A stretch of DNA of 64,000 nt, taken from NCBI GenBank assembly GCA_002269645.1, contig NIVC01001829.1:62001-126000 (forward strand). Direction: 5' to 3'. The translations under genes were made by a program, and so were the position numbers. The stretch is from Macrostomum lignano. Lineage: Eukaryota. Of this stretch, positions 1-64,000 are shown piece by piece. The notes beneath the pieces were generated by a model. That model was not told the origin of the DNA, made no database searches, and saw only the letters and a list, made by a program, of their open reading frames with translations. Position 1 is the first letter of the stretch. Each line of letters begins with the position of its first letter.

Positions 1-2165
1 TGCTTACATATGCACCACCAACACTGAGTTATGCAACATTGGTGGAACCCCCACCTTTGACAACGGGCGATGGACGGAGGCCCTCGACGTTTCCCTCGTT
101 TCCCATGGCTTGGCTCCTTTAGTCAAGGACTGGGAGGTGTGGGACGAAGAGGAGTCTCTGTCTGACCATCGCTTCGTTCGTTTTCGATTGCAATCCTCTT
201 GCCCCAAGCCTCACATTCTGTGGAAAAGGAACATCCGGAACACTGACTGGACGGCTTTCACGTAGACCCTGAAATGCCAGACAGATCAGCTGACTACCGT
301 CGCTCCAACCACCTGTCAGGAAGTCGATGACCTTGCAGACTTGCTCAGCAAGACCGTCCTGACAGCCCATGAGGCTTCCTGTCCCCTTAAAGCCTACAAA
401 GGCAAAAAATCCGCCCCCTGGTGGCACCCGGCGCTCGGATCCCTCCGGCGCAAGGCAAAGTGCCTCCAGCGGAAAGCTCGCAAGAGCAAGGACCAGCTGA
501 CCTGGCCGCCTATCAAGAAGCGATCCGCGACTTTAAGCGTGAAACCAGGAAAACCAAGTTCGACAAATGGCGCCAATACTGCGCGGAGTTACAAGGCACA
601 CGCCCTACTTCGCGCGTAGTTAAGGCTCTCACCCTCGACAAAATGTCAAAGCTCTCAGTCATTAAAAGACCGGACGGCCGGCTCGCTGAGAACCCTGGGG
701 AATCGCTGGACATTATGCTAACCAGCTCTTTCCCACGTGCCGCACCGCAGCTAGGCCCACCGGACCACCTTGCGGGCGGACAGATCCTGGCTTCGACCAT
801 CATCACTAGAGAAAGGACGGCTCGCGCCGCAAAATCCTTCTCTCCTTTCAAGTCTCCGGGTCCTGACAACACTTATCCTGCCTTCCTTCATGAGGCAGTT
901 GAAAAAGACAGGTATCTCGGCCTCCTCTGCAACCTCTTCAAGGCCAGCATTACCCTCGGGTACGTGCCAAAAGCCTGGCAAGAGGCTACGGTAGTCTTCA
1001 TACCCAAGCCAGGGAAGGGAGACTATCACTGCCAAAGCTTACCGCCCTATCAATCTGACGTCTTTCTTCCTCAAACTGATGTAACGGCTGGTGCTCTGGC
1101 GCCTTCTCCTCGTTGAACTGAGGAACTCCCCGCTCTCCCCTAATCAGCACGCCTTTCGTCCTGGACGTTCCATCGAAAGTGCGCTGCACGCCATTGTCGA
1201 AAAGCTGGAGCGCGCCGTGCTTGGCAGTGGATACGCGCTATTGCTTTTCCTCGACATTGATGGTGCTTTCAATAATGTGCTCTTTGAAGCCTTTAAGCGG
1301 GCCCTGGAATCCCGGGGCACGCACGAGCACCTCACCTGCTGGATCATGTAACATGGTCTCCCATCGTACTGCCACCTCGCACCTCCTCGGACACTCATAC
1401 TCCGTGAAAGTCCAGAAAGGCGGACCGCAAGGTGGAGTCCTCAGCCCGATCCTCTGGAATTTAGTCATGGACGAGCTGCTTTGCAGCCCGCATCCGGACC
1501 CAGTTCAGAAGGTCGGCTATGCGGATGATGTTACCGCCACTGTGGCTGGACCATCACCCGCGGTCCTCAGGGACCTCCTTCAAGCCTTTATCCACCGTGC
1601 CAAGCGCTGGGCACATAGCTGCGGTCTCAGGTTCTCTGAGTCTGAAACCGTGGCTATCATGTTCACCAGCCGCCGAAACTGGAGGATCGAACCGCTCTCC
1701 CTCTATGGCAAACCCGTTGCCATGGAGAAACAAACCAGATGTCTGGGTGTCACCCTTGACTACAGGTTGAGTTGGACCCCGCACGTCCAAACCAAAGCTT
1801 GCAAAGCTCTCGCGACTCTCGCGCAGATACGGAGATTTCGGTGCTACCTGGGGCCTCACCCCCCGCCGCCTCTGGTGGATCTACACTGCCATTGTTAGAC
1901 CGGCCATCTCCTTCGCCGGCTTCATTTGGAACAGTGCCCTAGATATGAAAGGGGTTCTTGAGGCTCTAAATAGGGTACAAGGCCGCGCTTGTCGAGCTAT
2001 CATGAGCGCGGCTCCCTCTACGCCCTTCGCTGGCATGAACCTCTTTCCTGGACATTCCCCCCCTCGACCTTTATGTCAGAGGGCAGGCAATGAAGACCAC
2101 CCGCCGTCTGCTTGACGCGGGTGTCCAAATCCAGAAGCAGTTTGCCTTCAGAAAGCGGAACCTTT
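1..2165 (+). mobile_element. Non-LTR retrotransposon (APE-RT; I group, LOA/Lian- or R1-like), frameshifted and truncated at both ends
   Basis: Endonuclease end (EESLSDHRFVRF at about 150-185), then RT motifs across frames: KSPGPD, WQEATVVFIPKPGK, AFRPGRS, LFLDIDGAFNNV, GGPQGGVLSPILWN, GYADD; post-RT DIPPLDLYV at about 2050-2075. Clade call is by motif style only. Confidence 0.9.
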
Positions 2166-2199
2166 CTGCGGAACCAGTTTGCCAATTTTGTAAAAAATT

Positions 2200-5100
2200 T
2201 ATGCGATGCCGACCCATTTGTTACGGCACATATATCCCGATGCAGTGTCGCCTGTTAGATACCGGTAGCAGACGGAATCTAATTGGCAGCGATACTTGGT
2301 CTGCGATTAAGGCGCAGCACCCAAATTGCGTAGTTTCACCTATTTATTCCGATGCGATCCAAATGAATGATGGATCTACACTAGCGCTGCTAGGGAAAGT
2401 TTTTATTCCGATTGAGTTTGGCGACTTTAGCGCTGAAACTGAATTTTACATTGCTAAAGGCGCCCATGAAAATATTTTGGGGATTAACTTTATGAGAGAA
2501 AACTGCCTTGAGCTAAATTTTCAGCAAGGTATGTTGACTTTCAAATCGTTAACCCGTGTGCCAGTGAGATTTACTAGACGCGAAGCTGCAGCCAGTAGGT
2601 TGTATACAGCCGACAGGTATACAATTCCACCGCGCAGCACACGCGTAGTTGAAGTGAAGGTGGCGAAAGGGCGCCAAGATTTGAATGGCACGCCCCTGAT
2701 TTTCGAGCCACTGAAATCCGGTAATAGAGTAGGCAGCCTTACTTATACTATGGCGCCAGCACTCTTAACCGTGAATGAAGGCCACAGCTATTTAGAAATA
2801 ATCAATAATAGTTCGGCTGAAATTACAATTAGAAATAATGTACTGCTTGGAGTAGCTAGTCCGCTTAAGTGGCAGGACTTAGCTTACTTCGAAGAGCCAT
2901 CAGAGGCGCGAGTCAGACACTTGCAGCCGGATGATGCTCAAGCAGCAAAGAAGAGCTGGATAGATCAGATAGAAATTAGTGACCAGCTTTCAACAGATCA
3001 GAAGAAATTAGCTAGAGAACTGCTGCTCCAAAAGAGCGCAGCTTTCGCCAAAGACGAGCTAGACCATGGGCTCACGCATCTAGTGACTCATGAGATGATC
3101 ATGACTGATAACACTCCAGTCAGAATTCCGCCGCGCAGAGTGCCGCCGCACTTGCAGGAAAAGCTCGATGGCGTAATAGATGAGATGTTGGCAAAGAACA
3201 TCATCAGGCCAGCATACTCCAGTTACAACTCGCCAGTGCTGTTAGTACCTAAAAAGGATGGAACAGTTAGATTAGTGTTAGATTATCGCGAGTTGAATAA
3301 AAAATGTTTAAGGCACGTCTATCCTCTGCCTAACATTCAAGATACCTTTGCTTGCTTAAAGGGCTCGAATTTCTATTCTTGCCTAGACTTAGCGCAAGGT
3401 TTCTTTCAAATACCGCTTAGAAGATCAGCATAGAACAGCCTTTTCAATTATTAATCGTGGCCAATTTTGTTTTAATGTGTTACCAATGGGCTTGACTGAT
3501 TCGCCCGGCTCATTCCAAAGGACCATTAATTTGCTCCTAGAGGGATTGAAGCCCCATATTGCGCTCGGGTATATGGATGACATTCTAGTTCATTCAGTAA
3601 CCTTTGAGCAGCATCTTGCGCACTTAGAAACAGTGCTGCAGCGCGTAATTGACGCAAAACTGAAGCTGAAGGCGAAGAAATGTTCGCTGTTCTCAGCTGA
3701 GTTGGCTTACTTAGGACATAAGCTAACTCCTGAACGTGTCAAGACGGATGAGGCGAAGCTCGCCACAATCCGCGATTGGCCAGTGCCGCGCACAGCCTCG
3801 CAGTTGCGCAGTTTTCTAGGCCTGGCCCAGTACTATAAGAAGTACATTAAGGACTATTCTAGTATAGCATCGCCATTGCACGCTTTAACGCGCAAAACTA
3901 TCACTAGCCTGTCAAAATTATGGACTGATGAGCATCAACAAGCTTTTCAGGCCCTGAAAGACAAATTATGTTCTTCAGAAGTTTTAGCTTATCCTGAATT
4001 TACCAGTGATCCTAAGGTGTCATTCATCTTGGACACAGATGCTAGTGATATTGGAATTGGCGCATGCTTAGGCCAGATTCAGTCTGATGGCGAAGAGCAT
4101 CCTATTGCTTACTTCAGCCGCAAGTTGTCAGCTGCAGAAATGCGCTACACGACAACTAAGAAAGAGTTGTTAGCGATTGTCGATTCTCTCCGACATTTCC
4201 GCTACTATCTACTAGGGAAGAAGTTCAAGATTAGGACAGACCATTCCGCGCTTTGCTGGCTACTTCGCCAAACTGAAGCCACCGGAATTCTAGGTCGTTG
4301 GGTGCAGAGGTTGAGTGAGTTTGATTTCGAGTTGTCCCATAGAGCTGGGAAACTGCACGTCAACGCTGACACGTTGTCCAGGAAGCCGGAGACCCCGGCC
4401 CAATGTTCAACTAGCGCCTTGAATAACCCATGCGAGATACGGGAGGCAACTGTCTCAGGCCCCCGACTGACCGCATTGCTGGAGGAGAGTGCGCCAGCGA
4501 AAGATGCTGCTGTAAAGCGCATCAAAAGTGCCTGCAAGAAATCAGACTGGGAAAGAAGCGAGGAGGCCACTGTGAATTCAGCCCACCCGCCGGAAATCCC
4601 TCAACACTCAGGATGTGATGAAGGCGCATTGAGGCCCGACTGCTCTCCCATGAGCCCGCCTAATGCAACCGATAGTCTAACTAAGACTCCATGGCTCGAT
4701 TGCTTTCCCATAAGCCTGCCAGGTGTCGCCAAACCAAGTGCGCAGAACTCGAATTGCTCCCCGCTGAGCCGTTCTGCTGCAATGCCGACTATCTCGAAGG
4801 TCAAATCGAAGCGATCACTGACCCTGATGTCGAGCAATCCTGCTGAGATGGGCACTGAAGCGTCGATACGATGCGGATTCCAATCCCGCCTTCGACATGC
4901 CAATCAGCAGTGGATGAAGAATTCTGCCAGAGCCAGAAAGGCGCCTCAGAATTGGCTGCCAGAATCTGAGTGCTCTGATGATGATGATGATGCAACAGGT
5001 TTGGACTGCACGACAGAATCTGAGACCAATCGACAGCCTGATTCGCCCGCTAGAAGCACCGATTACGAGACAGGAGCTGCTTGAAGCGCAGAAGAGAGAC

Positions 5101-6882
5101 CCTGTGCTCGCGAAAATCGCTGAGTTGAAGGCGCAGAGTGCGCCCAAACCGTCTTTTGACGAGAGACTAAGCATGAGCAAGGAAATGAGAAACCTGCTCG
5201 GGTACTATGAGACCCTATGCTTAGATAATGATGGCATTCTAATGATAGATTTCGATGATAATCGACCCATTAGATTTGTCTTGCCAAAGGAGTTAGACGC
5301 TGCAGTAATGCGCGCACTGCATGACTCCCCGCTAAGCGGCCATTTGGGCCAGAAAAAGACTCTGCAGAGAGTCCAGCAGTTATTCTGGAGACCCGGAATT
5401 CACACTGTGGTCGATCGTTATATCGCCCAGTGTAGAGCTTGCTTAGAGAGCAAAGTCAGGCGCAAAGTGCACTTGCCGCCTCAGAAATTCCCGGTCGGAG
5501 ATGTGTTAGACCGCGTACACTTGGATATCATGGGCCCAATCAATCAGCCTAGTGCTGCAGGCCATAGATATGTCCTAACCTTGTGTGACGCGACGTCAAA
5601 GTATCCGTGGGCCTATGCTCTGAGAAATCAGAAGGCCAAGTCAATCATTAAAGTGATTCAGGAACAGTTCATTCCAATTTACGGTGTGCCAGCCCAGTTC
5701 CATTCTGATCAAGGAACCAATTTCACGGGCGCCGCCTTTAAAATTTTTTGCAAATTATATGGGATAAGACACAGTAACTTGTCCATATAATCCTGCATCT
5801 AATGGACTTGTTGAGAACCTGAATCGAAATATTAAGTCTGTGCTGACTTGTCTGTTAGAGACCAAGCACAAAGATTGGGCACACTATCTGCCAGCTTGCT
5901 TAATAGCGCTGCGCACGGCTGTTCACTCAGTGACAGGATACAGCCCGCATTTTCTGATGTTTGGTCGCACGTTCAATTTGCCTATTGAGAACGCATTGCG
6001 CCACTCACATGATTATCAGAATTTGCCAGATTATGTGCGCCAATTTGTAAGTAGACTGAGTGAGGCGACCGCCCTAGCAAAAGAGCGAATTCGTGCTCAG
6101 CAGGATTTGCGCGTAGATCACTGCCGGAAAACCGCAAGTAGATCCGCTGCAGCCAGGACAATTAGTGTTCTTGGCGAATCCAGTGCTAGAGGCCGGTGAA
6201 GCGCCGAAATTCCATAGACCGCGGAAGGCCGTTTATGAGGTGATCGAGCAGAAGGGCGAGCTGGTCTACAAGATCCGTCGCCAAGGCGAGAAGCGCCGTG
6301 CTCGAAAAGAGGTGCTTGTAGTGCACCGGAAGAATCTGCTCCCTGTAACAACTGCCGACTATCTCCCACAGGTCGCAGAAGCACCGCATCCGATGTACCG
6401 ACAGCGTTGTCATCCGGCGCCACAGGCTGCTACCGAAGCGCCAGGCTGCCACGCTGACTCTTGCACCGAGGACTCCGACGAGGACGAAGATGAGAGCATG
6501 GTCGACGTGAATTGGGCGCACCCAGCTGCAGCCGCCGCTGCCCTGTGGTCGACGCGCTCGCCGCCGCCGCTGCGACCACGGAGCTGAAACGGAGAGAGAA
6601 GATTTTGCGCCCATTGAGGTTGCGCAGTTGCCGTCACGCAACCCAAGCCCACGCGAATCTCCTACTCCCGCGCTCCCATCCCCCATCGCACCTGAGCAAC
6701 AACTAAGAGAAATTTCAACTGTAGATAGGCAGGCAACTAGGACTAGGGACGTCGATCTAGTGACACTAAACCGCCCAGAGCGATTGCGCAGGGAACCTGA
6801 TAGGTTACAGGTCAACCCTAGCCGCAAGACATATGCGTCTCGCCTGGCCAGGATACTTAACCGAATATTTCGCCGAAAGTAA
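2200..6882 (+). pseudogene. Disrupted Gypsy pol of element A
   Basis: Split into ORF pieces 2090-3433, 3477-5084, 4978-5790, 5840-6199, 6165-6587, 6628-6882 by stops and frameshifts. Confidence 0.9.
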
Positions 6883-6907
6883 TTGCCTTCCAGCGACGGA
6901 AACGTCA

Positions 6908-7816
6908 ATGGACGAAGCACCTGAAAGAGTGCCGACCAGGCCCAAGCTGCCGAAATGTCCAAAGAAGTCGGAAACCGTCGCCAAGCGGGTCGCTGATTTG
7001 AAGGCCCAAGGGAGATTGACTCTGAAGAGCTCCGTTGTGGTACCCCCTCGGAGCAGGGTGCCAGACTTGACGTTCATGGAAGATCAAATTGATATTTTCG
7101 CCCCTAACTCACCCCTAGACTCAAACAGCCCGCCGCCGCGCCTCAATAGGCTGCTGCCGATAGAGTCTAGTGATAGGGAGGAGCGCCGAACCGATGGTTC
7201 GCGCCTAACGGAACCAAAGGCGCGCCAGCCAGAGGGCAGTTTGGCTAGGCGCCCACCAGAGATAGGCAATGACCTTGAGTCGCGCCCGCCGAATGCCGCC
7301 GGGAAGAACAGACCGCCGCGTCGACGTGGAAAGCGCGGAGGCCGATTTCGCGGCCCTGCCGGGCGGCAGCTGTTTTTACAGTTGCGCCAGGCTGCCGCTG
7401 CGGTCGCGACGTCCACCCCGCGCCACGCTCGCAACGTCCGACCGCCTGAGCCGCGCCCAGAGACAGGTCAGCTGGCTCCGCCGCCGTCGAGCTGTAGCAG
7501 CTCCACGTCCACTGATGACCTGACGGCGTGGGCGAAACAAACACAGGCGCAATCGATTGACAACCTGTTGGTCCTGGCCGGCACACGACGGCACCTATTC
7601 ACCGATCTACTGCCGGACTTACAGGTACAGCTGAGGCAGGAGAGCCTGCAATACCGCCAGTCGCTCTACGAATGGGCCGCCAATCTGGCAGCCCGAGCGC
7701 TGGCTGACCAGAACTTCGACCGCCAGCACGTTGAGTTAGTGGCGCGCCGGTTCGCCGCTCAGCTGGGCCACGCCGACCTGCCACCGACGCTCAAGGCCGT
7801 CCTCCTGCCAATGTAG
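6908..7816 (+). CDS. Extra ORF (ORF3) of element A, 302 aa, Pro/Arg-rich N-part and helical C-part, function unknown
   Basis: ATG 6908 lies 14 nt after an acceptor-like TAATTGCCTTCCAG (ends 6893); intact ORF between pol stop and PPT; no obvious signal peptide or TM segment. Confidence 0.7.
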   Translation: MDEAPERVPTRPKLPKCPKKSETVAKRVADLKAQGRLTLKSSVVVPPRSRVPDLTFMEDQIDIFAPNSPLDSNSPPPRLNRLLPIESSDREERRTDGSRLTEPKARQPEGSLARRPPEIGNDLESRPPNAAGKNRPPRRRGKRGGRFRGPAGRQLFLQLRQAAAAVATSTPRHARNVRPPEPRPETGQLAPPPSSCSSSTSTDDLTAWAKQTQAQSIDNLLVLAGTRRHLFTDLLPDLQVQLRQESLQYRQSLYEWAANLAARALADQNFDRQHVELVARRFAAQLGHADLPPTLKAVLLPM

Positions 7817-8252
7817 TTTAACAGGGCAAACTATGACAAACTCAATTTGGGTGACTCGGTCAAAATCCGCAACTTAACTATTCGTGTGCTGTAGGCCAAT
7901 GTGGCCTTAACTTAGCATTTCTTTATTTTCTTTTAATTTTTTAGGTCAATTTATCGATCCTTCCCCCCTCTCAGCGTTGAGTCGTTTGCATTTCTATGAA
8001 TCAGGCATATCTCTGTTTTTATCATACTTCGTACACCGGTTAACTCATCCGTTATTATGTTATTCCTCGTTCTTAATTATTCTGCGTGCTTGCCAGCCAA
8101 TAAGGTCGCCATTTCTTTAATTCGTTTTTCTATTTTACGCCTATATATCATTGCATGTAACATCTTTATGAATAAAACTGTTGAACTTACCTATTTTTCA
8201 AATAAACGCTGAAGCCGTCAGCTTCTTCCGGCTCATCTTTTAGCTGGAGGAG

Positions 8253-9714
8253 TGATGTGGCCGCAGCCTTCTGCTGCAAGCATAGGGCCGCAGTCACATC
8301 TTAGGCACTGCTGTCCGCTGCTAGTATCTGGAATAGGAATTTTCTGCTGCCTCCATGCACTCTAAGCAGCCTTCCTTGGCGCTCAGAAGTTGCACAATAT
8401 GGCGCAATCTTTAACATAGGAAATTAGGAAGTTTGCCTAGCCTAGGGTTAGTTAGTGGAAGCCGCCAAATTTGGCGCTTGCCTGTACTGTTGGCGCTTGC
8501 CTGTTGCCTGGCCTGCCGCGTACAATCGCTCAGAGTACGCAAGTCTAGTTAGCCGCACTCCTCCCCCGTGCGCTCTCTGGACCCTTCCCCCTTCTGCTCT
8601 CTCGTTCCTCCTGCGTCCGAGCCTCTCCCCATGCGTCATTCTATTTTTAGACTGAGGGTTTTCGCGGACCCCGTGTCCCGAGCTGAACCCTCCCTCACGT
8701 GCAGCCTTGTGCGCACAAGCCCAAATTTTGCATGCTATTGTCACTGGTGGCTTGAGGCGACTGTCGGCGCTTCGTACAAGCTACTCTCCCCCATGTTTAA
8801 TCAATATCTGTTGTGCATCATTATCCGCACTTTTCGGGCTGCAGTCCCATGGTCAAGCCACGGAATGCCCAAACGCTCCACCCTCCGCGTTCTATATTAA
8901 CGAATGCAGGCCCGCTTGTCTGATTTTTCCTCAGAACCGCCTCGTGAGGACTTGTCGAGAGCTTTCTCCAAGTCTAGCGCTCTAGCGACGGTTAACAGCG
9001 AAGCAAAGCTCCTGAGCAGGTCTTGGTAGAGCTATAAGCATCGCTAAGCAGCTGCAAGCTCCTGAGCAGGTCTTGGTAGAGCATTGCAGCGCTCAAGCAG
9101 AAAGCACGCTCCTGAGCAGGTCTTGGTAGAGCATTGCTAGTGCTACAGCTCTGGTTTTCCAGCCTACCCTATTGGCAGGAAATCAGTTGGCTGAAGCCAT
9201 TCTGCTAGTGTCTATTCGCGACACAGGCGCGAATAAGAGTGAGAGTGAGTGTGCAGTCGCAGCTCTCGTGCGCGATTCTAAAGATAGCTGTTAGTTATAG
9301 GCCTAGAGTCTATTGCTGCTTCAGGCGCATAGACCTATTCCTCGCCGCCCATCTGCGCGAGACATAGCTATTAGGTTAGTAGGAGTTAGGGGTCCTCTGA
9401 GAGCTAAACTTAGACACGCTCAAGCGCGGACATTGTCAGTGCCAGGACTGCGCCGCTCAGGCCATTTGCTACCATTGAGTCCTGTCACTTAGACATTGAA
9501 ATATCTGAGACTAGTTGTTCTAGCGTTATTTATTTGCGTGGACCCCAAACAGACCCCTTCATTGCGGATCCTACGGTTCCCACGCTGGTGGCAGCACTAC
9601 CCTTGATCTTAGATTTCTCCCCAGTCTCAACCCCCATAAGTATAACCGCTAAGACTGCCCCGGCCAATAGCAGTCCACCTCGTTCTATCCCGGGCAGTAA
9701 AGCGAGTTATTACA
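8253..9714 (+). repeat. 3' LTR of element A (about 1.46 kb)
   Basis: Starts TGATG right after the PPT; end TTATTACA at 9714 inferred from similarity of 9598-9714 to the LTR end preceding the PBS at 30392. Confidence 0.65.
9008..9140 (+). repeat. Three 25-bp identical repeats at exact 50-bp period inside LTR A
   Basis: GCTCCTGAGCAGGTCTTGGTAGAGC at 9008, 9058, 9108. Confidence 0.95.
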
Positions 9715-12700
9715 CTAGGGTTTCGTCAGGGAAGTTGCGTCGGTTACCGCTAATCTCGTGGTATTCTCTGGCTATCTGTTAACTGATGGCTAAGATTTTA
9801 AACTCAAAGCTACTTTGTGTCTTCTTACCTAACTTTTAGCGCTATATTATTTACACTATATTAGTATGTTATATGTATTTTGTGATCGACCTCAATCTTT
9901 TCTCAATCCCTGGTGAGAACAGCATAAAGAAAACAGCTATTTACAGATAGACAACGGTTTAAGGATGGCCAGTCTACTTTGAATGATCAGCAGCCACGCC
10001 CTTTGGGGTTAAAAAAGTTTGCCTACCACTGCCCTTGTACTTAATTAAGACCTTGTCCTTAAGACTTCTAGCTGGAGGGATAGGGATAAAAGGGTCTACA
10101 AGATTCCTTTAACTTTACTAGCTGTCGAGCTTTAAAATACAGAAACAATGTACGAAATGAGAATAGAGAATATACTATATGAAAATAAATAATTTTTGTA
10201 AGTGCTGTATTACAGTGGCATGGCAATTAATATACATGTATTCGCGTTATGTGTTGCATTCGAGAGCAGTAATTTGTCTACTCGTATAATAGCTAGCACA
10301 AGTATACACAACATTCGAAGCATACTTGAAATTGAAATGGAATTATATACTTAAAACTGCGCCTATTTAACACGTAAAGCGCACGGAAAATCCCCACTAC
10401 TTAAATAGTAGGGAATAGTGCTTATTGTGAAATGGAAAGTCAGCAAAGTTTTTTTTATACACTGCCACTGCGCTTGGACGTTTTTTCAACTGTTTTAGTT
10501 TAGGTCCGGCGGCGCACTCGACGTGCCATACTTATCTAAGTTGAGTCATACGGATACAAGTATTATTGATTGCTAAAATAAAATTGGCTACCTCAATTGC
10601 AAACTTTTCAAGTCAGGACTCAGTTGCTACTGGTACTTGGTAGTGTGGTACATAAATGAAGTTTTAATGTTTCTCATGTTGCAAAACCAGGTAGCGCTAC
10701 TTGGAAAGTTTATTACAAAAAAGATTCTACCTGAATGGACTTTGAAAGTCTAAAATTAGAAGACTTTTTTTTCAAGTTTCCAAGTTGCAACACCAGTAAA
10801 TAAAAATGTCTTTTTTCCTAAGAAAACATGTATACATGTACTCGTAATATCAGATGCAAAAAAAATATTGATTCCGATTGTCTTTTTGAAACTTACTTGT
10901 CCTCAAAGCCAACTGTGTCTATACAACTTTGATGTACACGTACATGTACTTTAATATCGACCCTTCTTATGTTGAACAACAGCTATAGTACTTGGATGTA
11001 CTTTTGAAGGTTTCTCATATTGACCGACTAGTCTACTTGGACTTGTCTACTTGGATTGGATGTACTTTTAATGTTTTTTATGCTGACCGTTAAGCTTTCT
11101 TACATGTACATGTACGAGCGTAAATATTATATTCTTTGTTTTTAAGTTTTTAATGCTAGAATAGTTGCAGCCAAGAGGACCCAGAGTCTCGGGCTCTTGG
11201 TCAAATGATATTCGAATGAATTAGGCCTGCTATTTAATTTAATCAGGTGGTCAATGTACGTGGCTTCAGACTTATTCAAACCTAGTAGGCTAGTGTGAGC
11301 CCCTACAAAAATTGCAGTCATTGTGTAAATGTCTAATCCAGTAGTCCCTGGTCTAATCTTGTATTCTTGTATACTGAATCACAATATTTCTTCCTACATA
11401 CTAAATATCTAATCTATGTCTGTCCGTATCCTAAAAATTGTTTGTCGGTAGGTAGGTATGTGATATGTTGAGAATTGAGAATTGAGAATTCTAAAATGCA
11501 CAGCCAAGAATTCTCTCCATGGACCATGGTATGTGATGTTGATGTAGCTCGTACTGTACTGTGATGTACTGCCCTGGCAATGACCTAGGGCTAAAAGTAA
11601 GGGTCGAAATGCATAGCAATAAAATAAAAAACGAGTTCATTGTTCTCTCCTTCATTCTTACTTATTAATCGAGCTACTGTACTTGAATAGACAAAAATTA
11701 TATTTCTTCAAGGCTATTAAGGCTAAATTACAGATCAACCAGAGTCCAGATTCAACCTATTATAGAGAGGGTCATATGACTCATAGCTAGCCTTTGAAAT
11801 AGGACTATGCCAGCCATGTGGAAACTGTAAATATCATAGAGTAGGTCTTATCTGTTGTGGCACATGTCTAACTAGATGGCCACACTGCAAGCCTCTAAGA
11901 GTCTAAGGTGGTCATGCCCATAGCTTTAAGTCTAATTGGCTTATGCAAGGAGAGGTAGCTTTCAACCTAACCTTTCATTTACTATTGGTTTTTTTTAGCT
12001 CCTATGGTATAGAGTCAGAGAGGACCATTTTGTGTATATCTCTTATTTCTTAAAATATAATTTTGACTACAATTGACTATTATCAGTTAGGCTTCTCCAT
12101 ATACTTGTATAATCTACAATAGCCTAATTGAGTATTGGTTACCATTCCAAAGGCAAAGCTATCCAAAACTAAATAGTTTGGCTAATCAGGTGGAGAGATT
12201 AAAGTGGGGAGGATTGATAAGAGAGAGCTTCTGTTAATTAAGCATTAACAAAATGTATAGCTATGGCTAGAGTGTCTATGCAAATAATATAGCTACCTTG
12301 CTTACCTATATTGGCTATATAGGTCGAAGGTCTCTCATCCTACAAATGAAAGACTTCAGTCTTCATTACTACCTAGTCCTTTTCTAGCCCTTTTTAAGGG
12401 TTGAATGGGTGCCAAACTTTATCTCAGTCCTTGTCTTCTATCTATAAACATGCTCATTGTAAATGTTTATACTGGGGAGATAAGCAGAACTGCTATTTCA
12501 ACTATCAGCTTTGGGCAACTTGGATCTCAACCAATCCTTGACAAGGGAGCAAACTAAATAGCTCAACAAATGCCTTAAATAGCTATAGGAGCAGACTCAT
12601 AACTTGGCAAATCCTTTCAAGTAAACCCCCACCCTAACAAAAAGTTATATTATGCGAGGCTACAAGGCTACTGTATCATTTCTTAATATGCAAAAACATT

Positions 12701-12731
12701 TTAATTTCAGTGCAACAGTCTGTTAAGTTTA

Positions 12732-14810
12732 ATGGCTTTTCAGTATGTCGAAGGAAGACGAGGCTCCAAGCTTCTTCTCTATAACAGACATTTATACAAA
12801 CGTAATCGGATAACTCCTAACAAACAATATTTCTACTGCAGGACGGCAGCTTGTGGAGCCAAGACAACTCTGGAACGTGGCATCATTAGCACAAATGGTG
12901 TCACACATTCTCACGATCCACCTTCTGCACAAAAGATAGAAGCAATGAAGCTGAAGCATGAGCTTACACAAGCTGTCATGCAAAATCCAGCAAAACGGCT
13001 TCGCATTGTTTTTGATGAAGTGACTTCCAATACTCCAGGCGGAAATTCTGTTGGGTTTCCTGAGGTTGAGTTAACTATGTGGCGTGCCAGGCGGGCAGTG
13101 CAGCCACGAATTCCTCGAACAATTGAAGATGCAATACAGCTGCTGGACTCTGACAACACTCTGAAGTTATGTGGTGTTGATCAGAAGGCTGTGTATCAGG
13201 GCTCTACTCAGCATGGGGAGCATAGCGCCATTTTCTTTGCTTACCCTGACCTCCTTAGTCAGCTGGATTATGCAGACACTGTGTTTGCTGATGGTACTTT
13301 TCGAGTAGTACCAAGACTTTTTTATCAACTGGTCACCCTAGGCGTGACGAAGGAAGGCTATTTCTTCCCTGCATTTTTTTCGCTTCTTAACGGAAAGTCA
13401 AAAGCAGTATATCGTCTTGTATGGGAGAAAGTGAGACTGTTGTGTCCAAACTTTCAGCCTGTGACGCTCATGACCGACTTTGAAGCAGCCCTGAGAGACT
13501 CGTTCCTAGAGTACTACCCCGAGGCCCAGGCTCATGGCTGCTGGTTTCACTTCTGCCACTCTATCCTGGAAAATTTTAAGAAGATGGGCCTCTGGGTAGA
13601 CCTCTGTCATAATCAGGATATAAGAAAATATGCACGATTGGTAATGACCATTCCGCTACTTCCAGCTGAAGATATTCCGGGTGTTCATGCTATGTTGCAA
13701 CTAGTGTCTCACGCGTCACAAACGTTTCACCTGCTACGATGCAGTTGCTGTGCCGCATTCACGGCTATGTGCGCAGCTATTGGATTGAGAAAGTTGGTGC
13801 TACCATCATCTCCGTATACAACTGTCTCGAACGCACCAACGCTAAGGAAGAATCTTATCACAACAGGTGGCGAATGTTCGCTGAGACAGCTCATCCCAAC
13901 ATGTGGGATTTTATTGGTAATAATTTTATATGTTATAAGTTGCATTCATGGTCAAGAAGAAAACTATTTTAAGTCTGATAAATGCTGACCTTAATTCATC
14001 TTAATCATTCTGAAAAGGGGCTATTTCATTTAAAATGTCAGCTCGTACTCAATATAAATATTACAAATTGAGTCCTGCTGGTGTCTTATGCATGATGAGT
14101 CTACGATTGAAAAATTTGCTATTTTAGTTGGAGATAGTGGAAAGTTTTTTAAACTGATGTTGACACCTTCATTTGTTTCCAATTTTAGTTGCACTGTACT
14201 CCTCGCCGACACGTAGCATCTGCTCCACTTACGTAGCTGATCTGCAAAGACTGAACAACGGCCGACAAATCAGACGGCTGCAGAAAGCCAGAATCATTTT
14301 AAAGGGCAAAAGAATCGCGCAGCAATACGACTTACTTCGAACTGGTCAGCTTCTCCCGATTCAATTTCTTCATGCTGCGGCCAGCAAAGCTGACGAATTC
14401 TTACCCAGTGACGATGATGCTGACCAGGATGCGGATGCGGCCGGCCAGAGCGCTGCCAGTGCTGGAATTGCCGACCATGACGCTGGTGCCGCCGGCCAGA
14501 GGGCTGCCAGTGCTGGAATTGCCGACCATGACGCTGGTGCCGCCGGCCAGAGCGCTGCCAGTGCTGGAATTGCCGACCAGGACGCTGGTGCCGACGGCCA
14601 GACCAGAGCGCTGCCAGTGCTGGACTAACTTTTAAATGCCCTGTTTGCATCAGTGTTCTTGAAAGTGCCAGTTAGCTTATGCTAGTGGTGCCTTGTGGCC
14701 ATACTTTGTGTGCTGCGTGTGTTGCTATCATAAGCGGCATGGACAATTCTTGTCCAGTCTGTCGTGAATCGATTGTAATGTTTGTTAAGCCATACATCAA
14801 CTCTGTGTAG
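12732..14810 (+). pseudogene. Mutator-like (MULE) transposase: FLYWCH + DDE domain + C-terminal RING finger, disrupted
   Basis: FLYWCH-like start (LLLYNRHLY..FYCRTAAC..HSH), FADGTF, LMTDFEAAL, GCWFHF, ERTNAKEESYHN, HPNMWDFI; frameshift near 13735; probable intron 13917-14188; RING CPVC..PCGH..CAAC..CPVC at 14637-14810. Confidence 0.88.
14419..14625 (+). repeat. 51-bp coding tandem repeat (about 4 copies) in the MULE linker
   Basis: Unit GCCGACCATGACGCTGGTGCCGCCGGCCAGAGCGCTGCCAGTGCTGGAATT (ADHDAGAAGQSAASAGI). Confidence 0.9.
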
Positions 14811-15691
14811 TGCGATGATGCGTCGCATGTAGTCTGATTAGTCAAATTGAAAGAACTGTCTATTGGCCTGATTGGAAGGATTGCTTTAAAGAAAGAAAAA
14901 ATAAGAATATCTGAGACTCATTCCCACGTAAAGCTGCGGCAGGATAAAATTAAAATAATTTTCATAGCTTTTGTGACACAACTTCCCAGGTCACACTAAG
15001 GGATTGTGAAAAATTGAATTATATTTTAATAATGATTATTATGTATATCAATTTTCGCGCTCTGGTGCAATAATCATAAATATTTTTTATTTACGAAAGT
15101 ACAATTTAAATGCATATGGGTGTGCTCATCTTGGATTTCATGTTAAGTTTTCGGGGTTCGCTAGAAAAGCGTTGTCTTTTCAAAGATATATATATATCTC
15201 TGAAGTTTCTTTGGTGAAGTGTTAATGGGTAATGTGAGTAAAGAGTAATGGAGGGGTTTATACTCACTCGTTTATTGTATGAATCGATTTGAAAAAGGAA
15301 ATACAAGATTGAATTTGAAAAGGAGTGGTTGAAAGATAGTTGGAATTTGAAAACTTATTGTAAAAAATCTTGTGCCATTATGTCAATCCTATGTTTTCAC
15401 TTCATGAATTTTTAATAAACGGACTTTGGATTGAGTTTGAAAATTTGAAACTCAGAATTAGATTAGCTACCACTATACTACGGTAGCCCTTGAAGATGAG
15501 AATAAGAATTTGCAATTTTATGTGACTTATGCAAGTCGTTATAGTTAATTAAGCCAGCAAAGAGAATTTATGTGCTATTTGATAGTACTTTGGGCAACAT
15601 ACATGTACGCTCTACGCTGTAGAGTGTAGCTACCACATGAGCTAATTACCTGTCACTAAAACGGGTTCTCGATTCAGTACTTATGAAAGTT

Positions 15692-16112
15692 GTACCTCCA
15701 TAGTGTTTTTAGGCGTTGTGAAATTTAGGTCTTGTGAAAGATTGTATCTCCATAGTGCTTTTAGACGTTTTGAAATTTAGGTCTTGTGAAAGATTGTATC
15801 TCCATAGTGTTTTTAGGCGTCGTGAAATTTAGGTCTTGTGAAAGATTGTATCTCCATAGTGTTTTTAGGCGTTGTGAAATTTAGGGTTTGTGAAATTTAG
15901 GGTTTGTGAAATTTAGAGATAGTGAAATTTAGGGCTTTTGAAATTCTGTGCATGCCTTTTAGGTGTTATGAAATTTAGGGCTTGTGAAATTTAGGTCTTG
16001 TAAAAATCTGCTGCATTGCTTATTTTCGACGTTGTGAAAATTATGGTTTATGAAATAGAGGTCTTATGAAAGGTTCTGGTTTCGACGTTGTGAAAATTAG
16101 GGTTTGTGAAAC
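15692..16112. repeat. Degenerate minisatellite (about 52-bp unit decaying into about 15-bp TGTGAAATTTAGGGT units)
   Basis: Repeated CTCCATAGTGTTTTTAGGCGTTGTGAAATTTAGGTCTTGTGAAAGATTGTAT. Confidence 0.85.
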
Positions 16113-16113
16113 G

Positions 16114-17065
16114 ACCCTAATGCGACAAATAGTTTTCAAAAGGAAATGCGGATAAATTACTGAGAGATCCAAAAAGCTGAACAAATTGAGGGAGATGAAG
16201 TAAGACGTGGGTGTTGTGGCTCATAACGCTGTCTCCATAGATTGCGTGGGCGTCCGCAACAAAAGTCTTCAGACAGGCTTCTGCATAGCGGAAAATTTCA
16301 TGATTAGCACATAAGTCGGATGACATAAGAACATAGATCGCGAAGTGGAGAAGAGTAAAGTTCTTATACAGTTTTTTTCTGGCAGATACCGGCGAAATAG
16401 AAAGGGGCCAAAATACAGCAGGAAGTTCTTCAGCTCTGAAGCCTTAAAGTGGGACAGCTCCTGATCAATACGCCGGGGCGCCTTTGAAAATTAGATGGAG
16501 TAAAAGGAGCACACTTCTCGATTTCATCCGATAATGCTGTTATTTCGGAGGGTCGGATTTGCAGTTGCGGTCATTATCGGTGGCGAACAGAAAATGGAAT
16601 AGCTTGCGCACTGTTCCAAGGCACACTAGGTGCATATAGTCCGGCGGTATGCACTTAGGAAATTCCAGTTCCTTCAAAAGCATTAGAGGGCCAAGTCCCG
16701 CTGGTTGATTTGACTCTCTGCAAAAATGGGAAGATTGGGTTGGGACAGACAGTTTAGAGAAGGACACAATAATTTAAAATCAGATGAAAAGCAACACATA
16801 GCATAGATAGAGCTATAAAGAGGGGGTTAAATGGAGTTATATTGGGCTACAATAGATAACGGGAGATGAAGCCATACTGGGCATACTGGGTAGTGAAGGG
16901 ATGGAAGAATTGAGAGGAGATTTAGGAAACTGAAGAGAGGAGAGAACTGTGTTTCTTACCCTCCGGTGCTATAATCTTCTGCTGTACGAGGTTCTCCGAC
17001 TGCTGTCGGATACACAACTCGCCTGTCGACAGTCTTTGCTACCGCCCTACAGTAGAAGCAGCCGT
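16114..17065 (-). pseudogene. EnSpm/CACTA transposase fragment with an intron
   Basis: GCFYC..RRVVYP exon spliced (GTAAG near 16959 to TTTTGCAG near 16719) in frame to PPDYMHLVCLG; downstream HVLLHLP..FGSL..SAFPFENYL. Confidence 0.8.
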
Positions 17066-18545
17066 TGTGAGAGAACAAGTGCAGCATCAAAATAATAATC
17101 AAAATACTTTAGTAGGTGTACAAGGAGTTATGCCGGTACAATTAAATAACAATAATAATCTAGGGATTAACTTAGAAGCTAGACCAGCGAGAGAGCGTCA
17201 TGCTCCAGATAGATTAACAGTCAGGCCAAATCAGTAAAGTTATGTGCAGAGGATAGCGGAGTTGTTTAACCCATTCAACCTCTTGCAGCTTAAGTCTCAA
17301 TAGTCATGGCCGAAGCCCCTCTTCGCGTGTACCCGCGAAAACGCATTTATGGCCAAGGAAGGAGACAAGAACAGGAAGAGAACGAGCCCCCTCGAATTAG
17401 GGCCGTACAGTTGGCGGAACAAGGACAGTACAAGAAGCCGAAATTGGACCGTCAAGAAGAAGAAAAAGAGAGGCTAGTTATTGATGTGGATCTGGAAAGA
17501 GAAACGGAGAGAAAGGAAGCCGAGTTTAGGGACGAGATGGCTAGGTTCATGGAGGAAGTACGTCAACACGAGGAAGGGGTTAGTCCCATCGACGAGCCGG
17601 AAGAGCCGATTGAGCACCCGCTGGCACCTCAGCCACAAGAAGGTCAGCCAGAGCCGACAGAACAACTGGACTGTAACATAGACTACGGAACGTTTATGAG
17701 GGCCGACACCGAGGCACCGCTTCCAGAGGACCACCTGGTCGAGCCGCCACTAAGCCCTGACCAACAAAAGGCTAAATTTCGCAGGTGCCGGCGCGCTCTG
17801 AAGCGGAAAATATTGCAAACAGGCAAGACCGGCCTCTTCGAGCAGAACCTCCCGGACGCCTGCATTTCATTTCTAAGCACGGCCACCGAGGAGGATTCGA
17901 TTAAGTGTTTCGAAATCGGGTGCAGGTATTGTCTGCAATATGCAGAGAGCAATGCACGCGGACCACCACCGAACTACTTGAGTATCTGGCCGAGCGGTTC
18001 GACCCGAGCCGCAAGATGATTCCTATCAACGGATTACTACCTTTCGACGCAGAACACGAGCAACTTACGTCCAGTACACACCGATTAATAACTCAATTAG
18101 GACAGCCTTTTTACATTTAGCATTTACCATTCTCTTTGATACAAGTAATACGCGCATTAAGAAACTACATTAGTAACCATGAACATTATTATGCTAACTC
18201 TATACTCATACAACCATATTTAGCCAACCATACCATATCCAGCAGCTAGTCAAACAATTTGCTTATAATTAAATATAATGTCAATGTACAAAAGGGTACT
18301 TTGCACATTTGTTTAGCGAGGGGGGAGGTGTAGTAGGGGATTATTTTAGGAACGGGAATTATTGTGGGTTCAAATATGCTTTTTGCCTACTATCAGTAGT
18401 TTCAACCCGGGGAAATAACTAGGGCCGGGGTAAATCGCTAGTTTTGGGGTTTCTCTACAACTACAGAGCAGTTGGGCTCTTGGGAAAGTCCTCGAAAGTC
18501 CTCGAAAATTCACGAAAGGAAGTGAGAAAGTTCTTCTTTTCTAGT
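17066..18545 (+). mobile_element. Gypsy element C 3' remnant: pol tail, extra ORF, PPT, first part of LTR
   Basis: Pol tail RPARERHAPDRLTV (stop about 17237); PPT GAGGGGGGAGG then TGTAG at 18329; LTR interrupted at 18545 by the Mag element. Confidence 0.8.
17306..18120 (+). CDS. Extra ORF (ORF3) of element C, about 270 aa with one probable frameshift near 17960
   Basis: ATG 17 nt after acceptor-like TTTAAC...CCTCTTGCAG (ends 17288); begins MAEAPLRV; continues in the 17905-18120 frame (ELLEYLAERF...). Confidence 0.65.
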
Positions 18546-18757
18546 TGTTTTGTTTGAGGAACGCCAAGTCAATGAATTATGGTAGTTTGAAATTAAGCTA
18601 TATTTTAGCGGCAGCGCGCTCCTAGGGTCTTGTGCTCCTAAATGAAAAGATTCGAAGCTTCGCAAACAAAGGAGAGTACCGTATCGCGTCGCATAAACCA
18701 TAGACTATTTTCGAAGTAAAAGTCTATACTTTGCAGTAGTCATAGCAATACGCAACA
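18546..18757 (-). repeat. 3' LTR of Mag element B
   Basis: Direct repeat of 29223-29434. Confidence 0.97.
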
Positions 18758-21700
18758 CCCCCACCGATGCTTATACAGTGCAGTTCAAAGTTACGCCTCA
18801 AGCAATTCAGTAATAAGTCAATCGTTCCGGAGGTCGCCTGACTCGCGTGCTCCTACGGAACTCGAGCACACCGTGTTCCTTGTGACTAGGCGACTGCATT
18901 GCATGGCGCATTGGACTTGTGGTAGCACTGTCTTGGCACGTAGTTGCATCAGTACCACGAGGGGTGATCCCAGACTGCTTCGAATCATCAATAGGTAGTT
19001 CCTCTGTACGAGCAGTAGCATCGGACTGGTGCACTAGTCGTCCTTCTGCGTCTCGGAAAGTATTTGTACCAACTGTAGACTTCAGCTCAGAGGGGACCCG
19101 TTGCTACTTGTGCTCCACACGCACGAAAACAGGAACTGGCTCTTGAACCGGCCTCGTCCTCTCTGAACAAATGGCTGATAGACGTGTTCGGGGCGACTGC
19201 TGAAACACCAGAAGTGCCGGAATTGATCCATTGCAGTGAGGAGTCGTATTCTGAAACAGGCAGAATCCTGCTAAATGCCTTTCCAGCTCAGAAAGATTGG
19301 CACCAGCGTTTAACTTTCTTAAATAAAACTTCAATTCTTCAATGACTCTCTCCACCTGACCGTTGGACTGATGATGTCCTGGGGGAGTAAGTGTGTGGTC
19401 GATGTAGTTCTCTCGCAGGAAAGTAACGAAATCTTCTGCCACAAAAGTTCCACCATTGTCCGAAACCAGATTTTTCGGCAATCCGGTATACTTGAACGTT
19501 TTTCTCAGCGCACTGATGACAATGGATGCTTTCATTGACGGCACGGACTGTACATCTACCCATTTTGAAAATGCGTCAACCAGGACAAGGAAGCGTTGAC
19601 CTTTGAAAGTAGCGATGTCAACGTGAACTCTCTCGAAGAAACTTTTTGTCTCCAGCCATGACGACAGATTTGCATTGCTTCTTTTCCTAGCATGTAGCTG
19701 GCATTGAACACAACGTTGAACGAATGCATTGATTTGAGCATCTATGTCGGGCCACCAGAAGTACTGTCTGGATAGACGTAGCATCCTCACGATGCCGGGG
19801 TGGTCCTCGTGAAGCATCTGAAGAATTTCGCTTCTCAGGCTAGAGGGTGGGACGATGCGCAGTCCTTTGAAAATCACTCCGTTTTGGAGTGTGTATTCCA
19901 ACTTTTTGCGTGAATATGGCAGCATAGCTGGTGGTGGATAAGCAGGCCAGCCGTCTTGAATGTACTTCTTGAGCATGTCCAACTTGTAATCTTTAGTTCG
20001 CACGATCCTCTGCAGTAGCTGTTCGGGGTTTCCGAAACCCTCCAGTGCATTGATTTCTAGGAGGTTGATCTTCTGATCCGCTGAGTCCGACTGCAATGGA
20101 AGTCTAGACAAAGTGTCTGCAGCGTACATCGTTTCACCCTTGACGTACATCACATTGTAATCGTAAGCTCTTAACTGTAATGCCCATCGCTGAATCCTTG
20201 CTGAAACTCGCTCGGAGACCTTGTTCGGATTAAATATGTACTGAAGCGGTCGGTGATCAGAAATGATGGTAAATTTTCGACCCGCGAGGTACTGATAAAA
20301 GTATCTGGTCCCTTCGACGATCGCTAACGCCTCCCGCTCAATGTTAGCGTAGTTGCTCTCCGCTGGAGTCAGGACTCGGCTGCCTAGCCAGACAACCTGT
20401 CGTTGCATTGGATCATGAGCTAGAACGTACCCGAGGCCATCTTTAGAGGCGTCACAAATCAAGTACAACGGTTTCGTAATGTCGTATGCGGTTATCACAC
20501 CGCCTGCAATAATGCTCTTCAGCTTGTCGAATGCCGCAGACTGCTCTCCATGCCAACTCCAGTGAACTCCTTTCTTCAGCAGCTGATATAACGGTCGTGC
20601 AATCATTGAAAAGTTCTTGCAGAAGACGCCATAGTGTCGGAAGGTGCACAGAGCGCTGCGCAGTTGGTCTTTGTCTTTTGGATATGGTAACCTCTTCCAC
20701 GCCTCCATTCGTGCTGGGTCGGGGTGCATGCCTCCATCGCGCAAAATGAAGCCAAGAAATCGAACTTCTCTACGACATTCTTGAGACTTTCTCTGGTTAA
20801 TCTTGAACCCGCAGTTTGCCAAACGATCCTTGACTTGACGAACCAGCTGCATGTGTTTTTCGGCTGAATCCTCAGGAGTCCCAATAATGATGTCATCCTG
20901 ATATGAGGCTGTAAATGGTACATTCCGAAGAACTTCGTCCATGATTTCCTGAAATATTAGAGGCGCCGCGGAAATCCCGAATTGTAGATACCTGAATGCA
21001 AAGAATCCCATGTGAGTAGAAATGCATGTGAGCTCTTGGCTCTCAGGGGATAGAGCCACCTGTAAGAAGGCCTGTTCTAAGTCTAGGACCGTATAGAATT
21101 TAGCGTTGGGAATCTTAGCCAGGATCTTCTCCATCTTCGGAAACCTGTACTTGTCCACGTCAATAAGACGATTGAGCGTCATAGAGTAGTCGCCACACAG
21201 TCGAATAGGTCTTACTGATCCCTCGGGCTTGACCACACTGTAAATGAAAAGTGGCCGAAAAAGTGGCCGACTGCAATTTATCTACAAGTGGCCAATTGCA
21301 TTTTTTTAATTAAAGCACACAAAGCTTTATTTAATTTTTACATGCTATATATACAGCTTTTCAGCTGCATTTTTGATACTAAAGGGTATACAAAAGCTCC
21401 GAATTGGTAAATTTTAAGGAGCTCATTTGTAGTGGCCGAAAGACATGAAATCTCGTTAAGAGGTTACAATTTCAAATATCCTCAGGATTGCCTAACAAAA
21501 AAAGAAAAATTTATTCTAAAAAAATTATAAAATGTAAAAATTTAATATAGTAATGATGCTAATAATTCACATAAATAATATCCTTTTTATACAGTGCTTA
21601 CAGCTTTTTTGTTATATGGTTTAGAGTTTAAAATTTTGCAAATTGCAATGACCAATCTGCTCATCGACGACTTTAAATTTCCTATTTTTATCTTAATTCA

Positions 21701-21942
21701 GTCTGGCATTGAGTTACATTTGAATATAAATTAGGCCTACATCAACTCTATATACGCCAAGTCCTATTTATTTAGATATTTATAGTCCTAGATATTTGAT
21801 ATTTGTACATAAAGCACATTGCTCATTTACATTGTGTTTTATTTTCATTGTATAAATAAAGCCTCATTACAACATTATGCCACCTGCATTCTACTAGATA
21901 AATCATAGTACTGTAAAGGTATATTTTGCTTTTGTTTTTTTT

Positions 21943-24539
21943 ATGATGTTTCCTAGCAAATGTGGTAAAAATTTTGACCAGCTTCCATCTTTTGTTCAGC
22001 ATGCTAAATACCTTTGTCCAAAACTAGAATCAGTTGGGGTTGGAGAAAATAAATATTATTGTCCAATCCAACATTGTTCAATTTCTGGTAAAACTAAAGC
22101 TGCAATCATTAAACATATTATTCGATTCCACAACAGTCTTACAGAAGGTCCTGAAGGGAGTGTATTTGAACTTAAACCCAAGGAATCTATAACTATAGGT
22201 TTAGAATCATTTCAGACTAATTCATTGGCTTTAATTTCTAGTACTAGTAGTGATACTATATCCTCAATAGATTCTAGGCAGTCTAATGTAAATGATTTTA
22301 ATATGTTTCAAAATGAAATCCCATCCTATTCAAATGATGAAATACCTATAGTAGATGTATCTCGGCCTAATTTAAGTTCTATTAAGAAGACAAAAAGTGC
22401 ATGGGAATTAAGAGAAGATTTAAAAGAAAGTATTGCACAAGATATTGTTCATTTTTTTCTCCGTAGTAGAGATTTTTAAAATTTGCCAAATAGTACTAGC
22501 CAAACATTAGCTTTTGAAGTCAAAGATATCATTGCAAAATTTAGTATAGCATTTAAAGATATAGTCTGTAGCTTTTTGAAGGAAAATAATATATTAGCTC
22601 AACAAATAGAATCTATTGAAAAAATTTTGTATTTAGATACATTTTTCGATACTTGTTTTGATATATTAGTTAGTGAAGCTCGACTTATGGGATATATCAA
22701 AGCCAAGTTTCCATTTGTAGAGCCTATTAAAATCCCAACACGGGATATAGAGAATGACATTATATATGTTCCAATTGGAGAGAGTATTGAAGCAGCATTG
22801 CAAAATAATGATTTAAAAAAATTGGTTTTAGAAAGTGAATTGTCAAGTAAGTCTCCTTTTTTATTAGTCAATATTTTAAAGAATACATTGCTCCTTTAAT
22901 TAAAGATTGTAAAAGAGTTATATATATATCATTATATACAGATGAATTTGAGGTTTGTAATCCTATAGGAAAAGCAAGGTGCAAACACAAAGTTTATGCT
23001 ATTTATTTTAGAATTTTAAATGTGCCATTCGAAATAGCTTCACAAGAAAAAAGTTTCTTTTTAGTTACATTAATAAGATATAAAAGCATTCAAGGAAGAG
23101 ATTCAATGATTAATCTTAATGACCTTTATAGCCCACTCACAGAAGAATTAAATGACTTATATGATTTTGGCATTACTTTGAATTTAACAAATGGTCAACA
23201 AAGTAAAATCCCAGTAATTGCTTGCTTTTGTGTAGGGGATAATCGATCTTTAAATAGTCTTGTTGGCTTAGGTTGTAACTTTTCTTCAGGTTATGTTTGT
23301 CGATTTTGTCTTGCAAAAATGACTGACAACAACTTTTGCCTATGTAAACAAAGTTTAATCAGAGAAGATTGTAATTGGAAAGTAGATGAGAAAGTAGGAA
23401 TCAAACAGATGTGCCCATTAAAAGATGTTGGATATATAACAATGCCATATTTCTTTCCTCCAGACTTTATGCATGACATTCTAGAAGGTATTTCCCATTT
23501 TGTCATATGTCTTGCTTTTAAATTTTTAATGAAAGAAAAGGTATTGGCATTTATTGACATAATTGAAATTTTAAAATGTATGTTTCCATTGTCTTTGCCA
23601 GCCATTCTACCTGCTCATATAGCAAACAATAAATTGCCCTTCTGTGCTACTGATATGATATTGATCATTCATAGAATTCCATTGTATTTTGGGCCTTATA
23701 TATTTGATAGTAGCAATTCATTAAGCAGCAGTATTATGAAGCTTATATTATTGCATTGTGAGCTATTGGCTATTTTACTGTCAACTACAAGTATAGAATA
23801 CAATAGCAACTTACTTGCTTTGTTAATTAGGGAGCATAATGAACTAATTATCAAAGTTTCAAATGGTATATTAGCAAAAAAATGCAAGTTGCATTATCTC
23901 CTCCACTATTCTGATCTTCTTCCTTTTTATAATGGTCTTAGGGTATCATGGTCAATGCGATTTGAGGCTATGCACCAATATTTCAAACGTATTGTTCCTG
24001 CTTTACGTTGTTTCAAGAATGTATGTTTCACTGCTGCATATCGATACCAGTTACAAAAAGCTATTAAATCATTAAATTCAATTGATGTGTCAATATGTAC
24101 TCCTTCTAGCATTAAACAAACATACTTAAAGGACATTATTGATTTGAGTACAATGAAATTAATAGCCAGCTTCTTGCATATAAATTCTATAAGTAGTCTA
24201 CCTTTATATTGCCTAGAGACACTAAGTCTAAAAGTTGCTTCATTAGAGTTTAAAGCCCCAACAGCAACTAAATCTATGATTGTTTTTCATAAGCTACATT
24301 CAGATGGAAATCCAATGTTGTCATACATTTCAAAAATAATTTGTATTAGTGGTAGATGGCTCCTTGTGGCTAGAAAATGCAATGCTGTGTATTTGCCATC
24401 ATATTTTGCATTTCATTGTAAACCATTATCAGAAATGTATATTATTGACCCTACTATGCATTTTCTGCATACTCCAGTATTTGTTGACATAATGGCAGGA
24501 AGACATTATATAGTTCTTTCTTCTTTTCTACCAATGTAA
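21943..24539 (+). pseudogene. EnSpm transposase (one stop at 22480, frameshift near 22900)
   Basis: C2H2-like N-term; YTDEFEVCNPIG, GDNRSLN..VCRFC, PDFMHDILEG, LHYLLHY..WSMRFEAMHQYFK. Confidence 0.9.
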
Positions 24540-25138
24540 TTATCAATGTAAACCTTTTGTATTTGAATAGTTGTCATAGAATATCATAGATATAGAATAT
24601 TCCATCATAGAATAGCAGTCACCAAAGTACTATTTTTTATACTTTGAAGCACCACGTTGAGAAATCCTCGTTTGCATCCCACACTGGTGGCTTTAGCAAC
24701 ACACGCAGATGGAGAGCCCCACTCTGATATCTACCCAATCTGAGGAGCAACCCCAGCAGCTCAAATATCCCTTGCATCGCAATCCAACACGAATGGGGCA
24801 TTGGCTTCACTTTCACCTCCTTCGTTTATCCTTTTTTGGAAAAATTTGCACCTTTGAAGCTGGTTGGACCTCCAGCCGGCCTCTGACTGAGATGACACCC
24901 CTACTTGGTCACTTATAGCATTTGTATCAAGTGGAGAATTAGGCAACTTATTATATAATACACTGCATAGCATTATATGGGTGATGCAATGCCGCTAGAC
25001 GCATTCAATTAGTGTAGCATACAACTCTTTAGGAATGTGAATTATTCATTTAACATGCAACAATTATTAAGACTAACGAGGCTTTTATAACCCCTTTAAA
25101 CACCCACAGCTAATGCTCCAGCAGCTGGAAAGTCTATA

Positions 25139-26842
25139 ATGCCACTCTGCAAACTTGCCACACAAGATAAGAAAAGAAAGGTTTGCCTACAATTTACTAA
25201 TGGAACTTTTACCGAGTTTGTAACTGCTGGCTGCAATGCACTCGGAATTGCGTTGCTTCCGGACTCAGACGACGTAGTTACAGTTTCAACTGAAGGTGAC
25301 TACGAAGTTGCTGATGAGGAAACTTGGAATGCTCTGATGACTGCGTCACCATCGCCAAGTTTTTTGTTTTCCGTCAAGAAATTTACTGCTGCTGGGGCAG
25401 AAGTAATTGATTCTGATGCGACTGCTGTTGCTTAAGTCTCCGCTGCGTCAGCTGCTGCTGAAGTCTCAACTGTGTCTGCTGCTGCTGCTGCTGGAGTGCC
25501 GGCATCAACAATTCAACGGGTTTCGCCAGTTCCTGTTTTTTATAAGTTGCCACAGTTTCCGGCAGATATCATCAACAGGATCCAGTGTGCCGATACGCCC
25601 GAAAAAGTAGCTAAGCTTAAAATAGATGCAAGCTTTGTCAACAGCCTGATTCGTCCTATCGTGAACGATATAACGTGCAAGTATGTTGGTAGTGACAAGC
25701 CTCATTTGTCCAGCAGTGAATTAAAAGTGTTTTCGAGCGCAATTGTCGCCCAGTTTCCTCTCCTAGCGGATTCAAGCTCTGGCGATCACACTTTTTGGCG
25801 CCTGGTGCTTCGCCGTCGAGTAAAATATTGGCGCGAAAAGAATTTTGCAAAAGAGTCTAGTGACAACTTGCCGCCAAAAATCCTGTCTGCGAGGGAGAAG
25901 TTTGGCCGAACTAGTAATACTGCGGAGGCAGCGAAACGACGACGATCAAATTTACCAACTGGATTATTCGAGTCGGATTCAGAAAACAATAGCGAAAGCG
26001 AAGACAAAGAGGTCCAAGACGAAGAGGTTGAAAACGAAGATCAAAGCAGTGAAGGCACTGAAGATGAGTATGACGGTGCTGACGTTCGGGCCAGCGATCT
26101 GGCATCTATGATGGACGAGTCATCGATCTATGTGCGCGATGCCGACAACGTATCTGATCCAATGTTGTCAATGATTCGCGATGGGCAGCTCCTGGTATCC
26201 CTGAAGGAAGCCTCTAATGCTATGCACGCAACTTTCGCTGAACGGGTTCAGGCAGCGCAGCAAATGTCGCTTTCGGAAGAGTTTCTGGCGTACCCTTTGC
26301 TGCTCAATTCGCGCCTGCTCTGTGAAGAGGCCCTTCGTGTCGTAAATGTTTATGCCAGCTCGACAAAATCCGACTATCTGCCGCAAGAAGGCACTGACAT
26401 CACTGCGCTATGCGATCGCCTTCGAACCCTTTTGGTTTGGTTCACCAGAAACGCGGCACTATTTAAAAGATCGTCTCGGGCTAAGCCTTACCTTCAGGCC
26501 ACAGATGAACCTGAATTGATTGCCAGAAATGGATTCATGCTTTTGTCAATTAAAGCAAAGGTGATTAATCCGAACGATTTTTTGGATAGCAGCCGTCTTG
26601 TGAGCATCGTTCAGGATTCCAATCATTGGACGGGAGTCCGCGTGTCGACGAGCATTGTAAAAACTGAGTCGACAATCGAGTGCATTTTTTGCTACATCAT
26701 GGCCTTTCTAGCCCACAATTTGAAGCACGATCGGCGAACGGAAAACGTCAACGAGACTGTCGAATTTTTTCTAAAGCTACGTAATCCAAAGCGGGCTACT
26801 AACCAGTCGATTAAAAGTCTGGTTAGCATCCTGCCGATGTAA
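25139..26842 (+). CDS. Second EnSpm ORF (about 567 aa, one in-frame TAA at 25433), accessory/TnpA-like
   Basis: ORFs 25139-25435 and 25472-26842 are in the same frame; local duplication GCTTAAGTCTC vs GCTGAAGTCTC suggests GAA to TAA; acidic linker and helical C-terminal domain. Confidence 0.7.
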
Positions 26843-29222
26843 CAAACTCTAACAAACTCTAACTAGCTATGCGTCTCCCTTTGCAGTTTGCAGTTAATTA
26901 ACTTTTTATTTGCATTTTTGGGTACTGCTTAAATAGCCTATTCATTGAATTGAAAGCAAATTGGCAACTCAGAGTGACCTCTGTCAGAGAAAATCAGGGA
27001 AATTTAAAGGGGAAATCACTGAAAATCTGGGAAAGTGATAAATGTTCAGGGAATTTAAAAGATATTCAAAAATCACCTATAATCACCCTCCTAGAATCGT
27101 CCTGCACCTAGAATCGCTAAAAAGCAGGGAATTTTCGATAATCAAAGAATATTGTAGTGTCTGGAACGCCATAACCCAGGTTGTCACAAGTTGGGTTAAT
27201 TTTATTTTTTTATTCAATTTTTTATCTCATTGTTCAATTGTTGTTGCCACAATATGTTTCTCTTGTCAAATAACTCTGCAATTAACATGGCTTTTGTTAT
27301 TTGGGTATTGCTTAAAGTGCTTATTTATTTTGTCACAAGTAGGGTTATTGTATTTTTCACTTAATTATAATTTTTATCATTACATTCTACTAGCATTTTT
27401 AAAATGCCCTGTTTTCTATGAGCTGAAAAGCTAAATAGTATATAGAGGAGAAAAGACTTGAGTATTTTTTATTTTTTAAATGTGCAGGTCTCTGCTGAAG
27501 CCTGCTAATTGGGATGGGATGGGCTATTGCAGTTGTAAAAATGTGCCACAAGTATTAAAATTTGTAGCTAAAATAAGGCTGTAAATGTGGCCGAAAAAGT
27601 GGCCGAAAATATAGTGGCCGCAAGCGGCCCCTTTTTGGTGGCCGATATTGGGACACTTTCGGCCACTCCTCGGCCACTTACGTTCGGCCACCTTTCGGCC
27701 ACTTTTTCGGCTACTTTTCGGTTACAGTGCACTGGGACTATTGGCACTGCAACAGTAGGATTCTTGACTGAATAGATGATTCCTGAAGCAAGAAGTCTTC
27801 TTAGTTCGGTTTCTACCATAGACTTCATGGAGAAAGGAAGTGAGCGAGCAGGAAATCGCATGCCTTCCATACTCACACCCGAACGTAAGCGAAAGCTGGC
27901 AATGAAGTTTGAGTTTTGATCTCGGACGACTGGTAGGCACTTGTGTTCATTCGACACTCGAACCGCTTGATCCATTCGCACTAGGTCTAGGGACGGTATG
28001 AAGTTCATGCCCAGAATAGCTGTTGTATCTTGACCGACGTAGATGTTTTCTGAAGCAGACTTGCCACCAATAACCTGTAGCTTTGCCCCGTAGATGACAG
28101 AAGTGACCGTAGCTTGAAAACCTCCGAAAGATCTTAGTTTTTGGCTAACTGGCTGTAACTCTAAGCCTGAGCTCTTGGCGATTTGATCCGGAACCACGGT
28201 TACTTGGCTGCCGGTGTCCACAAGCATGTTGACTTCGGTTTTTCCTAGACGACACCGAACAAACCACTGATCTGAGTAACCCGTTTTTGGCTGTCTAACC
28301 GCATGAATGAGTTCCAGATGGTAAGAGCTAGTGTTCCCTAGTGAAGGGCTGCAGCTTGGCATTCGTTGGATTGCGTTCATAGCCTTTGATCTGCACACGG
28401 TAGCTAGATGTCCTACCTTGCCGCATTTATGGCACTTGGCTTCTCGGAACCTGCATGCTGATCGTAGATGTCCCGATTTCCCACAGGTGTGACACTTAGC
28501 TGTTTTACCTTTAGGTTTGCCGCTCGACTGATTATGCAGATGTCCCTGAGGTTGCTTGAATGAGACAGAGCGTTGGGCACTGCAGCTTCTTGGTCTCGAG
28601 AATGTCCCAGCATTCTGCACATTAGCGATAGTTTCCGGCTTGTCTGTAGCAGTTGCAATTGACTCGGTCATGAGTCCCTCTTGAATAGCATCATTAAGCT
28701 CAAGCGTGCCCTTGGATAGCAGTTTTTGCCGCAGATTCTGACTACGAAGTCCGAAGATGAACTAAGACAGGATCAGGTCTTCGCGCAATTCACCATATTG
28801 GCACTTGTTCGCCTGTTGCTTGAGCCGTGCAACGAAATTTGTAATGCTCTCTGCGTCCTTTTGAACAGTAGAATGGAAAACATGTCGCTCATAATGAAGC
28901 AGAACTTTCGGTTTGAAGTGCTCGAGCAAAGTGTCCTGAATCGACTTGAACGTAACACCGGCCTTGGTGATGTCTTCTGGTTTTATCAGCTCCTCCACCA
29001 GATTGAATGCAGATTCACCGCAGGTAGCCAGTAGGACTGCTTTAGCTTGCTCATTCTTCTCAGTTGCCTCCAGGTAGAACGGAAGTCGTTTGAAGTATTG
29101 TTCTATCTCTGGGTAAGAAAGTGGCATCTCACCAAGACGGTACACCATTGACTGAGCCATTTTGAGGGCAGCAGGTGCGGAAATTTTCCTCGACCCTGAG
29201 TTGCTTTTTATTCTCGTCGCCA

Positions 29223-29434
29223 TGTTTTGTTTGAGGAACGCCAAGTCAATGAATTATGGTAGTTTGAAATTAAGCTATATTTTAGCGGCAGCGCGCTCCT
29301 AGGGTCTTGTGCTCCTAAATGAAAAGATTCGAAGCTTAGCAAACAAAGGAGAGTACCGTATCGCGTCGCATAAACCATAGACTATTTTCGAAGTAAAAGT
29401 TTATACTTTGCAGTAGTCATAGCAATACGCAACA
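29223..29434 (-). repeat. 5' LTR of Mag element B
   Basis: Direct repeat of 18546-18757; PBS abuts it at 29213-29222. Confidence 0.97.
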
Positions 29435-29439
29435 CTAGT

Positions 29440-29764
29440 AAGAAAGGGAAATAAGGGTTAAGATTGCACTAGAGGAGTCTTGCCTCTAATATTGGGAGTC
29501 TTGCCCAACGCACAAAACGGGAATTAAAACTAGGAACTAATGTAAAATAACCTATCGTACGCATTTTTTAGTTAATTTTCCAAAACTGCTAACTATAATC
29601 TTTGGTGTCCTGACTTACTCCTTTAATCTAAAAGTACTAGAATTAGGGAAAGCAGGAAACCTGGTGGCAGCGAACTACCAAAATTTCAAATCAGTACAGC
29701 AGATAATAATCCACTCGTAATCCTTAGCAACTAAGAAAACCAGTAGCTTAGCCGCGAGGTTACA
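29440..29764 (+). repeat. Remainder of the element C LTR (joins 18329-18545; about 540 bp total)
   Basis: Follows the TSD; contains TGGTGGCAGCG at 29662; ends GGTTACA at 29764. Confidence 0.7.
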
Positions 29765-30261
29765 CGCCCATTCCAATAGTGGCATACAGTACTTGAGTGA
29801 TGACAGTCAGTGTGAGGACAATGAAAAATTTATTTTTCATAATTGAATTTTGCTGTTTATTTTTAATTATGTGTTACATTATTTTTAACTAATAATAAAA
29901 TATGAAGAAATATATACGATAAAAATATGCTGCACATTTCTGCTTCTGGTAGCAATAAATGTCATGTTATCGATGTTTTGAATCATTCTAAAAATTTTAG
30001 TTCAACCAACTTTTAGAGCCAACTTTTCTAGCACTGGTATTATATGCTTTGAATATTTTACAAGCAAACAAGCAAGGGTCTTAAACGCTGAAATACATAT
30101 ACTCGTATTGCTACTTTTAGTAGGATATTTTGCATAGTATATTTTACATAAATACATGGATGATCATGGATGACGCATAATCATGAATGAAATATCCATG
30201 GAGCCATCTATGGACATGGATGGGGCCATGCATGATCAGGGATGATTCATGCCTCCGCCTA

Positions 30262-30409
30262 GGGTACCCTTAATCTTAGATTTTTCCCCAGTCTCAGTCC
30301 CTATTTACGTACTCGGTAAGGTTGCTTCGGGCATCAGCAGTCCCTATTAACCCCGCCACAGTAGTGAGAGCCAAACCCACGAGCACAACACTGGTAGCAG
30401 CGGTGGGAT
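30262..30409 (+). mobile_element. LTR 3' end plus tRNA-Leu PBS (fragment G), related to LTR A
   Basis: TACCCTTAATCTTAGATTTTTCCCCAGTCTCA matches 9598-9630; ends ACA 30390; PBS TGGTAGCAGCGGTGGGAT 30392-30409. Confidence 0.8.
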
Positions 30410-30959
30410 AGATACCAAGGCCCCGTGCAACCAAACAGCAAGTACTACACCTGTAACACATCAGTGATTTCATTTGTTTTATATTAATTGGTGAATTAAG
30501 AACAAATGAGTCTTTTCGAACTCATAGGCATCAAGATGATGAAACCAAATACCATTAAGGAATATCTTTAGGAAGTAACAGAATTGCATTTGTTTTGTAT
30601 CTAATAGTGAACAATCATTTTAAAAGGAGAAGACAACGCTCTTAAAGGAACACCAGAGGGAGAGGCAGCTATCAGCAGCAGCTTCGTTTGCTTTTCAATA
30701 AAGTCACTTGCCTCCGCTATTAGCGGATTGACTTAATATACTTCGCACAAGCAAGCAACAGCAAGCATCTTCATTGCGATCGGCAAGAATGGAGCAAAGC
30801 TATAAGTGAGTTAGGTTCTTTAGGAGGTAATGCAAATTTGGCTTTGCACAGAACCGAAAGCAGTCCGATGCGAAGCCAACTTAAAAAACGGCATGGACAT
30901 CTGTCTGGACTGATTGATGCTAATGCTGTTCAGTCTGTTTAACTGCAACTGCACGACAC

Positions 30960-31767
30960 TGCTACATGTACGATCTACTTGCTAACAAAAAACTACCTGA
31001 AAATTTTGAGACAAAGTCTTTCGACGCTCTAGCAGAGATACGGAAGGAGGAAAGGAAAGACAAAAAGTTTAATCGCTACTTCTATCTGACGATCTATTGG
31101 ACAAAGGTTTTGACGTCACAGGAGACAAATGCTAGATTTCCTTCTTTAAGATGACAGAGGAGTCTAACATGTTCTGGTAAACCGAAGATAAACCCAGGCC
31201 GGCCCACGCAAGACAAGGCTTATCGTTTTCTTTAACTCTCAGAGGGTGTTAGCAGTCGAAATTCTTCCTGAGGGTAGCACGGTGACTGCCAAGTATACAC
31301 GGAAACTGCTGACTGTTTTGCTTTAGGAGAGGCGGCAGCGTGCCAGAACGGAGAAGTGCCAGATTGCTGCTATACCACGACAATGCGGCCCCCCGCACTG
31401 AAACTTGAGCCTTCTTGGAACAGACAGGAGTTCAGCTGCTGCTTCACCCAACCTACTCACAATACCTTGAACCCAGCGACTTCTGGTTGTTCACTAAGTT
31501 TAGGACTGCCATTTCTGGAAGGCTATTCTCTCGGATTCAGGATCTGACACGAGCAGTCAAATCAGAACTGTAGAGACAGCCCACATCAGAGTACCTCAAC
31601 TGCTTTCAGGCTTGGCGAATGCGAATGCAACGATACATCGAAGTGAAAGAGAAATACTTCGAGGAAATGCAATACTTCTCACCGAAAAATTAACTGGCAG
31701 TCATTTGCAAATGTATGGTATATGCACGTACATGCAAAATGTACGAACAGTTTACTATGCACACTCG
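30960..31767 (+). pseudogene. Degenerate mariner transposase with probable right end
   Basis: LYHDNAAP, HPTYSQYLEPSDFWLF, WRMRMQRYIEVKEKYFEE; many stops. Confidence 0.8.
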
Positions 31768-33285
31768 AAGCAAGGGTTTACAATGTTTTAAAAGTTTCTA
31801 TCATTATTGCAAGTACGTGCTTTTCAGATAATATTTCTAACTGAATATTGTACCACTGATCTGGAACAAAAGCGGAGGGAAGACAAATTTGAATATTGAT
31901 AAACGTAGCAATCAACAAAAATTGTCAAACAAAAAACTACCTAAACTTCGTTTTGTTGACAGCTGCATAAATGTTGATTTAGGTTGATCTATCAATGTTG
32001 CGCGTCTGCATCCCCAACCTGCATTATTCCTGCAGACGACAAACGGAAGCACTAAACAATTCATGTTTGTTTGTCAACGTCCCCGCAACATTTCTGCAAC
32101 CCAAATGGCGCAAGGGGTAGATTTCAAAAATAATTATTATACTATCAATTATGAGCTAAAAACATAAATCAAAACTTCTGTAGCTGCTATTATTGCGGCT
32201 AAATGAGTAAAGCGAAGCACGAAGACATTCGCTTTTTATTCCTAAATGCACTCTGGGAGCTATTTCTTACCTTTTGGAGATTTTACACTGGCAACAGTTG
32301 TGCCTTGAAAAGTAAATTTAGTATTAACTAGCGAGACTTGACGCAGAAGACAAAGAAATGATACAATATTTCACGCTCGGACTTGTGCTAGTCAGTTCTC
32401 GATTTAATTTTTTTGCTGCTACACTCAATGGCACTGTGATGCTCGAGGCAATCTGGGACCACAAAAAAATTAAACATAGCTCACATTCACTATATTTACA
32501 CACTATTTGAGCGTATCAAAAGATCACTAAAAACCTAATAATTCTAGAAACCAAAACATTGATACTGTTTTGGTTCCTCTTCACCGCACCTTGATTTTTA
32601 AAAAGCTTTACATGTAAATAATATCAATAAAACTAGTTACTAAATTATAGAAGTTGAAAAAACAAACAACTCAAGGCCCAAATTCGCATATTTATAAGAC
32701 ATTTGACATAGAGGGGGTGAGGTTGCATGCACGATAAGAGACGGAGGTGAATAGTTAGAGCATGGGGTGGTAAAAAATAATGACGAAAACAAATCAGTGC
32801 GCAATGGGGAAAGGATAGAATAAGCGACCAGAAAGCAGAGTGACAAGATAAAGATAAGACGCAAAGGTGGCCAATCAGAATGAAGAGAGATACAAACATG
32901 AGCGAGAAAAGAGCGAGGGAGACAGGTGAAAAATGAAATGAGGTAAGTCGCTACATTACAGAAATCAATGAAGAAAACATAAAGGCATGTTTTACTAAAC
33001 GATTGCTTTTTATCTGTGTTCAATAATTATCAATAAAAAGTTATCGCTTTTTTTGTCTGCCACATATTTTGCGCCAAATTTGCCTCTAAAATGCCCTAAT
33101 AAATAATTCTCTAACCTCTGCCCACTGGCTTGTCCATGGTTACGAGCATTGAAGCACTTACATTAGCTTGGAAACTGGAAATCATGAAGCTACAATACAT
33201 AAGAAAATAGATGACAAAGTTTTGAAGCAATTTTTACCAAAGTACAATTAAACCAAAATATGCTTCGACTTTTCGCTCTATTAAG

Positions 33286-34340
33286 TGTAGTGAGTCGCTA
33301 GTTTAGTTAGGCGCCGCACTAGTCAGCTGTTGCCCTCGCCTTCTCCCCAGGTTTCTGTCTGCCGCTGGGCAGTTGCCTGTTCCTCCCGCCTGTCCCCTGG
33401 CCTGTCCTCTGCCCGTTTGTCTGTCTGTCTGTTTGTCCTCGTTTGCCCCCTTTTGTCTCGTTTTCCCTTTTTGCAGTGCCCAGACAGCTTGGTCTGGTCT
33501 GCCTCTGTTTCGTTCTCTGTCAGGCATCTCCAAATTTGGAGTGCCTTTCTGTTTTCCGGTCCCACGGTCACGAGTGCCTTCACTTGTGGGCCGTTTCCCT
33601 TTGTCATGTGAGTCAGTCACATGACAAGGCCCTCTTCCTTCTTTAGTCCAAAGTGCAATGATTTCATCATTGTACGCTGGGCTCGTGTTTATGGGGAGAT
33701 CACGTGCGCCCGGACCCCCCCTTGCCTCCTCTGAGGCAGGGCCCGCTTGTTTGTTGCTAAAAATAGCAACAGAGTCACTTATGACGCTCAGCGGGGGCCT
33801 TCCGTGCTATGGTGCAATCGATCCTCCCTATAAATGCGGCCCCTCTCATGGCTTGGCTCAGACAAGCGTTCCTTCCGTTTCAAGCGTTTCTACCTTTTCC
33901 GCGTTCCGTTTTCGTTTCTAGCGAACACTAATTTCGTGTGCCAAGTTTGCGCTTAAGTTGAACTCCAAGACTCCCGACTTTGCGCGTGACTGCCTCTGAT
34001 TGTTCCTGCTATCAATTAGCAGGCCAGCTCGGATCGCCCGAAGCTCGCACTTTCGCTCTCACCCCGCACCAGCCCGGTAGGGACTGCTGACGGTGGGCAC
34101 CTCTGCGCGAGAACTGCTAAATCTGCACGAAGTGCGAGTCTCTTTCTCTCGTCTTAGTTATTTGCTTCTACGAGCTCAGCACCTCACCGAAGGCTGCGAC
34201 TCTGCGAAGCTGGTGGCAGCACTACCAACGCTACTAGATCAACCCGGAGACTTCCCAGAGGAGCTCAAGGTAGGCAGCTCACGTGACTGACAGGGAAGTA
34301 ACCGGACCCAAGTACTTCATTGGTGGCAGCGGTGGGATTC
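33286..34340 (+). mobile_element. LTR (about 1034 bp) plus perfect tRNA-Leu PBS (fragment E); internal region lost
   Basis: TGTAG at 33286 to CTTCA at 34319; TGGTGGCAGCGGTGGGATTC 34321-34340 is the complement of the canonical tRNA-Leu(AAG/TAG-type) 3' end. Confidence 0.85.
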
Positions 34341-34730
34341 CAAGATCTACGGCTAGGCCACCCGAGACAAAATAAGAAACCACCAACAACAGCAACTGTA
34401 CTTCATAAGATTAACATAAAACAAAGATGAGGCGCTACTTAACAATAAGAATTGTTTTTTTACTTATCTAATTTACACTGATACAGGTTTTCTCACGCTT
34501 AAGTTGACTAAAAATATAAATACCATTAAATTCCGTCTTTAAATAATGAATTACTTATAGACGGGTGTAGCATACAATATTAATAGACGAGTGATTTAAC
34601 CTCTGTTACAAGTTCAAAAAGCAAGTCAGATTTTACGATACCCACTTTTGTGCCTAAATGCAATAACTATGGACTATACTTAATAGACAACCGAAGTGCG
34701 TTATAGTTCAGTCAAAAACTAAAAAAACTA

Positions 34731-35783
34731 TTAAGATTGACAGTAAACTGCAAAACCAAAGTCAAAACTTTTGCATACAATAGCGCTCTGACCATGATAC
34801 ACAGTTGACTTATGTCCAATGGTAACTACTCTGAAGCTATCGCCAAGTAGTACTCTTCGCTTATCCGATAAGTTTGTAGACCCACCAAGACAGAATATTG
34901 TATTTCTTTCGGTCCACAGAACTGTATGTCTGTGGCCACAGGAGACACCAGATACAACTTCATCAATCATACTTCCATCAGAGAGTTCAGGTGGCAAGTC
35001 AAGTGGCTCCGGTTCTGAGCACAGAGGAGTATTTTTGATGCCTAGCTGCATTGACTCGTTCCAACCACACATGTATAGATCTCCAGTGCTAGAAAGAAAT
35101 GCACTATGCCAACCACCAGCTGATACAGAAACAATTGAGAGTATACTCAGCGAATCCACTTGCTTAGGAACAGTCAAATCAGCTAAATCGCCATGTCCAA
35201 GTTGACCGTGGGAGCCAACTCCCATGGATAACACTGAGCCATTGTTCGCTAATACAACACAGTGGTCATTTCCACATGCAATTTGGCGGACACGAAATGG
35301 GCAGGCTGGCTCTACAATTGAAATGGCACTGCAGCTGACAACATTGCATAATTTGCAAAGAGCTTCATCACTTGTAATTGAAAACACTTCATTCGATGTT
35401 GTGTGAATGGACTTGAAGCTAACTGATCTCGCATCATTATTGAGGTTGAACTGTATTGGATGTAGCACAATAGTGTCCAATTTGTTTTTAATTGCTTTGA
35501 CAATATCGTGCATTGTTTTGGAATAGATGACGCCCGACAAGATAGCAAGCAAGACTTGGTCAGTAACAGCAAAACCGTCAGCTTTCCTTAATGGTAATAT
35601 TTCACCATCCACTTTTTTAATCGCCATGGTAAATAAACCAGAACTGCACACTAAATAAATGACAGGAGAATCACCATCGGCTGATTCAGCAACAGATAGA
35701 TAAAGACCACCGATGTAGATGTAGTCTTTATTAGACGTCAAAGTTGAATTCCAACAAAGTGATCCAGAGCATTCAAGAGGCAT
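34731..35783 (-). CDS. RCCD1: RCC1 domain-containing protein 1 homologue (one long exon; acceptor TTTCAG just before ATG at 35783)
   Basis: IACGNDH..GVGSHGQLGHG..VSAGGWHS..GDLYMCGWNESMQL..PEPLDLP..VSCGHRHT matches the RCCD1 pattern. Confidence 0.85.
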   Translation of the reverse strand: MPLECSGSLCWNSTLTSNKDYIYIGGLYLSVAESADGDSPVIYLVCSSGLFTMAIKKVDGEILPLRKADGFAVTDQVLLAILSGVIYSKTMHDIVKAIKNKLDTIVLHPIQFNLNNDARSVSFKSIHTTSNEVFSITSDEALCKLCNVVSCSAISIVEPACPFRVRQIACGNDHCVVLANNGSVLSMGVGSHGQLGHGDLADLTVPKQVDSLSILSIVSVSAGGWHSAFLSSTGDLYMCGWNESMQLGIKNTPLCSEPEPLDLPPELSDGSMIDEVVSGVSCGHRHTVLWTERNTIFCLGGSTNLSDKRRVLLGDSFRVVTIGHKSTVYHGQSAIVCKSFDFGFAVYCQS

Positions 35784-36477
35784 CTGAAATGCAGAATGCA
35801 GTAATAACAAATAGGACTTATTATTTATAAACTTTATAGTTATACAAACGATACACTGCTCTTTTAACTTACAACAGCTTGACTATTATATGAACTACCT
35901 GGCAGATAGAAAAACCCAACAGAATCAACAAATTCTTTTGTACGAAATTTCCAGCTTTAATTTTGCAAATGCACATGCAAGTGGCAACTCAAAATATTAA
36001 ACCTGCCAAAGTTCCAAACAATTTTTTTCTTCTGTTTAACTGCCTTACTTCAAATTACTTTAAACATATAATAAATTATTCTGTTTTAACAAAAAAGCAT
36101 ATAATATTATTGCACCATTAGAATTTTCAGCAATTAAAAGCCAAAAAATCATCTCAAACTTAAATGGTATGCCAAAGTAGTATACAGAAATGGCTCAACT
36201 ATCAATTGGTATACTGGAAATTTCTCACATACAAATAACCTTAAATATGGTAATACAAATTTAATTGCAGAAGAACCTGCATCCAAAGTAATGACCAATG
36301 TTGGCACTAGTATATTAATGAAAATCTTATTAAGTTTTAACATTGTTAAGTTGACTAAAAGTTAACTAATTATTGGTAATGAGCATTAATCCATTAATAT
36401 TAACATGTAAATACTGGAATTTCGTACTTTTTTCCAAAACAGTTCAATAAGCAGATAAAGTCGATAATATCGTGCCT

Positions 36478-39400
36478 AGTAGAGAAAGACCATTCCGACT
36501 GGGATCTGCTAATTCCCACAGCTCTGGTAGCTGTGCGCACCAGTGTGAACCAGACTACCGGGTTTACCCCGCACTACCTGCTATTCGGCAGAGAAGCAGA
36601 CCTCAGAATTGACAGCATTATTCGGAAGCCTAGGCTATACTATGACTATCCAAGCTACGTGCTGAGTCATGCCGAAAGACTTAAAGAAGCGCAGAAAATC
36701 GTGCAGAAAAAAGTTGGAAAAAGTGAGAGACCGACGAGAAGGTGACAATGCTGTCACCGAAGCATGTGCCGGTTGGATGCCTCGCATTGATCAATAATCC
36801 GCAGCTACATAGCGAAGAAAGTCACAAGTTCCATCGCAAGAAAAGAGCAGCATTCAGAGTACTGGCGCAAATTTCTGAAATAGTCTTCCGAGTGCAAAGA
36901 GAGATGGACGGAGTGAGAAGTGGCGAGAAGATGCTCGTGCATCGGAACAATCTCACCCCAGTGCCTAACTCAGAAATAGACCTGCCGGATGAACAGTACA
37001 AAGAAGCAGAACCGAAAGGAAAGCCGACTAACAAGCAGAAAAAGAAAGAACTGAAAAGGCCACAGCAACAGCGACAGCCAAAACGGACAGGAAAGCAGAT
37101 GGAGCCAGCCATAGTATTAAGCGAAAGTTCCGAAGACAAAAGAATCCAGTGGAGAACCAGAGCAATCGATCCGAATGAAGATGAGATTGAGCAGAATGAG
37201 ATAGAACCAAAAGAAGAAGAATTTGAGCAGGGAGATGAGTCAACAGATAGTGAAAGAACTGAGCCAGCCGAAACAGATGACGCATTAGAATTAGATAGGA
37301 GAGAAAGGAATGAAGACGAAAGGATTGAGCATAGGCCGCATTATAATCTGAGACCAAGAAGTGAGAGAGTTGTCACCTCAGGATTCGCCCCCTGCAGGCG
37401 ATACGCCCATTATCTGAAATAATCCAATTTGCATCATGCTAAGTATTAAATTGTAAATAGAATTTGCTTAAAATCAAAAAATGCTCTGTATATACAAATC
37501 TGTTCTGAATAATAAAATTGAAAAAAATATAAAAATTTTAAAAATTTTAAAAACACAAAAACATTGCGCATTACTAGTAGTAGACGTGAGAGAATTGTGT
37601 GAAGAAATCCGAAGCCAGTAAAAATCCTAGCAACGCTTAGCAACGGTGCGCCGCTCTGAACCAATGAGAGCCCGCGAAGCGAACGCTAGAGAACCACTAT
37701 GGTTGACGAACACGTGACCCCACTAAACCCTTCGAAAGTGAAAGCGCAAACACAACGATGCGGTCCAGTTTTTCGGCTGGCCGGATATAAACACGAATCC
37801 CCATAGAGCTCCCAGAGCATCATATTTCACAAGCAATTAGCTCATTATTAGCATAGCGTAAGGATATTTATTATAAGCCATGAGCAATCACGTGGACGAC
37901 ATCTTAGCAGAATTATTAGGCGGACCCCTGTCTGATAGCGAATTATCGCAAGAGGCAGAGCCAGCTCAGCCAGCGCAGCCGCCAGCTCAGTCGCCAGCGC
38001 AGCCGCCAGCTCAGTCGCCAGCGCAGCCGCCAGCTCAGTCGCCAGCGCAGCCGCCAGCTCACCCGGCTTCAGAGACGGCCAGACCATCGTCATCGCGAGC
38101 GTCGACATCGGCCGCCGCAGCAGCCGAGGCTCCGATGCGCTGTCCGACACGACCTCGATCCCTAGGCGAGACTAACAAGCGACCAAGGCCACTGTCGCCT
38201 TCAAGCAGTCAACGTCTCCAGGTCGAAGGCCCAACACCGCCGAAACGGTCGGCTTTGCTGCAAGCCGCCGCTGCAGCTCCGGTTCAGGACTACGTCGCTC
38301 CGGAGAACCGAAGGCCGACAGGCGCCAGTGCCGCAGCACCAGATCAACTTCGACTGCCGGCCGAAGCGCCGCCACCACGACGTCGAGCCGGGCCTCCGCG
38401 TGCTGCCGAGAACGCCGCTGCTGCTCAGTCCCGTCCAGCCGCCGACGCCGCTGCTGCGCCTCAGCCCCGTCCAGCCGCCGACGCCGCTGCTGCGCCTCAG
38501 CCTCGTCCAGCCGTCGCCGCCGCACCTCGACCACAGCGGCCGGTGCATGTTGAAATGTTTCAAGAGACTGCCCAACGGTTAATCGAAGCCAGCGAGCACA
38601 TTGAACGAATCCGACACGGCATCCTGCAGTAACTACAAAGAATCGGCCATATCCGCCTAGACCAGGCCCTGCCACAGCGTGCGCAGGTCTGGCCTGCTGT
38701 CCGCACCCTACGAAAGATGTGCAGCCAAGCCGAGAGCGTGGCCCTACTGCGCCACATAGCCGAAGAGCTTCAACGCGTCTTCGGGGCCGATTCGCAGGCA
38801 GTCCAGAGTCGACTGCTGGCAATCGAGATACGGTGGATTTTCGGCTTGGTCAGCTGGCCGTACTTCTGCAACCTGCCAGACCCATGTAATTTCTAAACTC
38901 TGACAGTTATTTTTAAGTGACATTTTGCTTAAAAGCCTACTCTTATTAGTTATTACTCCAAAGTTCATTAAGTGTTGTACTTTATTGACTAAATTAGTGC
39001 CTAATAATGTTTTCTAGTGAATAATAGTGTGTTTCCTTTGTGTTTGCTCTATTGTTTACTATTATGCTTAGTACATATCAATTTTTTATATATATTGCCT
39101 GCTACATTTCAACTTTATTTTGTCTATTGCTTGTTTTACATCATTTATTACTAGTGGTATACTTCAATTTAGCTGCCTTTTTAGAAACTTATTGCACTAC
39201 TAAAGCACCTATCCTGTTGTATTTTCTTTCGCACTTTTTTTATTTTTGCACTTTGTTTTTCACATCTTTGTTAGAAATTTTTGCACTCAATCTACTGTAA
39301 GAAGTGTATTTCGTTTAAAAATTTCTTTTAAGGGAGGAGAGGTTGAGACAGGCGATTATTCATTATTCCGTTTTTATTTCATCGAATCTATAGCATTTAA

Positions 39401-40250
39401 ATTTATGCGAAAAACTAAGAAACATGTTTTGTTATAACATACACTTTTCCAATAATATTTTGTATAATTATTTTTTGTTTAAAATTGTAATGAAAAATGG
39501 TATAAATAGAAGCAATTTTGGCAACAGAAGAACTAACCTTCCACCTCGAGCACCACGATTTGATAGTAAGCAAATAATAAGCAGTTAGTAAGAGTTCCGA
39601 TTAAATAAGAGTGAAGTTGTTTTCCGAGTTAATTATTTGCAGATACAAGAGTGAAGTAGACTGAAGCATATACAGTATATACTACTTGAGAAGCAACAGT
39701 ATTAAGTAGTAAGAGAATACAAAGTAGATCTGAAGTGATACATGTAAGAATAACCAGAGGCTGTGACCCTCTGATCTTGGTGACGCCCAAGGACTTGCAA
39801 AGTACATGAAATACATATACCAGTAAGCCAATATACCGCTCAGGCCAAATTATTAAGTAAAATGCTAGCGGAATAATAGAACAATACCAGAAAAACAGAA
39901 CGCTACCAGAATAATGTAGGAGTAAAATCTTATAAGGGCTAACAGTTTTCTAAGAATAATACTCAGACTAAATATTCAGACTATATACTCAGAGCAATTC
40001 TAAGAAACATTTCTCGGATTATTCTAAGATTGATAAACTCATAATTTATTAATAGGATAATCCTAGTGGCAGCTACCAACTTAACAAGAGAACTTAAAGA
40101 TTAGTGTAGGAAGTTAGCCTTAGTACAACTTTGGTGACAGCATAAGGACTAGGTAAAGGAATTAGAGCTTTATAGAACAGTTTGGTGTCAGGATCAGTTT
40201 ACAGAGACATAGGAAAACCCCTGTTACAGCTTGGTGGCAAAACGGTGAGA
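36478..40250 (+). mobile_element. Gypsy element D 3' remnant: integrase end, extra ORF, PPT, LTR, degenerate PBS
   Basis: DWDLLIP..RTSVNQTTGFTPHYLLFGR, GPY/F-like region, YNLRPR tail; PPT AAGGGAGGAGAGG 39330-42; LTR about 39344-40228; TGGTGGCAAAACGGTGAGA at 40232. Confidence 0.8.
37880..38896 (+). CDS. Extra ORF (ORF3) of element D, 338 codons with one internal TAA (38630)
   Basis: Frame stays open after the TAA (LQRIGHIRLDQ...PDPCNF*); contains 24-bp QPPAQSPA and 36-bp AAAPQPRPAAD repeats. Confidence 0.65.
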
Positions 40251-41735
40251 AAATTTCAGTGAGAGCAATAACCCCTATTAAAAAAATTGGACATTTTCTA
40301 ATCAAAAGACATCATTAAGTTTATGTACCTTTTAAAAAAATAAAAAGCTTTAGAAGGTTAAAACAAACTATATACAAAATTATAGTACTTTCATCATCAG
40401 ATAAAAACATTAGCAACCATATAATCTATTATATTTTTAATATATTAGTATCTCAAAGTTACTGAATTGACAGAAAAAAATGTTACGACTATAATGTTAT
40501 GACCATAAGGCTACCTTTTCTTTTGTATCTTTGTTGCCTTTTTGAGTTTATATATTCTAATAAAAGAGTATGACTTCTAACGATATTCTTAGTCAAATTT
40601 AAAAAAATTATTGCAAAATATCAAAAATGAAAATTGTTATAAGACTTTTACCTTTAGTTTCTATATGTCAAAAATATTGTTGTTACGACCATAAGTGCCA
40701 TTCAAGGTTTAATAGCATCTATACTAATGATGATATCTATATGAAACTTTATAAACATATTTTTTGACAAAATAATATTTCATTCAAAATATTGGTTTAG
40801 TATATTCTATTATTAGATTTCATTTTATAAGTAAAAATAGTCTGTCATGTTACAACCATAATTATATGGAATGGCCCTAGACCTTTTAAGCTAACTGCAA
40901 TGCAATCTTTGTTTCAAACATTTTTATTAGAACTATAAAGATATAGATTTATGCCCATAAGACTCAACTTATGAAAAGTAAAATTCATAAAATGCTAAAA
41001 AATTATATGACAAATCCTGGAATAATTATAGAAATTTTATAAGACAATATAGTCTAAATTTAAATCCAACTAGTTGTCAATATTATGAATTTTGCAGTTT
41101 AAGTTATATTAACTATTGATTTCTAATATAGTTTTGATTTGATAGAACTAGAGTTAAATTTTTTAGTGTAGGCCTAAAACGTTTCAACTATATTTTTTAT
41201 TCATTCTTTTTTAATATTGTTGTTGTTTAAAATCTATTAAATGTTATATATTTTTTTATAATTCAAAGTCAGGAAGATGGCTTTTTTCATGGAAAATTCC
41301 AGCTCAAAATGGATTGGATATATGCTAGGCTACCATATTCTGGTGCAACAATAGGCAAAAAGGGTAAAATCTGGCATAGTATAGTGTGAAACAAAAAAGT
41401 GTGATATGTTGCAATGCAAGACAATTCAACAAAAACTTTTGGCTAGACAATATTTTTATAAATAAAAGAATTATATAATTTCTTTTTATTTAAAGTATGC
41501 TTTATTATTTATAGTGCAATTTTTATTTTAACATTCATATGAATTGAGTCTTAGAATTTAAGGTTGCTCATTTTCCTCAAAAACCTCATTTTCCTAGGTA
41601 TTACTTGTTAGATTCATTAAAAATAATATTAAAATATTTTAATAGGCAAATTATATTTAGTATTGCAAATATATTCATGTTTAATTGAAAAAAAGCATAA
41701 TTTAATGATTTATTACTTTTAGCTTTACTAGCGAG

Positions 41736-42194
41736 CCATAGTCCGGAAGGTGGCCTTTACGCCGGAATTTTCCGGCGTAATTTTGCACTCGCTGACAATC
41801 TTGGCGTACATTTGGCGTATAGAATATTTAGGTTCAACATGAAGTGTAAACAACCGGCGTACAAGAAATAGAAAAGTTCAGGGCTGATGCAATCGTGTAG
41901 TTAAATATCAATTAACCAAAGCTCTTCTGAATATAAACGGTTAACAAAACAGAAAATATTAACGAAATTTACGAGAAAAACAAAATTAAAACAAAGAATA
42001 TTAGTTTTTGGAAAAAATCAGCCGTTTTCAAGTAAATAATAAGTTTTAAGTTTTAAAAAATACAAATTCTTTAAAAAGTTGGCGTATAAACAACTTTTGA
42101 CTTGGCGTAAAAATTTTTGAACTTTACGTCGGCGTAAAATTGAAAAGACACGAATTTTCACTCCGGCGTACGCCTGCCATGATCCGGACTATGG
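41736..42194. mobile_element. MITE, 459 bp, 12-bp TIR and 8-bp TSD
   Basis: TIR CCATAGTCCGGA / TCCGGACTATGG; TSD CTAGCGAG (41728-35, 42195-202); about nine internal GGCGTA/TACGCC motifs. Confidence 0.9.
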
Positions 42195-44356
42195 CTAGCG
42201 AGTGAATGTGCATATGAATTCGGTCACTGCTTGCTATCACTTTCACTCAGTCACTGCCTCTCATCTTACTCAGGCACTACCCTCTCAGTCCCCCATCATT
42301 TGTGTTGCTGTAAATAAAACTAGTCTAATAACTGATAAATGATGATTGGATTAAAATTTGTATACTGTTGTTTGCAAAAGCTTTTTTTCTTCACAAGGGG
42401 CTGTGGATTTGAAGTCATACTGGGTCGTACTATACTGGCTGAAATGCTGCTATTCTACTTGTGATGATCGATATAATGTATATAGAAGCAAGGCATGTAT
42501 ACAAAGAAATACTGTACAAATGATTTCTAAGTATTCCTAATGTCGCTTAGGAACTTTGGGTTTCAATGTCCCTGCGACGTCAGATAAGAATGTTCAAAAT
42601 TACCTTTGATAAGAATGTCCTGGGACGTTGAACTTGGACGTTCAGGGGACCAAAATATGAACATCTCTGGACTCTGGGATGTTTATTTGTTATCTGGGTT
42701 TGTTTGTTCTGCGTGATTGCATATACAAAGGAGCATCCTAAAAGTTTGTGCAATTGATCTATTTTTATTATAGACATCTTTCTAATAGTTATAGCTTTTA
42801 ATACAGTAGCCCTAAAGCTAATAGAAATCATTTTTGCACACTTGACCTATTTGCATTTTTTATTATCACCACTGTGATTTTCCTTATTACTGTTTTCTCA
42901 TTGGCTGACATTGCAATTATGAAAGATTATCCACAGAACAAGCGGGTCATTAGAACAGAATAACAGAATTGATATAGTGCCTAGAAATAATACATAGTTC
43001 CATTTTTGTGCTGAAAATTACTCTATTTTTATGCACGAATGTTTCATTCTTAGAAAAACGCACATTCAAATTCACACAAAAAGAAATTACTAGTATTTTT
43101 TTGTTTCAATGTTGTTAATTGTAAGAATATTAACCTTTTGTTTTAAACGAGCCTGATGGCCAATATAAATAGAAGCTCCGAGCAGGCCAAGAGAGCAACC
43201 GTCCTCGACTCGTCGAGTAACTCTGAGCAAACTTTAATAAGCTCTTACTAAACCTTAATCGCTTAAGAAATTGACTTATTCATTTCTTAGAGTGGAAGCC
43301 CCAAATCGGCAGTAGTATTAAGATCCGCTAAAAGCGAGAAATTGCCTAGGGCAGGAAAACGTTAGAAAATAGTGAATTCGCCTCAGGGCAGAAGAACCGC
43401 TTCATAGCGAGGGAAAGTTGCCTCAGGGCAGGGAAAATATAAAGCTGTGACCCTCTGATCCCGGGAACGCCAGGACTGAGAAATATAAGAGTATAATTTT
43501 CTGGATTCGCACCTGCTACATTTCAACCAATGCTGCAAAGAGCATGCGGCAATATGGCAGGTGTGAGCCCTGTGGCATCCCGATATATGTTGTACATCGT
43601 ACATGTAGCTCTTTTCTGACTGCAAATCGTACAATATAGCCCCAATTAAAAATTATTGAAATTGTTCTTTATAATGGTGAAAAAGCAAATTTTATAATTT
43701 CTATTGAGCTGCATGCCAATATGGCATGCATACATGCCAATGTATGCATGCCACAGCATAAAAATTCATATTTTGTAATTTTACCATACATTGTATATAA
43801 TTAATTTCGACCAAATCCCCTGTCCCCGCGAAAAAGCGAAACATATGTATGCATCTGCCCACAAGTGCTAGATCTCCTTATTAATTGGGTGTTGGGTGAT
43901 GCCGGAATGCTCGGGAGACTATAGCGATCGAGGATCTGTCCCTGCAGCGTTGAGGTTTCAGTGTACATGTACATGTCATATTTGTGACGTTTAATCGGAA
44001 TTTTAAATTATATAGAAACTGCAGCAGTCCTTGAATAGTCAATTTTCATTTCCTCTGATGTCCAAAATCGTTTTTTCGAAAATAGTCACAACGCCCATCA
44101 TGTTCAAGTTTTACTCTTTATAAGCTGCAGTAAGATGTACCACTGCTTTATAGTAACTACAAAGACGACTCGTAGTACCGCAGGGGATCGACTGATATAC
44201 TTTTCGAACAATTTAATTAATCTTTCTTCCGCCACTTCATGGGAGATTTTGGTTTCTGATGTACGCATGCTAGCTCTATCTAAAAAAACATTCTCAATGT
44301 TGTTAACATATGACAAGTGTTTGGTGCATATAAAAAAGAGCTCATAATTATTAAAG

Positions 44357-47300
44357 TCATCGACGTTTTGTAGCAGAGTGATGCGACTGCTGCGAGGTGC
44401 CAGTCAACTTCTTGCCACCCGAAACCGAAGAGGCCCCTGCGGTGCTTGAGGATCCACCACCAGCGGTGCTCCCGGCACCTCCGCCACCGCTAACGCCGCC
44501 ACTGTTCAACCCTCTTCCTGCAGTTGACTTCTGCTTGCTTGAGTCTCGCTTCGATCCTTTGGCTAGTTTCTCTAATAAAAGTACGAGGAATTTTATAGTA
44601 ATTTTGTAAGTTTAAATCAAATATTTGCTTTGTTATACGATACCACGAACACCTGAAGTAGAAATTAAGGACGCTGAATAGTGAATACTCGCTTTTCTAA
44701 GAAATGAGCTTGAGACTAATGAAATTTGAGCATATTGTGGTAACGCTAAAAGCGTGTTTAAACCAAAGAACGTATATACACAAGATGGGCTACTCTACCA
44801 TTTGTGACCATGCTATAATGTAAAAAATTTGCATCACTCGACAGCGCGAAAAATTATACTACTTAACTCAATTTCGTCAGTAGTCTCTTCAGTGCATGAA
44901 TTTATTCTTAATTTGATTAAGTGGCTTTTTATTCGATTCATGAGAAGTACGTGTTCTATAAAATTCTCAAAAAATAGGGTCTACACATTATCTGTGGTCG
45001 CTATTGCCCTATTGCCGCAATAGGGAATATAAAATCTATGGGCTAGATTCATTTAAACGCTAAAAAACTTGGCAGCAGTCTAACGTTATGTGAAGATTAG
45101 CTCAAATATCGTGAATACAATGCTGCAAATGTAACCATAGTTCACCCTTAAACATATTGACACTGCTTGCTTTTCCAATTTTTAGACGAATTCCATTCCG
45201 AAAAAAGCATTTTCGGAGGCACTCATATTTAGCGTCGCAGGCACTCATTTTAGCGCCACAAGCACTCATTTTAGCGCCACAGGCACTCATTTTAGCGCCG
45301 GAGGCACTCATTTTAGCGCCGGAGGCACTCATTTTAGCACCGCAGGCACTCATTTTAGCGCCACAGGCACTCATTTTAGCGCGACAGGCACTCATTTTAG
45401 TACCGCAGGCACTCATTTTAGCCCCACAAGCACTCATTTTAGCGCGACGCACTCATTTTAGCGCGACAGGCACTCATTTTAGTACCGCAGGCACTCATTT
45501 TAGCGCTACAGGAACTCATTTTAGCACCGCAGGCACTCATTTTAGCGCCGGAGGCACTCATTTTAGCGCCACAGGCACTCATTTTAGCGCCGGAGGCACT
45601 CATTTTAGCGCCACAGGCACTCATTTTAGCGCCAGAGACACTCATTTTAGCGTCGCAAGCGCTATGCTTCGTTGCCCTAAAGCGAAAGTATTGATATCCA
45701 TAATACTTCAACAAAGGTGGGGTGTTGGCGGGCAAAATATTGGCATGTACTCCCATAACTTTTACCGGGGGAACATGTCCCCCCCCCTCGTGGCGACGCC
45801 CCTGAGAGATGCAGCAACTTGTAAGCTGATACATAATTATTTTTTACAAATATAACGTCTTACCCAGATAAGCTTTCGTGACAATCTCCTCATTGTCTAG
45901 TAACGGAGTGTAAACCAGTCTTCCTTTATTGTTCTCTGCAAGTTGAAAGCCAAAGCTTTACTATAAGCATACTTTGTTGAATATTAGAAGCGCTAATAAG
46001 AGGCCTTGTCTTTGCTAAACACATTGCGCTGAAAGTCAGTGTCCCCTGGAACTCCTGACCTCAGTGTCCCCTGGAACTCCTGACCTCAGTGTCCCCTGGA
46101 ACTCCTGACCTCAGTGTCCCCTGGAACTCCCGACCTCAGTGTCCCCTGGAACTCCCGACCTCAGTGTCCCCTGGAACTCCTGACCTCAGTGTCCCCTGGA
46201 ACTCCTGACCTCAGTGTCCCCTGGAACTCCTGACCTCAGTGTCCCCTGGAACTCCTGACCTCAGTGTCCCCTGGAACTCCTGACCTCAGTGTCCCCTGGA
46301 ACTCCTGACCTCAGTGTCCCCTGGAACTCCTGACCTCAGTGTCCCCTGGAACTCCTGACCTCAGTGTCCCCTGGAACTCCTGACCTCAGTGTCCCCTGGA
46401 ACTCCCGACCTCAGTGTCCCCTGGAACTCCCGACCTCAGTGTCCCCTGGAACTCCTGACCTCAGTGTCCCCTGGAACTCCCGACCTCAGTGTCCCCTGGA
46501 ACTCCCGACCTCAGTGTCCCCTGGAACTCCCGACCTCAGTGTCCCCTGGAACTCCCGACCTCAGTGTCCCCTGGAACTCCCGACCTCAGTGTCCCCTGGA
46601 ACTCCCGACCTCAGTGTCCCCTGGAACTCCCGACCTCAGTGTCCCCTGGAACTCCTGACCTCAGTGTCCCCTGGAACTCCTGACCTCAGTGTCCCTTAGA
46701 ACTGACCCATGTGTCCCTTAAAGCTCCCCAAAAGTACAAATTCCCATAGTTATATAGTACTTAACCTGACTTTGAAGACTTCAAAACATAGGCAAGATTA
46801 CCTCCAACTCTGATCAGGACGCAGTCCTCTCTGTCAGCCAGTACCTCCTTTGCGGTCATGTTGGGATATTTTCTCAGATCCTTCACGTTTCCGTCTTTGT
46901 CGGACAAATCTATTATTTCTGTAAAAAAGATTGACAGTAATAGTCTATGTGTATTAGGTCGTGCCCAGCTGCTATGCTCCTATGTGAACCAATGGTTGAT
47001 GAAATCAATCATTTTGTGACGAAAGCAACCATAAAGGAACAAAATTACCGCACTGTGTGACAAAAGCAACCATTGTGTGACAAAACCAACCATTGTGTGA
47101 CAAAATCAACCATTGTGTGATAAAATCAACCACTGTGTGACAAAACCAACCACTATGTGACAAAATCAATCATTGTGTGACAAAATCAACCATTGTGTGA
47201 CAAAATCAACCATTGTATGACAAAATCAACCATTGTGTGATAAAATCAACCATTGTGTGACAAAATCAACCATTGTGTGACAAAATCAACCATTGAGCGG

Positions 47301-48040
47301 TGCAATAAACCATTTTGTAACAAAATCAACCATTGTGTGACAAAATCAACCATTGTGTGACAAAACCAACCACTATGTGACAAAATCAACCATTGAGCGG
47401 TGCAATAAACCATTTTGTAACAAAATCAACCATTGTGTGACAAAATCAACCATTGAGCGGTGCAATAAACCATTTTGTAACAAAATCAACCATTGTGTGA
47501 CAAAACCAACCATTGTGTGACAAAATCAACCATTGTGTGACAAAATCAACCATTGTTATAACAAAATCAACCATTGTGTGACAAAACCAACCATTAAGCT
47601 ACCTAAGTTTTACACACAAAAAGATATTTTTACTATAGAAACGGGTTTGTCTTCCCGTATACAATAAAGTAAATTGTCTTTTTCAAAATGCTCACCACTT
47701 GAGCCAAAATTGCAGCACTTGTCACGAATTGCCCGTAGCAGTGCTGCGCACTTGCAGTCCTGGTTGAACAGGGTCTCCACGTTGGCTGCAGTTTTAATGG
47801 AGCATTTATTGAACTACGTTTCACTAAACAATGTTTTGTGTCAGATGGCTGATGGACATACCACTTTCACCTGCGACTGATGTTGTCAAGCACAGGTGCG
47901 TACATGCACCAGGTTCACCAAATCTCCCCAAAAAGTTCCAAAAGCTATTAAGCCATCAATGGTGTTTGTACTCGTAAATCTTCCGCTACATATCCATAGA
48001 TCAGGCTCTTACCTCCGTGTTTGACAGTGATGAACACCAT
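44357..48040 (-). CDS. CXorf65/C22orf15-family (Pfam Il2rg-like) protein, 5 exons, 173 aa
   Basis: Exons 48013-48040, 47696-47785, 46802-46918, 45864-45935, 44357-44571, all GT-AG and phase 1, splice to MVFITVKHGANVETLFNQDC..IIDLSDKDGNVKDL..REDCVLIRV..YTPLL.. plus a Gly/Ser tail. Family call is from memory of the motif pattern. Confidence 0.85.
45217..45655. repeat. 21-bp minisatellite in intron 4
   Basis: Unit GGCACTCATTTTAGCGCCACA, about 20 copies. Confidence 0.95.
46037..46698. repeat. 25-bp minisatellite in intron 3
   Basis: Unit CAGTGTCCCCTGGAACTCC(T/C)GACCT, about 26 copies. Confidence 0.97.
47053..47596. repeat. 20-bp minisatellite in intron 2
   Basis: Unit TGTGTGACAAAATCAACCAT with interspersed variant GAGCGGTGCAATAAACCATT. 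Confidence 0.95.
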
Positions 48041-48477
48041 TTCTATAACTGATGGCACTGTAGAAACTTATTGCAAAGATCGGTACTATAGCAGTTATCT
48101 CAGAAACAGCAGCAATTAAATTCAGATTAGAGCTTTCACTTTTGAGCATTGCACAGTTATATAGAATAATTTTTCATGGCGCGAGTGTCTTTCGTTTCGG
48201 CTGCACTAGTTCAGTTCTGCACTACTCCTGGCTGGCTTAGCACAAGGGTTATACACACTCGGCCAATCTCCCTTTGTTAGCAGGCAGCAAATATAAATAG
48301 GGCTGAAGTTTGCTCAGTGGCACAATGGGTAGCTTGTGGCTTTTCTGCTCCTGCTTCTCCGTTTGCCTGCTTTTTCTCTCGGCAATTTCTTCAGCTTGCA
48401 TGCAGCTCTCGTAAAATTATTTTTACAATCTGCATTCTTACTTTTAGATTAGAAGCCAGATAGAAAAACATGCTTTT

Positions 48478-49465
48478 GTTGGAGTGTGGGGAATATTAGT
48501 GGACTGTATGGATCCTGTTGATGTTAGTGTGGGGAGACTTACAGGGCTGTATGGGTGTTGGTGATGTTGGAGTGTGGGGAGACTTACAGGGCTGTATGGG
48601 TGTTGGTGATGTTGGAGTGTGGGGAGTATTAGTGGACTGTATGGACGTTGATGTTGGAGTGTGGAGAGACTTACAGGGCTGTATGGGTGTTGGTGATGTT
48701 GGAGTGTGGGGAATATTAGTGGACTGTATGGACGTTGATGTTGGAGTGTGGAGAGACTTACAGGGCTGTATGGGTGTTGGTGATGTTAGAGTGTGGGGAG
48801 ACTTACAGGGCTGTATAAGTGTTGGTGATGTTGGAGTGTGGGGAATATTAGTGGACTGTATGGACGTTGATGTTGGAGTGTGGAGAGACTTACAGGGCTG
48901 TATGGGTGTTGGTGATGTTAGAGTGTGGGGAGACTTACAGGGCTGTATAAGTGTTGGTGATGTTGGAGTGTGGGGAATATTAGTGGACTGTATGGACGTT
49001 GATGTTGGAGTGTGGAGAGACTTACAGGGCTGTATGGGTGTTGGTGATGTTAGAGTGTGGGGAGACTTACAGGGCTGTATGGGTGTTGGTGATGTTGGAG
49101 TGTGGGGAGACTTACAGGGCTGTATGGGTGTTGGTGATGTTGGAGTGTGGGGAGACTTACAGGGCTGTATGGGTGTTGGTGATGTTGGAGTGTGGGGAGA
49201 CTTACAGGGCTGTATGGGTGTTGGTGATGTTGAAGTGTGGAGAGACTTACAGGGCTGTATGGGTGTTGGTGATGTTGAAGTGTGGGGAATATTAGTGGAC
49301 TGTATGGATCCTGTTGATGTTAGAGTGTGGGGAGACTTACAGGGCTGTATGGGTGTTGGTGATGTTGGAGTGTGGGGAAACTTACAGGGCTGTATGGGTG
49401 TTGGTGATGTTGGAGTGTGGGGAATATTAGTGGACTGTATGGACGTTGGAGTGTGGAGTTGGTGA
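48478..49465. repeat. Compound minisatellite of 45-bp and 42-bp units
   Basis: GATGTTGGAGTGTGGGGAGACTTACAGGGCTGTATGGGTGTTGGT (45) and GATGTTGGAGTGTGGGGAATATTAGTGGACTGTATGGACGTT (42). Confidence 0.95.
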
Positions 49466-49901
49466 TGGGATGAGTGCAGGGGATAAAAATACTTTCTTAT
49501 CTGTGTTGTGTAATAAATAACGCAATTTATTAGCTTATTGACACAACAGTCTAGGAGTACACTGCACTAGGAGCCAGATAGACAACGTCATCATTGCAGA
49601 GCACCCGGTGCGACTTAAAGAAAATATTCGCCGGGTTTGTTTCTCACGTCACGTAGGATTCAACAGAACGTGGATTGTCAGCATCTGTCAGCAGAAGGTC
49701 GCGTACAGGCACACTTGGCTAATATCCATCAGCGCCTGACTGAGCAAGTTGGCTTTTTTCAACGATAGAATCGCAATGCCTTTAGCATCCTGGTCGAGAC
49801 TCGGAATGCCAAATTTAAAACCAGATGCCAGATGGAATCAATATAAAAGTTTAAAATCATTAAAATACCAGCATAAACTTAATATTTACACTCTCTGATC
49901 C

Positions 49902-49975
49902 TCAGTTGTAGCCAAGTGGTCAGAGCGTCAGAGTCAAGAAGACTTAAAACGTCGGAGGTTCGATTCTTGACTCAA
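49902..49975 (+). other. tRNA-derived SINE head or tRNA pseudogene
   Basis: A box TAGCCAAGTGG and B box GGTTCGATTCT at tRNA-like spacing; stems do not pair well. Confidence 0.45.
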
Positions 49976-50786
49976 TAAATCAATACAGAAATAAAGATTC
50001 ATACATGCAAAATAAAATATTGTTTTGCAACTTAGATAACCAAGCAATATGATTCACAGCAAAAAAAACAAAGATAAAATTTATTAAAATGTTAAAATGC
50101 CTCTGGTATTCTCATTCCTCCTAGCAATTTCCAAATAGTCGCCCAAGCAGTCAATCTTCTAAATTGGACTACGTGGGCTCACCTCAAGGCAAAGAGAATG
50201 AAAAGTAAACAATGCGTCGTCTAGGAAACAATAATTAATTCGCATTTAAAGTCCCACTCTCTGAGTCACAAACTCAGGCGTTAGAAGAAGGACGCTTGCA
50301 ACAAAGCTGTGTTGGGAGAGAAAACCAAGCCATAAGCCCCACAAATTAATTCTTTGCATAATTGATGCCTGTCGCAAACAGGTCCAAGGCCATTTTGCCC
50401 AATATGAAGGAGAGCTGGAAGGAGAGAATTCTACTCAAGACTACAGCAGGGTCTCAACTGCCGCAGCAAAGTACGAAATTTAGCGACGAATCAATTGACT
50501 GAGACTGACGGAGGTTTGCAGCTTTTAAAGAAATTCATCTGAATTTGAGCAACGTACAGGGCAGAAACCTAGCAACGGACGCAGGGCAGGAAGGCAGCAG
50601 GGCAGAAAATTTCAGGCAATTTTCCTGAAAAGCTGTTGTTCCCCACCAGGCTGACAGCCCTTGCTAACAATTTTAGTGTTTATTGGACGTAAATAGAAAG
50701 ACACAACGGAGAAGTATTTACCGAAGAAACACACTTCTTAAAATTTTGACAGTAGTAACTTAACCACTTAGTGAGTCAGTCTAAAA

Positions 50787-52502
50787 ATGCTTCAAATCGT
50801 TGATGCTATGACGTCCACAACAGCGCACGGACTGCCAAGGATTGTAAGTGGCAAACCACTCACTGTGCGACTGGCTTGGCTCTCTGTGCTGCTGCTAATG
50901 ACGGGTCTATTCTTCAAAGGATTCTACGACTTCGTTGTCAAGCTGCAGACTCGTCAGGTGACCAGCTCGGTCGATGGAAACAGCCTCAACTTCCAGTTCC
51001 CGGATGTGTACGCTTGCTACGAGAACCCGATCTCCGGAAGCTACTCTGCGACTGTGGATGAGGCATCGGCTGCTGCAATCAATGCTCAGCTCAATGATTC
51101 GCAAGTTGTAATGAGACGAGAGCTTTCAATGCTTGGGTACGTCGGCAACGCATTTATGGGAGCAGAGATGTTGTTCTCGCTTGCCCATCCTCAGTCTATA
51201 TCTTATAGAATCTTGATAGACGCTCTGGCTCACCGAAACGAACAGAATATCATCACAAGCGATGTCGCTTATAACACCGACTACGGAATGCCCGAATATG
51301 CGCCCCTCGAAGCGCAGATCTTCTACCATCCGATGTACTTGCGCTGTCTCAAGTGGACTCTGAACAGCACGTGGCAACAAAAGATCGTACAGACCGGCTC
51401 ATCATCCGGCATTGTGGTCACCTTGGTTACGGACTCGGCGTTTCAAGGACTCGCATCGAGCGGACACTCGATCCAAAAGATGGTGTACGCAAGACGAACT
51501 CCCATTCCTGTGTCCGACTGGTCGCTCAATGTCGCCGACTACAACGGACCCGACAGACAAGCAGGTGTGAAAGTGTTCCTCACGCCTCCAGGTGAGTATC
51601 CGTCCGATTTCGTGAGCTCGTTCTCGCTGGGACCCGGAAAATTCCACACCGTCGAGATCGACATGACGCAGCAGGTGTACAAGGCTGGTCAGTTCGACTG
51701 TCTGAGCGACCCGCCGGACGTTCAGTTCGTGAACCCGTACGACGAGACTCCATACCGGCACTCGTACAGCTACTCGTACTGCTTCTACTACGAGTTCCAC
51801 CGACAGAACCAAGAACTCGTCAACATGTCAGGTATAATTGGACCGCTTCCTTGGCCTCTTCGTGGGAAGAAGTTTGTAATGAATCTTACTGATGACCCAA
51901 ACTTCTTTATCTACTTTCGTGATCCATCGCTTCAAATCAAAAGTGGAAAAATCGACCAGAATACAAAGGCTGTGTGCAAAGCTAAGCGACCTTGCACCAC
52001 TCTGCAGTACAGCGCGACCATCTCCAGTTCCGACTGGCCCACTCAGAGCTCAATGATGCCGTTCGTCAGCAGCTCCATCAAGCCTGTTTGGATGAGGGCC
52101 AAGTCTAAGAATCTGAGTGTTCCGGCTCTCGACCTCGTCGTGAACGGAAACGAGTCGATCGTGTCATCATACATCCGCAGCAACATGCTCAAAGTACACT
52201 TCAAGCCGCATCGAGTTCTGTGCGATCGCATGAACTTCTCGATCGACTACGGTTTGCAGGACTTCATCTCGGACGTCGGCGGCATCATGGGCATCTACCT
52301 GGGAATGTCTCTGCTCACCCTGTGCGAGCTGTTTGAGCTCATCTTCGACATCGCCTCCTTTGGCAGGAAGAAAGCAAGAGCTTCCAGCTCCAAGCAGGCG
52401 GCTGTGTCTCCAAAGAAGTTCAAAGTCAGCGAAGAGAGTCACTTGCCGCCGAAACAGTCTACAAAGCGCCTCAGCATCAGCAGCATCTCAAGCTTGCCTT
52501 GA
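50787..52502 (+). CDS. DEG/ENaC (amiloride-sensitive sodium channel family) subunit, copy 1, intronless, 571 aa
   Basis: STxHG motif, TM1, FPxVxxC, GVKVFL, YSxxxC, DFISDVGGIMGIYLGMSLLTLCE (TM2 with GxS filter). Confidence 0.93.
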   Translation: MLQIVDAMTSTTAHGLPRIVSGKPLTVRLAWLSVLLLMTGLFFKGFYDFVVKLQTRQVTSSVDGNSLNFQFPDVYACYENPISGSYSATVDEASAAAINAQLNDSQVVMRRELSMLGYVGNAFMGAEMLFSLAHPQSISYRILIDALAHRNEQNIITSDVAYNTDYGMPEYAPLEAQIFYHPMYLRCLKWTLNSTWQQKIVQTGSSSGIVVTLVTDSAFQGLASSGHSIQKMVYARRTPIPVSDWSLNVADYNGPDRQAGVKVFLTPPGEYPSDFVSSFSLGPGKFHTVEIDMTQQVYKAGQFDCLSDPPDVQFVNPYDETPYRHSYSYSYCFYYEFHRQNQELVNMSGIIGPLPWPLRGKKFVMNLTDDPNFFIYFRDPSLQIKSGKIDQNTKAVCKAKRPCTTLQYSATISSSDWPTQSSMMPFVSSSIKPVWMRAKSKNLSVPALDLVVNGNESIVSSYIRSNMLKVHFKPHRVLCDRMNFSIDYGLQDFISDVGGIMGIYLGMSLLTLCELFELIFDIASFGRKKARASSSKQAAVSPKKFKVSEESHLPPKQSTKRLSISSISSLP

Positions 52503-52749
52503 ATACCCTTTTCTGTTGAGATTCTGACTAAGCGCTAAAAATATCCAACGACAGCTTAACAAACTAACGTGTTTTCTAGTAGAATAGCTATATGGTCATT
52601 TCTCGAATGCCACGTAAGCAAGATAAAAAAGTTAACAGGACTTAATATTTATTTCTGTAATAAACTTTTCGTTTTGATGGCTGTCTTTGCGTACCGTTTT
52701 TTCGAATTTCTCAATGTTTTTTTTCACAACAATGTTGTTTGAACCATCA

Positions 52750-54913
52750 TGTAACCGCCCTTTATGACCGTCTGCTCAGCGGGGAGGAGAGCAACTGACC
52801 ATAGGGGGGCAATGACCGTAGGCTGCCGATGACCTGGCAATGGCCTGACGGACCTCCAGCACCAGACTGTCCCGCCCAAATGATTGATAGCTTTGGTAGC
52901 GCTTTCGTGACCAGAGGGCCAAGGACCCACATGGACTCCGCCTGTAGCCAAGGTGCGTAAATTGGTCACTCGGCCATGGTATGACCGAGTGGCTGCCACC
53001 ACTCTATATGACCTGGCGCACCTGGATCTTGACCAGACCTTTCGAGGCTAGAGCCCCGCCTGGATTGATAACCAGGGGATTTGGGCTAACAGGGGAGACG
53101 CACGCAGCCGAGTTTTCAGACTCTGCTTTGTGCTCAATTAGGAACTCTGGGATCACTCTGGAGGATTTCTCAGCAGGGGGTCCTTTGTGGCTGTGATTGA
53201 GGCGGACTTGCGGCTACAATTACTAAGAGTAGTGTGAGTTGAACATGTGCTAGCTATAGTTTAAATTGCTCAGGGCGAAGGGACACGTAAGCAAGGTGTT
53301 GCAACCTTCCTGCTGCCATTCTGTGCCATAACCCACTACTTCCCTCTACTGCACGCACACACACGGACCCGCCACACGCACACACAGGCGCGCTTTGCAC
53401 GGGGAGAGGTCATTAGCTTACCCAAACTTCCCCATGCTTTGCCACCCAAGGAGTAAGGCGTATGATGGGAGTATGATGGGTTTAGTAATGGTTAATAATT
53501 AGGCCCGCAGGCGAAATACACAGGCAATTAGGCGGCTTCACTATATTGAATAAATTCAGCAAAAATACGGTATACAATTGGCTCAGCTCTCTAATCAAGC
53601 AATGGCAAACAAGCAAACCCAGGATAAGCAAAGGCAATTAGAGCACGAATTAGTACAGGAACTTACCGGCGGCTGCACAGAGAGAGAGCGATGGAGTGAC
53701 CGAGGTCGGCTGTAGACTGCGGACAGGCAGGTAGCGAAGCGGCGATGCGCCGAAGCGACGAGGCGCAGATGTAGCTCAGACGGTGCTGAGGATGCTGGGC
53801 GGTGTCAGACCGCGGGCCAGTAGATGAGCTCGCTTGGGGAGCTTAGGGAACTTGGTGGTATCAGACCGCGGGCCGGCAGAGCGTCGGCCTATAGACGAAT
53901 GGTGAGGGTCAGATCAATGTCTGACAGCAAGTCCAAAGAAGGACCACTTCGGAGACGAGACACAAGGGTAAAGCCTTCTGAGGATTCTCACGCCGAAAAT
54001 CACTTCCTTAAATAGTCCTCACGGCCGCCGCTCCAAGGTCGTTTCCATGACTCCCTCTCTCTGATTGGCTGCCAGGAAAATGACGTCAGAATGAGTCATG
54101 ATGAGAAGCATGAGAACGGCATAGCAACATGAGAAATTGGAAAATTGCGCAATCCGGAGGAGGGGTGGGTGATAATGAGCACAGCGGGGGGTCGAAGAAG
54201 TGTTGCGCAAGCAAACATTGAGAACAATGGACTCAGGCCGAAAACAAAGGAAATGTAAATCGGGGATAATTGGGGAGAACCGAGAACAATAGAAAAGTAA
54301 ACATTGGAGAAAAGGTGCTAATTGGGTGCGAAAAAGAGAACAATAGAACGAGAAAATCTGGGAAAATGTGATAATTAGGTAGGAAAACGAGAACAAAATA
54401 ATCAAAAACGAGAACAATAGAAGCGGAGGTGGGGTGGGCGTCACATGAGAAATCTTGAGAAGAGAACAATAGCATGAGAAAAGGTTGCGCAAGAGGGGTG
54501 CTGAGTCATCGGGGCTAAGGAGGGGTCAGAAGCCTTGCGTCACCGTTTGGGATTCTAAAAGGGGATGGGGCGACGGTGAGCACAAGCAATACGGTAAGTA
54601 AGCACGGGATGAGAAGGGGACAGCGCAAGAAAAACATGCTAAAACAGGAGGAGAAAAGGTGAGAAAAACATGAGAAAAGGGGAGGGGCGCATGAGAAGTG
54701 GGGAGGCGGGCGAGGGGCACGTAGGGCTCCGGAAAGGCAAGTGTGGCTGAGTGGGAGACGGAACAGAGACAGCAGAGGCGCAGCAAGCGAGAGTCAGTCA
54801 GCCTGGTCAGGGACCCGGCCCAGTCTCGACAGCTCTGCCCAGTAGATGCACAGAGATCGGGGATGCTTCAAAAAAAATTCCCTCACGATCCCACGACCAG
54901 AGCGTGGTTACAT
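52750..54913 (-). mobile_element. Probable large solo LTR F (about 2.16 kb)
   Basis: TGTAAC..GTTTACA inverted ends; pyrimidine-rich minus strand like LTRs A and E; minus-strand TGGTGGCAGC at 53001-52992; only a 3-bp flanking repeat (TCA). Confidence 0.55.
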
Positions 54914-56097
54914 CATATTATTAGTATCTATGTACGAAGTACAAGAGAATGAACTCTCATGAGCGGTACGCGATGATGGTTACGCATGTTTTATTAGTAG
55001 ACACGGACATCCTTACATGTATCCATGGTAGATTAAGGCAAGAAGCCTCTAAACAGCAGTTTCAGTTAAAAAACAGACGCAGCCGGCAGTACGCTGGGGA
55101 TAAAGAAACAGCGTCACAGCGCCAGGGCACATCAGCAGGCAGCCGGTAAAACGCAGAGCGCATGCATGCGGTGGCGTCCCTGTCGAGCCAGCTTGCAGAA
55201 CGCTTAATCTGCACCGTCAAGCGCAGATGCCTTTGCAGGATGCACCAGGTCACTTAGACGAATGTTATAAGGTGTCGCGTTGGTGACATGCTCGCAGCAG
55301 TCAATGAGTCCTCGCGGCTGTCCATTCATGAAGCAACGCGTCCATCGAAAAGTAACGGATTTGATTTAACACACAGGTGATTTCTCAAGCCACACAGCGG
55401 ATGCTCAATGATTCAAAGACCGTCTGTGTCTGTACTCATGCAGCGCTAACATCTGAGCCAGAATAAGAACTTCATCTTGGCTCCAGTGACTAGGTGGCAA
55501 TAGAGACGACACCTTAATGACTGCATCGTCATACCCGCCAGCGCTGCAGGTGGATAGTTAATTCAATATGGTCTTCGTTATTTACTCAAGACTATTGGGA
55601 AAGCAGTCTTGGCGAAAGCTAGCACACATCTAATATTTTTACAAGAGTATTGCCTTACTAAAGAAACATAAACCAAAACTAACATCCCTCAGCTGTAGGG
55701 TTTGCAGAATTCTCTGCAACTGCTAAATTATAGATTACCGTTGCAAATCTTTATGCGCACGAATGCAAGCACACGGCTGATTGCCTAAGACCTAACAGCC
55801 GAGACTCGCTATAAAATGCTAGAGTTGGCAGATTCATAAGCCTGAGAATATTAGTGAAATTTCTCTCAGTGCGCTGCTTAATTAATTCAGAATACTGAGC
55901 TTTCCCACAGCTGCAGAAATTGAAGTACTTGCTGAAGCGAAACTCAAATTCCAGGAAGTATTGATTTTCATGTGAGTGGAGGAGGAGTGGCAAAAAAGGA
56001 ACAGAAGACTCAGAGTAAAAACGGTTCATAAATAGCAGTTACTCCCGGGAAGAGAGAATGCTTCGCATCAAACAATTAAAACCACGAAGAAACAAGG

Positions 56098-57810
56098 ATG
56101 CAGCAATTTAAGGAAGCCATGGCTTCAACATCAGTGCACGGACTGCCCAGAGTAGTGAGCAGCAAACCACTGGTTGTGCGAGGTTTCTGGTTTACAATGA
56201 TGCTGCTGATGTCGGGGCTTTTCTTCTATGGTTTCTACCGATTCGTTGTCAAGCTGCAGTCTCGGCAGGTCACCAGCTCACTCGATGGAAACAGTCTCAA
56301 CTTCCAGTTCCCGGATGTGTACACCTGTTTCGAGAACCCGATCTCTGGCAGCTACTCTGCTACTATTGATGAGGCATCGGCTGCTGCAATCAACGATCAG
56401 CTCAATAGCTCTCAAACCGTCCTACGGCGGGGATTGCAAATAAACGGATTAACAGAAACTACACCCCAAGAAATGAGGCTATCCCGTGCTTATCCTCAGT
56501 CAATATCATATCAGCTGTTGATTGATGCTCTGGCTCACCGAAACGAACAGAGCATCATCACGAGTGACTTCAAGTTTAAAACAGGTTATGGACTGGCCGA
56601 ATATGTGACCATCAAAGCGCAGACCTTCTACCATCCGATGTACTTGCGCTGTCTCAAGTGGACTCTGAACAGCACGTGGCAACAAAAGATCGTACAGACC
56701 GGCTCATCATCCGGCATTGTGGTCACCTTGGTTACGGACTCGGCGTTCCAAGGACTCGCATCGAGCGGACACTCGATCCGCAAGATGGTGTACGCAAGAC
56801 GAACTCCCATTCCTGTGTCCGACTGGTCGCTCAATGTCGCCGACTACAACGGACCCGACAGACAGGCAGGTGTGAAAGTGTTCCTCACGCCTCCAGGTGA
56901 GTATCCGTCCGACTTCGTGAGCTCGTTCTCGCTGGGACCCGGAAAGTCCCACACCGTCGAGATCGACATGACGCAGCAGGTGTACAAGGCTGGTCAGTTC
57001 GACTGTCTGAGCGACCCGCCGGACGTTCAGTTCGTGAACCCGTACGACGAGACTCCATACAAGCACTCGTACAGCTACTCGTACTGCTTCTACTACGAGT
57101 TCCACCGACAGATGCAGCAGCTCGTCAATCTGTCAAGCGATGCCGGTCCTCTTCCGTGGCCTCTGCGTGGAAAGAAGTTCGCACTTAACCTTACAGGTGA
57201 TCCAAACTTCTTGGTATTTTTTAGCGACCCATCTCTGGAACCTCTCACCAGTCAGATCGACGTAAAATCGAAAGAGACATGTAAAGCTAAACGACTTTGC
57301 AGCACACTGCAGTATAGCGCGACCATCTCCAGTTCCGACTGGCCCACTCAGAGCTCAATGATGCCGTTCGTCAGCAGCTCCATCAAGCCTGTTTGGATGA
57401 GGGCCAACTCTAAGAATCTGAGTGTTCCGGCTCTCGACCTCGTCGTGAACGGAAACGAGTCGATCGTGTCATCATACATCCGCAGCAACATGCTCAAAGT
57501 GCACTTCAAGCCGCATCGAGTTCTGTGCGATCGCATGAACTTCTCGATCGACTACGGTTTGCAGGACTTCATCTCGGACGTCGGCGGCATCATGGGCATC
57601 TACCTGGGAATGTCTCTGCTCACCCTGTGCGAGCTGTTTGAGCTCATCTTCGACATCGCCTTATTTGGCAGGAAGAAAGCAAGAGCGTCAAGCTCCAAGC
57701 AGGCATCTGTTTCTACAATCCAGCAGTTCAAAGTCAGCGAAGAGAGTCACTTGCCGCCGAAAGAGTCTACTAAGAGCCTCAGCATCAGCAGCATCTCAAG
57801 CGTGCCTTGA
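56098..57810 (+). CDS. DEG/ENaC subunit, copy 2, intronless, 570 aa
   Basis: Same motifs as copy 1; offset 5305 bp in the conserved blocks; 3' UTR also homologous. Confidence 0.93.
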   Translation: MQQFKEAMASTSVHGLPRVVSSKPLVVRGFWFTMMLLMSGLFFYGFYRFVVKLQSRQVTSSLDGNSLNFQFPDVYTCFENPISGSYSATIDEASAAAINDQLNSSQTVLRRGLQINGLTETTPQEMRLSRAYPQSISYQLLIDALAHRNEQSIITSDFKFKTGYGLAEYVTIKAQTFYHPMYLRCLKWTLNSTWQQKIVQTGSSSGIVVTLVTDSAFQGLASSGHSIRKMVYARRTPIPVSDWSLNVADYNGPDRQAGVKVFLTPPGEYPSDFVSSFSLGPGKSHTVEIDMTQQVYKAGQFDCLSDPPDVQFVNPYDETPYKHSYSYSYCFYYEFHRQMQQLVNLSSDAGPLPWPLRGKKFALNLTGDPNFLVFFSDPSLEPLTSQIDVKSKETCKAKRLCSTLQYSATISSSDWPTQSSMMPFVSSSIKPVWMRANSKNLSVPALDLVVNGNESIVSSYIRSNMLKVHFKPHRVLCDRMNFSIDYGLQDFISDVGGIMGIYLGMSLLTLCELFELIFDIALFGRKKARASSSKQASVSTIQQFKVSEESHLPPKESTKSLSISSISSVP

Positions 57811-58329
57811 ATTGTTCATTTTCCTGTTGAGATTCTGGCTAAGCGTTGAAATATCAAACGACAGGTTAACAACTTCACGCGTCTTAGCTCGTATTTAATG
57901 GACCTTGCGTGCGCGTAATCCCGTTGATTTACGTTCGAGTGACCATATCATTTGAGGCTACTTGATCAGGCAGAACTTAATGAGAGTAGTCTACCTGCAT
58001 GGTCAATTCTTGAATGGCAATTACTCTAGATCAAAAAAGTTAACAGTACGTAATATTTACTGCTGTAGTTAACTTCTTTGAAGTTATCTCGAATTTGCTT
58101 GTGCTTTTCTCTGTTTTTTTAGGTTGAAGAGTCAAATGTTGCAAATATCCAGATATTTTTTTCATAAAGTTCTCCAATTTTGATTAATACTATACTTGGA
58201 TTACTCGGAAATACTAATTAAAGCATACATAATCGTACATGTATAACTATTGTCCAATGATAGGTGACAGCATGGTACACCCTATTGTGTCGTCTGGGCC
58301 TACTGCAATGGATGTGTGAACTAGCTTTG

Positions 58330-58430
58330 GTGCAGGAATTCATCTCGGACGTCGGCGGCATCATGGAAATCTCATCTAACCCTGTGCGAGCTGTTCTAGC
58401 TCATTTTTGATGTAGCCTAGTATAGTTACA
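58330..58430 (+). pseudogene. DEG/ENaC TM2 fragment
   Basis: CAGGAATTCATCTCGGACGTCGGCGGCATCATG..ACCCTGTGCGAGCTGTT, with an internal deletion and a stop. Confidence 0.75.
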
Positions 58431-58780
58431 GCTAGGCCTTAACCTGCGACCTCAAACAGTCAGCAGCTGAGGTCAGCCAGGAGAATGAGTTCAAGCATCA
58501 GAAGCCTGCGTGCCATGATGGAATAATCCGAGGAGTGGTTGATTGTCGTACGCATGAAGGTTTTTGGAATCGAAGCTTATTACGCCTTGTGATAAAATCG
58601 CGAGTGCGCCGAGCAAAAATTGGACGTGGGATAGGAGAGAACAATCAAGGGAATAATTTGGCACTCAACCTTGCGAGCTGAAGCTTACATACGCTGGTAA
58701 TAGTTCCCAATTGTCCCTTTGCTTGTTCTGTCCTATTTCAGGTCCAATTTTTGTAACTTTTTTGCCAAATCCAGCTTCCT

Positions 58781-59467
58781 GGGACTAATTTTACGAAGCA
58801 CTTACCACTGGTAAATTACCAGCGAACCAGTGGTATTTTTCTATTTTTTACAAAACACTGATTTTTTACCACTAATCAACCATAGATAACCATAGACGAT
58901 TTTGTGTGGCAGAGGTGCCGAATCAAATTTTACGAAGCTTTTATCAGTCTACCACTGGTAAGAAATCGTAGATAAAATCAAGCAAATTTTAATCTACCCT
59001 CGAAGCAGGATAAATATCAAAATCATGGACCTTCTTCAACTGTGGAATACCAACGAAGAGCCTGTTCAACGAGAACATAGGGTATACATCCAGAGAGAAT
59101 TCTTTGAGGACGACAGAGACTTTGTTCAACGCTTCAGATTAAGTCACAGTGGCAAACCAAGAAAGCTAGTGAGCTCTTTCCTCTCAGAAATGGAGAAATA
59201 CGAAGCGAATTTTAAAAGATGATTTCTTGTCCCTTTCTACTTGTCGCGACTTTCGTTTTATTTGTCTATGGGCCAACTTCCAAATTTGGTTGCAAGCGAG
59301 CTTCAGTCCATTCACCAAATTTTACGCACTGGTTGGCTACTTATCAACCAAGCAACATCTTTTATCAGTGCTTCGTAAAATCGAAATTATCAGCACTGGG
59401 AACTGATAGGCTACCAGTGATTTTTTTACCACTGGTTATTAGCCAGTGGCTTCGTAAAATTGGTGTC
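58781..59467 (+). mobile_element. PIF/Harbinger internal-deletion derivative
   Basis: TIR core AATTTTACGAAGC / GCTTCGTAAAATT; subterminal CCACTGG repeats; transposase N-term relic RVYIQREFFEDDRDFVQRFRLS (59025-59150). Confidence 0.7.
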
Positions 59468-59872
59468 ACTGCGAGCAGCATGAAGTATAATTTGTGTACA
59501 TAACGGTAGGTTACTCGGGCTCCACTTTATGAGCTTAATTTGACAGGCCCTTTCAACCGTTTAAACATTCACTGAGCCGTGAATGATCAACTACGACGTA
59601 AGAGTAGAAGGAGAGACTGCGGCCTTGTCCACTGATGAATTGAGACAAGCGACATGGCGTCCAGAGAACCCACGGCTGTCCTGAAGAAAAACCGGGTAAA
59701 GTGTTCTATCTACTTTTAACTTGCTTTGTGCATTGACTTCAAATTTGCCGGCTTTGATTTACAAGACTGCTAAAAAGACTCCGCTTGTTCATAATTGATA
59801 TAGCTGAACTCCAAAATTTCTGTCTAAAGCTACCTGATCTACAATGCACTATTGTTCTATTCGGTTTTCAAG

Positions 59873-61020
59873 AATGTTCTCGCGGTTTCTAGAACCTTCT
59901 TCCAAACGGAGTTTTTTTAAAATATAGAAGGACCTTAAGAAACAAAATAATTGTCATCCGAAACAAGCACCTTCTGCCATTTTTTCAGGCAGAGACGTAG
60001 TGCCATCAGTGTAGAATTTCTCAGGTTTCGAGGCAAAAAAGTCGTTGAGCCGGTTATCCAGCGCTTTTTCATCAGCAAAAGGCGTTTTACTCGTCAAGGC
60101 GTTCATCAAAGCCAAGAGCAGATGGTAGTCGCTGGGCGCCAGTTGGGGGAATATTGACGACATATACAGCGGATGGCAGAATGTGTGCAACGCAGTGGTA
60201 AACTATGTGGAGAAGCCTCAGGAAAATGTTGATGACTCAATTTTAACTGTTCTTTCCTCAGCTTTCATGTAGCGGATGTTTTGCTGATTCGTTGAATGTT
60301 TCGTTGTTTCGTGCATCAGGTACAAAGCTTTGGTCAATGGCAATTTGAAGAAGTAGCGCAGGGGGTGGGGCAGAAAAGTGTTCATATCTCAAGAATGCCA
60401 GCAGATAGAGAAATAAATAGAAAGTCATTTTAACGGGCAGATAATTCTCTTTTCAGATGCTACAAACTAAATATTTCTGATCGGTCAGAAAAGGCTGTAG
60501 TGAATAAATTGCACCGACTTTTGGGACACCCCTCCCTCGTACACCTTGCCCAGTTGATGCAAGCGTGAGTGGTGATCGTTTGATGGTCTACCCCAAGGAC
60601 TTGCGCCAACACACGCGTGGTTTTTTGGGAGTCGGCCTCAATGAGTGCGCACAGGTAGATGGTCATCATCCACCTCAGAAGGACGCCCTGACCGGGGCAA
60701 ATCTTCGAGGCTGAAATCTCCCTGGCGAAACCGAGCAAACCAATCTTGCGCAGTGCATTCAGACACAGTACCAGCACCAAATGCACTGTTAATGCAGCGG
60801 TTCGATTCGGCTGCTTTGGTGCCAAATTTGAAGTCATATAGTAACAGACCACAAATATAGGGTCGAGAGAGATCCATGTAGTTGATCTGTCTTCGATAGC
60901 AACAATCATGAAAAGTAGTCTCTCGCACGCACCCACCCTCAATATATACCCACATAGTAAGCTTCTAGAATGTTCCAGAAAGTTCTAGGGGTAGAATTTT
61001 CTAGAAACCGCGAGAACATT
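59873..61020 (-). mobile_element. Mariner relic with internal deletion
   Basis: 22-bp inverted repeat AATGTTCTCGCGGTTTCTAGAA (59873-94 / 60999-61020); HTH region LLYDFKFG..WFARFRQGDFSLEDLPRSGRP and LAPSDYHL. Confidence 0.85.
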
Positions 61021-61079
61021 CCCGACAAGCGAAATCAATTTCTGTCTGAGAAAAATCGGGAAGTTAATTACATTGATAT

Positions 61080-61691
61080 GCACTTTCGCTGACATTAACA
61101 TGCCCGTTGTTTGCGGGCATCTACCTGAATTTTACTAGCGAGCCGAACCTTTCAATACTTTACAAAGTGACTTCTTACATGGCTTACATGCAGCAGTTTG
61201 CCGATGTAGCAATTATTAAACGTAAAACCAAGAAGCCTTGCAGCACACTGCAGTACAGCGCGACCATCTCCAGTTCCGACTGGCCCACTCAGAGCTCAAT
61301 GATGCCGTTCGTCAGCAGCTCCATCAAGCCTGTTTGGATGAGGGCCAACTCTAAGAATCTGAGTGTTCCGGCTCTCGACCTCGTCGTGAACGGAAACGAG
61401 TCGATCGTGTCATCATACATCCGCAGCAACATGCTCAAAGTGCACTTCAAGCCGCATCGAGTTCTGTGCGATCGGATGAACTTCTCGATCGACTACGGTT
61501 TGCAGGACTTCATCTCGGACGTCGGCGGCATCATGGGCATCTACCTGGGAATGTCTCTGCTCACCCTGTGCGAGCTGTTTGAGCTCATCTTCGACATCGC
61601 CTCCTTTGGCAGGAAGAAGACCAAAGTATCGAGCGCTCAGCAGTTGGGTGATTCGCAAGAACAAAGCAACGATAATCAGTGCACAGCATAG
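61080..61691 (+). pseudogene. DEG/ENaC copy 3, C-terminal part only, with a different thumb segment and tail
   Basis: Near-identical to copies 1 and 2 from PCSTLQYS to FGRKK; 5' part cut off at the mariner. Confidence 0.85.
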
Positions 61692-62899
61692 CATCCTCCC
61701 TGAGGAAGTATCTGCCGTTGAAGGAAGCTATTATTGTAATAGTACATGTACTGTTATGCAGATCTCGAGTAACATGCAAATATTAGTCCATTATTTAAGT
61801 TCTCTTCTTTCCTGGCGTACGAGTATAGCTTTGCTGGTTCTTTTGAGGCGATACAAAATAAGGGTTAATGACGAACTTCTATTAACATAAAATAGCTGCA
61901 CATGATAATCTGTTCTCTTTTCCTCTTTGTCGTAGTTAGAAATGCTCGTCATTCATAATGCTTTTTCAGAAATTCGAACTTGAATTTTTTATTTAGCTCT
62001 AAACCGAACAGGTTAAGCCTTGCTTAGACTAGGACAAGCAGCGTATATGCAGGAAGCGAGGATCACGTTTCACGGAAAAGGTTTTGAAGGCCACTTTTCG
62101 CCGAGAAATACACTACGTAGACAGGAAGTCTTTATTTTCTCAGCACAAAATTTTTATTGCCCGTTCAAAACGAGGGTTAATATTGAGGGTTAATTATAAC
62201 TAAATACATGTAGCTTAATGGTTAATTAACTTTCAAACAATAGTAAATTTCGTCACGCTATTAACGTTTATTAACGTAAATTAACTGACACCGCTGCTGC
62301 GCTGGTGAAGTAAATTTCGGCAAATAATCCTTCCGCAAAATCTTCCAGGGAGCAAATTTACTGCTGAAAGGTAATTTACCTAGCCGGCACCATGCGTTCA
62401 GCAGGTTAATTTACTTTGCCTAAGTGAATTTAATTTCTCGTTTAATTCACTTTACATGATGAGCAAATGTACTCCGTGGTTTGATTCCCTGTGTGCGATT
62501 TGTACATGTAGATCACGAATGACGTCATGACGTTTTGCTAAATGTAAATTCAATACTTCAATACTACAGCCTAATGCATCGCAGTTTATGTGCCCTTTCT
62601 CAGGACAAAAAATATACTAAGAAGTTTTGTGCTGATAAATTTTGATGCTGGTAAACTGTTGAAAAAAAGATACACGTTCTTAACTGCTGAATATATAATA
62701 TAAAAAGAACAAGAAAATACAAAACAAATGCAGTGAAAAATATAAAAAACGTGAACAGAGATCAGAACAGAAAAACACATTGCAAAACGCAGTACTGCGC
62801 CAAGTCCTAGCTCTAGGGTGCAAGCGAGTCTATGCGAGCTACAGCTCATGAAGAGACAGCTCTTCAATCACCTGACTCCAATCTTTATTGTTCAATTCT

Positions 62900-63622
62900 G
62901 CGTCGGTTGCATCTAAGGAGACTCAGTTCTGACGTTGGACTTCAGAAGGGAGCGAGAGAATAGGTGGATTTCTGCCTAGGTGATCGTCCGCACAGGACCT
63001 CTGTCCTATAGACTGTTGGTCAACGGACAAGCCTGGAAGCGACACGTCGACCAAATCGTCAGAGCAGAATTACCTGGACACAACAAACTCGTCATCTATC
63101 ATTTGAACTACTCTCTGAACTATTCTGGAGGATCCTAAGAGAGTTCAGAGCGACCAAACTACCACCGAGAAAGAGCGGCGAGAGACTGAATCAACTCAGC
63201 GGGTCCAAGAAGTCCCAAGCCGAGGAGAATCTCAGGCAGCGGACACAGACCAGGATGACGCTGACCCTGGAGCAGAAGGATACTGAGCAATCGAAGCAAG
63301 CTGAGAAGACCGGATCGCCTACAGTATAGTTAAAGCATGCGGATCCGGAGAAAAAATATTGACAAAGGGGGAATGTTTTGTATAGATAAAAGACTAAACG
63401 GACTTTAGTTATCTCTGCATGTCCATTGTCTAGGGTAGGACCTTTTATTACCTTAAGAGCTGAATACTACAGTACCGCAAAGAACAATCATCTGCGTGCG
63501 CTCGCTAGAGGCAAATATAAGCCGTGAACCGCGGTACTCTAAACAAAGCTTCTTCGACTTATATTTTTATGCCCGATGATAGCCTTCAGGCTGTAATAAT
63601 TGTTGAAGTACAAGACGTAACA
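62900..63622 (+). mobile_element. Second Mag-like Gypsy 3' remnant with LTR 63374-63622
   Basis: GDSVLTLDFR..RW..GPLSY..WKRHVDQ, tail LRRPDRLQYS*, PPT AAAGGGGGAA, LTR TGTT..AACA. Confidence 0.8.
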
Positions 63623-63624
63623 CT

Positions 63625-63890
63625 GACGTACCCAAGCATTGAAAGCTCTCGCCTCATTACAACTTGCGAGTCACTGAGCTGAGCATCGATTGCAGCGGCC
63701 GATGCCTCATCCACAGTCGCAGAGTAGCTACCAGAGACCGGGTTCTCATAACAAAAAGCTTACAGGAAAACTGGAAGTTCAACCTGTTTCCACCACCTGT
63801 TTCCAATCGCACATACAGCGTCTTGCTTCCAACCCCCCTTGACAGTCGGTGTGTTGCGGAAGATGCTGTGGCATCCAGTATTTGTTGCAT
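63625..63890 (-). pseudogene. Inverted DEG/ENaC N-terminal fragment, TM1 deleted
   Basis: MQQILDATASSATHRLSR.., then DNA closely matching copy 1 at about 51015-51145; cut by the LTR at 63622. Confidence 0.85.
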
Positions 63891-64000
63891 TCTCCTTCAG
63901 AGCTCTAGTGTGCTGCACTTATAATGCAGTGTTTCAAAACTTTGCTAAGCTTTCATTTTGGCTGCTAGTCATAAATCGCAATCTATAAGCTGTGCAAACA

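Follow-up and report, generated by a model that had tools for sequence, protein, structure and literature searches.

In Macrostomum lignano, six families of Ty3/Gypsy LTR retrotransposons (A, C, D, E, F, and G) carry a third open reading frame (ORF3) in the env position, and the proteins predicted from it all share a C-terminal helical domain about 100 amino acids long, a relationship that is transitive and runs through family E. The original prediction, made from the DNA analyzed here (64,000 nt of contig NIVC01001829.1, assembly GCA_002269645.1, hereafter the window), had proposed a soluble, non-Env accessory gene, and this description has held up: ORF3 is conserved, lacks membrane features, gives dN/dS values indicative of purifying selection, and occurs in one Gypsy lineage. 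Our reading of its function is tentative. As a conserved soluble accessory gene, ORF3 would likely be expressed from a short mRNA of its own and would likely encode a nuclear adaptor that sustains expression of the element through contact with a host protein, a role that, read from sequence, is likely to consist of counter-silencing or trans-activation.

Carrier elements and their relationships

The window contains copies of elements A, C, and D, with the following features:

391-1898: non-LTR retrotransposon fragments, substituting for the 5′ part of element A
2039-6882, + strand: pol of A (PR-RT-RH-IN), several broken frames in the window copy; pol stop at 6880-6882
6856-6893, + strand: branch-point-like CTTAAC (6856-6861) and predicted acceptor TTCCAG (6888-6893) of A, straddling the pol stop
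6908-7816, + strand: ORF3 of A, 302 aa, intact, open from ATG to stop
7514-7813, + strand: conserved, predicted helical domain of A ORF3, about aa 203-302
7817-8245, + strand: 3′ UTR of A, about 430 nt, T-rich; AATAAA at 8171 and 8201; structure not above that of shuffled sequences
8246-8252, + strand: polypurine tract (PPT) of A
8253-9681, + strand: 3′ LTR of A, 95% identical to the 1528-nt LTR of copy L087/L088 and about 100 nt short
17074-17299, + strand: pol tail of C with TTTAAC and predicted acceptor TTGCAG (end at 17288)
17306-18019, + strand: ORF3 of C, 237 aa in the window, its C-end region broken in this copy
18268-18328, + strand: ATTAAA of C (18268-18273; AATAAA in relatives), then PPT (18318-18328)
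18329-18530, + strand: first part of the 3′ LTR of C, split by a nested Gypsy element and continuing at 29438-29747
36300-37422, + strand: pol tail of D (integrase C-part)
37628-37879, + strand: promoter-like region of D, with two TAGCAAC, CCAAT at 37661, and TATAAA at 37786
37880-38897, + strand: ORF3 of D, ATG at 37880, one in-frame stop at 38630-38632, the frame then open to 38897
38898-39345, + strand: 3′ UTR and PPT of D, no AATAAA; LTR next

The common layout that had been claimed for the three elements (pol tail, ORF3, UTR, PPT, LTR) is present in each, with the correction that the window ORF3s of C and D are broken and that of C reaches only 237 aa. Intact relatives are mostly 271-285 aa long in the C family; those in the D family measure 291-347 aa. 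Pfam matches to RT, RNase H, and integrase lie in pol just 5′ of the ORF at 6908, and the carrier is a Ty3/Gypsy LTR retrotransposon by Pfam domains, LTR pairs, and 4-nt target-site duplications. Genome searches with ORF3 gave 32 matches for A, 100 for C, and 64 for D, and domain queries gave at least 150 for D and 91 for G, all of these being matches and not copy numbers; a search with integrase yielded the three additional families E, F, and G. In natural full copies, the two LTRs are 97-99.9% identical and the target duplications measure 4 nt, indicating that some families are young.

Among named RTs, the closest is one of M. lignano (97%). In a quick, raw RT-RNase H tree, 17 copies from the six families separated from 20 database Pols with an SH-aLRT of 100, and in a quick tree of A, C, and D these three grouped with an SH-aLRT of 99, the comparison Pols in the RT trees being top matches of the C query and not classified references. 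By these trees the six families form a single RT clade within Gypsy, and element A, for which an RT phylogeny had been suggested as a check, falls in it with C, D, E, F, and G. The Ty3/Mdg4 elements of M. lignano have been assigned to the clusters Mag, CsRN1, Gmr1/Osvaldo (40 families), and Mdg3/Micropia (PMC12801592, accessible portion), and the clade probably lies inside a cluster already listed there; that the lineage is an undescribed Gypsy group, as had been suggested, is doubtful. Neither “ORF” nor “splic” occurs in the main text of that paper (PMC12801592). The literature searched contained no description of the protein family.

Several derivative arrangements were seen among the copies. 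Nine D-type elements lack pol (L101, L103, L108, L112, L113, L122, L140, L142, and L143); they comprise a short ORF resembling gag, filler without coding capacity, the promoter region, and an intact ORF3, their LTR pairs are 99-100% identical where both LTRs were seen, and their ORF3 alleles are found in autonomous copies too. In L055 and L114, a truncated A-type gag-pol stands directly 5′ of a C-type ORF3, either by rearrangement or as a cross-family chimera. L170, L172, and L181 share the same unrelated upstream sequence followed by about 190 nt of pol tail and a C ORF3, which may point to duplication of a segment or to a derivative in its own right, and L107, L134, and L161 are tandem head-to-tail elements with a shared LTR. 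The primer of the elements may be tRNA-Leu; a tRNA search of six loci detected none.

The A LTR contains an 18-nt motif three times at a spacing of about 50 nt (window 9008-9140; twice in the L087 copy), and a 79-nt stretch of it (9598-9676) is repeated at 30265-30343 with 75% identity, perhaps as part of a related LTR. The element nested in the C LTR (18531-29435) is a distant Gypsy on the minus strand, its RT 30-35% identical to those of A, C, and D; it holds a Tnp2-like transposase at 22851-24539 and also a 468-aa ORF without a Pfam match at 25436-26842.

The ORF3 protein, its selection, and its alleles

The claim that ORF3 lacks the signal peptide and TM anchor of Env is confirmed: the maximum 19-aa hydropathy was 0.45-1.05 in 13 of 13 ORFs, which leaves no TM segment and no signal peptide. 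The same 13 ORFs each have 0-2 N-glycosylation motifs, and all carry basic clusters. Searches for the hallmarks of Env found no signal peptide, no C-terminal TM anchor, and no F-type or gB-type ectodomain homology by Pfam; the TM segment of sORF2/FAST-like fusogens was missing from the 13 ORFs, and no GDSL, DEDDy, or chromodomain match was found in ORF3s by Pfam. In A, a Pro/Arg-rich low-complexity N-terminal part is followed by an Arg cluster and the helical domain at the C-terminus. D ORF3 has an acidic amphipathic stretch near its N-terminus.

When the whole ORF3s of A, C, and D were compared as profiles, no alignment was significant. With profiles of the C-terminal domain and more members, C and D aligned by hhalign (E 0.0012, 83 columns), while the direct A-C alignment was not significant (E 0.23-0.24) and A-D gave no significant alignment. 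When HMM mean scores were compared with those of 200 shuffled sets, none of the sets scored higher, in both directions, for A-E, A-F, A-G, E-F, E-G, F-G, E-C, and C-D; A-C was borderline (5/200) and A-D not significant. Because A-C and A-D are not directly significant while A-E, E-C, and C-D are, the family is linked transitively. Only one residue, the proline of the LP site, is near-invariant across the ORF3 domains. Of the LF..LPD motif thought to be shared by A and C, the LP is homologous and the rest is not; the homologous site in D reads LPQ and is not its terminal LPD. The reported similarity of N-termini is real within limits: EAP.R occurs in the window copy of A, in C, and internally in D, and neither other A alleles nor E have it. 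As to the helical character of the C-terminal part, the C-family domain was modeled with confidence as five helices (pLDDT 89, pTM 0.81), the predicted helices of A and C are in register with the sequence alignment, the A ORF3 model itself being poor (pLDDT 53), and A-C homology is supported as distant.

Searches for relatives gave little. No ORF3 matched Pfam at the curated cut-off in four runs (16, 11, 20, and 28 proteins), PDB sequences gave no match below E 0.009, and Foldseek against PDB and viral structures gave none at E 0.001. A fold search with the A model returned generic hairpins only, from a low-confidence model, and was discarded. In the ESM Atlas there was no usable match for D and only scores <0.9 for C; an exact look-up found 0 of 10 ORF3s in the sequence collection, and the family HMMs matched none of 120 database Pols. 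Word-index searches that used domain alignments of C and D as queries and were restricted to long proteins found none among 7999 and 8000 candidates, which is weak evidence; the 8000-candidate search overlooked host proteins that a HMMER scan later found. That full scan, run with the D profile only, produced nine matches, namely five from M. lignano, one without a name, and three weak and repeat-like; eight of the nine were looked up, and every named match was an M. lignano protein annotated as hypothetical. In the searches run there was hence no Env, Pfam, PDB, or non-host relative of ORF3, and the Pfam, PDB, and Foldseek searches contained no clear match to a known Env or accessory ORF, in keeping with the original prediction.

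Whole-ORF dN/dS (Nei-Gojobori) was 0.07-0.58 in every computable pair among 70, saturated pairs having no value, and dN/dS of the C-terminal domain was 0.05-0.37 between diverged alleles; these values are rough because dS was often saturated. The dN/dS check that had been suggested thus came out below 1 in all computable pairs, and the ORF is conserved, with intact copies abundant elsewhere in the genome. The values indicate that selection on ORF3 is purifying, and, with dS saturated, they gave no sign of positive selection.

Identity between copies drops sharply over ORF3. In the comparison of the window copy of A with L087/L088, the 23 pol bins were 89-99% identical, the 7 ORF3/UTR bins (acceptor to PPT) 52-75%, and the 7 LTR bins 94-99%. 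A comparable dip over ORF3 and the UTR was found in pairs from C, E, and G; one D pair showed a slight dip only, and another D pair diverged in the LTR as well. Within families, amino acid identity of the integrase vs. the ORF3 domain was 83-99% vs. 36-68% in C, 97-99% vs. 55-71% in E, 84-99% vs. 30-65% in G, and 69-97% vs. 21-50% in D. By these comparisons, ORF3 and the 3′ UTR form a cassette of old diverged alleles (52-75% nucleotide identity) on backbones that are 94-100% identical, and synonymous saturation implies that the alleles long predate the backbones bearing them. Recombinants within ORF3 also exist (L043; L155/L157), and we infer that exchange occurs by recombination between co-packaged RNAs. 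Two C subfamilies are mosaic along the whole element (C1021 vs. C712, 55-96%), and as mosaic evolution thus extends beyond ORF3 in C elements, the high diversity of ORF3 is not necessarily a sign of host conflict.

Gene layouts and expression signals

All 34 distinct junctions compared (families A, C, E, F, and G) have a YTNCAG sequence 7-30 nt 5′ of an ATG and 3′ of a conserved peptide of the pol tail, where 0.08 would be expected by chance per 25-nt window; as the five families are related, the 34 junctions are not independent draws. Its position falls in different pol frames, and in A it is 3′ of the pol stop. In the window, the acceptor of A (TTCCAG) ends at 6893, 14 nt 5′ of the ATG at 6908, and that of C ends at 17288, 17 nt 5′ of the ATG at 17306, spacings that agree with those originally given; the 34 junctions now identify the predicted acceptor as a conserved nucleotide signal. 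D lacks a YTNCAG acceptor, and there is no contradiction in this, the claim having been made for A and C only. In M. lignano, YTNCAG is the top motif of spliced-leader (SL) trans-splice acceptors, and 30% of genes are trans-spliced (PMC8629364, accessible portion). The motif suits both modes, and SL trans-splicing and cis-splicing are equally plausible at the predicted acceptor.

No donor was conserved across element leaders, in some rows of which the PBS was mis-called. Among the pieces listed (contigs from six runs guessed to be RNA and one unlabelled run) there was no joint to the acceptor, which has no bearing on expression; two contigs from the presumed RNA runs read straight through the C acceptor without splicing, as expected of genomic RNA or DNA. 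Spliced retro-copies were absent from 60 A/C loci and 20 further C copies, and an SL end motif from every locus examined.

At the other end of the gene, 30 of the 41 rows scored from A, C, E, and G have an AATAAA 42-57 nt 5′ of the called PPT, and none of the 24 D rows does; the expectation over all 65 rows is 1.4, and the counts include likely mis-called ends in 6 C, 1 A, and 6 D rows. An mRNA with ORF3 as terminal exon and without PPT and LTR would explain the absence of spliced retro-copies. Of 17 D copies, 12 have a TATA box between -72 and -106, frequently accompanied by CCAAT. The D loci and the window (37628-37780) also have a pair of TAGCAAC and a conserved GGTCCAGTTTT motif 5′ of the TATA box, and we take the TAGCAAC pair to resemble RFX half-sites.

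In F and G, ORF3 is in frame with Pol, and the acceptor and ATG are still present. In the G copy L148, a single open frame of 2102 aa with RT and IN continues into the ORF3 domain, and in L152 and L156 (G) as well as L162 (F) the frame stays open between IN and the domain. Stop read-through as a general route was rejected because pol and ORF3 occupy different frames in A and in most C and E copies. Three gene layouts are present: acceptor-type in A, C, and E, Pol-fused plus acceptor in F and G, and TATA-type in D. Cassette exchange, Pol-fused forms, and a poly(A) signal before the PPT are all additions to the original prediction.

Candidate roles and known systems

In the tentative mechanism that we prefer, ORF3 of the acceptor-type families would be a terminal exon, either cis-spliced or joined to a spliced leader, and its mRNA would be polyadenylated just 5′ of the PPT; without PPT and LTR, this mRNA could not be copied back. 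Basic clusters would bring the protein into the nucleus, where the five-helix bundle would bind a host partner. Pressure from the host would keep several old ORF3 alleles circulating, and these would pass from one backbone to another through template switches in conserved sequence, namely the pol tail and LTR. A helical domain that diverges fast and is yet constrained, a long low-complexity arm, basic clusters, and retention in pol-less D elements fit a host-facing nuclear adaptor, although the pol-less elements are young, and an intact ORF3 there may reflect youth only.

An RNA switch comparable to CERV or Rev, in which the protein binds RNA of the element so that full-length genomic RNA escapes the acceptor and the early poly(A) site and leaves the nucleus, is credible but unlikely. 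Genomic RNA does have to skip the acceptor and the AATAAA before the PPT, ORF3s carry Arg-rich clusters, and there is a precedent. As described in the accessible portions of the cited papers, on which all comparisons below also rest, CERV of the C. elegans element Cer1 is a nuclear, spliced, non-Env protein encoded in the env position and required for genomic RNA export (PMC10309623), and CERV mRNA was found with and without SL1 (PMC3315495). Like ORF3, CERV is a lineage-restricted non-Env ORF in the env position of a Gypsy carrier, in a host with SL trans-splicing, and its subgenomic mRNA is spliced, where ORF3 has a predicted acceptor. Unlike ORF3, CERV is a Gag-exon fusion with an M domain and a G domain of Rossmann type, while ORF3 has its own ATG 7-30 nt past the acceptor and one predicted all-helical domain, a difference from the Rossmann-type G domain that also counts against a shared mechanism. 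Moreover, the D domain is kept under selection without an acceptor or early AATAAA, and the ten UTRs folded did not exceed shuffled sequences in structure (z -1.7 to +3.5), which argues against an RRE-like element in the cassette. The allele cassette, Pol fusion, and putative internal promoter found here are not among the CERV features described (PMC10309623; PMC3315495). CERV function has been demonstrated, and the role of ORF3 is inferred from sequence.

A more elaborate version of the counter-defence mechanism, which we regard as rather improbable, would make the element a two-gene operon from which the SL machinery excises a non-replicable ORF3 mRNA; the product would be a counter-defence protein of new fold, with ancient alleles held under balancing selection and shuffled between backbones, and the gene would have moved between spliced, Pol-fused, and promoter-driven states. 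It is improbable, too, that the domain is an integrase cofactor or tether, acting on Pol (fused in F and G, in trans elsewhere) to steer integration as chromodomains do in chromoviruses. The frames of L148, L152, L156, and L162, open from IN into the domain, are what such a cofactor would call for. However, the fused families retain the acceptor with an ATG 7 nt behind it, so that fusion may be incidental; alleles only 30-60% identical pair with integrases 96-99% identical; and ORF3 is retained in elements that have no pol.

We give little credence to an element-versus-element factor, in which every allele would define a type able to restrict or exclude the remaining copies, as copy-number control or incompatibility, with frequency-dependent selection keeping the diversity. 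Deep balanced alleles on near-identical backbones, the recombinants inside ORF3 (L043, L155/L157), and retention of ORF3 by pol-less parasites would all suit it, but ORF3 has no toxin, antidote, or Gag-like feature and the cassette has no second ORF. It is very unlikely that the domain mimics a cullin repeat to divert the adaptor of a host ubiquitin ligase: the top four VIA-align rows for the C-family model are indeed cullin N-terminal repeats (Z 6.2-6.4, rmsd 4.2-4.9, 105-111 aligned), but these Z values tie with unrelated helical rows at the helical-bundle background, identity is 5-8%, and Foldseek gave nothing below E 0.9 for this model. The chance of a decayed Env or membrane fusogen is negligible: the 13 ORFs all lack a signal peptide and a TM segment and have at most two N-glycosylation motifs each, Pfam gave no match at the curated cut-off, and selection is purifying.

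Other known systems share single traits with ORF3. In Oikopleura Tor elements, the third ORF is spliced in some families and driven by an internal promoter in others, paralleling the layouts here, but it encodes a transmembrane Env glycoprotein (PMC4402516). Bdelloid rotifer LTR elements likewise have non-Env third ORFs, and the non-autonomous TelKA2n kept ORF3 and lost most of pol, like pol-less D; the rotifer ORF3s are captured GDSL esterases, DEDDy exonucleases, and TM or coiled-coil proteins, none of which the present domain matches (PMC5408684). Errantivirus Env and Gypsy/mdg1 sORF2 are also extra Gypsy ORFs under purifying selection; in contrast to the ORF3s here, which are hydrophilic throughout, they are membrane proteins for cell-to-cell spread (PMC13524379; PMC13486581). 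Non-Env third ORFs (CERV, rotifer) and the expression of Tor env by splicing or from an internal promoter were therefore already known.

Two element-encoded nuclear helpers offer functional parallels: VANC is the anti-silencing protein of VANDAL transposons, and Tas of foamy viruses is expressed from a 3′ internal promoter. The Tas promoter resembles the D layout, and the likeness to VANC and Tas is a functional analogy only.

Extra ORFs of LTR retrotransposons are mostly unexplained one-offs, whereas here one new domain can be traced through six families, with three predicted expression layouts and sharp-bordered allele exchange, in a host that permits transgenesis and RNAi. The system makes it possible to ask directly whether host-facing proteins for counter-defence or RNA switching are encoded by LTR elements of animals, and whether SL trans-splicing serves such elements in expressing a downstream gene.

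Elsewhere in the window, a FLYWCH plus MULE transposase, broken on its C-end side, lies at 12705-13988, and an RCC1-repeat gene forms one long ORF among transposons at 34731-35882 on the minus strand. Tandem arrays at 45144-49465, with units of 21, 25, 20, and 42/45 nt, give rise to spurious long ORFs. Beyond them are three ENaC/degenerin-like channel genes in tandem (50775-52502, 56080-57810, and 61077-61691), two of them single long ORFs, and an inverted fragment at 63625-63754.

Follow-up and report, generated by a model that had tools for sequence, protein, structure and literature searches.

A mosaic of homogenised and divergent blocks in tandem intronless DEG/ENaC genes of Macrostomum lignano

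The locus and its genes

The window analysed is a 64-kb stretch of Macrostomum lignano DNA, with coordinates counted from its first letter. In it, lineage-specific DEG/ENaC genes without introns form a small tandem cluster of two intact members and three decayed fragments. Both intact genes lie on the plus strand, spaced by 5.3 kb: copy 1 (50787-52502) is an open reading frame of 571 amino acids and copy 2 (56098-57810) one of 570, and their products share 83% amino-acid identity. One close relative was found in the protein databases. The window is also rich in transposons and satellites.

By profile, predicted fold and motifs, copies 1 and 2 are subunits of the DEG/ENaC family (Pfam ASC, PF00858). 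The profile is matched from position 3 to 455 of 455 in each case, with E = 1.1e-41 (143.8 bits) for copy 1 and E = 3.4e-43 (148.8 bits) for copy 2, the curated cut-off being 23.6 bits. In addition, both translations carry the signature motifs, namely HG (H14-G15), FPxxxxC after TM1 (F71-P72...C77) and G-x-S in TM2 (G506-M507-S508), where G506 and S508 are invariant in a 15-sequence alignment. The AlphaFold model of copy 1 (pLDDT 72, pTM 0.68, with confidence below 50 at residues 123-137) predicts TM1 at residues 25-54, TM2 at 490-534 and a large ectodomain, with helices α1-α7 in the canonical order. When this model was submitted to Foldseek, FaNaC, ASIC1 and ENaC were matched with a probability of 1.00 and TM-scores of 0.5-0.6, normalised by target length; the top matches were FaNaC and ASIC, with FaNaC in ranks 1-3. 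Judging from the intact reading frames, the preserved motifs and a dN/dS ratio (ω) of about 0.1-0.35 in every block, both genes probably encode working channels.

Regarding the fragments, copy 3 (61125-61691, plus strand) was counted as a third copy in the original prediction, but it is not a gene but a truncated 3' fragment spanning codons ~365-544 (tblastn). It matches only positions 363-455 of the ASC profile (E = 9.7e-18), and no upstream part was found in the profile search over all six frames of the window. Copy 3 is composed of a thumb of its own type (T3), lacking the near-invariant Cys397, an island of the block called core2 below, and its own tail. On the minus strand, a 5' pseudogene fragment (psi4, 63624-63890) has a start codon, lacks TM1 through a deletion and carries a frameshift, followed by the start of a finger of the copy 1 type, and its homology stops past codon ~119. 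A degenerate, frameshifted remnant of TM2 and the C-terminus lies 0.5 kb 3' of copy 2 (58330-58504, plus strand; tblastn E = 4e-5, blastn 74.5% over 102 nt). Between copies 2 and 3 there is a decayed mariner-like transposon (59860-61033, minus strand), having terminal inverted repeats of 44 nt that are 84% complementary and an HTH_48 Mos1-transposase domain (E = 3.7e-14).

Alternation of near-identical and divergent blocks

An unsupervised BIC change-point segmentation of the nucleotide alignment of copies 1 and 2 divided the genes into four segments, all on the plus strand, whose limits agree to within a base or two with the block coordinates proposed originally. The first (50787-51309/56098-56614, copy 1/copy 2) is 72.7% identical and includes the variable block A (51084-51309/56395-56614), with 65% nucleotide identity and one 6-nt indel. 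The second is the homogenised block B (51310-51807/56615-57112), with 10 differences in 498 nt (98.0%), matching the roughly ten differences claimed between 51311-51807 and 56616-57112. The third, the variable block C (51808-52001/57113-57306), is 64.9% identical and indel-free; thus, the earlier description of both variable blocks as divergent with indels holds for their divergence and for the indel of block A, but not for an indel in block C. The fourth (52002-52502/57307-57810, 96.8%) begins with the homogenised block D (52002-52376/57307-57681), which is also present in copy 3 (61236-61618) with a three-way identity of 97.9-98.7%, as anticipated for 52002-52370, 57307-57675 and copy 3. The only other indel is of 3 nt, in the C-terminal tail.

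Outside the coding sequence, similarity is confined to ~75 nt of the 3' UTR (52503-52575 and 57811-57885, plus strand), as seen by self-blastn and alignment. Past this match there is only a weak 78% patch (52578-52667 vs 57985-58075), and neither the 5' flanks nor the intergenic DNA of copies 1 and 2 align.

Silent divergence was calculated per block for the same pair by the Nei-Gojobori method. The dS is 0.048 in block B (core1, codons 179-340) and 0.043 in block D (core2/TM2, codons 405-530), 1.26 in the finger of block A (codons 100-178) and saturated, at > 3, in the thumb of block C (codons 341-404). The N-terminus and TM1 have a dS of 0.76, in agreement with the many silent changes already noticed there, codons 63-99 one of 0.40 and the C-terminal tail one of 0.22. 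The equal dS of the two homogenised blocks would also fit one long recent tract in which the thumb was replaced later. Over 452 same-amino-acid codons, silent differences vary strongly from block to block (chi-square 96.6, 5 d.f., p = 2.7e-19), and adjacent blocks of one reading frame differ more than 25-fold, so dS is far from uniform along the gene, as had been expected. The blocks fall into at least three age classes (dS about 0.045, 0.2-0.8 and > 1), implying several separate events.

The homogenised blocks have a GC3 of 0.73-0.79, compared to 0.42-0.53. This excess resembles GC-biased conversion, yet it may come from the codon usage of conserved segments, because a distant paralogue has a similar GC3 profile.

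Location of the blocks in the predicted structure

The variable blocks are located at the finger helices α1-α3 and the thumb helices α4-α5, as indicated by the AlphaFold secondary structure, the fold match to FaNaC and ASIC and a profile alignment to FaNaC1, and this confirms the placement first made by homology. Block A covers the C-terminal half of α1, then α2, α3 and a β hairpin, with helices predicted at residues 92-115, 122-131 and 140-153. Block C has predicted helices at residues 329-345 and 381-398, and comprises the end of α4, a loop and α5. Meanwhile, block B contains the β-ball and palm together with the start of α4, and block D contains β10, the knuckle, palm strands β11-12 and TM2 with its G-M-S motif. 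Compared with a 37%-identical paralogue, the finger (25% identity) and the thumb (23%) are the least conserved blocks, the others retaining 39-51%, except for the unconserved cytoplasmic tail.

The best profile matches in the PDB are FaNaC structures (7yvb and 8on7; E = 1.7e-69 and 7.5e-61), although with only 15-18% identity. These channels and the M. lignano proteins share a minimal N-terminus, the G-x-S pore motif and a helical finger α1-α3; however, the finger residues cannot be reliably aligned, and the thumb of the M. lignano proteins has few cysteines. In FaNaC1, helices α1-α3a make the peptide pocket and gating is transmitted by the thumb (PMC11026163), and block A corresponds to this pocket in the profile alignment, the match being approximate. 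In published trees, some M. lignano genes are placed in a sister branch of FaNaC, outside FaNaC itself (PMC9234716). Channels of this species near the FaNaC branch did not respond in oocytes to FMRFa, YMRFa, FVRIa or two Macrostomum Wamide peptides, the assayed channels not being matched to copies 1 and 2 (PMC9234716).

Modules shared between copies

Copies 1 and 2 differ in both finger (types F1 and F2) and thumb (types T1 and T2), and the other sequences relate to them differently according to the segment compared. The island in copy 3 is identical to each of copies 1 and 2 at 378 of 383 nt (98.7%), flanked on either side by sequence only 41-48% identical to them, and its three-way informative sites alternate between copy 1 and copy 2 states. 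A near-identical, sharp-edged island with alternating sites in a truncated copy indicates that the exchange is mechanistic and repeated, and does not stem from selection acting on a functional protein.

Where the finger block begins, psi4 agrees with copy 1 at 46 of 49 nt and with copy 2 at 21 of 49, while its 5' end is equally distant from both. The database protein P0001, also from M. lignano and derived from an older assembly independent of that of the window, has the copy 1 state at the first 60 diagnostic residues, one private change excepted. From a point between codons 230 and 286, inside block B, it follows copy 2 instead, with one exception, thus joining an F1 finger to a T2 thumb. 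Instead of a true recombinant, P0001 could be the product of copies collapsed over the near-identical block during assembly, and its two private substitutions speak only weakly against this. The combinations found are F1-T1, F2-T2 and F1-T2, in addition to fragments with F1 or T3, giving two finger and three thumb types. As read from these sequences, the pattern is one of a few old cassettes reassorted through conserved recombination blocks.

Origin of the mosaic

Silent differences fall into discrete tracts, these tracts lie within older sequence that includes the flanks, and P0001, psi4 and copy 3 show conflicting relationships by segment. The mosaic is a clear case of an ordinary process. 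The flanks do not align and parts of the coding sequence show saturation at silent sites, so the duplication is old and the 98% blocks are secondary. With two full genes and three fragments of one species as its base, the explanation that we consider highly probable is that old tandem duplicates had their core and pore blocks overwritten by non-allelic recombination and their finger and thumb cassettes reassorted. Non-allelic homologous recombination, in the form of interlocus gene conversion and probably also of unequal crossing-over, would have overwritten two blocks of ~0.4-0.5 kb time and again, one with the β-ball/palm core and the other with the knuckle, palm and TM2 of the pore. The N-terminus, the segment before the finger and the C-terminal tail may have recombined less recently. 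The finger and thumb, the fastest-evolving parts across the family, would by now be past the identity needed for recombination, so that conversion tracts end at their edges, leaving sharp boundaries that are found again in other copies. Exchange in the conserved flanking blocks would then reassort whole finger and thumb cassettes between loci. In this respect, the homogenisation of scaffold and pore proposed in the original prediction is supported, with a dS of about 0.045 inside old duplicates.

The same prediction went further, proposing that selection diversifies the finger and thumb and shields them from conversion, giving a chemoreceptor-like repertoire with different ligand specificities. 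The coincidence of the variable blocks with the finger and thumb, the pocket and gating roles of the equivalent FaNaC1 regions, the recurrence of the boundary between thumb and β10 in three copies and the residue differences of about 42-44% between copies 1 and 2 in these blocks are favourable to it. However, dN/dS does not follow this expectation: the finger has an ω of 0.26 (dN 0.33) and the thumb one of 0.09, at most 0.1 (dN 0.29), and the N-terminus and TM1, which form no sensor surface, reach 0.32, not below the finger. Moreover, the ratio of nonsynonymous to silent differences is alike whether blocks are variable, intermediate or homogenised (Fisher p = 0.40 and 0.67), suggesting that the blocks differ in age, with no detectable difference in selective regime, although such a pairwise test, with dS saturated in the variable blocks, cannot detect selection at single sites. 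F1 is also nearly unchanged in three sequences, which indicates that modules were copied and not individually diversified, and the window contains only two intact genes, with one close database relative. The variable blocks are old, and nothing so far points to selection for diversity; a diversified repertoire is therefore doubtful, and of the original interpretation the homogenisation and the structural mapping stand, but the active diversification of sensor modules does not.

The order of events could also be reversed, the whole of 51310-52376 having been recently homogenised. Short conversion tracts from more distant paralogues or pseudogene fragments elsewhere in the genome would then have replaced the thumb of one copy, and the finger at an earlier time, as a cassette import resembling pseudogene-templated diversification. 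The equal dS of blocks B and D suits a single time of homogenisation, and the gene fragments of the cluster could serve as donors, psi4 carrying an F1 cassette with 94% identity. Nevertheless, the window contains no sequence that could have supplied T1 or T2, T3 being only 41-48% identical to either, and this order requires that a short donor of divergent sequence recombined without flanking mismatch, which is possible but of which there is no sign here. This order seems unlikely.

As M. lignano is a repeat-rich neopolyploid with a difficult assembly (PMC10733133), cross-mapping of reads from different copies in consensus polishing or a partial collapse of repeats could be thought to have inflated the similarity of the blocks, the more so in a window full of transposons and satellites and with the recombinant P0001 coming from an older assembly. 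Such an artefact is very improbable. The copies are in one contig with unique flanks, their blocks still differ at scattered positions, including nonsynonymous ones, and have three-way informative sites, and a drop of dS from > 1 to 0.045 could not be produced by polishing. The longest perfect identities are ~160 nt, far below long-read length, and in blocks B and D the independently assembled P0001 agrees with one or both window copies at all residues but the private R437K.

Extreme silent-site constraint without recombination (antisense coding overlap, RNA structure or codon selection) is scarcely credible: although the conserved blocks are high in GC3 and antisense open reading frames of 132-136 amino acids lie over block B in both copies, these frames have no Pfam match and are expected by chance from rare TTA, CTA and TCA codons (permutation P = 0.57 and 0.13), block D has the same dS without such a frame, the island persists with sharp edges in the truncated copy 3, and a dS drop of at least 25-fold far exceeds known codon-bias effects.

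Comparison with known systems and implications

Interlocus gene conversion and unequal crossing-over are known from primate red/green opsin hybrids, RHD/RHCE and the domain shuffling of KIR genes. The M. lignano genes resemble these systems in their sharply bounded, near-identical tracts of 0.3-0.5 kb amid old divergence, in flanks that are not homogenised, in hybrids with a single switch point in a conserved block and in the involvement of pseudogene fragments. However, the DEG/ENaC family and a free-living neopolyploid flatworm host are new for this pattern, and full-text literature searches on gene conversion in ENaC, degenerin or pickpocket genes gave no report of it. Since the genes are intronless, exchange takes place within the coding sequence and not in conserved introns.

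In mosaic families of chemoreceptors and antigen receptors, hypervariable cassettes sit between conserved framework blocks, for example through segmental conversion from pseudogene donors. The cluster is similar in its conserved blocks around divergent cassettes, in their varied combinations and in its possible donor fragments. It differs in having only two finger and three thumb types, two intact genes, no signal of positive selection in the pairwise test and no sign of a programmed mechanism.

A broader reading, which seems improbable at present, is that the conserved coding blocks serve as joints for recombination, by which ligand-binding finger cassettes and gating thumb cassettes are shuffled combinatorially among tandem genes, homeologous loci and pseudogene fragments of this neopolyploid. 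If true, the functionally distinct subunits so produced would form a cassette-based sensory repertoire, of which none has been described in this ion-channel family.

Cluster Organization and Database Relatives

Two intact DEG/ENaC genes are located on the plus strand, copy 1 (50787-52502) and copy 2 (56098-57810), both being intronless open reading frames (571 and 570 aa, respectively) that match the whole Pfam ASC/PF00858 profile (E = 1e-41 and 3e-43) and possess the HG motif, the FPxxxxC motif after TM1 and the G-M-S pore motif. As judged from their sequences, both are under purifying selection and probably encode working channel subunits. The same cluster contains decayed pieces, detected by tblastn and a six-frame profile search. 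Copy 3 (61125-61691, plus strand), first taken as a third gene copy, turned out to be a truncated 3' fragment covering codons ~365-544, where a near-invariant cysteine is lost; its 5' part was not found, either by tblastn with E up to 50 or by a profile HMM in all six frames. In addition, there are a 5' fragment, psi4 (63890..63624, minus strand), with TM1 deleted and a frameshift, and a degenerate TM2 remnant (58330-58504).

Regarding the surroundings, four distinct satellite arrays follow one another in a row close upstream of copy 1 (45217-49448), with units of 21 bp (45217-45657), 25 bp (46036-46703, 98% matches), 20 bp (47002-47595) and 45/132 bp (48477-49448); they account for strong swings of GC skew at 46-50 kb, as well as for long spurious repeat ORFs in this part. 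A decayed mariner-like transposon (59860-61033) is bounded by terminal inverted repeats of 44 nt (84% complementary), and its transposase is broken, with the Mos1 HTH_48 domain retained; it was rejected as the direct cause of the copy 3 truncation, since ~90 nt separate its end from the start of the homology. Downstream of the TM2 remnant, a 52-nt inverted repeat (58614-58753; 81% complementary, 36-nt spacer) possibly represents a small foldback or MITE-like element. Elsewhere in the window, transposon ORFs are abundant, at 2090-5084 (+), 19104-21236 (-), 27568-28671 (-) and 12732-13988 (+), including Ty3/gypsy-type RT/RNase H/integrase at two places, gag/aspartyl-protease and a MULE transposase with a FLYWCH finger. 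For the ORFs at 23022-24539 (+), 25472-26842 (+) and 6833-7816 (+) (505, 456 and 327 aa), Pfam gave no match; they could derive from transposons or represent genes lacking annotation. Besides the DEG/ENaC genes, just one apparent cellular gene was noticed in the window, a 359 aa ORF with RCC1 repeats (34731-35810, minus strand; E = 2.7e-26).

The closest database protein, A0A1I8GD92 (hereafter P0001), comes from an older assembly of the neopolyploid flatworm M. lignano (PMC5704211, PMC10733133). This protein covers the full length of a DEG/ENaC subunit, with a precomputed PF00858 domain and 93% identity to copy 1, and its UniRef source name, 'Acid phosphatase', is unsuited to the protein. Besides P0001, a word-indexed protein search returned only one M. 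lignano paralogue with 37% identity (P0002), and no exact-protein matches to copy 1, copy 2 or P0001 were found in public assemblies. An exhaustive HMMER search gave 547 relatives, used only for the profile and structure alignment; beyond P0001 and P0002, the best among the matches listed had 27-28% identity. The P0002 gene model (BOX15_Mlig033047g1; NIVC01004250.1, L001 9779-11544) looks truncated at the 5' end, because homology to copy 1 reaches 222 nt upstream of the annotated start, and a single short intron, absent from copies 1 and 2, interrupts it around the codon ~285 position.

Mosaic Divergence of Copies 1 and 2

Penalised-likelihood segmentation of the copy 1/copy 2 alignment, with no prior boundaries, produced four segments in copy 1: 50787-51309 (72.7% nucleotide identity), 51310-51807 (98.0%, 10 differences in 498 nt), 51808-52001 (64.9%) and 52002-52502 (96.8%). 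This unsupervised procedure recovered the block coordinates of the original prediction almost to the base. The dS values (Nei-Gojobori) are far from uniform between blocks, being 0.76 in the N-terminus/TM1 (codons 1-62), 0.40 in the pre-finger (63-99), 1.26 in the finger (100-178), 0.048 in core1 (179-340), above 3 and thus saturated in the thumb (341-404), 0.043 in core2/TM2 (405-530) and 0.22 in the C-terminal tail (531-572). Likewise, the silent differences among 452 same-amino-acid codons are very uneven across blocks (chi-square 96.6, p = 2.7e-19). A uniform dS had been named as what would refute the mosaic, and the values thus pass this check. Indels had been described in both variable blocks, and one of 6 nt is present in the finger but none in the thumb, the other being of 3 nt in the C-terminal tail.

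The placement of these blocks on the protein was examined with an AlphaFold model from a 15-sequence alignment (pLDDT 72, pTM 0.68), which has TM1 at residues 25-54, finger helices at 84-115, 122-131 and 140-153, thumb helices at 329-345 and 381-398, knuckle helices at 420-466 and TM2 at 490-534, as well as the beta-ball and palm strands. Foldseek matched it to FaNaC, ASIC1 and ENaC structures with probability 1.00, and the best match of the family profile was FaNaC (E = 1.7e-69). Variable block A (codons 100-178) comprises the C-terminal half of alpha1, alpha2, alpha3 and the following hairpin, and variable block C (codons 341-404) the end of alpha4, a loop and alpha5, so their assignment to the finger and thumb was correct.

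The FMRFamide pocket of Malacoceros FaNaC1 consists of alpha1-alpha3a, and movement reaches the pore via the thumb (PMC11026163); by profile, this pocket corresponds to approximately residues 84-139, through a weak alignment and with low model confidence at 123-137. M. lignano channels near the FaNaC branch, not identified with copies 1 and 2, have been expressed and were unresponsive to FMRFa, YMRFa, FVRIa or two Macrostomum Wamide peptides (PMC9234716).

Recombination as the Probable Source of the Mosaic

The similarity between copies 1 and 2 extends from ~15 nt after the ATG to ~75 nt past the stop codon, and neither their promoter-side flanks nor their 3.6 kb of intergenic DNA can be aligned. 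Therefore, the age of the duplication is that of the most divergent blocks, and the near-identity of the 98% blocks is secondary. The clearest case is copy 3, where an island of 383 nt has 378/383 identity to each of copies 1 and 2, the sequence on either side being only 41-48% identical to them, and its informative sites carry copy-1 and copy-2 states in alternation. Because the fragment is truncated and lacks the cysteine, its sequence indicates that this identity is not maintained by selection at the protein level. Moreover, at least three age classes of block point to several events. Recombination is thus strongly supported as the cause of the mosaic, and we consider it highly probable. 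Gene conversion between tandem paralogues is a common, ordinary process; in full-text searches on ENaC/degenerin paralogs and pickpocket tandem genes, no report of it in DEG/ENaC genes was found.

The variable blocks are shared cassettes. At the start of the finger block, psi4 agrees with copy 1 at 46/49 nt and with copy 2 at 21/49 nt, its first 88 nt being about equally distant from both. In P0001, 284 of the first 285 residues match copy 1 and all but two of the remainder match copy 2; at diagnostic residues, it equals copy 1 at the first 60, except for one private change, switches between codons 230 and 286, in core1, and equals copy 2 thereafter, with one exception. From sequence comparison, this is the expected product of unequal crossing-over or a long conversion tract between copies 1 and 2. 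As P0001 comes from an older assembly, it could also be a collapse across the near-identical block, against which its two private substitutions are a weak argument. Both patterns indicate that cassettes are shared and not private, and the family thus consists of a few old ones, fingers F1 and F2 and thumbs T1, T2 and T3, in varied combinations: F1-T1 in copy 1, F2-T2 in copy 2, F1-T2 in P0001 and T3 in copy 3.

In the homogenised blocks, GC3 lies at 0.73-0.79, compared with 0.42-0.53 in the variable blocks, matching the prediction of GC-biased conversion, but this contrast is ambiguous with respect to codon usage in conserved segments. As the GC3 profile along the gene is similar in P0002, a distant paralogue on another contig, its value as a signature of biased conversion was downgraded.

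Selection on the Finger and Thumb

It had been proposed that the sensor modules diversify, as in a chemoreceptor repertoire. By block, dN/dS is 0.26 for the finger, 0.1 or less for the thumb, 0.32 for the N-terminus/TM1 and roughly 0.2 for the homogenised blocks. The nonsynonymous:synonymous ratio is statistically indistinguishable across block classes (Fisher p = 0.40 and 0.67), in a pairwise test that, with dS saturated in the variable blocks, is blind to selection at individual sites. Therefore, the blocks differ in how long ago homogenisation last reached them and not in a detectable selective regime. Diversifying selection on the finger and thumb is not supported by these ratios, nor is a chemoreceptor-like repertoire by them or by modules common to several copies.

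A simpler account, suggested by the sequences, combines fast evolution with an identity barrier. The finger and thumb segments would evolve fastest until their identity falls under the level that recombination needs, and conversion tracts would then stop at their edges, which would explain the same boundary recurring in three copies. In favour of this account, conservation relative to P0002 is likewise lowest in the finger and thumb (25% and 23% identity, other blocks 39-51%, except for the unconserved cytoplasmic tail).

Antisense ORFs over block B (core1), at 51402-51812 (-) and 56707-57105 (-) (136 and 132 aa) and in register with the sense codons, were rejected as the cause of its silent-site conservation, since they arise by chance (permutation P = 0.57 and 0.13) because TTA, CTA and TCA codons are scarce.

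Implications for the DEG/ENaC Family

The blocks have separate histories, so that a tree built from whole genes carries no meaning for such paralogues; family phylogenies and dN/dS scans call for corresponding caution in Macrostomum and in other polyploid genomes. The range of DEG/ENaC activators, including protons, peptides, force and proteases, is owed largely to the finger and thumb, and at this locus both are seen, in natural sequence, to be exchangeable as units on a constant palm/pore scaffold. Thus, the locus is mainly of use as a set of natural finger/thumb chimeras, where F1-T1, F2-T2 and F1-T2 offer ready material on the role of the finger and thumb in ligand specificity and gating.
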